Of a DNA stretch of 64,000 nt, positions 1-64,000 are shown in pieces. Below the pieces are notes generated by a model. That model was not told the DNA's origin, searched no databases, and saw only the letters and a list, made by a program, of their open reading frames with translations. This DNA is from Macrostomum lignano (taxonomy: Eukaryota), in assembly GCA_002269645.1 (NCBI GenBank), contig NIVC01001406.1, forward strand, positions 1 through 64,000, read 5' to 3'. Made by a program: the position numbers and the translations under genes. Each line of letters begins with the position of its first letter. Position 1 is the stretch's first letter.

Positions 1-359
1 AAAATTTGGTGTTATCATATTTTCATTCACAGTTCATTCATCTGTCATTGCTAGACTTTTTTTATTTAACTATCTTCTAATCGCCCGGTTGTAACAGTTA
101 GCTAAACACAAAATTCACTTTCTATTTAGATTCGATCCGAACAACAAAAACGAGCTGCTAGCTAACAATTTCTGTGTAAATAAATGCATAAAATTTAAAG
201 AAAGTTTTTGTTTGTTTAGAAAAGATTGGTTTCTTCAATAACTAACTCTTAATTTATGCAATTCTTGTACCATTTTTGTATCAAATTCGGGTACATGCGG
301 TTAGCAGTATTAAAGTCTAGATAAACTCACAATTCAATCAATTCAAACAAATGTCAAGC

Positions 360-585
360 AGACAGCGTCAAAACCCAGGTTCGATTCCCATGTGCGTGGC
401 CACATTAGTGACTGGCAAGTTTAAATGTGTCAGAAAATTGACCTGGGGCTTGTGCGATTCGCGCCAATTGAAGGCTAACCTCCAAGGTACAGAGTGTGTA
501 CATGTCTGACATTAGTCGAGCATGCGAGCATTAGTCCCTCGCATCTTTAGTGAAGTATATGCGTATGAAGTATGTAGTGAAACAT
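360..585 (+). mobile_element. tRNA-SINE family copy (diverged)
   Basis: B box GGTTCGATTCC at 378-388; body gctaacctccaaggtacagagtgtgtacatgtctgac is similar to the other copies. Confidence 0.55.
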
Positions 586-591
586 GCTTGG

Positions 592-733
592 GCGCAACCT
601 AGGGATTCACCCGGCCGTTTCTTTTGGCAACACACACATTGGACGGAATAGTAGTCACGTGACTGCTCTCAGCCAATAGCGACTTACATGTGTGTGTTGC
701 CAATAGAAACAGCAGTGATTCCCAAGGTTGCGC
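592..733. mobile_element. Foldback element/MITE with imperfect TIRs of about 47 bp
   Basis: gcgcaacctagggattcac...ttggcaacacacacat versus atgtgtgtgttgccaa...gattcccaaggttgcgc; central GTCACGTGAC palindrome. Confidence 0.6.
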
Positions 734-1347
734 ATGTATGAAAGTTAACAAAGTCTTGAAGTCGTAACTCTATTTAAATTTCAGCTTTTTATTAAATTGT
801 TTTTTTTTCCCACTCGGACTGGCACTGCCTGCCTATGTTGATATATTTTTAGTAACAATTAGTTAAAATATGAATCAAGGGTGTACTTTATTAACCATTC
901 GTAATATAGAATAGACAATTTAAAAAGTAATAGAGAAAAGTAGCTGTTTTAATAACATTTCTAAAACAAATTGAAAGTTACCGTATCTAAAGTGTTGGAA
1001 TTAAAGGATAAACAGTAAGTAAACACGGGAGTGCAGTATTGCAGTTATGTGGAATGTACACGAGAGCTTCTAGAATTCAAACGTGTAAAGAAATGAGTTG
1101 AAAAAATTGCCACTAAAACAAGACTAGAGAATGTAGAAATTTAATAAACTACACAGAGATATATTGCCTTTAATGTTGCCAATGCATTTGACGATAAAAC
1201 TAGGTTAAAAAGATAAAAAGACAATAAAGTGGAGATTGCACAAAAAAGCAGAACAGATTCCTATGGAATCGAAGCCAAATTGTTAATTAATGTTAAATTA
1301 TGAACAACTCAGCTGGATTTCGTACTCAATCTTGCCGTAGCGAGAGC

Positions 1348-1417
1348 TCACATCACGTACCGAGGATCTTCTGCAGCAGTGCTGTCAAATCCCATTGGCA
1401 GGCTGCCAGGAAATAGT

Positions 1418-1457
<40 letters not shown>

Positions 1458-4400
1458 GCGGATCCGAGACTGGAACGGCGAACGCTTGGTGTGACGACCG
1501 TTTGACAACTTCGCCCCATTCGTCTGCAAAGCAAGCGCAAAATGAATTGATAAGGCGAATTCCTTATATGGAAAGTACAGTATGTTAATTCTAAGACTGG
1601 AAAAAGATAACTCTGTGAAGGACTGATAAGGAAGTAGCCGCACTTAGTGAAGAACTGATAAGGAGGCAGTGGCACTCTGTGAGGGACTAATACGGAGGCA
1701 GTGGCACTCTGTGAAGGGCTGATAAGGAGGTAGCCGCACTTAGTGAAGAACTGATAAGAAGGCAGTGGCACTCTTTGAAGGACTGATAAGGAGACAGTGG
1801 CACTCTGTGAAGGACTGATAAGGAGTCAGCGGCACTCTGTGAAGGACTGATAGGGAGGTAGCGGCACTCTGTGAAGGACTGATCTGATAGGGAGGTAGCG
1901 GCACTGTGAATGCCTGGGGATGGTAGAGACAACGTCCTCCTATAAAACGCAGGCTCACTTCGTTCTTGTCTGCGGTTGCGCATCTGCCGTTTGAAGATTA
2001 GGACGGCAACAAAGACCAGTATGGAGAATCCGATCACGCAGGCTGAAATGCAGTTGGAAGGCTTTTTAATAAAGGCAGGTAGAGAACTTCGGGAAGGTAC
2101 TTTTGTACTTCAACCTGCAGACAAACTGAGCAATCCCCTCCGTACGGAACAAAACCCGGAGCTGGGAATCAATGTGACTTCTAAATATTTTTTCCACTTT
2201 CTTTCTAAACTCCATGGAGCAGAGGCCTAAATAAGGAACCACAATGACGGGACTACGATCCGGCTCGGGGTTTTGTTCCGTACGGAAAAGACCGCTCAGT
2301 TTGTCTGCAGGTTGAAGTCCCGTGTTCCTGGACATCAACCAACATCACCTAGAACATCACCTACATTGGTAACACTAAGCGACACTTGTACACAAGGGTT
2401 AAGGAGCATTGGATTAGAAATTCTGCCATCAATGAGCACCTTCTCACGTGCAACTCCTGCTGCAATATGAACTGTTGTGATATGTTTAAAGTTATCGTTT
2501 CCTGTAGCAAAGAAAACAAATTGAACATTCTCGAGGCTATGTACATCAAGGCTCAGAAACCAAGTTTGAACAGCCAGTTAGCCATGGGGGGTGCAAGCCG
2601 CCAACTCAATGTGTTTTAGCTACGTTGGCAGTCTCGTTGAACTTTATTTAGGTTTTCTTTCTCTTGCTAACCGGACTGGACTGAAATTGATTTGCACTTG
2701 GCATTGTACAGTCTTCATTTCTTAAATAAAATATATAACTTGGTTCTGTGTGATTAATTGACGCGTCTGCCCTGAAGATGACCGATTGTGGTCGAAATGC
2801 ATTGGCAAAACTAAAATGTTGATTTTGAGTTTTCTCTACCATGCAGGAAGGGACACTGGCCTGCCTAAATTTTCTTCATGTTTGATGTTTAGTCTCGTCC
2901 AATTCTCTTAACTTACAACAGATCTTCTCACAAATTTTGATAAAAGGCTTCAACTTCTCTTTATTGCAATCATTACGAGTACCTGTCACCTTTAAAAGTT
3001 GACTTTGAAATTTGACAGGGTTCAAGGCAGCAACTATGACGCGCTACGACCCTTGGTTTGATTTTATGAAAGGCCAAATGAAAAGTCATTTAAGAGCCTG
3101 TGCGCAAAGATTGGTTTCGGGGTTGTTGTGCGATTCAAAGCCATGAGAGCCAACCACCAAGGCACAGAGTGGACATGTCTGACAGTTAAAAAGCCAGGGC
3201 TATTGTACACCCTGTGTGAGCGTGTAACTGTGTGTAGCTGTAGCATCAGTCCTATCAAAATTTGAAAGAATGTGCTCAGAAACTCGCCTATCTGTTGTGT
3301 GCAAACGAAAGAACTAGACTAAACATGCACAAAATTTCGGGTAGGGCAGTACAAAAAGAGGCCTCCCCGATTTGAAACGCCAATCAAGTTGTGCATGCCA
3401 GCGGGGCGGCTCACATAGCACCATGACGATGAACACTGGCAGTGTCATATTGGCGATGCGGCCAGTGCAGGAATAAGCGAATTCGTCCGAATTATCGTAG
3501 CAACTATCGAATCCGTCGCACACAAGCGAATCGGGTAGACAGCGGTAGCGGTAGTGCCAGCAGCTGAAGTAGCCAGTCGGACAAACAAAGGAGGAGCCGC
3601 GCAGAAAGCTGCTCAGAGTGACATCGAATGCATCCTGGCGTTGTACAGTTCGTTTGGGATCATCCGGATTATAGGACAGCATGATCTTCTGCGACGGGCC
3701 TTTGGTCTCGTCAAAGTGCAGATCGGGGCATTTCTGCAGATAGTTGGTGCAGTTGCAGCTCATCAGCGGCAGCGGGTCGGCTGGCACACGGACCTCGGAG
3801 CCAATCCACTCGTCTGGCACTACATCCATGCGCCAGCCAGTGAACATGTACACTGTGAAGGTTGGGCAGCTTTGACCGATTCTGCGCAGGTCGACTTTGT
3901 TCAAGCGTACAGCGATGTACAAGTTTGGATCTGGTGCTTCAAAGTACATTGTGCAGTTAAAATTGGAGACTATTGGACCATTTGTAACACGGAATCCATG
4001 GCCTCGCCTTGTGGTGTCATAGCAGGAATCCATTTTAACTGTGTTTTGAAAAAAAACATTAAAGAATCAAATTAATATTATACTATATAGTTGTTAAATT
4101 ATATCGATCAATAGTTGAATGATTAGTTAATATAAAAGTCCTAATTAAAAGTAAAAATTAAGAAAAACTTATATCATTCTAAAAAATGCTATTTTAAGTA
4201 GGATATAAAATAGATCTTATAGCATGAATAGATTTTAATACATTTTATCTAGTACCATTATTTTTGTAATTTATATAATTTTATGTTATCATATATATCA
4301 AGGCGGAAGGCCTTTTTGTTTCAATAGATGGAATGGCAGCGAAGAGTTTATGCTGCTTTGTGCGTGTATTTATATATTTACAAACAACACCAGATAGAGG

Positions 4401-5426
4401 GGCCAAGCCAAGGGAGGTGCAAAACAGGTGGCATGGCGTGATTGGCTATGCCAACCCCCTGGCTTAGGGAGCCAGCTAGCGTGGTGCGCAACCACCCCAC
4501 CTCAGCTAGACAGAGGTTGGGGGGGGTTTCCAGTGTGGCTGCACTGGTGCTGCCAGTCACGTACAGTCTGGCCGCCACAATATCATCATTATTATTGTAT
4601 TCTGCTTGAATGTATCTACCTATCATTCATATAAGACATTTAGGCTATATCTATGATGGCAATCTAGTATACCTATATATTAACAGTGGCGCAACCAGGG
4701 GGGGGGGGGGGCGGTCACCCCCCCCTTAGGCGGGGGACCGAAAAAAATCAAAGGGGGGACCAAGCGAATTTTCGCCAAAAACAGAGCCACCCCTCCACCG
4801 CCCCCCCCCTCCCGGACTTTACCCTCAGAATCCACCCCCCCTTGAAAAATTTCTGGTTGCGCTACTGTATATTAATTTCTTTTTTTAAATGGTTATTTTA
4901 TATAATATTAGATGAAATTCAGCTTTTATCTTTTTTTAAATACTTTCTCATACAGGACTTGCTTTTTTCCTTTATTAATATATAACTCTTTATCTCAAAG
5001 TGAGCAAGTCTAGTTTAAAAAATCATCATTTATATCATTGTCATAAATACTAAATAGGACATAAAAGCTTTTATGCTTTAAGTAGTTAAAACATAAAATA
5101 TGTCAAAAGCTAATTGGACATGCTTATAAATCTAAGTAGGCCTAGGCTGAATTATTTAATAAAATATACACTCAAATACAAATATTTAAAAAATTATACT
5201 TAAATAACTTCAGCTAAAAACTAAACAAATGGGCCTTCTTGAACTTTGGGTAGATATAGTAGTGCTATTAATATATATTTATGATGTCATATGACAAAAT
5301 ATAAAGCGTATAGACCACTAAACTTAAAAACATGAAATGAAATTTCTTACCTTCAGCAGTAAACGAAATTACAATTTGAGGAAGGTAAACGACTACCAAC
5401 ATTAAACTGATGCACAGGCTGGCCAT
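1348..5426 (-). CDS. Single-pass membrane receptor: signal peptide, CUB-like domain, LDL-receptor class A repeat, TM, cytoplasmic tail with polyQ (LDLRAD/Neto-like architecture); 4 exons
   Basis: Exons on minus: 5426-5351 (MASLCISLMLVVVYLPQIVISFTAE, donor gtaag, phase 1); 4038-3415 (KMDSCYD...CPTGYFSCWHYRYRCLPDSLVCDGFDSCYDNSDEFAYSC, an LDLa motif, then start of TM; donor gtgag, phase 1); 2042 to about 1914-1906 (SCVIGFSILVFVAVLIFKRQMR; donor uncertain); 1523-1348 (EWGEVVKR...QQQQ...EDPRYVM*). All junction phases are compatible. Confidence 0.8.
1607..1905. repeat. 32-bp minisatellite in the last intron of the LDLa gene
   Basis: Unit ggcactctgtgaaggactgataaggaggcagt; copies at 1671 and 1703. 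Confidence 0.9.
2107..2318. mobile_element. Foldback element/MITE with imperfect TIRs of about 60 bp
   Basis: acttcaacctgcagacaaactgag...ccgtacggaacaaaacc versus ggttttgttccgtacgg...ctcagtttgtctgcaggttgaagt. Confidence 0.65.
2341..2860 (+). mobile_element. 5'-truncated Penelope-like retroelement (GIY-YIG endonuclease C-terminus plus 3' region) in an intron of the LDLa gene
   Basis: ITYIGNTKRHLYTRVKEH...SAINEHL...LNILEAMYIKAQKPSLNSQL* at 2356-2619, followed by a hammerhead motif; 3' boundary approximate. Confidence 0.8.
2768..2807 (+). ncRNA. Minimal type I hammerhead ribozyme motif
   Basis: TGCC-CTGAAGA-T-GACC-gattgt-GGTC-GAAA-TGCA-TT-GGCA: stem I TGCC/GGCA, core CUGAAGA and GAAA, stem II GACC/GGTC, very short stem III with palindrome ATGCAT. 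Confidence 0.75.
3015..3245 (+). mobile_element. tRNA-SINE family copy (diverged)
   Basis: gagccaaccaccaaggcacagagtggacatgtctgac...cagggctattgtacaccctgtgtgagcgtgt matches the family body and tail. Confidence 0.6.
4684..4867. mobile_element. hAT-type MITE (184 bp)
   Basis: 15-bp TIRs CAGTGGCGCAACCAG / CTGGTTGCGCTACTG (one mismatch); 8-bp TSD TATATTAA at 4676-4683 and 4868-4875. Confidence 0.85.
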
Positions 5427-8103
5427 CTTTTAACTGCAATCGAAAGAAATTCTGAATGCCTCTAAATTGTTATATAAAAATTGCTACACCAAGGTTAACG
5501 ACATATGTCACTAACTATACGTTTGTTGATATGCCCCTGGCTAGCTGACCTAAGTATATACAATTAACTTCCCGAAAATAGAATAAAATGAATTAACGCT
5601 AAAGCGATACTTAAACTTTGTGAAAACATTACATTACTCAGAAGCTACATAAATAAACGATATAAAACTTAGCAGATGGGTTAAAAACCAAGTAAATTAG
5701 ATTACCGATTTAATAATTGCAATGATTTGTTTTACTAGGTAATAACGAAGCTTGTTGCTTTGGTTCCAGATTCCTAGCCAAAAATTGTTACTGCTTTTGG
5801 TAAAAGGCAGGCCTAATGTTCACCTTTTGATATTAATTACCTTTCTTATACCTCTATTAGTATTAATAAACCATTTTATTTTGAAAAGTAGAATTGTCTT
5901 AATACACCAAAACCGACGCGATGCTTGTGTGTTGCAAGTGAACTCTTTCACTACTAGCAAGTCAGCATCGAAACTTATATGGGAAAACTGCAAGTTTTTC
6001 GGATCAGGCTTTAGCCTATTTTTATGTTATAATTTCATATCCAACATCTCAGTGTAACTCGTCGTATGCAGGCTGTAGCGTACGTGCCTAAAATCATGAA
6101 AATGGCAGAGCTCTATTTTATTTTTCTTAGCTTGATGACTGCAAGGACAACTTAAGTTACTTGTTGTATATAACTTGAGTAGTCCTTGAATGACTGTGTA
6201 GCAAAATGCTTAATCCAATGATAAAATAGATTCATAAAATTATGAGCCCAGAGTTGTGGCATTTTTAAAATTAATACGAGCTCGAATCCTAGTTTTCTAA
6301 ACGAAAAACTTTATTAATGGAATAGCTAGCTAAAAGAAAGGCAAGTCATAGCAAAAGATGAACATTGGGTCTCATGCCTCCTATCAAAAGCAATAACAAG
6401 ATTTGTGCCGAAGAATGAAAACTGCCTGCCTATCTCGATCTGTAATGTATACTTTTTGGTAAAACCTGTATCCTAAAATTTTCCAAGAAACGTGTAGTTT
6501 CCTTTCCTACTTGAGTAGTTCTTAAAATAATCCCGATTACGCCCTGTTTAATTAGCCTATCTGGCGAATAAGATATCTTGCTAACTGCAAAAAAAGCAGG
6601 AAAAAATCAATTAATTTTTTCCAAGCTATTTGATTTTCACGAGCTCCCCGGGTGTAAAAAAACATGTATACATATGAATGTTACTGTACTTTGAGCTATT
6701 AGCAGCCATGAATTGAATACAGTATAAAATTATTAATATTATATTAACTATAGTTAGCATATAGAAGCGAACATTTCGATACAGCTGTGCCCCCAGTGCT
6801 ACCCCCACTCTACGAGTTACTGTAGAATTGAGAAGCCAACAGCTCTTAAAAGGGGAGATCTTTGTTAGATAAAAACGACGGAGAACTATTTGTATAAGAT
6901 TCAGAAAGAGTCCAGCAGGTTTTACTTCTTTAAGACAGAACGCTTTCGATCCAGTTCAGAAGAGTCGATCGATTAAATCGTTTGAACAATCGACCCCTCT
7001 TTCTGAATTAGTTTCTACTTCTCAATCCATATGAGTGGGACACTCCAAATAAGGGTGTGTTCAGCTCAGCGCTTGTTCTACATACAAAAGCGAAACTTGG
7101 CTTTGCCTATAGTTATAAACCACAACTGATTTGATCTACGAGCCACATACGAGTACTCGATCGGTTCCTCAAAACGGATTCTGCTAGTACTTTATCCAAT
7201 AAAATAAACCAGGGAGTATCTGATCGTTGTCAGGAAAGTGGCAATTTTTAGAAGGCATGCAAGATGACAGACGGAAACAAGCTGTCATGTTTCATTTTCC
7301 TCAAACTTTTTTGCTCATTTTTGTCGGAATCCGATATTATCCGATTCCCATAAAGCGTTAGCAGCTCTCTCAAGTACCCAGAGCACCTCATACGAGCGTA
7401 CAAGGATGACAATACTGACTTTTTCATTTCTACGCGTAGTTGTTGAAAATTCCCTGGCCTGTGAGACGCACGCAATAAATCGCTAGGTCAAACCTCTGCT
7501 TAATTGGTCGATCGCGCAACCCTGCCCCCCGCAATAGCACAAACTCTATAGCCTGATCCTGTTGCCAGCCAGAAATGCACCGCAGGCAGAAGCAGAGCTC
7601 ATTGAATTGCATAGAACATTAGAACGCTCGCCAAACAACCGCAACTTGCTTGCGAATGGGATCAACCTCTGCCCGCGCCTCGAGGAAGAAAGGATTAAAG
7701 AAGAAGCGTGCCTGCTTAAAGAGAGAAAGACGATTGGGAGTGGGAAAAATCTATTGTACGCAACGAAACTGACCGGGCCACCACTCTACTCCGAAGTGCC
7801 GAGCAAAATTCAGTCCTAAGTACTGCAGACCAACTGTATGGAGGTTGGCTAGGGGCACAACAGCCAATGGTGGGGCGGCCAGTTGTCCAGATCGCTTTTG
7901 GATAGACGAATTGGGAAGAATGAAGAGAGATCGAAGGGTAGTAAGTTTTGACGCAAAAAGGGCGGGGCCTGCTGGGTGAGTCCCATGCGGTAGTAATCGA
8001 CAAAGAGGGGTATCGACGGCTCCAGCTAGACAATAACGCGGCCAGAAAAAGGTCATAGATAGGTATAGACCAGGTTTTTCATAGACAAGGCGTCACGTAT
8101 TGA

Positions 8104-11100
8104 ATGTCGTCGTTAAATGCCACGGCAACGACCGCCCTGTGCGTGGCCAATCGCAGATGGTACGTGTACCTCTCGTCCAGCGGCATCGCTCTCGCTAGCG
8201 GTGTGACTTTGGTGCTGCTATACCGCCTAGCCGAGTACCTGTTCGTGCGATATGACTCTTATCAGCGCTCCCGCCGCGTCAAAAGCGACACTGAAAACTC
8301 AAGTAATGCCAACGCCAACGCTCCCGGCGAGCAAACATCCGAGGATGAGGGCCCGAAACTAAGCTGGACGACTGAAGCCAAGGACTGGGCTGGGGAGCTG
8401 ATTTCTGGCCAGACAGCCACCGGGCGTATCCTTGTTGTCCTGGTCTTCCTAGTCAGCATCGCATCGCTCGTCGTGTACATAGCGGACACAGTGCGAATGG
8501 TGGAAACTGAGGAGTGCGTTTCCTGGCCAGAGAACGTTAGCCATCAAGTCGATTTAGCTTTTAACATTGTGTTTCTATTGTACTTTTTTTATCAGGTTCA
8601 TAGCTGCGCATGACAAGCTGTGGTTCTGGTTCGAACTTTACAGTCTGGTGGACATCTTTACTATACCACCCAGTTTCGTGGCCATTTACATGAATCGAAC
8701 TTGGATCGGACTACGATTTACCCGGGCCTTGCGGATCCTCAGCTTACCGGATGTTCTTCAGTATCTGAATGTGCTGCGCACAAGCACCAGTATCCGCCTG
8801 TTTCAACTCATCACATTTTTTGCCTCGTTGGTTCTTACAGCTGCTGGTTTCATTCATCTAGCCGAGAATTCAGGTGATCCTCCATCGTTCACCAACCGAA
8901 ACCGTAACTTTGACATGAACTATTTTACCTGCATCTACTTTGTGATAGTAACCATAGCCACAGTGGGCTACGGAGACGTTTTTTGTACGACCACAACGGG
9001 TCGGATATTCTCAGCGCTGGTGATCATGGGAGGTCTGGCCGTGTTTGCTAACTCCATCCCGGAGATCGCAGACATTCTCAGCTCGCGCAACAAATACGGC
9101 GGCCACTTCCACAAGGAAGCTGGTAAGCAGCATATCGTCCTGTGCGGCCACATCACCTACGAATCTGTATCTAACTTCCTCGGCGACTTTCTACATGAAG
9201 ACCGCGAGGATGTCGACGTTCAGATAGTAATATTGGACAAGCACGTGCCAGATTTAGAGCTTCAAGGTTTACTAAAGCGACACTTCACTCAAGTCGATTT
9301 CTTCCAGGGCTCCGTCATGAACGCGCGCGACCTGGGCCGTGTAGATCTGCCCACAGCTGACGCATGCCTGGTGCTTGCCAACCGCTACTGCCCCGACCCG
9401 GACGCCGAGGACGCCGCCAATATAATGCGAGTCATCTCCATCAAAAACTTTTGCGACCACATCAAGGTGATTATCCAGCTGATGCAGTACCATAACAAGA
9501 CCTATTTGTTAAACATCCCCAGTTGGGATTGGAAACAGGGCGATGATGCTGTCTGCGTAGCTGAACTGAAACTGGGCTTCATAGCGCAGAGTTGCCTGGC
9601 TTTCGGTTTCTCCACCCTACTGGCAAACCTTTTCACAATGCGGAGCTACCGTGAGGGCAAGGAGATGCCAGTGTGGCTCAACAACTACCTAGAGGGCGCC
9701 GGAGCCGAGATGTATACCGAGTTCCTGTCGCCAGCTTTCGAGGGACTAACTTTTCCAGCAGCTGCTGAGCTCTGCTTCAGCAAGCTTCGTCTGCTTCTTA
9801 TTGCAGTGGAGGCTAGGAACGACGCAAATAGCTCTGAAAGCTGCATCGCTATCAATCCAAAAGAAAACGTTGTCGTGCAAAAAGGCACGCAAGGATTTTT
9901 CGTGGCACAGTCGGCTGAAGAGGTAAAGAAGGCCTACTTCTACTGCAAACGCTGCCACGGTGACGTAGACGATGCCAAGCTGATCAGAAAGTGCCGCTGT
10001 CGATCTGTCGCCGAGAAGCCACCTTCAAAGATGATTTTCCGCAATCGCCACGCGAATGCCAAATTCCCGAAGACTGTTGAGCAGCAGAATTCAGCTCGAA
10101 ACGGTAGCGCCGGCGTCGCTGATGGAACTCCAGTGGGCGAGGCTACGGAACTACGACAGCTCAGGGGAGGTAGGAAACAGTCGATGATTGTGAGCGCACA
10201 AGAAGCCAAGCTGCTGGACCAGGTAGAGAGAAAATTTGACTCAACTGGCATGTTTCACTGGTGTCCAGATGTTAGTTTCGAGGAAGCATTGCTCGATCGG
10301 GAGCAGATGTCACTGACTGTTTTCAGTAATCATATTGTTGTTTGCCTATTCGCCGATGCATCTAGCCCATTAATTGGCTTGCGCAGTTTTGTCATGCCAC
10401 TCAGGGCCAGCAATTTTCATTACGGCGAATTGCGTCACGTGATCTTCGTTGGCAATACCGACTACATGCGCCGCGAGTGGAAGACGCTGATGAATTTTCC
10501 CAAGCTGAGTGTGTTTCCCGGATCCCCCTTGAACCGGTCCAATCTTCGCGCCGTGAACATTAACCTGGCCCAAATGTGCGTAGTTCTCAGTTCAAAGCAG
10601 AACTCGGGCGGAGACGATGCAACTCTAGTTGATAAGGAGGCCATTCTCTGCTCCTTGAACATCAAAGCGATGACCTTCGATACGCCGCCAGAGAGTCGGC
10701 GTCGAGCAAATAATGTTCGCGTCCTGACCGAGCTGGCCGTGGACGGCAACGTTCAGTTTCTCGACCAGGATGATGACGACGATCCAGACACGGCGCTGTA
10801 CATGACACAGCCCTTCGCTTGTGGCACCTCCTTTGCTGTCAGCGTGCTTGACTCGCTGATGAGCACTGCCTACTTCAATGAAAACGCCCTAACACTTATC
10901 CGTACGCTGGTCACGGGCGGCGCCACTCCGGAGTTGGAGCAGATCTTGGCGGAGGGCGCCGGCATACGGGGCGGCTTCAGCAGTCCGGAGACGCTACGCA
11001 ACCGAGACCGGACTCGGGTCACTCAGCTGCCACTTGCAGACGACCGGCTGCGCGAATTGAGTCAGCCGGGCAGTACGTATTCGGACCTGTTCCTGGGCGC

Positions 11101-11308
11101 CCTGCGGCGCCACGGCATCCTCTGCATCGGCCTCTACAGGTTCCTAGCGGCCGAGCACGAAGCGACCGACAGTGAACAGCAGGCGACGCCACCGGCGCCT
11201 TACAAGCGATACGTCATCACCAATCCGCCGGCAACTTTCCGCATCCTGCCCACCGATCACGTGTTCTGCCTGCAGCGGTTCTCCGCCACAGAGTCGAATC
11301 CGGCTTGA
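8104..11308 (+). CDS. slo: Slo1/BK large-conductance Ca2+-activated K+ channel alpha subunit, intronless, with one +1 frameshift at the T7 run 8584-8590 (about 1067 aa if corrected)
   Basis: S0 ([11 protein letters not shown]), [24 protein letters not shown]4 LRFTRALR, selectivity filter TVGYGD, RCK1 [14 protein letters not shown] motif, calcium bowl [12 protein letters not shown] and TQPFACG. ORFs 8104-8613 and 8567-11308 join into ...[15 protein letters not shown] if one T is removed. Confidence 0.95.
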
Positions 11309-12954
11309 GGGACAGAGAGACCCTGGCTGTCCTGACTATTATCGATTTTGACGATCTTACTGAGACATTGGAGACTTAATATGATCCTCACGCAAAGCAA
11401 ACACATACAGTCAATAGTAAGCACAGTGTTTGTGGCTGGGATGGTTTTGATACAAATGATCAAACATCAAATGAAGATGTTCGATAAGACACACGGAGAG
11501 AGCAACTAAGGGCTTTGTTTCCTCTACAAATTTTTTTGGAGACCCATGCACTGCTTGGCACGAAAAGCATATACGGTAGAGCCTCAGTTCAATCGTCAAA
11601 AGCGATGTCTGCACAATAACCCTGTCGTTGTTTTTCTTGTTGATTTCATTTTTTTAAGTTAATCAGTAAATTTCATCTGACAATGATACGTGTATTGGTG
11701 CTTTGAAAATTTCTTAATTAGAGGTTTATTGCTTTAGACAGTTGTAGGATATTCAGCACCCGTCCATCTGTAAATACGAGATATTATTGAGCACCCTTAA
11801 TGGTTAATGTATAATACTAAATACCCAATCTAAATCTGTCATGTCGAAAGAGCTATTTTCAAATCAAAAATGCTCAAATAGTCTACTCCTTTATCCATTG
11901 ATATAACATGTTTAACTGCACCTGTCGCCTTAACCGCGCTCTTTCTTCTCTGGACAGAATTACGTTGACGCTATTGACTGTAAGTTAAATTAATGCCCCA
12001 TTCTGACCTGACAATCACAAGCCTAGATACATGGAACATTTGACTTAATTCTCCTCATCCTTCCTGCATTATTAGCATACAAAATTCCGAGTTGTTATTT
12101 AGTCTTACATGACTTTCACTTACAGTAATTTAACAACCGAATTAAAGCCAGTGCATGTTTGTTGTGTAAATAAATGATTACCCGATGCTGGACATTAAAA
12201 ACAATTCTTTAAAGAATTACAGTGAGAATTATAACGAGCTATTCTGTATAGAAAAGCAAAAGAAAACTGCATTTTACAATATATGTACCTCCCACTGTTG
12301 GTTTATAAAGTGCCTGCATTCGAGCGCCCTTCCGATTCATAAGAGAACTAATATGCATGACCCCGACCAGGGAGTAACAGGCCAATGCTGAGCTAAGGCG
12401 TTGCAATTACAGTGCTGCCATATATGCTGAGCCTCCACGCCTGAAAGGACGTACCATATTGATTTGCTTCACGCTCTCAGTATCTGGGTGAGCAGTATGC
12501 TCACCCTCCCCCCGACCGTCCTATACTGAGTCAGACCCACTAACTGGCTGACAAGACTATTTTATTTTCTAAGGCGGACGACTGCAGGCCCGATCGGAAC
12601 AAAAAATCCAGTATGAAAAGAAACAACAGGAGCAATAGTTTTATAAGGATCTCTCTCTCTACCTCTCTCTCTCCCGGAGTTCAATTTGGGTAGTTGGGTA
12701 AGTGGGTGGCTTCGGAGAGGGAGGGGGGTTCACCCTTTAGTGCGAGCGTGAACCGATTTTAGCGCGGATCACGCGACTCTCCGCTGTGTTCAGGAAGCCC
12801 GCCAGACCTTCTGCTCTTGTTGTGCACTATTGAACTGCTACTTAGTAGCCAGTTTGCTGTGCTGCCAGAGAGGGAGAGAGAGAGAGAGGGTGAGGAAGAG
12901 AGAAGGAAGGAGAGCCGGGTGGCGCCCCTGCAGTCGAGCTTCGGGTGGATGAGT

Positions 12955-13280
12955 CAGGGACTTCTCTATATAGCATCTGGACTGGAAGCTTCGCAATTTT
13001 TTTCCGTCTCTATACCTCACAGGGGCAAAAGAAGAAAAGACCCAGAAGGAGGAAAGGAGACAGGAAAAATTTAACTGTCAAGCTGGCCATAAACATGACA
13101 AAGACACTGTACACAGACAGGGACTTCTCTATATAGCATCTGGACTGGAAGCTTCGCAATTTTTTTCCGTCTCTATACCTCACAGGGGCAAAAGAAGAAA
13201 AGACCCAGAAGGAGGAAAGGAGACAGGAAAAATTTAACTGTCAAGCTGGCCATAAACATGACAAAGACACTGTACACAGA
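12955..13280. repeat. 163-bp perfect tandem duplication (left end of the P element)
   Basis: 12955-13117 is identical to 13118-13280. Confidence 0.9.
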
Positions 13281-13567
13281 AAAGAAGCAAAGTTCAGGGG
13301 CATGCAGGGAAGAGCTCATGGGGTAAATTTTATCCCCCAACAATGAATCTTTAACATGTACGTTTATCTTGAAAACTAGTCTGCTATTCGGACTGAGTCA
13401 TGAGTGGAGGTGATGAGTGGGAGTCCCACTCCCACGTTCTATATATACTGACGAGCTGGCTGTACTGTACAATAATGGAAAAGAAAATTTTGCCTTCAGT
13501 GCCTGCCTCATCAATTTCACAATACTGCTGCAGTTGCTTCAAGCACTGACAATTGTGTTCCAACAAA

Positions 13568-14630
13568 ATGGTTAAGTCGTGCTCAGCACAGGGCTGCACT
13601 AATTGAGCCTCCTCGGACAAGGAGCTCTCATGGCTATCCTATGCACAATGCAGTCCTTCTTGAACAATGGAAGCGAGCAAATCCAAGGCAGAACTTCGAG
13701 CCTACCAAGAGCTCAACCATTTGCTCTGCGCACTTCCACCCCAAGACTTCGTGGAAAACTCTCTGGACACCAACGCGAACCGCAAGAAGGGCCGGGACCA
13801 ACTGTCGAGGCGGTGTCTGAAGCCAGGGGCGGTGCCGTCTATCTTCCCGAATAGACTTATCTCTCTTCTTATCTCTCTTCTGCCAAGGCGGAACCGAGGT
13901 CAACTGCGGCAACATCAACTCAGCGCTTGGAGAGAGAAAATACTGCACTGCAAGGCCAAATTGATGAGTTCCGAGATGCGGACTCAATCGTTGACGACTA
14001 CCTTGATGAAGTGCAGCTAAAACTGAATCGAGAGGAAGAAAAACCGGTAGGATTTCTTACCATCATGCTTGCTGACCAGCTGCATCTACGCGCTGAACAT
14101 GGAGCCTTCCTTTCATGTCTCATGCTACATCTACATGGCTAAGGACCACAGCATCACTATTGGAGTCAATGGAGTGTTGCTAAAGCCAACCCGACTCAGA
14201 GACTTACTTTCGGACGGGAAAGTATCGACTCTCAGTCAACTAGTCAACATAATGTCCAAAGTCAAGAACTGGGAGGTAGACACTGACAGTGCCAAAGCTG
14301 AAGGCAAGGCCAACCGTATGCTTGACATGGCCCAAGATCTTCTGGAAGAAGCGGAGAATCTTGTTGAGAATCGCACTGTTGGCTTCATTTTGGAGCAGCT
14401 GAAACTCAGCAGGCAGCCGAGCTGCAGAAGGAGATATTCACAGCAGCTCATGATCTTCGCTTATGTTCTGTACTCCACCAGCGCTTCGGCTTATAAGACA
14501 ATACTGGAGCAGGACGTCCTCTGTTTTCCATCTGATCGAACCCTTCGGTCTGCTTCAGCCAAAGTTGGTTCAAAGAATGGTCTAGACATCGAAAGCTACC
14601 TTCAGTTGAGAGCATCGAAGTTATCGAAAT
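13568..14630 (+). pseudogene. Degenerate THAP-domain P-element transposase (THAP9-like), lacking the DDE core
   Basis: MVKSCSAQGCTN*...W.RANPRQNFEPTKSSTICSAHF...LKPGAVPSIFP (THAP C2CH, with a stop and frameshifts), then RRYSQQLMIFAYVLYSTSASAYKTILEQDVLCFPSDRTL, typical of P transposase N-terminal regions; truncated near 14630. Confidence 0.85.
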
Positions 14631-16258
14631 TTATCGAAATTTTTAATAATCGAAATTATTAAAAAAAGAAATCTAAATCATTCTGAATGAATTTTTATTA
14701 GGCTCATGATTTATATAACAATAAGTGCATAATGGCCAGCTATCTAATATACGATGTAACTAGGATCTAAGCTATTTTGGGAAGGGCTTTTGCCCCTCTA
14801 AGGTATATGCGGGTGGGGAGCTTCCAGTCCAGATGCTATATAGAGAAGTCCTTGGATGAGTAGTCTAGAGCAAAAAAATACTGGGCAGAAGCACACTTAT
14901 CTTCCTCGAGAGAAGTCGACTGAGCTGGGGGGGGGGAGGCGAGCAGATAAACAAGAACTAATCATAACGGACTGCAATTCTGAGCTATGAAGATAAAAAA
15001 ATTCTCTAGCAAAGATTAAAATACACTCACTTGTTGCATTCGCCCGAAACTTCTTTTGTTCCACGAGGGCGTATTTTGCTTTCAAAAAAGAGATTTTCCT
15101 GCCTTGCGATTTCATGGTAGACTTTCCCTACAATGAGCGTATTAATATTATTAACAAGATCCTACTTGGCTGCTTCTGTTCAATCGATAACGCCATGTCT
15201 TGAGGCTGTGCTCAAATAATCAAGCTTCGGTTGTGCAGTAGATCATCAATAATGCATGGTTTTATCAAGCCTACATATGTGTCATTCTCGAACTGATTTT
15301 TCTAATTTACTCAATATCATTAGTAAATTTTCGGGTGTATTTCTTGTGAGACCCTTTTCATTCTTGTGAGTAATCAATTGAAAGTCAATGCCTTAAAAGC
15401 TTATCGAATAACTTTGTGTTATTCGACATAGAGTTGGGTGTATAGAGATAGCGTTTAATGCACCACTGAATCGTGTTACAAATGCATTGCATTTCTGTTT
15501 TCTTGTGGCTGTTGCTGTCTCAAAAAATTATTATATCTTTCGGATGGTAGCTCCATAAAATCTGTTCAGACTACTCACAGTACGAGCTATGTAGCTGGTA
15601 CCGAGACTTTTTCAAAAAAAACATTCATCCTACATATTGAGGTCTCTTAAATCGCTTGAAGAGGAAGTTGTTTCAGCTGTTTAAAGTAGACAACAGGTGG
15701 GCTCATAAAAGTATTCTATAAGCTTTAGTTTCTCTCCAATAACAGCTGCAGCAACGTTGAAAGACAAAATGCGCGTATAGTGTGCAGTTCCATAATTTGG
15801 AATATCGAGAATGAACCACAGGAACACTTTTTAAACTGCGCACTGGATTTCTTCTTTAAAGAGCTACAGAGAAGAGAAGTTATAAGCCGGGTGCAAAATT
15901 TGGCAATTTGGCGCAGTCACCTGAACAGGCATGATTCGGTTACCATCGCCGCAGCGGTGCGTCATTGCGGCCGCAGTCTGCACAGCGGCTTTCATCGGTT
16001 TGAGCAGCGTAAGAATAATTTGCTAATCTCAAGATATTGTTATGGGGAATAAAAATGAAATTGCAGAAAGCTCGGGACGTGCGGCTTCTCTTGGTAGCTA
16101 TACTTCAGATGCGATGTCATCATTTGGATCCTCCAGGTCTGCAGATGGGCTCCAGAGCAGTGAATGTACTCTTTAATTTTAACTTTGCCTAGTCAAACCA
16201 AGCACAATCTCAACACTTATCTGTTTCTCACCTGATCAGACCAAAAAATACAATCCAG

Positions 16259-17794
16259 GTGTCGAAGGTCAAGGACTACGTGGCCTACACCGTGTTGACG
16301 CCGATCGCTGGCTACAGGCGGCTGCCTGCCGCAGCCGAAATACCCCGCCTGCTGCACTTCATCACCGACTCGGAGTTGGTGCTCAACGGCTATCGTCAGA
16401 CTTTGGCCAGCTGCGCTGCAGTCAATCCAGACTGGACCATCTACCTCTGGACAGAGCTGGATGTGGAGTCCCTGCTTCGTAGGCGGCAGCCCGATCTGCT
16501 CAGTTTTTACCAATTGTTGAATAGCCCGGCTGAACGGCTTGAGTTCGCCAAATATCCGGTGCTCTATCACCTGGGAGGTGAGCTTAAAATATCCTACAGA
16601 GCCAAATGAAGCTGTTTGCAACATACTTAAAAATACATTCTTTTGGTGTACTTGGCGTACCAAATGTACTTATCTCCAACGCACCGCTTTGTCACAATGT
16701 AGGAGTGATACTAGAGCTTGACGTTGAGTGCCTGAAGCCGCTGAGCTCTGCCACCGCCTTGGACTTTCGCAGTAGCGCCTTTGTGGCTGAGGAGCGCGTT
16801 GAGAACGTGATGATCTACGGCAACAGGCTGTTCCGCTTGTCGCCGGCAGCTCTTGGGTCGAGACCTGGGCACGGATTTCTGGGCTTTGTGATCAGCGCTC
16901 TTCGGGGCAATGTGTCTGTGGAAAGTGAGCTGACTAACTATCCATATTTTATTTTCGAGCATGTATTCTTATATTAAATATACATAGTTTTACTACACGT
17001 AGTATTTAGGTCTCAGGTGTCCACTTTATAGAAATTAACTACCCTCCTGCGGTTAGCTACTGGAAAGTCACTCCAGTGCCTGCTGTTTGTTTATGGGAAG
17101 TCAGTCCAGTCCATTCTGTTAGTTGATGGGAAGTCACTCCAGTGCCTGCTGTTAGTTGATGGGAAGTCGCTACGGTCACGGTTAGTTTATGGGAAGTCAC
17201 TCCAGTGCCTGCTGTTAGTTGATGGGAAGTCGCTACGGTCACGGTTAGTTTATGGGAAGTCACTACAGTCCCTTCGGTTAGTTGACGGGAAGTCACTACT
17301 TAGAAAGTGTGACCGTCTCAGTGAGAAAATTAATCGCGTAATAAATTGTCATAGCAACATTCTGGCTAGGTCCCAGCCTAGACCGAAACTTCCTGAGCGC
17401 CTGCTACCGCCAGTGGCTGACTCTGGACAATCACGGCCTCACCCTGACCGTCCTGCCATCGGAGGTGTTCTCCCCTAGCCTGGAGGACCGGGACACAATG
17501 CGGCTGCTCTGCGGCTACCATCGCCAGGCCAATTTGAGCGCAATATATCGACTTCGACACCGGGGCTGCGCGTTGCTCGACGAAATCATCGAGGCCAACT
17601 CAACCGGCGTCACCGACCGAACAGTGGCCGCCCACCAGCACCTGCAGCCGGAGAGGCTGCAGCGACTGCAGGAGCTGCTGGCTAACGGCGAGAACAGAGA
17701 ATTTGCCGCCAATGACACACTGACTGGGCGGTTTAATGCAACCCAGCTGCTGAGGGCGCGCCATTTCGCCAGACTGTCTGCTGGTCGTGCGTAA
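16259..17794 (+). CDS. Glycosyltransferase family 32-like protein (OCH1/DXD-type sugar-binding region); 3 resolved exons, N-terminal exon unresolved
   Basis: Exons 16259-16577 (IPRLLHF...SCAAVNPDWTIYLWT...RLEFAKYPVLYHLGG, donor gtgag), 16703-16924 (GVILELDVECLKP, donor gtgag) and 17370-17794 (stop TAA); both introns phase 1. Matches the GT32 pattern IP+iiH...W...NPdw...lw...R.d..Ry.vLy..GG+Y.D.D. Candidate upstream ATG at 16055. Confidence 0.75.
17057..17300. repeat. 33-bp minisatellite in a GT32 intron
   Basis: Unit gggaagtcactccagtgcctgctgttagttgat; copies at 17095, 17128 and 17161. Confidence 0.9.
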
Positions 17795-18163
17795 TATTGG
17801 CCAGACACAAGACTGACTCTCTCCGCATCTTTAGAAGTAAAAAGCTGAAGAAAACAAAACTAGTTGAACGCAAAGATATATTCTTTACGCGAGATAAGCC
17901 ACCCTCAGTAGTTTAAAGGACATCAGCACTCATTTTTGTTTGAGAATTGTTCTAAACTGGAAACGAAGCCTAAAGACTAGTTTCTAAATCTTCAGTAGAT
18001 AGAAGAGATCCTGTTCAAATGTTTATTCACCCCAAATGAGAGCAAAAGCGAGCACCGGCAGATAGTACGAGCTGTTCCCAAAAGCGAGTGATGAGAGAGG
18101 CCTATCGTGTGTAATATACCATTTTCAGGTCAATCGAGCCTTTGATTTAGCTGTGAGAATTAA

Positions 18164-18321
18164 GCTACTGAAGACTTGCTTTTCATTGTCTATGGCCAGA
18201 AGGGGGTCTGTGAAGTAACCAATTGGTGAATTTAGGCGCGCAATAAATCCCAATTCTCCGATTGGCTGCTACACAGAACCCCTTTTGGGCCATAGACAAT
18301 AAGAAGCAAGTCTTCAATAGC
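18164..18321. mobile_element. Foldback (near-palindromic) element of the CCATAGAC family
   Basis: gctactgaagacttgcttttcattgtctatggcc... mirrors ...ggccatagacaataagaagcaagtcttcaatagc over most of its length. Confidence 0.65.
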
Positions 18322-18733
18322 CTGAGACACGCCTCGTGAAACACAATATTACATTGTCAGCAAATAAATATCCTATGACCAGTCATGTCTCACATATCCT
18401 ACTTAGTACAGCAGTAAGTCCATTCGATGCGTGTAATCTGGTAGAAAATTCGTTTATTTACCATTATCCCTTCGTACATCCAACTTTCTATATTACTATT
18501 ATTCTCTATCCTACTCTCATTTTGGATCCAATCTATAAAAATAATACTATCAATTAATTTATGCTAGCTGTATCGTACAAAAGGAGAATGCGAGAATTCT
18601 TTTATTTTAAATAAACGTATTCATTCTACTTATTAAGTGGAACTATAATTAAGTTTTGCTTGCTACTGCTCAAAACAAAACAGAAATTGAAAAAAAGCAC
18701 CAGGTGCTTTCTACTCTATTAACTATAGGTGTT

Positions 18734-19180
18734 GGATATACTACTGGAAGCCGTCCAAGAGCGGGGAAACCCAGAAGTCTTGGAATAGGGCTTAACTATT
18801 GGAGCGTCTGGAAGGCTTGTATCCGAAGGCGAGTCTCCTATCAGGTAGGCAACCGCACAAATCCTCCTATAGGGCTGCAAGCCTATTTCCGAAACTCATT
18901 TCCAATTTTCGCGCACTCCCGAGGACTTGTCTGCTGGGGGGGGGGGGTAGCCTGGGTGGACTCGGTCCTAGCATCGCCCCTGATTCCACTTTTTGGGTTG
19001 TCGGTGTCTTGTACCGTAGGTTTGGGCTAGTAGCTCCAAAATTCCCCCTGGCCTAGACGTCGGGGCCCAATCAGGAGGGTATCTCTGGCTTAGGCCCCTG
19101 GAAGTGCCCCTCAGCGGCAGAGCCCCCCAGGGCTGATCCGCGGGAAGCTAGCTCTTTCCACCCCCGTTTAACAACAACAA
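18734..19180 (+). mobile_element. Non-LTR retroposon insertion (5'-truncated LINE or SINE) with (AAC)n tail
   Basis: 14-bp TSD TAACTATAGGTGTT at 18720-18733 and 19181-19194; element ends ...CCCCCGTTTAACAACAACAA. Confidence 0.75.
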
Positions 19181-19664
19181 TAACTATAGGTGTTACCTAT
19201 CCCACATCGTTAACCCTAGGTTTGATCTTTGGGAAATACCCTGACCTAGTTAACTCTGTAGGTTAAATTTATAAATAGAGAGATAGATAGATAGATAGAT
19301 AGATAGTAGATAGCGAGAAAGAGCGAGCGAAGCGAGCTCTTTCGAGCTTGCTTGCCGCAGCCAATCAAGCTGAATGCACGCACACAAGATCACCGGAAAC
19401 GATTAAGGCAGCTGGAAAGCCAATGGGCGCGGTAAGCGCTTTTATCCAGAGGAACTACCTGCTGGAACCAGCCTGCCGTTCGAAAATCAGACTACTCAAG
19501 TAGTGCAAAAGAGTGCGAGCAACTACCGAGAAATCTAATTTTCGTAACCGCTCCGGTGCAGGTCCTGGCAATAGATGGTAGATAGCGAGAAAGAGCGAGC
19601 GAAGCGAGCTCTTTCGAGCTTGCTTGCCGCAGCCAATCAAGCTGAATGCACGCACGCTGAATGC

Positions 19665-19984
<320 letters not shown>

Positions 19985-21540
19985 GCAGGCGAAATCTACA
20001 GAAAAGATTGCCCACCTGGTCAAAGCTATAGGTGAAAACTGCAAGAAAGAGTGCCCAAAATGGTTCACTCTCAGTTGTGACCTAAGGTAAAGCACCGGCA
20101 GATAGTACGAGCTGTCTCAATATTGTTGCAAAAATTACCTGGATTAGAGTATTGGAATACCTGCTATCTGCTACTTGGTTATTTGGGTTTTTGCTGTTAT
20201 CTCATATCTTTTATCTTTGTTCTTGTCTTCTGCTGACTCTTTGTTCGATGGTTTTTTCTTCCCACGAGACAGTTCTTCTCTCTTTCACAAGCGCTTCTTT
20301 TTCAGCCGGGTTCTCAGTTCTCAACCCCAGCAACAGTCAACTTGTGAGCTGCCTGCCGGCTTTCTGTGCTCAGCGAGCGCCTTATCGCGGCTTTTGAGTA
20401 GAAATTGCTGGCTCAACAACAGGCTTCGGGTCTTTATCTGGTGCCGACTTTGCCCCCTTTCGGCTGAAAGACTGTCGAGCTTGAAGGAATAAGAATTACA
20501 AGCTCTCTGTCTCTCTCTCTTCTGTTGCCGCAGGAAACCAGCCTTATCTGGCCGGAGACCCTCCTGGCCTGCTCTTCATGTTTGCCCAGCAGAAGTTTCC
20601 AAACGCATTTGAGCGAGGGGAGGGCTTGGATAATACCTTTGAAACCCCTGCAAGCAAGGTGGCGGGCAATTCGAAGGATAAGGGACTGACTGGGTGCGTA
20701 GAGGGGTTCCCACAGGCAGACGGACGAGCCTTATCGCTTATCCAGCCCCACTCCCCCACTCACCGACCTAGTGCTGGAGTAAAAACGTAATATAGATTGC
20801 CTTTTATCCGCTGAGGCCCATGGAGTGTTAATCATTGTATGAGCCGCATGCCCCCTTTATCTTATCGACGCGTTTCAAGCCTCATGTACAGTCATGGCTG
20901 ACTGGCCGGGCCCCTCTGTTCGAACCCATAAATACGCGGGAAAGCCGGGCCCGCCTCTTTCAGACAGGAGACGCTTTCAAAATTCCAACCAGAAATTGGA
21001 AGAACAAGGCTTTCTCGTTCATTTCTAAGTAAGTAGACTCTGGATTTTCTGTGCAACTTTTGGCTGAGATGTTTTATTTAGCTTGCAAGCTCAGTGGAGA
21101 GAGTTGTATCTCGTCCTGACACGGACTCAATTCGGCGCTGTGCAATACCAGCGGCTGTACAATCGCCAAGATGAGATTCAACTCCTCCAACTGCACTTGG
21201 CGAGACTGACCAGCTGCACCAGACTGACCACACTTCCGTTCTCTCACGGCTTAAATCTAAGGCAGTTAATATTATGATAAAAAGTAAATTTCAAAGTATT
21301 GATGTAGTAGCTAACAATATTTCAAAGTTTTGCATTCAATGTGACCATTGTGGGTTGATTCCTACCTTAAAGTATGTCAGATACTACTTCAAATACCGTG
21401 TGCAAAGCGTTAATTTCGTTTCGAACTTTTCCGTATCATAAATAATAATAAGAATTGCAGGAGGCTTATTCGTGCAACGCCTTAGGCAAAATGGTCCCAC
21501 AACCAGCGCAGAGGCAATTCTAGCCATTCCACTGGCTCCT

Positions 21541-21660
21541 GAGCACACGCACTCATAACACACGCTCACACAGGGTGTACAGCGGCCCTGACTTTCTACT
21601 CATCAGGCATGTACACTCTCTGTGCCTAATTGAATTGGGGGTTGGCCATTGTGGCGTATG
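21541..21660 (-). mobile_element. tRNA-SINE family 3' fragment
   Basis: gtgtacagcggccctgactttctactcatcaggcatgtacactctctgtgcc (plus strand) shared with the 26.3 kb and 61 kb copies. Confidence 0.65.
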
Positions 21661-22639
21661 TATCGCACGACATGAATCACTTCCCCGCCCGAAGAAAGTT
21701 ACAATGACCAAAAAGTGATGGTTTGAATGAATAGTTAGTACTTGTCCTTACATGTAGATTCTGGTTCAGGGACTTAAAGAACTACTCGATTTCTTGCTAA
21801 ATCCCTGACATGCTATAAATTTCTACAAGTATCCAAAGTCAATATTCATTAGACTTAGTTTGATCGTTATGAGACTACAATAATCCTGTCCTAATCCTGT
21901 CCATATCAACAATTGCTCCATAGATGAGCAGAGCCTGGAGGCTGGGCTAAAGCACAGTCCAGAAGTGACGCGACGGGCCTTTCAGTTCAGTATTAGAAAT
22001 ACAGTAGAAATAATCAATTAGCCTAATCTCCGCCAGGAAATTTCACTTTTACTAAAAAAAGCAGGCAGTCGAGAAATCAATTAGATTGGATCGAATGACG
22101 TTAGAACAGGTTTCCTATTAATAGGAGCAATAAGTACATGTACAATCTCTTAAATTGCATCAAATTCCACAGAAATATCACCGACGGATACGAGTCGATG
22201 ACTTTAGTTTGCAGACAAAATAGTTGGCCATTGTTTCAGCCTAAGCCGGTGTTTAAACCATAGACAACTTGTAGGTTGAAAAGCGGTTTTTCTGTTTCAG
22301 GAACTTCTCAAAGGAACTACCATAAGTGCTCCTGAGTCGTTCTTTGCAGCGGCTTGGATTCCTACGGCACCAAGTTCGGCTCCATCTTCGTCAAGAGGCA
22401 GCTCCAGTAATTTTAAAAATGCATCTTTAAGCCACTTGATAAATGCACTCGTTGAGATGATTCTTTGAACTAAGCTCAGATAGTATTTGAAATTCATTGC
22501 TATTCACTCCGTTAAAGCTTTCCACCGGAAGATGCGATCAATCGATAAGCGCCATCGCTAAAAAAAGCTCACTATCAATCATCGCTCTCTATATCTCTCC
22601 CTCCTCGTCAGTTCAAGCCTCTGCAGTCTACCATCTGAT

Positions 22640-23130
22640 TATTGATCTATAGTCTATGGCCAAACCAACTGATTATTCATCTAAAGTCTATGGCCAAACC
22701 AACTGATTATTCATCTATAGTCCATGGTCAAACCATCTGATTATTCATCTATAGTCTATGGCCAAACCAACTGATTATTCATCTAAAGTCTATGGCCAAA
22801 CCATCTGATTATTCATCTATAGTCTATGGTCAAACCAACTGATTATTCATCTATAGTCTATGGTCAAACCATCTGATTATTCATCTATAGTCTATGGTCA
22901 AACCAACTGATTATTCATCTATAGTCTATGGTCAAACCATCTGATTATTCATCTATAGTCTATGGTCAAACCATCTGATTATTCATCTATAGTCTATGGC
23001 CAAACCATCTGATCACTCATCTATAGTCTATGGCCAAACCATCTGATTATTCATCTATAGTCTATGGCCAAACCAACTCATTATTCATCGAATCTATGGC
23101 CAAACCAACTGAATATTACCCTAGTCTATG
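22640..23130. repeat. 34-bp minisatellite containing TAGTCTATGG
   Basis: Unit tctatagtctatggccaaaccaactgattattca; period 34. Confidence 0.92.
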
Positions 23131-23578
23131 GCTAAACCAACTAAAGCACATCGTTCATACCGATTTTGTCACTAACGATGCCCAACACTGGTGAAGATTA
23201 GGCATTATGAAAGTGGAGGATGCTCTAAACCTTTATGCGATTTAAGATTTTATCATGTGATTTTGTTGTATAGTGGTGTCCTAATTTAAGTTTTTGTCTA
23301 GGTGAAATTTAGGTCTTACAAAACCCGGAACCCCCCATTCGTTGCAAAATGCACCATCAAGATATGAAATTTGCAGCTTTATTCTCTACATATCCTCTTT
23401 ACCATTCCTGCGTCATCAATGTCAAATAAGATGGCGAGCTTTTTCAGCCAGCAAAAAGTTTTTGTAAGCTCGTCCTGTAATTTTGAGGAGCGGCGTGATT
23501 CTCATCGGTTTTATTTAGTTCAATCTGCGTCCTGACTCTCTTAATGACATGAGAAATTTGGTCAGACAGCCTCTCAAA

Positions 23579-23863
23579 CTACCAGGCCTGCGCTACAAAT
23601 GGATGCCGCGCCGCCCTTTTGATCGACGCCGCCGCAGGCGGGCGCCACCGATGATGGCTTTTCTCCGCCGGGATCCGCCGCGGCCACCACGGCGCTTTGA
23701 TCTCCGCCTCCGCATCCGCCGCCGACAGCGAGTCACCAGCCACTTCAACAGCCTCGTCATTGCGGCCGAGACGAAAGCCGGAGCAGGAAGGCGTCAGAAG
23801 CAGAGAGCTCAAACAGAGCAGAGCCAGCGCCACGGCTTGCAGGCTTGATGCAGTGCGCAGCAT
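23579..23863 (-). CDS. Small secreted protein, candidate neuropeptide precursor (94 aa)
   Basis: GC-rich ORF with a clear signal peptide (MLRTASSLQAVALALLCLSSLLLTPSCSG) followed by FRL-G-R, an acidic spacer, and RR and KR sites; a 3' splice-like ttcctcgcag lies just upstream of the ATG. Confidence 0.55.
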   Translation of the reverse strand: MLRTASSLQAVALALLCLSSLLLTPSCSGFRLGRNDEAVEVAGDSLSAADAEAEIKAPWWPRRIPAEKSHHRWRPPAAASIKRAARHPFVAQAW

Positions 23864-23947
23864 CTCTGCGAGGAATTGGGATCAGGAAATCCGGAGCATG
23901 CAATAGCGTCTTAGCTCGATTTTTCCTGATGAGACATGATATGAGTT

Positions 23948-25143
23948 ACATTCAGTTTGTCACTCTGAACCGCATTCAGTTTGTCACTCTGAACCGCATT
24001 CAGTTTGTCACTCTGAAACACATTTGCAGTTTGTCACTCTGAAACACATTTGCAGTTTGTCACTCTGAAACACATTTGCAGTTTGTCACTCTGAACCGCA
24101 TTCAGTTTGTCACTCTGAACCGCATTCAGTTTGTCACTCTGAACCGCATTCAGTTTGTCACTCTGAAACACATTTGCAGTTTGTCACTCTGAAACACATT
24201 TGCAGTTTGTCACTCTGAAACACATTCAGTTTGTCACTCGGAAACACATTCAGTTTGTCACTCTGAAACACATTCAGTTTGTCACTCTGAACCGCATTCA
24301 GTTTGTCACTCTGAACCGCATTCAGTTTGTCACTCTGAACCGCATTCAGTTTGTCACTCTGAACCGCATTCAGTTTGTCACTCTGAACCGCATTCAGTTT
24401 GTCACTCTGAAACACATTTGCAGTTTGTCACTCTGAAACACATTTGCAGTTTGTCACTCTGAAACACATTCAGCTTGTCACTCTGAAACACATTCAGTTT
24501 GTCACTCTGAAACACATTCAGTTTGTCACTCTGAAACACATTTAGTTTGTCACTATGAAACACATTCAGTTTGTCACTCTGAAACACATTCAGTTTGTCA
24601 CTATGAAACACATTCAGTTTGTCACTCTGAAACACATTTAGTTTGTCACTCGGAAACTCATTCAGTTTGTCACTCTGAAACACATTCAGTTTGTCACTCT
24701 GAAACACATTTAGTTTGTCACTCGGGAACACATTCAGTTTGTCACTCTGAAACACATTTAGTTTGTCACTCGGGAACACATTCAGTTTGTCACTCTGAAA
24801 CACATTCAGTTTGTCACTCTGAAACACATTCAGTTTGTCACTCTGAAACACATTTGCAGTTTGTCACTCTGAAACACATTCAGTTTGTCACTCGGAAACA
24901 CATTCAGTTTGTCACTCTGAAACACATTCAGTTTGTCACTCTGAAACACATCTGCAGCTTGTCACTCTGAAACACATTCAGTTTGTCACTATGAAGCACA
25001 TTCAGTTTGTCACTCTGAAACACATCTGCAGTTTGTCACTCTGAAACACATTCAGTTTGTCACTCGGAAACACATTCAGTTTGTCACTCTGAAACACATT
25101 CAGTTTGTCACTCTGAAACACATTCAGTTTGTCACTATGAAAC
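23948..25143. repeat. 24/26-bp minisatellite
   Basis: Unit cagtttgtcactctgaaacacatt and variants. Confidence 0.95.
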
Positions 25144-26284
25144 ATTTTTACATGTAATTTAGGAGACAGACATCTGGAGCATGGAACTCTTTCTTTGGCT
25201 CACTAAAGTTTTTTTATTTGGCTTTTTACAAACATAAAACGGTCTTGAGTTTATTTGAGTTTCAAATGTCCAGCAGCAGTTTTTATCCAATTTGATAAAA
25301 AACAAAACGCTTAACGACTACTGAAAAGAAACTTCTGTTATTACGTTACTGTCTCAAATTTTTCAAGGCTACTTAAAGTAAGACGGCAAAAAAGTATGAA
25401 AGACAAATAAAATTTCTGCGATTCTGTATCGGACTGAATTGCAGATGCACTCCAGACAGCAAGGCTGCTGAGGCTGCTGAGCTTAGCTTAGCTTTTAAAG
25501 CCTTTCTCTACTACCTAAGTAGCCCATACTGCAGCATTGAGAGGGCCAAAAGCTACCTCTGTTAGTGACTTCTTTTTTTGCACACAACAGGAACAGACAA
25601 TACAGTCAAAGCAGATGCTCATAGCTCAAGCAACTACCCGCTTTCCGGCCTTTTGAAATCCCTTTACCGGCTCAGGAAAATTTGTCAACTAAAATCTGCA
25701 TCCATAAATTCATATTATTTTTTCAAATGCGTCACCATGGAAGGCTTAGATTTCTAGCAATAACAGTTGCACTTGCAATTTCTTCGAACTGATGATGGCA
25801 TTGAGGCTGCGATATTCAACTGTTATTGATTTTACAAGCCGACAAGCAAGAGACGGTTAGGTTTTGGGTTCGGTAGGGGTTTTTAGAGGGTGTTGTGCTT
25901 TATGACTTTAAGCGACATTGTCGGCTGATTTTCCATGCAAGAATGGCATTCTTGCACTCTTTTGCGTGCAGGAATGGATGTCTATGGTAAAATCTCACTG
26001 AAAAAGCATTAGGCGCAGAAATGCATTCCTGCACGGTTTTGTGCATTCCTGCACGATGAATCATCCGACAATGGAATTCCTTCACGTTCACTCGTGCGTG
26101 ACCGTGCAGGAATATATCATTGTCACACAACCGGCGAGAGGCATTGCTGCCCGTTACGACGACTCCCCTGATTTTTTTTTATTAGAGGCAGGGGGGTTGT
26201 GTGCATCCTGGCGCAATTTAAGCGTCATTTGCACACAACCGGCGAGAGGCATTACTGCCCATTCCGCCGACTCCCCTGAGCAGG

Positions 26285-26770
26285 CATACAAGCACGCGGA
26301 TACATACGTAGGCACACACTCACACAGGAGTGTACAGCGGCCCTAACTTTATTTATCGATAAACATACATTTTACTGCGCCTTGGGGGGTTGGCTCTCAA
26401 GGCCGTTAATTGCACAAGCGAGCCAAGCCAAGATTCCAATCCGGCCCCAAATTAATGTGACTGCACTTGGAATCGAGCCTTGGTCGCTGGCACACCAGAG
26501 CAGTTGCGCTACCGCTGGGCTACGGCCCCCTGATACGTACGCAGTCATACGCACAGGCACACACACAGGAGTGTACAGCGGCCCTGACTTTATTTATCGT
26601 TAGGCATGTACACTTCACTTCACTGTGCCGTGGGGTTGGGCCTCAAGGCCGTTAATTGCACGAGCAGAGCCAAGCCGAGATTCCAATTCAGCCCCAAATT
26701 AATGTGGCTGCACTTGGAATCGAGCCTGGGCCGCTGGCACATCAGAGCGCCGCGCCAGACCACTGGGGTT
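26285..26770 (-). mobile_element. Two tandem copies of a tRNA-derived SINE (about 26285-26530 and 26531-26770)
   Basis: Minus-strand head GGGGCCGTAGCCCAGCGGTA (A-box-like) and GGCTCGATTCC (B-box-like, 26469-26479); shared body ending ...AGGGCCGCTGTACAC plus a TG-rich tail. Confidence 0.75.
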
Positions 26771-27277
26771 ATGATTTTTAGGTTAGAGTTAGGGTTTACG
26801 GGCTCGTGGGTTAAGGGTCTTAGGGTTTGGGAAGTTTAGGGTTTGGGAAGAAGGGCAATTTTTGCTCCATTTTTTTGCGTTTTAGTTTGATAGCAGAAGG
26901 TGAAGCAACCGGTTATAAAGTGCTCAAAATGCAGGGTCTTTTATTTAGCTAACGTAGTGCAATGATATAGAGCTTTTTCTTTAAGTTTCGAGTGACAAAG
27001 TTACTTCTCGAAGTTAAGGCAAAATATTCGGATTCATAATTACTGCCTGCATATCCGGGTTCGGCCCAGATGGGGGACTGGGGAGGCGACTAATGATGCT
27101 GCGCCCATCTGTGCGTGCCTTCGCGTTTCCGGCATCGGCAATATCTGGGTCTGGAAAGAACCTCAAAAGGCTTTGTTTTAGCCGGATTTAGTTTGATTTC
27201 TTAATTATGAATATGAAATGCAATACGTATAATTACGCATTTTTACCTGACAAAATCTCTGCGTACGCAGTATTATA

Positions 27278-28485
27278 ATGTACACAGTAGCACATGCTCA
27301 CAGTATCATGTACACAGTAGCACATACTCACAGTATCATGTACACAGTAGCACATGCTCACAGTATCATGTACACAGTAGCACATGCTCACAGTATAATG
27401 TACACAGTAGCACATGCTCACAGTATCATGTACACAGTAGCACATGCTCACAGTATCATGTACACAGTAGCACATGCTCACAGTATAATGTACACAGTAG
27501 CACATGCTCACAGTATCATGTACACAGTAGCACATGCTCACAGTATCATGTACACAGTAGCACATGCTCACAGTATCATGTACACAGTAGCACATGCTCA
27601 CAGTATCATGTACACAGTAGCACATGCTCACAGTATCATGTACACAGTAGCACATGCAGTATCATGTACACAGTAGCACATACAGTATCATGTACACAGT
27701 AGCATATGCTCACAATATCATGTACACAGTAGCACATGCTGACAGTATAATGTACACAGTAGCACATGCTCACAGTATCATGTACACAGTAGCACATGCT
27801 GACAGTATCATGTACACAGTAGCACATACAGTATCATGTACACAGTAGCACATGCTCACAGTATCATGTACACAGTAGCATATGCTCACAGTATAATGTA
27901 CACAGTAGCACATGCTGACAGTATAATGTACACAGTAGCACATGCTCACAGTATCATGTACACAGTAGCACATACTGACAGTATCATGTACACAGTAGCA
28001 CATACAGTATCATGTACACAGTAGCATATGCTCACAATATCATGTACACAGTAGCACATGCTCACAGTATCATGTACACAGTAGCACATGCTCACAGTAT
28101 CATGTACACAGTAGCACATGCTCACAATATCATGTACACAGTAGCACATGCTCACAATATCATGTACACAGTAGCACATACTCACAATATCATGTACACA
28201 GTAGCACATGCTCACAGTATCATGTACACAGTAGCACATACTCACAGTATCATGTACACAGTAGCAAATTCTCAAAATGCCATGTACACAGTAGCACATG
28301 CTCACAATATCATGTACACAGTAGCACATGCTCACAATATCATGTACACAGTAGCACATACTCACAGTATCATGTACACAGTAGCACATTCTCAAAATGC
28401 CATGTACACAGTAGCACATGCTCACAATATCATGTAAACAGTAGAACATGCTCACAATGTCATGTAGACAGTAGCACATGCTCAC
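27278..28485. repeat. 30-bp minisatellite
   Basis: Unit atgtacacagtagcacatgctcacagtatc. Confidence 0.95.
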
Positions 28486-28879
28486 AATTTCCTGTAAACA
28501 ACAGCAGATAGATAATTTTTAAACAGCGTTGTACAAGCTGTAGTGTTTCCTTGTAGTTCCGTTAATAGTGCAAGTGCTTGCTGACTGATCACGCAATTAT
28601 TTTCATCCGTTGAAGTGTCGCACAACTCCCAATCTCCCCAATGTAGTGTGTGCAAAAAAAATATCGGAATGTGTTTGTCCAGTGCAGTGGAACTTTCAGT
28701 TCTGCAGAAAATTGGCTCATTGGAGAGTTTATGACGAGAGCCTCTTGACACAGTCAGCTGGTGACTCCGGCAACTTATTGCATCCCACAGAATGAGAAAG
28801 GAAATTCACTTTCTTAACACCAATTTTTCTCCTACAGAATTTATTACCAAGTGTCCAGACTAGGGGACGCTGGGACTCT

Positions 28880-29245
28880 GAATGTATGTTTGAATGTATT
28901 TGAATGTGTTTGAATGTATTTGAATGTGTTTGAATGTGTTTGAATGTGTTTGAATGTGTTTGAATGTGTTTGAATGTGTTTGAATGTATTTGAATGTGTT
29001 TGAATGTGTTTGAATGTGTTTGAATGTGTTTGAATGTGTATGAATGTGTGTAAATGTGTTTGAATGTGTTTGAATGTGTTTGAATGTGTTTGAATGTGTT
29101 TGAATGTATTTGAATGTATTTGAATGCGTTTAAATGTATTTGAATGTGTTTGAATGTGTTTGAATGTGTTTAAATGTGTTTGAATGTGTTTGAATGTGTT
29201 TGAATGTGTTTGAATGTGTTTGAATGTGTTTGAATGTGTTTGAAT
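28880..29245. repeat. 10-bp tandem repeat (TGAATGTGTT)n
   Basis: Direct reading. Confidence 0.95.
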
Positions 29246-29667
29246 AAGTTTCAATTTGTTTGGCTGTTGTTTGAATGTGTGAATGAAAAGCACACGTTTG
29301 CTTAATTTGCAGTTCGGAAGTCCAGAAAGTGAGACATTGGGAGTTAAGCAGAAAACAGAAAATTCCTGTCTTTCTGGCATTTTGCAGCGAAAGTATGCGG
29401 TCAGTTTAGGCTCACCAATTCTCGCTCAAATATGCAGTCGGCTGCGCAGTGAAGAACCAACACTGACTGGATCAGTTAGTGACGGAGATTCGGGCTGGCG
29501 GCTGAGGAATCAAAACGGGAAATGTGAAGGAAGCGAAATTTCGAGGGCGGAACTCATAGGCGATCTGAAGCATCGTGGCAACTGATAAACTGTGATTTGT
29601 CGGCAAGCCTTAGGCCATCCAGTCATCCTGCCATCCAGTCAGTGATTTTATTGTCGCTGATGGCAGT

Positions 29668-33130
<3,463 letters not shown>

Positions 33131-33909
33131 CTTCCCTTTCACTTCAGTTTTTCCATCTCCCTCCCGCCCTCATTTTTGCTACACCGAGGTATTCTGCATC
33201 TTTTCACAGTATCCATTTCATAATTACTTTTTTATTTTTAAACTAAATCCTTTTTCCTGAGTTTTTCCTAGAATAAGAAATCGAAATGCAGGTTGCCATT
33301 AGGCCTAGCGATGCACCATCAGATTGGTGGGTCTCATTGTTTTCAATGGATATTATTGAACAGTTTCAATCAAGCTTCTATCCGACTACAACGGAGTGAC
33401 AGCGTCCCATTGAGTCTATTCAACTCAGCTCAAAATTCAAAGATTTATCTTGTGTGTCTATTCACTCGCAAAAATTGATGCACCGAATTCATAAATTAAA
33501 TTAAAAAGATCAATCTAATGAAAAATTGATTCCGATCAGCGGAACATGATTCACGAATCTCCAGCTGCTTTAGTGACTAACGTGGAATGCTGCTTTTTCA
33601 CTACCTCAGCCAGACAGCGGAACCTGCCGAACATGCGGGCGAAATTGTACGAAGCAGTTGCAAGATAAAGAATCCACTATTCTACTATCAGTAGGCTCTA
33701 AGGAAAACATAAAAACCAAAATTTCTATGTAGCATCTGTCAGCCAATCAGATTAAAGTAACTTTTTTTCAAAAGGAAAGTGAAATGGTCCAGGATTTTTA
33801 TTTTTAATCAGACCGGCGGGGCTGGAGGCAAAAACTTTCAGGACATTCGCACACAAGGCTGAGAAGAGAAAGGCTGGGACAAATCCAACTCAGGTGAGTT
33901 TTCTATCTC

Positions 33910-34290
<381 letters not shown>

Positions 34291-34729
34291 TGCCTGCTAA
34301 TCTCTCAGGCCATTTTATCCTACTCAGTGGAATAAGGCGCACTGTTAATCCACTATATGCCCAAAACTGCAAGCGGCTCTAAGCAAGTCGGTTATTCCCA
34401 GAATTACTACTAGCTTATCCCGAATCCGTGGGAGAAATGTCGAGTGCAGACCCACCCAGCTCTCTTGGAAGGCTTCATTCGAGTCCACTCACCTTTCCCC
34501 CTGTCCGGTCCGTCCGGGATTTGCTCCCCAGCTGACGGCAGGGACACAATCCGGTCCTAATTGCTGCGGCAGCAACGAATGTGTCATCAACTTTTTCTGT
34601 ACTCATCAGTCTCCATCTCCTTTGCGAAGTATAACAAACCTGAGAAATTGCCCAGTGCTTCGAACTTGGAGTGTTGCAAAATTTGACAACAGAATATTGG
34701 CGCCTTCGCTAAATGGTCTAAGTCATAGA

Positions 34730-35233
34730 CATAGACTATTGGTTTGCATTGCCGAGCTTGCACACAATATCCGAGTGCTATTGGTCTAGGCCATAGACTA
34801 TTGGTTTGCATTGCCGAGCTTGCACACAATATCCGAGTGCTATTGGTCTAGGCCATAGACTATTGGTTTGCATTGCCGAGCGTGCACACAATATCCGAGT
34901 GCTATTGGTCTAGGCCATAGACTATTGGTTTGCATTGCCGAGCGTGCACACAATATCCGAGTGCTATTGGTCTTGGCCATAGACTATTGGTTTGCATTGC
35001 CGAGCGTGCACACAATATCCGAGTGCTATTGGTCTTGGCCATAGACTATTGGTTTGCATTGCCGAGCGTGCACAAAATATCCGAGTGCTATTTGTCTAGG
35101 CCATAGACTATTGGTTTGCATTGCCGAGCGTGCACAAAATATCCGAGTGCTATTTGTCTAGGCCATAGACTATTGGTTTGCATTGCCGAGCGTGCACACA
35201 ATATCCGAGTGCTATTGGTCTAGGCCATAGACT
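34730..35233. repeat. 62-bp minisatellite containing GGCCATAGAC
   Basis: ggccatagac at 34789 and 34851; period 62. Confidence 0.92.
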
Positions 35234-35830
35234 ACGGCGTAAAATCTAAAGAATTATACAATTAAATACTGGTATAAAATCATGAAGTAACAAACTATTC
35301 ATTTTCAAACGAACTGCACTCGCTCCACCGGCTGAGAATCAGCACCAGAAACACAGTGGAGACTCAGAGGAAATTCTTCTCTTGGAAAAACAATAACCAA
35401 GCAGAATCCTTCAGGATAAATAGATAGACAATCGATCTGAAATTTTTCGCAAACTCTTCATCTGCGGGTCAGCAGGGCCTGAGAAATCGGGTTTTTTTCC
35501 CGCTCTCCTACCGAGCCCGCCCCCAGCCCACAGCCCTGGAGAACACTCGACCGGGCCCGGCAGGCAAAAATATTAAAAAAGCAGAGAGAATAAGCAAACA
35601 TTCTTTCGTGCCAATCGCTGCTCCGCCACAGTCGCCGATCCTTGAGCTCTGGCAGAATTTTTTTTTCTGAGCGCGCAGACAAATACATGTTGTAGGCCCG
35701 GGGGATGGATAGGCCGGAGGGCAGCTCAACTCTCTCAGGCTACACTGGGGTTGTTGTTGCACTTTCTTTCCTGTCAGTATCCAAATCTATGGGTAGGTGG
35801 GTCCAGGCTGTTCTCATCTGGGACAATCCT

Positions 35831-36391
<561 letters not shown>

Positions 36392-36989
36392 ATTGCGCTC
36401 ACATTAGCGAGGTGTCTACGAAAACATGATCAAGTACATGACTTTTTTGGCCTGCAGATTAAGACTCAGACCTGACCAAAATGGCCCCCTAGCAACTAAA
36501 CCTCCCTAAACTCGTCATGCATTTTGCATCGGCGCTTTATCGCCAATCCGGTATGCTCAGCCGATACGAGCTCACGGCCCCGTCCACTGCTCACACGATG
36601 CCAGACTCTCACAGTCTCCTATGCGGCCTCCCCCATCCCCAGTTTCTGACGCTCCATCCTGAGGAGAAGAAAAATAGAAAAACAGTCCCATTTTTCGATA
36701 AATGACCGACTCCGGTGTTGGGGCGGTGAGCTGCTTCTCTAAGTCACTCTGAATTCTGGCATAAATTATGCAACAGGTAAATTATTTCTTGTGAAGGAAA
36801 AACACTGCCAATCTGGGGCTCTGCATTTCCCTCATCCATCTCTTTCTCCGGTTGGCCAAATGAAACCAAATCTTCTTGCCATTGACCCACTCACGGCGAG
36901 CAGTTTCTCAGGATGTAATGGAGGCGATTTTAAGGTCTAAATTGATCAAATAGTCGAAAATCTGAAATCACAAATGGAGTGCTGGAGAT

Positions 36990-38150
<1,161 letters not shown>

Positions 38151-38599
38151 CTCCGATTCCCCCTGACGCCCCTCGGCCCCAGTCCGGGCGTTCTGTTTGG
38201 TTTTCAGTCGCGTGACGCCTGCCTTCCGCTCCCCTCACCGCTCCACCCTGGCGGACGGAAGCGGCAACCGGCGGGCGGCAAATCTCAGAGTCGGCGCGCA
38301 GCCGCCGCCCCGCCGTCCTGCGCCGGTCGTTATTGTCCGACTTGCGACGCCTTGGATGCGGAAGGCCGCAGGGCGATTAAAAAAGACGGATTAGAAGAAA
38401 GGGAAAGAGTGAGGGGGCCGGATGCTGGATGGAGCGGAGAACTGCAGAAAGGATGGAGATGGAGAATAAGAATTGTGCAGCCGTGTGCATCAGAAAATGC
38501 TCCAGTATTAATTGATGAGGCGTTCAGAAAAATAAGTTGAATAACAGAAGGTCATTGAAACTCATGAGTATATAAGTTATTACGGACTGGAATGGCGCC

Positions 38600-39245
38600 G
38601 TACAGATGCAGTACTGAATCCGTACAGATGCGGTGCTGAATCCGTACAGATGCGTTGCTGAATCCGTACAGATGCGTTTCTGAATCCGTACAGATGCGGT
38701 GCTGAATCCGTACAGATGCTGTGCTGAATCCGTACAGATGCGTTTCTGAATCCGTACAGATGCTGTGCTGAATCCGTACAGATGCGGTGCTGAATCCGTA
38801 CAGATGCGTTTCTGAATCCGTACAGATGCGTTTCTGAATCCGTATAGATGCGGTGCTGAATCCGTACAGATGCGTTGCTGAATCCGTACAGATGCGGTAC
38901 TCAATCCGTACAGATGCTGTGCTGAATCCGTACAGATGCTGTACTGAATCCGTACAGATGCTGTGCTGAATCCGTACAGATGCGTTGCTGAATCCGTACA
39001 GATGCGGTGCTGAATCCGTACAGATGCGTTGCTGAATCCGTACAGATGCGGTACTCAATCCGTACAGATGCTGTGCTGAATCCGTACAGATGCTGTACTG
39101 AATCCGTACAGATGCTGTGCTGAATCCGTACAGATGCGTTGCTGAATCCGTACAGATGCGTTGCTGAATCCGTACAGATGCGTTGCTGAATCCGTACAGA
39201 TGCGGTACTCAATCCCTACAGATGGAATGCTGAATCCGTACAGAT
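38600..39245. repeat. 22-bp minisatellite
   Basis: Unit gctgaatccgtacagatgcggt; copies at 38616 and 38638. Confidence 0.93.
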
Positions 39246-39498
39246 GCGGTGGTCCCCAGTGTGCAGTGTTTTGCACCAATTCCAACAATCCATAGCTGAG
39301 CCGCTATGGAGCTTTCTTTAACAAGTCTGGCTTTCGAGAATTTCCCCCCAACTCTGCCAGTTTCATTAATCCTGTTAGCGGCATACTGAAAGAGGGATGT
39401 CAGGACTAATTTGAGTTCAGTCAGTTTAACAAACAGCGAACTGCTTCTTTGCAGAAATCGGCTGGGGACAGAAATCTCCACACAGCTAAAAGTTGGGC

Positions 39499-42400
39499 AT
39501 GTGGCTTTGTTCCCCGTCGCAAATGCATCTTTTGCTGCTTCTACTGCTGGCTCTGCTCCTGACGTTGCTTTCGGTCTTTTCTGGTGGCGGCTTTGCCAAT
39601 GCAGAATGCGTTATGAATATTACCAGGTGAGGTTGCTTGAATGTTGCTCAGGAGTCAACTTATATTATTATCAATGGATGTTTTGCAAGAAATATACATA
39701 AATTTCTAATTTTGATTATAGTAATGCAAATTAAATACAGCAGTTACTTCGAGTTTAATGCTACTCTAACAATTTTTTTTGTAATTAGTAACAGGTGAAA
39801 ATATATTCTATAATTGTAAAATAGTCATTTAGCTCTGTTAAAATTTATTATAAAATGCTGAAATAAAATAAAACTAAAAAATATAAAGAATAAATTTATT
39901 AAATCAATTACAAAATAAGAGCAATATGCGTATATTAGACTACAACTATGATATTATAAGTTATAAATTATAAATCCTAAATAGTAAAACAAAACAGCTG
40001 TGAGTATATCTAGGCGAAATATGGAGGAAAACAGTAATGTTGTAAACTTAGTCTTCCCATAAAAATCTACTTAAAGTAACAGAGTACTTTATTGCTAAAA
40101 GCACACCTTGAATTAATTTGCGCTTAACACGCGGTTGATTAACGAGAGAAAATAACTTCTGGCCTCTTCAGTTTAAGCTCGAGAGCCAATTTTGTGATTC
40201 ATTGCTTGCGGCCAGAGCAGGCCAGCGTCTCGCTCCATCAGGAGAGACTGAGAGAGAGAGACGGCCATTACTGCAAGCGAACTTCCTTTCTATCAATCTC
40301 AGCCTTTCAATCAATAATAGGCCTTGATGAGGGACCAGCGACGGGGACCACTAGAGACACCTGGATTGGATGTACGTATGTGTATGCGCTCTGGGGGAAG
40401 GGGACAGCAGCATCGCAGATTTTAGGATAATTTCAAAAATGGAGCATCAAACCTGTAACCTGAATAGACACTACCGCAACTCATTGAAAAATTCTGCAAA
40501 TTTGCATACACAGATTTTGATGCGGTCTGGGTCTGCTCACAATTCCCTCTAGTCCAGGTGTGTTCAGAGGTCCTGGTCTAGCCGGACTTTTGTAACTTTT
40601 TGTTTACCAAAACTGTCGTTTGCGCGCAGACTGATCCCGATCATGCGACACTTCAATTCCAGCTTCATAGCAGAGACCAAGTATGACAAGAGGAACTCTC
40701 CGAATCAGAGTAAATGGATTCATATTGTTACCAACTTGTAGTGCTAACTACTCATTAACATAGATGTGCTTCCTTAGCTATACCTATAGTACAGTTTAAT
40801 ATTCAAGCCTTTCCTCGTAGTAAATTATGTGGAATTTATTTTTGAATATTTTAGCTTATTAACCTATTGTTAATTAGTACTACGTTCTGTAATGTTTTTA
40901 TTTATTAATACTTGATTGTTGTGGCAACCTACACTGCAATTATTTCTGTAATAGAAGATCTGTAGCTAAGATCATTTAGAGTGATACCCACAGTCCTCTG
41001 GTCATTCAGACTGATACCCAATACCCTACAGTCCTACATAGTGATACCCAAGACCCTACAGTCCTACAGAGTGATACCCAAGACCCTACAGTCCTACAGA
41101 GTGATACCCAAGACCCTACAGTCCTACAGAATGATACCCAAGACCTTACAGTCCTACAGAGTGATACCCAAGACCCTACAGTCCTACAGAGTGATACCCA
41201 AGACCCTACAGTCCTACAGAGTGATACCCAAGACCCTACAGTCCTACAGAATGATACCCAAGACCTTACAGTCCTACAGAGTGATACCCAAGACCCTACA
41301 GTCCTACAGAATGATACAAAAGACCCTACAGTCCTACATAGTGATACCCAAGACCCTACAATCCTACAGAGTGATACCCAAGACCCTACAGTCCTACAGA
41401 GTGATACCCAAGATCATTTGGTCCTTCAGAATAAAGCCACTTTTTGTTCTATTAATTTAAAATTTAACTACATGTGCAGAAGACCAATCCTGATACAGTG
41501 GAACTGCATTGAAATTGCTGCACATTGAACTAACATGTCTCGAACTTGGAACCCGCTTCCAGCTACCAGCTCTATAGAAAGCTATCCGATCCGAGAACCT
41601 ATAACCGCAGAGTGCATCCAGCGGGAGTGTGTGAGTTGCAAAATTCACCGTTCAACACACTTCTACGAAGCACTTTTGGAGCGCGAAAGATTGCATGCTG
41701 AGAGCATCAGTATCTGTTTCAGGATGTACAGGGTGTCCCATAAGTAACTTTACAACTTGTTTCGTGAATAACTTTGTGATTAATGCTTGGATCCCCACCA
41801 GATTTTAGCATAGGAAAATATATAGAAAAGGGATTTTTTGACACCAAAAGCATGTTCATACGTTAAAAAATACAGTCCGTTCAGGGTCCTTCGATGTGGC
41901 CACCGCCGTTTGTAAGGCAGGCCTCCAGCCGCCGCGGAAAGTCCAGCAGGGCTTTGGTAAGCGTCTCAGGCGAAATCTGGGCCTGATATGAACATGCTTT
42001 TGGTGTCAAAAAATCCCTTTTCTATATATTTTCCTATGCTAAAATCTGGTGGGGATCCAAGCATTAATCACAAAGTTATACACGAAACAAGTTGTAAAGT
42101 TACTTATGGGACACCCTGGTGTATTTTTAAAAAAACACGCCGTTTTTAAGTTGTACTTTTCTATTTTAATGTTTTACTAGTAAATACGAGAGTAAAGTAA
42201 AAGTATTATTCCACTTTTTTGATTAATTAACATTCTAAAAAATTGACGAACGCGCAGAGCTTAGAAGGTGTTCTTGTAACCTTTCTTGTACTTGTTCGTG
42301 TTCTTGGACGGATAATCCGTCCGGGTTTTGATGTCAAGAGTCTGAGGTTTTTTCCTAGAGAGAGAGAACATAGTTTGTAACTAACCCTGACAATAGTGAA

Positions 42401-45400
42401 TGATTTCGGGAGGTTTCACTAGCAATAAACATTCGCACAAAAACATTGAATAAAATAATATTATCGATTCTAAACAACAATCTCTCTTCTTCATGGAGCA
42501 TTGAAGCTCACGGACTTAAATATTCTTCACAATCAGCATGCAGCGCTTTATTGCTTAGAAGTCCTTTTTGATTGCGTCCCCTGGTCCGGAGTGTTACTTC
42601 TTGTCTACTTATTTCGGCCACATGCAGCTCACCAAGCCTCTCTATTCTCCTCTCTCCTCTCATCTCTCCTCTCCTCTCTTATCTCTCTCCTCTCTCCTCT
42701 CCTCTCTCATCTCTCTCCTCTCTCCTCTCCTCTCTCATCTCTCTCCTCTCTCCTCTCCTCTCTCATCTCTCTCCTCTCTCCTCTCCTCTCTCATCTCTCT
42801 CTTCTCTCCTCTCCTCTCTCATCTCTCTCTTCTCTCCTCTCCTCTCTTCTCTCTCCTCTTCGCTCTCCTCTCCTCTCTTCTCTCTCTTCTCCTCTCCCCT
42901 CTCTTCTCTCCTCTCCTCTCTTTTCTCCTTTCTCCTCTTCTCTCTACTCTGTCTTCTCTTTTATCTCATCTCTCCTCTCTTCACTTCTCTTCTCTTTCTC
43001 CCCTCCTCTCTCCTCTCTCCTCTCTCCTCTCGCCTATCCTCCCTCCTCTCCTCTCCTCTCTCCTCTCCTCTCTCCTCTCTTCTGTCCTTCCCTCTCTCCT
43101 CTCTCCTTTCTCCTTTCTCTTCTTTCTTCTTCTCTCTCCTCTCTCCTCTCCCTTTTCATTTCTCCTCGCTTTCCTATTCCATCTCCTCTCTCCCCTCCTC
43201 TGGCCCGCAGTCATGCGCTAGATTCTCCACCTGGGCCTGGAGTCAAAGAGTTTGCCAAGCCCTGACTTAGCTAATGTTTACAATTTTGGGTATATGACGC
43301 ATGAATAACAGGTATTTACCGAATTTAACTCTTTCCACAAACTTTTGACATAAAAGAATTCAATTTGTTTTCACCCCCCGCAGCCGGTCCCACAGTGATA
43401 CTGCTTGGCATCTACATCAACGGGTTCAACTACATCAGCGAGCAGTCCATGGTGCGTAGACGTACTTTGGGTTTGTAAACAAAAGAGCGCTGCGCACTGG
43501 CCGATCGGGTTGAAAAGAAATTATGAAAGAAAAAAATTTGAGCACAACTGCCAGCTGCTCCCCCAAATTCGATTGAAGTGGCCAGCAGCTCATGCATAAT
43601 CCTTGAGCCTCCTGTGTCTGCTCCGCCCCGTCCCGCGCTTTGAGTCCGGTATGGGGGACGCTATGGGCTGTTTTTTTTTATTATTCACCCATGGGACGCT
43701 TTCTTAAGCTCCGAAAGGGGGGTGAGTAGACTTGAGCATATGCCCAGCCGAGTGTGCTGAGACTTTCAAAGCCAGTTGCGGGGCGAAGGTGGAAAGGAGG
43801 GCAATAAAGAGGATTGGCCCAGCCAAGCTAATAAATCGCACTCTGAAACCCGCGGCGCCGTGACATTTACAATTCAGAGTCTTCTGTCTGTCGCCGGCTG
43901 GAGAAGGCGGACCCCCGCTGCGCCTTTCCTTCCTCTCCCCGGTTTTACAATTCTCAATGCGGGCTTTCTCAATATTAAGGAATTCTTAATTGCATTTGCA
44001 TAGCGGAGAGGACCACCTGGGGTGCAGTGCAAGCAGGGTTTGATCCGATTGGACTCGCCAATTTGATTAAGGAAAGTGGCTCAGCTGGCCAAAATCGATA
44101 TTGTACTACTCCGGGAACTCGAAATTTCATTTTAATTGCTCTCGCCTTAGCCCAAAGTACCACCACAAGTTAAGCAGAATTGGCCGCGGTTAGTACGCAG
44201 ATGGTGTAGAATACAGTCAGGAAGCTGCTATCTCGCAGTGACAGCCCCTCGGATTCTCACACCTGGTCACCTGTTTTACTCTGACCGCACAACCGAAATT
44301 CTTCAAGGACTACGAAATCAACTTGTACCTGCGAGAGCAATGGTGGGACCCGCGGTTGGCTTTCAACGAGACACAACTGTGCGGCGTCGAGTTTATGAAG
44401 CTGCCCGACAGAGCGTGGGACAAAATCTGGGTGCCGGATGTGTTCTTCCGGTGAGTGTGACCGGTGTCTCTGAGGTGCCGGATGTGTTCTTCCGATGAGT
44501 GTGACCGGTGTCTCTGAGGTGCCGGATGTGTTCTTCCGGTGAGTGTGACCAGTGTCTCTGAGGTGCCGGATGTGTTCTTCCGGTGAGTATGACCGGTGTC
44601 TCTGAGGTGCCGGATGTCTTCTTGCGGTGAGTATGACCGGTGTCTCTGAGGTGCCGGAAGTCTTCTTGCGGTGAGTATGACCGGTGTCTCTGAGGTGCCG
44701 GATGTCTTCTTGCGGTGAGTATGACCGGTGTCTCTGAGGTGCCGGAAGTCTTCTTGCGGAGAGTGCGACCGGTGTCTCTGAGGTGCCGGATGTCTTCTTG
44801 CGGAGAGTGTGACCGGTGTCTCTGAGGTGCCGGATGTCTTCTTGCGGTGAGTGTAATTGTGCGCTAAGCTGTTAAATTTCTATTGGAGCTGTGCAGGTTG
44901 AAGGGAATACATGCACATTGTTACTTTTCTACACTTCCCCCATTTTTAAGGAACGAGAAGAAGGCCGCGTTTCACGAAGTAACTCTGCCGAACCGGCTCA
45001 TGCGACTCTACCCCAATGGCACCGTGTACTATGCTGCTAAGTGAGAGCTGACTGACTGACTGACTGACTGACTGACTGACTGACTGACTGACTGACTGAC
45101 TGACTGACTGACTGACTGACTGACTGACTGACTGACTGACTGACTGACTGACTGACTGACTGACTGACTGACTGACTGACTGACTGACTGACTGACTGAC
45201 TGACTGACTGACTGACTGACTTAAGTGAGTGGGTGACTGACTACTGACTCACCCTCGACTTCAGGATCACGGCCACCCTATCGTGCCAGATGAAGCTGCA
45301 CAAGTACCCCCTGGATACGCAGGTTTGCCCAATTCAATTTGAGTCGTGTGAGTCGCATCGATTTCTTCCATTTATTAGTATTTTTTACGTAGCTTTTCTA

Positions 45401-48400
45401 CTTTTCTAGCTAGGCTACTACGAGTAACTAAGTAAGCACACACTGCTGCTAACTGAACCCGCAGTCGGTCACACGGTCAAGGCCAATGTTTACCAGTGGC
45501 GCCAGATGCCAGTGGAAACGGACGAGCAGCTCATCCTGCCGCAGTTTGAGCTGCACGCCACCAATACGAGGAACTGCCAGCAGACCTACGCCACGGGTGG
45601 GTCGGCGACATCTGACTGCTGCATGCGGCATCTGACTCTCCCAGATCCCTTAGCCTCTCTGACTCTCCCAGATCCCTCAGCCACTCTGACTCTCCCAGAT
45701 CCTTCAGCCACTCTGACTCTCCCAGATCCTTCAGCCACTCTGACTTTCCCAGATCCCTCAGCCACTCTGACTCTCCCAGATCCTTCAGCCACTCTGACTC
45801 TCCCAGATCCTTCAGCCACTCTGACTCTCCCAGATCCCTCAGCCTCTCTGACTCTCCCAGATCCCTCAGCCTCTCTGACTCTCCCAGATCCTTCAGCCAC
45901 TCTGACTCTCCCAGATCCTTCAGCCACTCTGACTCTCCCAGATCCCTCAGCCACTCTGACTCTCCCAGATCCTTCAGCCACTCTGACTCTCCCAGATCCC
46001 TCAGCCACTCTGACTCTCCCAGATCCTTCAGCCACTCTGACTCTCCCAGATCCTTCAGCCACTCTGACTCTCCCAGATCCTTCAGCCACTCTGACTCTCC
46101 CAGATCCTTCAGCCACTCTGACTCTCCCAGATCCTTCAGCCACTCTGACTCTCCCAGATCCTTCAGCCACTCTGACTCTCCCAGATCCTTCAGCCACTCT
46201 GACTCTCCCAGATCCTTCAGCCACTCTGACTCTCCCAGATCCCTCAGCCTCTCTGACTCTCCCAGATCCCTCAGCCTCTCTGACTCTCCCAGATCCTTCA
46301 GCCACTCTGACTCTCCCAGATCCTTCAGCCACTCTGACTCTCCCAGATCCCTCAGCCACTCTGACTCTCCCAGATCCTTCAGCCACTCTGACTCTCCCAG
46401 ATCCCTCAGCCACTCTGACTCTCCCAGATCCTTCAGCCACTCTGACTCTCCCAGATCCTTCAGCCACTCTGACTCTCCCAGATCCTTCAGCCACTCTGAC
46501 TCTCCCAGATCCTTCAGCCACTCTGACTCTCCCAGATCCTTCAGCCACTCTGACTCTCCCAGATCCTTCAGCCACTCTGACTCTCCCAGATCCTTCAGCC
46601 ACTCTGACTCTCCCAGATCCTTCAGCCACTCTGACTCTCCCAGATCCTTCAGCCCCTTCGACTCTCCAGTCTTCCCTCAATGCCTGTCACTGAGTCTATT
46701 TAATAAATACTTTCAGAAGTCGGCATAAGCTTTTCTCCTCTTTATCTGAACAGGCGACTACCCCTGTCTAGAGGTTGAGTTCGTGCTCAAACGCAACATC
46801 GGCTACTACCTGATCCAACTGTACGTACCCTCGGTGCTGATCGTGATTCTGTCCTGGGTGGCCTTCTGGATCTCCATTGACGCTATTCCGGCCCGGGTGA
46901 CCATCGGCCTGCTGACGGTGCTGACTATGACGACGCAGAGCGCCACGGCCCGGGCCAGCCTGCCCAGGGTTTCGTACATCAAGGTTGGCCGGGTGGCGGC
47001 GGGGTAGGGGTTACTGGGTGTCAGGGTCTTTCAATGGTTGAAGGGTCAGCATATGTAGCTGGGGTCAGGATGTCAGGATGTCAGGGTGTCAGGGTGTTAG
47101 GATTTCAGTGTGTCAGGGTGACAAGGTGTCAGGGTTTCAGGATGTCAGGATATCATGGTGTCAGGGTGTCAGGATGTCAGAATATCACGATTTCATGATG
47201 TCAAGATGTCAGAATTTAGGGTTTCAGGGTGTCAGGGTTTTAGGATATCAGGGTGTTAGGATGTCAGACTGTCAGGGTGTCAGGGTTTCAGGATGTCAGA
47301 ATTCAGGGTTTCAAGTGTCGGAAAATCAGGGTTTCAGGATGTCAGGGTGTCGGGTGTCAGGATGTTAGGGCGTTAGAATGTCAGGATGTCGGGATGTCAG
47401 GATGTCAGGATGTTAGAATGTCAGGATGTCAGGTTGTCAAGGTGTCAGGGTTTCAGGGTGTCAGGATGTCAGGCTGTCAGGGTGTCAGGGTTTCAGGATG
47501 TCAGGGTGTCAGGGTGTCAGGATGTCAGGATGTCAGGATGTCAGGGTATTAGTATGCTAGGATGTCAGGATGTCAGGATGTCAGGATGTCAGGATGTCAG
47601 GATGTCAGGGTTTCAGGATGTCAAAATGTCATATTTTCAAGACAGCAGGGTGTCAAGACGTCACAAAGGTTTCACAATTTTGTATGTCGGGTTGGCTGGA
47701 AGCCAGGATAACTGTGACTGTACACCTGACATCCTGACCTCAATCTACATGCCAGGCCATGGACGTGTGGATGAGCATCTGCCTGCTGTTCGTCTTTGCC
47801 TCGCTGCTAGAATTCGCTGTCGTCAACGTGTTCAGCCGCAAAGAGATTCGCAAGAAGTCGCAGGGCCTCAACATCTTGTCTGAGACTGCGAAGAACTTCG
47901 AAGAGATGATATGCGCTCAGGTGAGAGTCTCGACGGTGATCGGGGTTGAACGTTTAATGAATTGTGATGGAGAATTCCCCGAGCTCGATTTTTTATAACG
48001 GGGAATTCCTTGATAGTGATTGTCAATGATAGGGAATTCCTTGATCGTGATTTTCGATGACGGGGAATTCCTTGATAGTGCTTGTCGATGACGGGGAATT
48101 CCTTGATAGTGATTGTCGATGACGGGGAATTCCTTGATAGTAATTTTCGATAACGGGGAATTCCTTGATAGTGATTGTCGATGACGGGGAATTCCTTGAT
48201 GGTAATTTTCGATAACGGGGAGTTCCTTGATAGTGATTGTCGATGACGGGGAATTTCTTGATAGTACTTTTCTATGACGGGGAATTCCTTGATAGTAATT
48301 TTCGATAACGGGGAATTCCTTGATAGTGATTGTTGATGACGGGGAATTCCTTTATAGTAGTTTTCTATGACGGGGAATTCCTTGATAGTAATTTTCGATA

Positions 48401-51400
48401 ACGGGGAATTCCTTGATAGTGATTGTTGATGACGGGGAATTCCTTTATAGTAGTTTTCTATGACGGGGAATTCCTTGATGGTAATTTTCGATAACGGGGA
48501 GTTCCTTGATAGTGATTGTCGATGACGGGGAATTCCTTTATAGTAATTTTCTATGACGGGGAATTCCTTGATAGTACTTTTCTATGACGGAGAATTCCTT
48601 GATAGTACTTTTCTATGACGGGGAATTCCTTGATAGTTTTTCTATGACGGGGAATTCCTTGATAGTGATTGTCCTTGACTGGGAATATTTTTGTTCAATT
48701 GTTTATAACGGGGAATTCCTTGGCTTTGATTAGACAAAATCCTTTATGTTTTGTTTTTACGACAGAGAATTTTCTAGTCTAATTGTCTTAAACGACATTG
48801 CTTCACTGTTGAATATTTATTTGTTATTCACCGTTTTGAGTCTTGATTTTTGATTCTTGAGTGCTGCTCAAAATTTCGAAGATACCAGCCACCAGAAACG
48901 ATTATTTCAGAGGCAAATCAATAGACGAATTTTCCGAGTGAGTTTTTTTCCAATATATTTTTTCGGTGCTAACTTCCTTTGAAACTACTTACCCGCGAAC
49001 AAACGGTGTCAGTAGTAATAATGCGCATGTATAAAGTATATACATGTAAAACAAGACAAGGATACGGAGTTTCTTGTTAATTGATCTCAAACTCCATCGA
49101 ATCGTGCTCATTGCCAACACGGATTAATAGGCCCTCACCGTACCCGGACTTTCCAATATGCGACCGGCGCGAAGGCAGCAGCCTGGCGCCGCTGGAGCGG
49201 TGACTGGCGCCTCATCTGGCGCTAAACGGCGCGACATGGTAATTATTGGGTTGCTGATCGCGAGATGATCATGCAGTTTAGAATCATGATTATCAGCGTG
49301 ATGAGAGGCGGACGATTGACATCTCCGCTGCTGGAACAGCTTTGGAATTTTATTCTGAGTTCGCTCGTCCTCCTAGTTTTTACTTCTCCCCACTGGACCT
49401 GACACACAGGGTGGGGAGAGCGGCATCACCAACTGACACACAGGGTGGGATGAGCGGCATCACCAACTGACACACAGGGTGGGGAGAGCGGCATCACCAA
49501 CTGACACACAGGGTGGGATGAGCGGCATCACCAACTGACACACAGGGTGGGGAGAGCGGCATCACCAACTGACACACAGGGTGGGGAGAGCGGCATCACC
49601 AACTGACACACAGGGTGGGATGAGCGGCATCATCAACTGACACACAGGGTGGGTTGAGCGGCATCACCAACTGACACACAGGGTGGGGAGAGCGGCATCA
49701 CCAACTGACACACAGGGTGGGGAGAGCGGCATCACCAACTGACACACAGGGTGGGATGAGCGGCATCACCAACTGACACACAGGGTGGGTTGAGCGGCAT
49801 CACCAACTGACACACAGGGTGGGATGAGCGTCATCACCAACTGACACACAGGGTGGGAGAGCGGCATCACCAACTGACACACAGGGTGGGATGAGCGGCA
49901 TCACCAACTGACACATAGGGTGGGGAGAGCGGCATCACCAACTGACACACAGGGTGGGGAGAGCGGCATCACCAACTGACACACAGGGTGGGTTGAGCGG
50001 CATCACCAACTGACACACAGGGTGGGGAGAGCGGCATCACCAACTGACACACAGGGTGGGTTGAGCGGCATCACCAACTGACACACAGGGTGGGGAGAGC
50101 GGCATCACCAACTGACACACAGGGTGGGATGAGCGGCATCACCAACTGACACACAGGGTGGGGAGAGCGGCATCACCAACTGACACACAGGGTGGGTTGA
50201 GCGGCATCACCAACTGACACAGGGTGGATTGAGCGGCATCACCAACTGACACAGGGTGGATTGAGCGGCATCACCAACTGACACACAGGGTGGGGAGAGC
50301 GGCATCACGAACTGACACACAGGGTGGGTTGAACGGCATCACCAACTGACACAGGGTGGATTGAGCGGCATCACCAACTGACACACAGGGTGGTTTAAGC
50401 GGCATCACGAACTGACACACAGGGTGGGGAGAGCGGCATCACCAACTGACACACAGGGTGGGATGAGCGGCATCACCAACTGACACACAGGGTGGGTTGA
50501 GCGGCATCACCAACTGACACAGGGTGGATTGAGCGGCATCACCAACTGACACAGGGTGGATTGAGCGGCATCACCAACTGACACACAGGGTGGTTTAAGC
50601 GGCATCACGAACTGACACACAGGGTGGGGAGAGCGGCATCACCAACTGACACACAGGGTGGGATGAGCGGCATCACCAACTGACACAGGGTGGGTTGAGC
50701 GGCATCACCAACTGACACACAGGGTGGGATGAGCGGCATCACCAACTGACACAGGGTGGGTTGAGCGGCATCACCAACTGACACAGGGTGGGTTGAGCGG
50801 CATCACCAACTGACACACAGGGTGGGATGAGCGGCATCACCAACTGACACACAGGGTGGGATGAGCGGCATCACCAACTGACACACAGGGTGGGGAGAGC
50901 GGCATCACGAACTGACACACAGGGTGGGTTGAGCGGCATCACGAACTGACACACAGGGTGGGTTGAGCGGCATCACCAACTGACACACAGGGTGGGATGA
51001 GCGGCATCACCAACTGACACACAGGGTGGGATGAGCGGCATCACCAACTGACACACAGGGTGGGATGAGCGGCATCACGAACTGACACAGTACAATAAAT
51101 CTTTCACTGTTGAAAATCTATTCAATTGCAAAACGCATGCACATCGAAGCACTTGATTTTACTTTTTGCCTGCCTCCCACCTTTGCATTGGTCTGTTGCT
51201 TCAGTAACTTTTATCGTGTGTTTTTTGGTTCCTTTGTCCGTTCGATATTCACCAGCAGCACCCACAGTCCACTGCAAGCTACATTGTCAAGGCAAATTTT
51301 TTCTAAAATCCAATTACTGTACCTGTTACTTTTAATATCACCTGTATTATATAAGGATGTTTATCACAGCAAATAATTTTTACATTTATTCTGCATGAAA

Positions 51401-53072
51401 CTGTAGCTTCGCAGCAGGCCAACCTACTTTAAGTAGGCGGGCGAATTTTTCTTTAAGTTTAACTTAAATCTAGTAAAAAACACCTCCGAATGGTCACGTG
51501 AATAACTATCAATTTTACTTTTCCCTTTGTCGATACAGACCAGAGCAGAGTATTGGGTGACACGAATTTTGCCTATTTTTGAATTTTGACAGATTCTACC
51601 TGAAATTTGTCAGCACCCTCTCTCCGAACTGTCAGCACCCTCTCTCAGAACTGTCAGCACCCTCTCTCAGAACTGTCAGCACCCTCTCTCAGAACTGTCA
51701 GCACCCACTCTCAGAACTGTCAGCACTCACTCTCAGAACTGTCAGCACTCACTCTCAGAACTGTCAGCACCCACTCTCAGAACTGTCAGCACTCACTCTC
51801 AGAACCGTCAGCACCCACTCTCAGAACTGTCAGCACCCTCTCTCAGAACTGTCAACACCCACTCTCAGAACTGTCAGCACCCACTCTCAGAACCGTCAGC
51901 ACCCTCTCTCAGAACTGTCAGCACCCTCTCTCAGAATTGTCAGCACCCTCTCTCAGAACTGTCAGCACCCACTCTAAGAACTGTCAGCACTCACTCTCAG
52001 AACTGTCAGCACTCACTCTCAGAACTGTCAGCACCCACTCTCAGAACTGTCAGCACCCTCTCTCCGAACTTTCAGCACCCACTCTCAGAACTGTCAGCAC
52101 TCACTCTCAGAACTGTCAGCACCCTCTCTCAGAACTGTCAGCACTCACTCTCAGAACTGTCAACACCCTCTCTCAGAACTGTCAGCACTCACTCTCAGAA
52201 CTGTCAGCACCCACTCTCAGAACTGTCAGCACCCTCTCTCAGAACTGTCAGCACCCTCTCTCAGAACCGTCAGCACCCACTCTCAGAACTGTCAGCACCC
52301 ACTCTCAGAACTGTCAGCACCCTCTCTCAGAACTGTCAGCACCCACTCTCAGAACTGTCAGCACCCACTCTCAGAACCGTCAGCACCCTCTCTCCGAACT
52401 GTCAGCACCCTCTCTCAGAACTGTCAGCACCCTCTCTCAGAACTGTCAGCACCCACTCTCAGAACCGTCAGCACCCACTCTCAGAACTGTCAGCACCCTC
52501 TCTCAGAACTGTCAGCACCCTCTCTCAGAACTGTCAGCACCCTCTCTCAGAACCGTCAGCACCCTCTCTCAGAACCGTCAGCACCCACTCTCAGAACTGT
52601 CAGCACCCACTCTCAGAACTGTCAGCACCCTCTCTCAGAACTGTCAGCACCCTCTCTCAGAACCGTCAGCACTCACTCTCAGAACTATCAGCACCCTCTC
52701 TCAGAACTGTCAGCACCCTCTCTCAGAACTGTCAGCACCCTCTCTCAGAACCGTCAGCACTCACTCTCAGAACTATCAGCACCCTCTCTCAGAACCGTCA
52801 GCACCCACTCTCAGAACTGTCAGCACTCTCACAATTGTCAGGAGTCCGGCTGGCATGATGACCCGTCGCCGCCGCTAGACGAATCCGGAATCGGCGCCGC
52901 GGGCAGCCCTCCGACTGGCCCGTTCAGCGCCTACAGCCGGCGCCAGGCACACAAGCGGCGCGAGGAAATGCGCCAGCGAGCCAGAGTGATTGACAAGCTG
53001 GCCAGGAAGCTGTTCCCATTGGCATTCGTGCTGTTCAATGTTGTCTACTGGATTGGCTACAATCTCTGGTGA
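39499..53072 (+). CDS. Cys-loop ligand-gated anion channel subunit (glycine receptor/GluCl-like); 10-11 exons
   Basis: Exons 39499 (or 39523)-39626 signal peptide; 40630-40709 (YDKRNSPN); 43384-43451 ([22 protein letters not shown]); 44308-44450 ([17 protein letters not shown]...WVPDVFF); 44951-45040 ([23 protein letters not shown]); 45265-45347 (Cys-loop [15 protein letters not shown]); 45465-45596; 46754-46983 (loop C Cys, M1, M2 [17 protein letters not shown]); 47756-47920 (M3); probable 49131-49199; 52842-53072 (M4 [21 protein letters not shown]). All introns are GT-AG with matching phases. Confidence 0.92.
40981..41415. repeat. 30-bp intronic minisatellite
   Basis: Unit gtgatacccaagaccctacagtcctacaga. 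Confidence 0.93.
41729..42118 (-). mobile_element. Tc1/mariner deletion derivative (390 bp) in intron 2 of the Cys-loop gene
   Basis: 132-bp TIRs (41729-41860 and 41987-42118, one mismatch) starting CAGGGTGTCCC, TA at the left flank; internal minus-strand peptide [34 protein letters not shown] resembles a mariner-class transposase C-terminus. Confidence 0.85.
42645..43200. repeat. CT-rich low-complexity tract
   Basis: Degenerate (CTCTCCT)n. Confidence 0.9.
44431..44854. repeat. 44-bp minisatellite made from an exon end plus 5' splice donor (about 10 units)
   Basis: Unit gtgccggatgtgttcttccg|gtgagtgtgaccggtgtctctgag; the first unit is the real exon-intron junction. Confidence 0.93.
45048..45220. 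repeat. (CTGA)n microsatellite filling a short intron
   Basis: Direct reading. Confidence 0.95.
45630..46655. repeat. 27-bp intronic minisatellite (about 38 units)
   Basis: Unit ctctgactctcccagatccttcagcca. Confidence 0.96.
47065..47640. repeat. Degenerate 8-9-bp intronic repeat (TGTCAGGA/TGTCAGGG)
   Basis: Direct reading. Confidence 0.85.
47995..48700. repeat. 31-bp intronic minisatellite
   Basis: Unit gacggggaattccttgatagtgattgtcgat. Confidence 0.92.
49400..51090. repeat. 34-bp intronic minisatellite
   Basis: Unit cacagggtggggagagcggcatcaccaactgaca. Confidence 0.96.
51605..52841. repeat. 22-bp intronic minisatellite ending at the real splice acceptor
   Basis: Unit actgtcagcaccctctctcaga; copies at 51629 and 51651. 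Confidence 0.95.
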
Positions 53073-53199
53073 CCGCGATGAAGCGAAAACTGATGCTGCT
53101 CGCGCGCCAACAACAATGTTTCAGCAGATGGAACTGCAGACTGCAGCTAATAGACGTTTTTTCTGCATTTTAACAATACACCATAATGTGCTGCATGTA

Positions 53200-54640
53200 C
53201 TGCTGCGGTGTCTGTGATGGAGTGCTGCAGTGTCTTTGATGGAGTGCTGCTGCGGTGTCTGTGATGGAGTGCTGCTGCAGTGTCTGTGATGGAGTGCTGC
53301 TGCAGTGTCTGTGATGGAGTGCTGCAGTGTCTGTGATGGAGTACTGCTGCAGTGTCTGTGATGGAGTGCTGCTGCGGTGTCTGTGATGGAGTGCTGCAGT
53401 GTCTGTGATGGAGTGCTGCAGTGTCTGTGATGGAGTGCTGCTGCAGTGTCTGTGATGGAGTGCTGCTGCGGTGTCTGTGATGGAGTGCTGCAGTGTCTGT
53501 GATGAAGTGCTGCTGCAGTGTCTGTGATGGAGTGCTGCAGTGTCTGTGATGGAGTGCTGCAGTGTCTGTGATGGAGTGCTGCAGTGTCTGTGATGGAGTG
53601 CTGCAGTGTCTGTGATGGAGTGCTACAGTGTTTGATGGAGTGCTGCTGCAGTGTCTGTGATGGAGTGCTGCTGCGGTGTCTGTGATGGAGTGCTGCTGCG
53701 GTGTCTGTGATGGAGTGCTGCTGCAGTGTCTGTGATGGAGTGCTGCAGTGTCTGTGATGGAGTGCTGCAGTGTCTGTGATGGAGTGCTACAGTGTTTGAT
53801 GGAGTGCTGCTGCAGTGTCTGTGATGGAGTGCTGCTGCGGTGTCTGTGATGAAGTGCTGCTGCAGTGTCTGTGATGGAGTGCTGCAGTGTCTGTGATGGA
53901 GTGCTGCTGCGGTGTCTGTGATGGAGTGCTGCTGCAGTGTCTGTGATGGAGTGCTGCAGTGTCTGTGATGGAGTGCTGCTGCGGTGTCTGTGATGGAGTG
54001 CTGCTGCGGTGTCTGTGATGGAGTGCTGCTGCAGTGTCTGTGATGGAGTGCTGCTGCAGTGTCTGTGATGGAGTACTGCAGTGTCTGTGATGAAGTGCTG
54101 CTGCAGTGTCTGTGATGGAGTGCTGCTGCGGTGTCTGTGATGGAGTGCTGCAGTGTCTGTGATGGAGTGCTGCGGTGTCTCTGATGGAGTGCTGCTGCGG
54201 TGTCTGTGATGGAGTGCTGCAGTGTCTGTGATGGAGTGCTGCAGTGTCTGTGATGGAGTGCTGCAGTGTCTGTGATGGAGTGCTGCGGTGTCTCTGATGG
54301 AGTGCTGCTGCGGTGTCTGTGATGGAGTGCTGCGGTGTCTGTGATGGAGTGCTGCTGCGGTGTCAGTGATGGAGTGCTGCTGCGGTGTCTGTGATGGAGT
54401 GCTGCTGCGGTGTCTGTGATGGAGTGCTGCTGCAGTGTCTGTGATGGAGTGCTGCTGCAGTGTCTGTGATGGAGTGCTGCTGCAGTGTCTGTGATGGAGT
54501 GCTGCTGCGGTGTCTGTGATGGAGTGCTGCTGCGGTGTCTGTGATGGAGTGCTGCTGCGGTGTCTGTGATGGAGTGCTGCTGCAGTGTCTGTGATGGAGT
54601 GCTGCTGCGGTGTCTGTGATGGAGTGCTGCTGCGGTGTCT
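53200..54640. repeat. 21/24-bp minisatellite downstream of the Cys-loop stop codon
   Basis: Unit gtgtctgtgatggagtgctgc(tgc)a/g. Confidence 0.95.
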
Positions 54641-55234
54641 GTAATCTTATTGATGTGATGTGGTGCAATGCTCTCAACAAGTTCCGGAAATTATGCTTTT
54701 ATAATAAGTGATTAATAGCTCATGAACCGTTTCTAGGCTGCCACATTTCACGTTTGAATGTACTCGTATGTAAAAATTGCATCTTTGTAATTTTCCATGG
54801 CTTTATTTGAAGCCTCTGATGTTTTTAATTTGAGATCGTAGCTGTTCTACATTATGCTATGATGAAAGCGAATCCATTTTTGTAATTAGTCTTTGGCTTG
54901 AGAGTTGCTTCATTTGTACACAGATACTTTGCGAGCACTTCTTACTTACTGTATAAAGTTCAAAATAATTGCAAAATTTTTTCTGGCAACATTTTATTTT
55001 GAGTGCCGTGTCGTCGGGCTGCGTTCCCGCTGCATTCGAAGCGGCTGTCTCCGTGACCTGAGGCTGCCGCATCATGAAATTTTCTTTTACGAGCGTACGA
55101 GTTACTGGATTCTGCATCGCTTTTTATACTAGTTGGAGAAAGCAATCATAGTTGGCTCGGGTGACAGGCAGCTGGATGATCAGGTGTATCACCTGCCTGC
55201 CTGCAATTAGTGATCCCGCTGACTAAAATAGGTG

Positions 55235-57105
<1,871 letters not shown>

Positions 57106-59251
57106 GGTTTTAAATGGCTGCCTTCGAGCCGCCCCCGCAGGCTCCCCAGTGGCAGGCCCGGCTCGCCAGTTAATCCAGCGAAATGCCTCCCCAAAAAAGT
57201 TGAGAGCCGCTCAAACAGTCGAGAGTCGCTCATTTGCATTGGCCAGATGGCAGTTGGAAAAACAATTCGTGGAACGATGATGGATGGCCATCGCTAGCAG
57301 CCCAGCTGCGTGTGGAGAGTCCGGTTAGCCTCGGGCCTCGAAGCGGACGCCAGGCAAGGTGAAAGAAGAAAGCAGAGGAAAGCCCGGGATAAGCCAGAGC
57401 TGCCTGGGAACTGACAGATTAGAGGAACTGGAGAAGACGGTGGGTGCCCCCTGACCAGCAGCAGCGGGTCCCTCGGAAACAAAGTGAGCGCTTCGGAGAA
57501 TAAATGAATGCAAAAAATTGCGCAGTTACAGCAGCGAGAGTTGAGCATCATTAATGAGCTGAGCACAGAACTGTCCTGTAGAGCTGAATCTAATCATTAG
57601 GGACAAGCGTGCTTCGTTCGCGCCTAAATTTGCCTAATTTGCTTTCTAATTGCTTTCGTGCAATTAATTCTCTTTTTGCCTCGCTTATTTGGCTCACTGT
57701 GGCCAGGTGTGGCAGCCAACGGTGCACCTTGAGGGCTGGGAACAACTGGTACATTGTTGGCAATTGTGGAGGGCACAGATACTATATAACTAGATAGGTC
57801 ACTCGGTTAATTTACTCTCACACTACTCTTAGGACCAGCCATCAGTAGCGAAAAATAGCCAAAATAAAAAATCAATTTTGCAAACGTGTGCTCTGGTAAA
57901 GCGGCCCTGCATGGTAAAGCAGTATTCAAGTTGTCGAGTTTGTGTCATAGACAAAACATATTAATAGCACTGCGCCGCGGCGATGCCTAGCACTTTTTCC
58001 TAAAAATATATATATATAGATATGGCTCTCTCTTCTGCTTGGTCAAGCAAAAGGGTCTTTTAGCCATAGACAACAAAAATTAACAGCGGTGCCCAGTCAT
58101 ATATATAGTAGGAGAAAGGAAACCTGCCATCGTCGCCGCTCAATGTTTTCATATCACAAAAGCCGGCCCTGGAGCGTCAACCGCGGATCTGGACGCCCTC
58201 GACTAAGAATTCGGCGACGAATTGGACGCCACCGTCCCTGCTAGGTCGTCTTTCTTCTTGTTTCTGCTACCTTGCCAGTTTGCAGTTTCGTCTCTTTTGA
58301 CGTTTTTTTCTTGTGTTTTTTTGACAATAAAATCAGCAATTTTAGATGATTTTTTTAGTATATAGGACTGTACTGTTGACAAGTATTTTGAGGTGTTTCA
58401 AGTCCTAATTGTTCAACTTATTGATGTCTTAAATGAAAGGGCGTATGTTACTGCCTATTCTGCGCAAAAATAAGCATCTTACGATCAATAGCGTACATAG
58501 GAGATACATTGAAAAATCGACCATCAATGAAATTTTCACCAATCCTGAGTCTTGCGTCTTTCTACTTAAGTAGTCCTTGAGTCAAGAATGTACACTGTAG
58601 AATATTGTGCATATGGTTGAAAACTTCATTTCCGATCGATTTCATTTTAGTCACTGATAAGAATGTTTCTAATAATTTGCATTTACACTACCGTCCTAAG
58701 AGTAGTATCATTTTTGGTCCCCACAGCGAGATAGGGAGTGACCTATCTAGTTATATAGTATCTGTGGTGGAGGGTCACATGTTCGCTCGTCCGGTAGCCT
58801 TTAGGTAGGCAGCAGAGATTCTCTGGCCTGAAAACTTCGGAGAGGCCTGTCCTGAGTAAAGGCCCCATCGCTCACTGTGGTTGCCTTTTGTAGTAAAGCA
58901 CGCTACCTGTGCGTCACTAACCGCGGCCAATTCTGCTTAACTCAGAAGCAGATCAAGAAGTGCAATCGTCAGTGCAGGTGGAGGGGGGGTTGAAATGCAA
59001 GAAGCGAAACAACAGACTGCACGGTCGCTCCATAAATGTACCTGAGCAGCCGCTCAGGTGGATGGTTGATCAGCTAATGAATTGGCCTGGGCCATCCGCC
59101 CCAGGCCAGCGACTAACTGTTGACAGACTTCATTGGCTGGGGAAGAAGGCTAAGCAGTGCTCAAGCCACCTCTGTTTACGTGAATTCCCAAGCCTGCCCG
59201 CCTCTGTGACTTGTTTCCAAGGTCTGCTCGAAGCCTTTGGTCGTCCTCTCT

Positions 59252-59282
<31 letters not shown>

Positions 59283-59789
59283 ACTCACTTTGCTCTGCCT
59301 CGCAACACACTGAGTTCCCCAACCCTCCCCATCCTTTGCTACTTCTCGGCCTCAAAATCCTCAAATTCCGGCCCGTGCAGCTACGAGAGGGAGAGAGAGA
59401 GAGTAGCAACTGGCAAGTCACACCCCCTCCCATTATTGAATCCGGCATCTCTCTTTCTTCCAACTCCTAAGGCTCAGTTCTTAAATCCCATCGCGAAGTG
59501 AGCTGCTCTATAAAGTCTAAAAGTAGGCCGGATCCTCTTAATCTGTCAATTTTAGTCAATAATTTGACACCAATCTGCCTCGCGGTAAATAAGCATTGAT
59601 ATAAAACTGGGAAATTGCATCAGTTGATAGAGCGATATCTTGCATCTGTCTGATTCACCGGCTCCCGACATGCTCAGCAGGTGAGTTGAATAGATTTAAT
59701 CATCTTATAGTAACTGTACTCAAATATATACATGAAGAAGGCGGAGAGAAGGAGAAAGTAAAGAAGAAGAGGTTAGAGAAAGAGAAAGT

Positions 59790-60525
59790 AGAGAGGAGAG
59801 GGTAGAGGGGAGGGTAGAGAAGGAGAGGGAAGAGAAGGAGAGGTTAGAGAGGAGAGGGTAGAGAAGAAGAAGGCAGAGAAAGAGAGAGTAGAGGAGAGAG
59901 TAAAGAACGAGAGGGTAGAGAGGAGAGGGTAGAGAGGAGAGGGTAGAGAGGAGAGGGTAGAGAGGAGTGGGTAGAGAAGAGAGGGTAGAGAGGAGAGGGT
60001 AGAAAAGAGAGGGTAGAGAGGAGAGGATAGAGAGGAGAGGATAGAGAGGAGAGGGTAGAGAGGAGAGGGTAGAGAGGAGAGGGTAGAGAGAAAAGGGTAG
60101 AGAGGAGAGGATAGAGAGGAGAGGGTAGAGAGGAGAGGGTAGAGAGGAGAGGGTAGAGAAGAGAGGGTAGAGAGGAGTGGGTAGAGAAGAGAGGGTAGAG
60201 AGGAGAGGGTAGAGAGGAGAGGGTAGAGAGAAAAGGGTAGAGAGGAGAGGGTAGAGAGGAGAGGGTAGAGAGGAGAGGGTAGAGAGGAGAGGGTAGAGAG
60301 GAGAGGGTAGAGAAGGAGAGGGTAGAGAGGAGAGGGTAGAGAGAAAAGGGTAGAGAGGAGAGGGTAGAGAGGAGAGGGTAGAGAGGAGAGGGTAGAGAGG
60401 AGAGGGTAGAGAGGAGAGGGTAGAGAGGAGAGGGTAGAGAGGAGAGGGTAGAGAGGAGAGGGTAGAGAGGAGAGGGTAGAGAGGAGAGGGTAGAGAGAAA
60501 AGGGTAGAGAGGAGAGGGTAGAGAG
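59790..60525. repeat. AG-rich 14/15-bp repeat (AGGGTAGAGAGGAG)n
   Basis: Direct reading. Confidence 0.92.
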
Positions 60526-61014
60526 GGAGAATGGAGCGAGAGAGGCATAGTGGAGAGAAGTAGACAGTAGGGATAGGGGGGGTTAACTACCTGCACGCCA
60601 TTGCACAGCGGTAGGGCAAGTGGGGCAGACCAAATTCTCCAGACAGCAAATAACAAAATACCGTCACTCCAAAATGGGATACGGACTTGGATACGTGGGA
60701 ATTATCAGTTGGAGAAATCCGAGATTCAAAAAATTCCCGGATTACGGCACCAGCCTGCAGTTGATAGGATTTCAAAGAGTTATCCCCCAGCACGCGATCT
60801 CTCTCTTGTCTCTTGAGCGAAAAAGGCGAACAGAATATGCACTGTAGCAGTGCAAATCAATTTGGTCAGTTTGAAATAATACACTGAAGCAATAAGCATC
60901 GGTTTAAGCCATAGACAATACGAGCCATAGTTGAAGCACCTGGATGGGCTGTGGGACACCTTCAACGCCTTCGGTGACACCGTCGCTGCACAACCAGCGG
61001 AGAGGCAATTCTGC

Positions 61015-61110
61015 CCTCATACACGCACTCATACACATGCACACTCGGTGTGTACAGCGGCCCTGACTTTCTAATCGTCAGGCATATACACTCTCTGTCT
61101 TGGGGTTTAG
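61015..61110 (-). mobile_element. tRNA-SINE family 3' fragment
   Basis: gtgtacagcggccctgactttctaatcgtcaggcatatacactctctgtc (plus strand) shared with the other copies. Confidence 0.65.
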
Positions 61111-61376
61111 TCCTCATGGCTGTGAATGCAGCTAGAATCGAACTAGGGATTGATTTTGACAGACAGTGAGAACAGGAGCTTGCTTTTATTCCCCTGCTTG
61201 TCGTGGGTGTCAAAGACTCCCCATTATAACGGCTGCCTACTCAGATTTTGATTAAACTGTCCCGCTATAGTAGCTACTTTAAGTAGCAATTTCTGCGTTT
61301 AGTAGCGCAGGTTTCTGATGGTGAGGATGCACAGAATAATGGGTAGAATTCAGCTGGAAATTTAAATGGAGTGGAA

Positions 61377-61550
61377 AGCAGCAAAGCAGCAAAGCAGCAA
61401 AGCAGCAAAGCAGCAAAGCAGCAAAGCAGCAAAGCAGCAAAGCAGCAAAGCAGCAAAGCAGCAAAGCAGCAAAGCAGCAAAGCAGCAAAGCAGCAAAGCA
61501 GCAAAGCAGCAAAGCAGCAAAGCAGCAAAGCAGCAAAGCAGCAAAGCAGC
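61377..61550. repeat. 8-bp repeat (GCAAAGCA)n
   Basis: Direct reading. Confidence 0.95.
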
Positions 61551-62969
61551 CGTCCCTCAAACCGTCAATAACGAAGCAAAATAATTTCTTAGCGCATGCT
61601 CTAGCTGGCAAAAATCTCCCCCCACTCCGCTCCCCCCAGTCCCATGGGGTGAGACAGAGAGAGAAAAGTAAAAAAAGAATCGAAATCGCTGCTCTGCATT
61701 TCCTTCATCTTTCATATTGAATTGGAGAGAGCGGTCGCACCAGCTTCACTCGCTGGCCAGCCGCCAATTCCCAGCTGGGTGACGAATGCCAAATCCTTCG
61801 CTTCTATTTCTGTCCCCAGTTACTGAGGTCCAGCTTCTCAGTAAAGAGAGAGAAGAGTGGATAAAAGAGGATGAGGAGAGGCTGCGCATGAAGTGGCGCT
61901 GGTCCTCATCGCACGTGTCCCGCTCCTAAGCGGCGGATGGGTGGTACAAATTTATGGAATTATTTTTTTACAAAAAAGAAGAGCGACTGCAGTTGCAGCT
62001 GCTCTCCGCTTTTGGTTGATATAAATTTCTCTCTCGCCCCATTCCCCTGGTCAGCCAGACTTGATGAATTGCGGGCTGCCTCGACCCGAGAAGATGATCT
62101 AAGAAAAAACTCTGTACTGGAAGGGAAACTTGTGTGTTGCAAAAAGCAGTTTCATGAGTTTTAGTACTAAAGAATTCAAAGCATCTGCGTTTCCTAAAAA
62201 CGAAGTTCAAGAAAGAAACAGTAACTTCAAAACACCTAGTCGTCCTAGAGAAGACACCATAAAGCTGGCTGCAGGTGTCCAGGTTACACGCTATAGATAA
62301 GATAACTAATTATAATAGCCAGCTGTTTGATTCAACGGACTCCTTATAAACAGGTTTCTAAAGTGGAATAAATTCTCTGTAGCTTTATTAATAATAATTA
62401 TGGGATTTGAGGTCCAAACAAATAATCAATGCTTGACAACTGAAACAGAAGGGCACAGCACTCGGGTTTCTTAGAAATGAGCTGGAAGCCGGTAAGGAAC
62501 GTACGCTCGTACGGTTTTCCGTATCGCCAGTGCATTTAGTATGCCCTAGAGAGCACAGATTCTATCTACCCTCTGCAGAGCGAAAACCCCCGGGGTTCAG
62601 ACCATAGACTATAGCTTCTGCTGCTCTCAAGACATTTAGAAGCAGCTCGTGTCTGTGGCCCAAACCCCTGGATTTTCGGTGCCCTCGGAGACACTTAAAT
62701 ACATTAGCAAATGCTGTAGTGACATACCTAGGTAATATAGAATCTGTGCTAGAGAAAGCATTGCGCTGAATGAGGTTTTGCCATAGACAAATTTGTTCGA
62801 GAAAAATCCTCGAGAACATACTTGCTTGATCCTGTGTGCAGAACTACTGATATTGTCTATGGCAAATCTCCTTCAGGTCCAACTGAAAACCCCTCGTCCC
62901 TCCAGCGTGCAGGATTGATTTTGTCTATGGTTGAACTTCATTGTCTATGACTAAAAAAGCCCACAAAGC

Positions 62970-63249
62970 CTCTCTATCCGGCCCTCGGGTCCTTTGAAAC
63001 TTCACAATAGCAATCCGGCCCCGCTCAAGGTTTGTGTCTTCTCTCAGCTCTCTTTCTCTAATCTCCTTTCCTTTCTCATCTTCCCTCTCTCTTCTCTCCC
63101 CTCATCTCCCTTCCTAGTTCTATCCCCTTCCCTCCTCTCTACTCTCATCTCTGCTCTCCCCTCTCTCCTCTTTCCCCTCCTCTCTCCTCTCCTCGTCTCC
63201 ACACCCCTGTCTCCTCCCTCTGGCCCGCGATCATAGTTAGCCGACCCCT
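62970..63249. mobile_element. Probable hAT (Charlie-like) right end with an internal CT-rich tract
   Basis: CGGCCCTCG...CGGCCCC...TCTGGCCCGCG...GCCGACCCCTG followed by TTCTAAAT; a related end (TCTGGCCCGC...TTTGCCAAGCCCTG) lies at 43198-43264; no left TIR found. Confidence 0.4.
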
Positions 63250-63704
63250 GTTCTAAATGCACCAGCAGTCTAGCGGTAGATTCTGCATTCAGTGGCAAGA
63301 GAGTTCGCAATCCGAAATCCCATAGGTTACCGAATAGTGCCTGCTCAGATACGGGCGTTAGCAACTGAGGGACTTACGTACAGAGAGGGGAAGAGAGCTG
63401 TCCAATCTAAAACCGGTCCACCCACCTCATTTAGTTTGTCGCCTCCAACACTTTGGGAAACTATATTAGTGAGAGAAAAAAGTGTCGGGGAAAATTAGCC
63501 CAGTTTTGGGGAAATTTTCAGCCTAAAGCGCCGCGTCATCTCCTCACCCATCCGGACTTTCAATTCAGACTATTGAAGTCCCGATCGGAGAAACGCAACG
63601 CCAACAGCGCAGCGGCGGCGGCGACGACGGCGGCTAACGCCAGGTCGAAGAGCAGCAACCGCAGCAGCAGCTGGGCCAGCGGCATCCGCTTGCGCACCGG
63701 CGGC

Positions 63705-64000
63705 ATGGGCTGCGGCCCGTCGTCAAGCGACGACGCTTCGGCGAGCGGCGACAGCAAAGAGAAGGACGCGGCCTCGGCTGGCGAGATCAGCATCAGGTCG
63801 GCGGTGCTCATCCAGAAGTGGTACCGCCGGTACAAGGCCCGGCTGGAGGCCAGGCGGCGCACCACCTGGATGATCTACCAGAGCATCGAGTACTCCAGCG
63901 AGTCCAGCCAGCTGCACCTGTACAATTTCTTCAACGACATGCTCAGCCTGACCGGAGTCGGCGGCGGTGGCCACCCGTCGGGAGCAGCCGCCGCGGAGCC
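63705..64000 (+). CDS. PPEF: PPEF/rdgC-family serine/threonine phosphatase with EF-hands, N-terminal part (continues past the window end)
   Basis: MGCGPS acylation-type N-terminus, then the IQ motif and conserved block [49 protein letters not shown] typical of PPEF1/2, rdgC and PEF-1; no stop before 64000. Confidence 0.88.

Follow-up and report, generated by a model that had tools for sequence, protein, structure and literature searches.

A BK channel gene without coding introns in the flatworm Macrostomum lignano

BK channels are a classic example of functional diversity obtained from a single large gene whose many exons are alternatively spliced. In the annelid Capitella, the Slo1 orthologue spreads 22 coding exons (~21 introns) over 21.3 kb. 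Among solved structures, the best match to the protein described here is the BK channel of Aplysia californica (PDB 5tj6/7rjt; E = 0 and 1224 bits, in an alignment that extends from S3 as far as the C-terminus). We analyzed a Slo1 locus in a 64-kb stretch of the Macrostomum lignano Mlig_3_7 assembly (GCA_002269645.1, NIVC01001406.1:1-64000), hereafter the window, and compared it with its sister copies, with more distant paralogues and with Slo1 genes of other animals.

The Slo1 locus and its reading frame

Positions 8104-11308 of the forward strand encode, on contiguous DNA and without introns, a complete Slo1/BK alpha subunit that runs from S0 to RCK2 and the C-terminal tail. When the window was searched with tblastn, the Slo1 similarity fell into two blocks that abut at a run of T, leaving no room for an intron, and no second Slo1 fragment was found elsewhere in the 64 kb. 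The contiguous, intronless S0-RCK2 coding region described in the initial annotation was thus borne out. Its further statement that this region is a single open frame lacking stops did not hold, because the coding sequence is split between frame 1 (8104-8613, 169 aa, terminated by a stop) and frame 2 (8567-11308, 913 aa). Dropping one T from the T7 homopolymer at 8584..8590, where frame 1 shifts to frame 2, rejoins the two frames. The repaired coding sequence consists of a first part at 8104..8589 (Met1-Phe162: N-terminus, S0, S0-S1 linker, S1, S2 and the start of S3) and a second part at 8591..11308 (Ile163-Ala1067 and the stop: S3-S6, pore, RCK1, linker, RCK2 and tail), both on the forward strand, and alignments to full-length Slo1 proteins span 98-100% of its protein product. 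The GenBank model of the window copy starts at a Met at 8690 and comprises 872 aa without S0-S3.

Directly upstream of the ATG of the window copy lies an in-frame TGA. The nearest upstream match to [T/C]TNCAG, the trans-splice/3' acceptor motif of M. lignano (PMC8629364), is found on the forward strand at 8020..8025, 78 nt before the ATG, and is a candidate acceptor site. A candidate polyadenylation signal (AATAAA, 12169..12174, forward strand) follows ~0.86 kb past the stop and is flanked by ATTAAA at 12141 and 12194.

The second part of the coding sequence matched the Pfam families Ion_trans, Ion_trans_2, BK_channel_a (2.6e-27), Slo-like_RCK (twice, E = 3e-71) and Slowpoke_C (3.2e-39), and the BK structures of Aplysia, Drosophila and human matched the window protein at E = 0. 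Alignment to these structures placed the 12-residue S4 voltage-sensor segment at 8711..8746, the K+ selectivity filter TVGYGD at 8960..8977 and the 12-residue calcium bowl of RCK2 at 10754..10789, all on the forward strand. The core of a six-TM voltage-gated K+ channel is present, with its GYG filter and arginine-bearing S4, and is followed by tandem RCK1 and RCK2 domains. The S0 hydrophobic segment (8152-8229, forward strand) and the conserved 13-residue S0-S1 linker motif both align with other Slo1 proteins, and are part of the window copy only once the T7 frameshift is removed. By these matches the locus is identified as encoding a Slo1/BK alpha subunit of the KCNMA1/slowpoke family. With S0, the S4 arginines, TVGYGD, the calcium bowl and the two RCK domains in place, the product is predicted to function as a K+ channel gated by voltage and Ca2+.

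The window protein and Aplysia BK, ~58% identical overall, agree in the selectivity filter (TVGYGD), the pattern of S4, the two RCK domains, the calcium bowl (DQDDDDDPD) and the Asp of RCK1 (HKD/HED). Both Ca2+ sites are kept, namely the calcium bowl in RCK2 and, in RCK1, the Asp of FLHEDRED that aligns with Aplysia D356. The proteins differ at Aplysia E363, E388 and N161, Mg2+-site residues at which M. lignano has Q, D and H, respectively. In human numbering (D99, N172, E374 and E399), the Asp is kept and the other three residues read His, Gln and Asp. The Gln lies in the motif VDVQIV (9212..9229, forward strand), at the position of Aplysia E363 and human E374, the RCK1 Mg2+ ligand, and is common to all M. 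lignano Slo1 paralogues. The Mg2+ site of the M. lignano channel may therefore be altered. This site is modulatory and does not define the Slo1/BK family.

The repaired protein keeps 406 of the 457 columns (89%) that are invariant in 20 other bilaterian Slo1 proteins. Compared with the paralogue group B described below, dN was 0.20 and dS about 1.56 (saturated), giving a dN/dS of about 0.13, and the group B copies differ among themselves by 23 synonymous and 3 non-synonymous changes. By these counts the gene is under purifying selection. The functionality that had been proposed from motif conservation holds for the gene family, in which all domains and motifs are present. The annotation of the genome is transcript-based (StringTie/TACO and a de novo transcriptome; PMC5730564), and the transcript evidence is common to the window copy and its 99%-identical sisters rather than copy-specific.

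Sister copies and the extra T

The window locus is copy g1 of a paralogue group, here called A, with transcript cluster Mlig031175. Its two sisters, BOX15_Mlig031175g2 (PAA85383.1) and g3 (PAA80341.1), are also intronless, and the three loci are ~99% identical copies with a common collinear flank of 15-20 kb that is 96-99% identical. Because of this common flank, the group A copies are best read as genome duplicates and not as separate retropositions. A 1.9-kb insertion at 12955-14852 is carried by the window copy only. The g2 copy encodes 1081 aa in 3246 bp, and the proteins of g2 and g3 are 100% identical to that of the window copy wherever both are in frame. Each sister has its own interruptions: g2 has a one-base deletion at the equivalent of window position 11241, which alters its C-terminus, and g3 (locus L004) has four one-base deletions. 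At the site of T7 both sisters have T6, and the proteins P0121, P0122 and P0123 read a 16-residue segment in frame there. A tiny intron or a programmed frameshift at T7 was considered and rejected, given that homology carries on to within a single nucleotide of the junction and that the sisters, with T6, are in frame.

The assembly was made with Canu from PacBio reads and polished with Pilon. One-base indels differ among all group A copies, and no multi-base indels occur in the coding region. Between the window copy and L004 their frequency is 1.56 per kb in the coding region vs 1.74 per kb in the flank. Relative to the flanks, the coding region shows a 4- to 6-fold deficit of substitutions between the group A copies; the window copy differs from its nearest copy (L003) by 5 substitutions, all synonymous, and the window-specific substitutions are likewise synonymous (4/4). 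A coding region in which substitutions are depleted but one-base indels barely so points to assembly noise. The extra T of T7 most likely stems from a PacBio consensus error that persisted in a region beyond the reach of short-read polishing.

Alternatively, the extra T could be real and the window copy a true pseudogene, a redundant copy beginning to decay in a hidden polyploid. Its reading frame is broken as it stands, and constraint on any one copy would be relaxed in a genome with 180 Mb of duplicated blocks (identity at least 95%) and, in the DV1 line, extra chromosome copies (PMC5730564). The sister L004, with four deletions and two non-synonymous changes (both Ser to Ala), suggests that some redundant copies may be decaying. 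Against this stand the exclusively synonymous window-specific substitutions and the contrast between depleted substitutions and barely depleted one-base indels, which is the signature of consensus error and not of decay. The indels differ in each copy and are never of several bases in the coding region, and the site itself is a homopolymer in a PacBio assembly. We consider decay of the window copy unlikely, with some weight left to it.

Paralogues and the origin of the intronless state

Two further groups of M. lignano Slo1 sequences were found. Group B (BOX15_Mlig033072g1 and Mlig007631g1/g2; 1161 aa in 3486 bp) is intronless at 3/3 loci, so that all six readable M. lignano loci of groups A and B lack introns. 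Group C is defined by protein models of the ML2 assembly only (UniProt A0A1I8JBG9); no group C locus was found in Mlig_3_7, where a search with P0125 gave only UniRef (ML2) models. In 200/200 bootstraps A, B and C group together, as a clade specific to the M. lignano lineage. Group A is ~70-75% identical in amino acid sequence to groups B and C (~70% to B), and no flank homology between A and B was found beyond the coding region. Most of the divergence between the three groups is in the N-terminus, the linkers S0-S1 and RCK1-RCK2, the stretch ahead of the calcium bowl and the C-terminal tail, and B and C carry the lineage-specific substitutions of A, for example Gln at E374.

In two ML2 gene models, P0004 and P0012, the group B linker lacks 95 or 81 aa, which are left out at GT...AG boundaries. 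These omissions could represent exitron-like splicing, and are more likely a patch by the gene predictor over assembly errors. In a sister lineage, one Logan contig (L007) of 6.4 kb, of genomic or transcript origin, carries an uninterrupted Slo1 ORF of 1105 aa; no poly(A), repeats or informative ORFs were found on this contig.

Since groups A and B are both intronless, A, B and C form one clade and no intron-bearing Slo1 was seen in either M. lignano proteome, we infer that the loss of coding introns predates the diversification of the family. The explanation we favour, and hold to be quite probable, combines a single ancestral intron loss, duplication to A, B and C, recent genome copies and an assembly error at T7. 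All coding introns would have been lost once, before A, B and C diversified, most likely by reverse transcription of a spliced transcript: either a retrocopy would have taken the place of its parent (retroposition), or cDNA-mediated gene conversion would have removed the introns in place. The intronless gene would then have been duplicated into A, B and C, and the recent genome duplication and aneuploidy of the DV1 line would have made further copies of each.

The locus resembles processed retrogenes and products of mRNA-mediated intron loss in that all coding introns are precisely absent though relatives are multi-exon, and in that the frame is intact except for the one-base shift at 8584-8590 and is under purifying selection. 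Unlike processed retrogenes, it lacks a poly(A) remnant and a detectable target-site duplication, no parental copy was found among the annotated proteins of two assemblies, and its state is common to old paralogues. The absence of a poly(A) remnant had been claimed before and was borne out: the interval 7000-15000 contains no A-rich tract and no run of A or T as long as 8, and no A tract follows the AATAAA at 12169. Target-site duplications are expected to be undetectable at such an age (dS about 1.56 between the paralogues).

The initial annotation had proposed that the locus is a retroposed paralogue, a retrogene of a conventional multi-exon Slo1 still present elsewhere in M. lignano. An intronless coding region does stand out against a genome mean of 4.9-5.0 introns per gene and against the 22 coding exons of the Capitella orthologue. 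Introns are also present nearby, in a Cys-loop receptor gene of the same window with exons at 44242-44451, 46750-47004 and 47738-47995 and minisatellite arrays in between; tandem repeats make up ~35% of the 64 kb. Of the neighbours with many satellite-filled introns that had been described, this single gene was confirmed. Among the best 120 matches listed per search, in searches covering two independent proteomes, no M. lignano Slo1 beyond groups A, B and C and none bearing introns was found, and a typical Slo1 orthologue would score within the range of these matches. The 6/6 intronless loci come from two long-diverged groups (dS saturated) within one clade, the poly(A) tract is absent, and the window copy is one of three near-identical copies with long collinear flanks. 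On this evidence a retrogene beside a spliced Slo1 is improbable, and the proposal is not supported in that form.

An old retroposition, as had also been suggested, fares better in part: an ancestral origin mediated by reverse transcriptase is plausible, and would be old and without hallmarks, whereas a young retrocopy beside a spliced parent does not fit. The initial annotation had itself named an ancient intron loss, leaving the lineage with only an intronless Slo1, as the outcome that would speak against a retrogene; what we found within M. lignano comes close to this. The window locus thus looks like the ordinary BK gene of M. lignano rather than a stray retrocopy. Finally, the idea that the intronless sequence is a cDNA contaminant or misassembled insert can be dismissed as next to impossible: the assembly is repeat-rich and hard to assemble, but the gene lies in collinear context on three contigs (295, 433 and 455 kb) and its homology continues through 15-20 kb of non-coding flank, paralogue B, too, sits within three contigs, and neither a poly(A) tract nor a vector-like junction was seen.

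Significance for BK channel diversity

The best 120 matches to the profile of A, B, C and P0005 came from molluscs, arthropods and annelids and included no other flatworm Slo1. The literature search yielded nothing on intronless BK genes in Macrostomum, nor any full text that mentions the locus tags. The finding of an intronless BK gene is real but modest, and no new kind of gene or mechanism is indicated. It has a practical side for users of the assembly: one-base indels truncate the public annotation of the window copy (872 aa, without S0-S3) and of its sisters, which calls for caution in gene-family counts and pseudogene calls on Mlig_3_7. The three compact ORFs of 3.2-3.5 kb could be cloned straight from the genomic DNA of a flatworm model that is ready for transgenesis.

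The segments in which A, B and C diverge (S0-S1 linker, RCK1-RCK2 linker, pre-bowl segment and tail) are sites of alternative exons in other species. A possible but tentative reading, to which we give the smaller share of our confidence, is that the sole Slo1 of the Macrostomum lineage lost ~21 coding introns and was then triplicated, so that diversity of the splicing type would now be hard-wired in three intronless paralogues, all with a remodelled Mg2+ site. With BK genes that lack coding introns and three diverged paralogues, M. lignano offers a natural experiment in how splicing trades off against duplication.

Coding region and predicted protein

We found that the Slo1 coding DNA at 8104-11308 (+) is contiguous and intronless from S0 to RCK2, as the initial annotation had stated. 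The same reading had reported no stops, which proved wrong: the ORF list gives two overlapping frames at these coordinates and no single 3.2-kb ORF. The N-terminal part of Slo1 lies in frame 1 (8104-8613, +, 169 aa) and the remainder in frame 2 (8567-11308, +, 913 aa). A three-frame reading of 8500-8700 showed a 14-residue segment followed by a stop in frame 1, and a 13-residue segment leading on in frame 2. The frames meet at a run of seven Ts (8584-8590), and removing one T from this run yields a protein of 1067 aa. Because the Slo1 homology is unbroken to within one base at this junction, no intron is hidden there. The GenBank product of the gene (P0001, 872 aa) was placed at 8690-11308 of NIVC01001406.1, a contig of 295,803 bp in GCA_002269645.1 (M. 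lignano Mlig_3_7) whose first 64 kb form the window; with its start Met at 8690 it lacks S0-S3 and is not the biological protein, whatever the cause of the frameshift.

The long frame matched the Pfam families Ion_trans, Ion_trans_2, BK_channel_a, Slo-like_RCK (two stretches), and Slowpoke_C, and its alignments to the BK structures of Aplysia, Drosophila, and human (E = 0) run from S3 to the C-terminus. Full-length Slo1 proteins of molluscs, annelids, nemerteans, and arthropods are 51-59% identical to the repaired protein over 98-100% of its length. The repaired protein contains the S0 segment together with a 13-residue motif, S4 (12 residues), the TVGYGD filter, the RCK1 Asp, and the calcium bowl (12 residues), and of the 457 columns without variation across 20 Slo1 proteins from outside Macrostomum, the window protein keeps 406 (89%). 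The one consistent departure is that His, Gln, and Asp are aligned with Aplysia N161, E363, and E388 (window 8600-8623, 9212-9229, and 9287-9304, +), positions that we take to be human N172, E374, and E399, the Mg2+ ligands. Gln at the E374 position is shared by all M. lignano paralogues (groups A, B, and C) and by a Slo1 relative from a Logan contig, P0005, and group C has Gln at the E399 position too, which suggests from the alignment that Mg2+ modulation is altered across the whole clade. On all sequence criteria tested, this modulatory site excepted, the window protein is a typical member of the Slo1/BK channel family.

A TGA in frame stands directly before the ATG at 8104, and the nearest match to the M. 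lignano acceptor motif [T/C]TNCAG (PMC8629364), a candidate acceptor, lies 78 nt upstream of that ATG (8020-8025, +). The Mlig_3_7 annotation was built on RNA-seq and a de novo transcriptome, and a common name prefix in it denotes transcripts at least 95% identical; the cluster Mlig031175, to which the gene belongs, is therefore transcribed, with reads not assignable to the window copy.

Sister copies and the extra T

The 90%-identity cluster of P0001 holds three further M. lignano proteins: BOX15_Mlig031175g2 (1081 aa, in 3246 bp of uninterrupted DNA on a contig of 433 kb), BOX15_Mlig031175g3 (475 aa, likewise uninterrupted over 1428 bp, on a contig of 455 kb), and one model from the older ML2 assembly. 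The window and the g2 and g3 loci share 96-99% identity, with interruptions, over 15-20 kb to each side of the gene. Such long collinear flanks mark these copies (group A) as genome duplicates or haplotypes and not as separate insertions, and their presence on three contigs excludes cDNA contamination, against which the initial annotation had cautioned. The duplication fits the makeup of the sequenced line DV1, which has 180 Mb of blocks of at least 95% identity and extra chromosomes (PMC5730564); M. lignano has been called a hidden polyploid (PMC10468722). Going upstream, homology with the g2 locus stops at 7149, about 950 bp from the ATG, whereas the g3 locus is collinear back to position 1, so the structure of the putative promoter region is not the same in the three copies. 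An insertion of 1.9 kb (12955-14852) occurs in the window copy and is absent from the other two. It starts with a perfect 163-bp tandem duplication (two copies, 12955-13280), contains an ORF at 14051-14659 (+) with a weak match to a P-element-transposase HTH (E = 3.5e-4, below Pfam's cut-off), and probably represents part of a transposon; the Slo1 stop codon lies about 1.65 kb upstream of it.

Aligning the three copies revealed private one-base indels in each: the additional T at 8584-8590 in the window, one deletion in g2 at the match of window 11241, and four in g3 (8391, 9901, 10260, and 10353). Substitutions behave differently. All five between the window and g2 are synonymous, and substitution density per kb is 1.6 in coding DNA against 10 in the flanks for g2, and 1.9 against 6.9 for g3. 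One-base indels per kb show little depletion in coding DNA relative to g3 (1.56 against 1.74 in the flanks), and stand at 0.62 against 1.9 relative to g2, where counts are small; multi-base indels were not found in the coding region of the A copies. Mlig_3_7 is a Canu PacBio assembly polished with Pilon, and one-base errors on top of selected divergence are to be expected where Pilon had no means of assigning short reads to one copy among several that are 99% identical. We therefore favor an assembly error as the likely source of the extra T. That it is instead a real and very recent pseudogenising mutation, private to this copy, seems rather improbable given such indels in all three.

Paralogue groups and their phylogeny

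Group B (Mlig033072g1 and Mlig007631g1/g2) has about 70% protein identity to group A and occupies three loci on three further contigs, each encoding 1161 aa in exactly 3486 bp; no flank homology between A and B was found. Group C (P0003/P0125) is known only from ML2-derived UniProt entries, and our statements on gene structure rest on A and B DNA. Two ML2 models, P0004 and P0012, omit a stretch of 95 or 81 aa in the RCK1-RCK2 linker (paralogue B aa 639-733; loci L005 and L002), using two GT donors and one common CAG acceptor within the ORF, and 15 aa of RCK1 are missing from the group C models. Rather than real splicing, these gaps more likely reflect a gene predictor bridging assembly errors.

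In a neighbour-joining tree (907 ungapped columns, 200 bootstraps), one of the checks proposed at the outset, A, B, and C formed one clade in 200/200 replicates. Within it A groups with C, B comes next, and P0005 is the closest outside sequence. The dN/dS estimate, the other such check, gave a ratio of about 0.13 for A versus B (dN 0.20; dS ~1.56, saturated), indicating ancient duplications and purifying selection on the family. No further M. lignano Slo1 appeared among the best 120 matches of each of three protein searches. The database includes two independent proteomes of the species, one from the transcript-based Mlig_3_7 annotation and one from ML2, and an orthologue of the usual kind should have scored about as high as the mollusc and annelid proteins listed.

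P0005 (59% identity) is encoded at 412-3729 of a 6448-bp Logan contig (L007, ERR14224704) and carries clade-specific substitutions, among them VDVQI and a 12-residue segment. Its uninterrupted ORF (1105 aa) is preceded by 0.4 kb and followed by 2.7 kb of sequence, and the contig may be a transcript.

Intron content and origin of the intronless state

The Slo1 gene of Capitella teleta (P0024) spans 21.3 kb with 22 coding exons, as determined by exact peptide matching, and M. lignano genes have a mean of 4.9-5.0 introns of 1.1-1.4 kb each (PMC5730564). The contrast with an intron-bearing neighbour, also drawn in the initial annotation, is real: exons of a Cys-loop ligand-gated ion channel gene at 44242-44451 (+, Neur_chan_LBD) and at 46750-47004 and 47738-47995 (+, Neur_chan_memb, M1-M3) are set apart from one another by minisatellite arrays with 44-bp, 4-bp, 27-bp, and 8-bp units, and this gene probably reaches beyond 44242-47995 on both sides. 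Tandem arrays are extremely dense at 22000-62000, with (GTCT)n over 3.4 kb (29666-33130), (GATA)n over 1.7 kb (55235-56938), and numerous minisatellites with 22-34-bp units, each 0.5-1.7 kb long; arrays scoring at least 200 cover about 35% of the window. Upstream of Slo1, the annotated gene at 3314-5426 (-) encodes 266 aa with a single LDL-receptor class A domain (E = 2e-5); as it extends over 2.1 kb, it must have at least one intron. A GC-rich open frame at 63435-63998 (+), which runs past the window end and weakly matches an IQ calmodulin-binding motif (E = 1.3e-4), may belong to a further gene as its first exon.

Since A and B are anciently diverged, fully intronless, and part of one lineage-specific clade, the simplest history is a single loss, in which all coding introns would have disappeared once, before A, B, and C diversified. 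That all introns were removed so precisely speaks for a spliced mRNA as the intermediate. Either a retrocopy could have replaced its own parent, or cDNA-mediated conversion could have altered the Slo1 gene in place; the data at hand fit both alike, and nothing separates them. The initial annotation had favored a paralogue made by retroposition alongside a spliced parent gene, which is not supported when both A and B lack introns within one clade, and the ancient intron loss that it had named as the contrary outcome largely holds, within the M. lignano genome. Its report of no poly(A) remnant was borne out, with no A or T run of at least eight in 7000-15000 and no A-rich sequence after the candidate AATAAA (12169), and target-site duplications would not survive at the A-B divergence. 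Among the marks of a retrogene, the lack of introns is the sole one observed; there is no poly(A) tract, and no intron-bearing parent turned up among the annotated proteins of the two proteomes.

Our literature searches turned up no account of BK genes without introns in Macrostomum, nor any full-text mention of these locus tags. We read the locus as a new, undocumented case of a well-known process, in which a gene loses all its introns by way of mRNA and is then duplicated; here the gene is one famous for splice-generated diversity. If the Logan contig L007 is genomic, the intronless state would reach beyond M. lignano.
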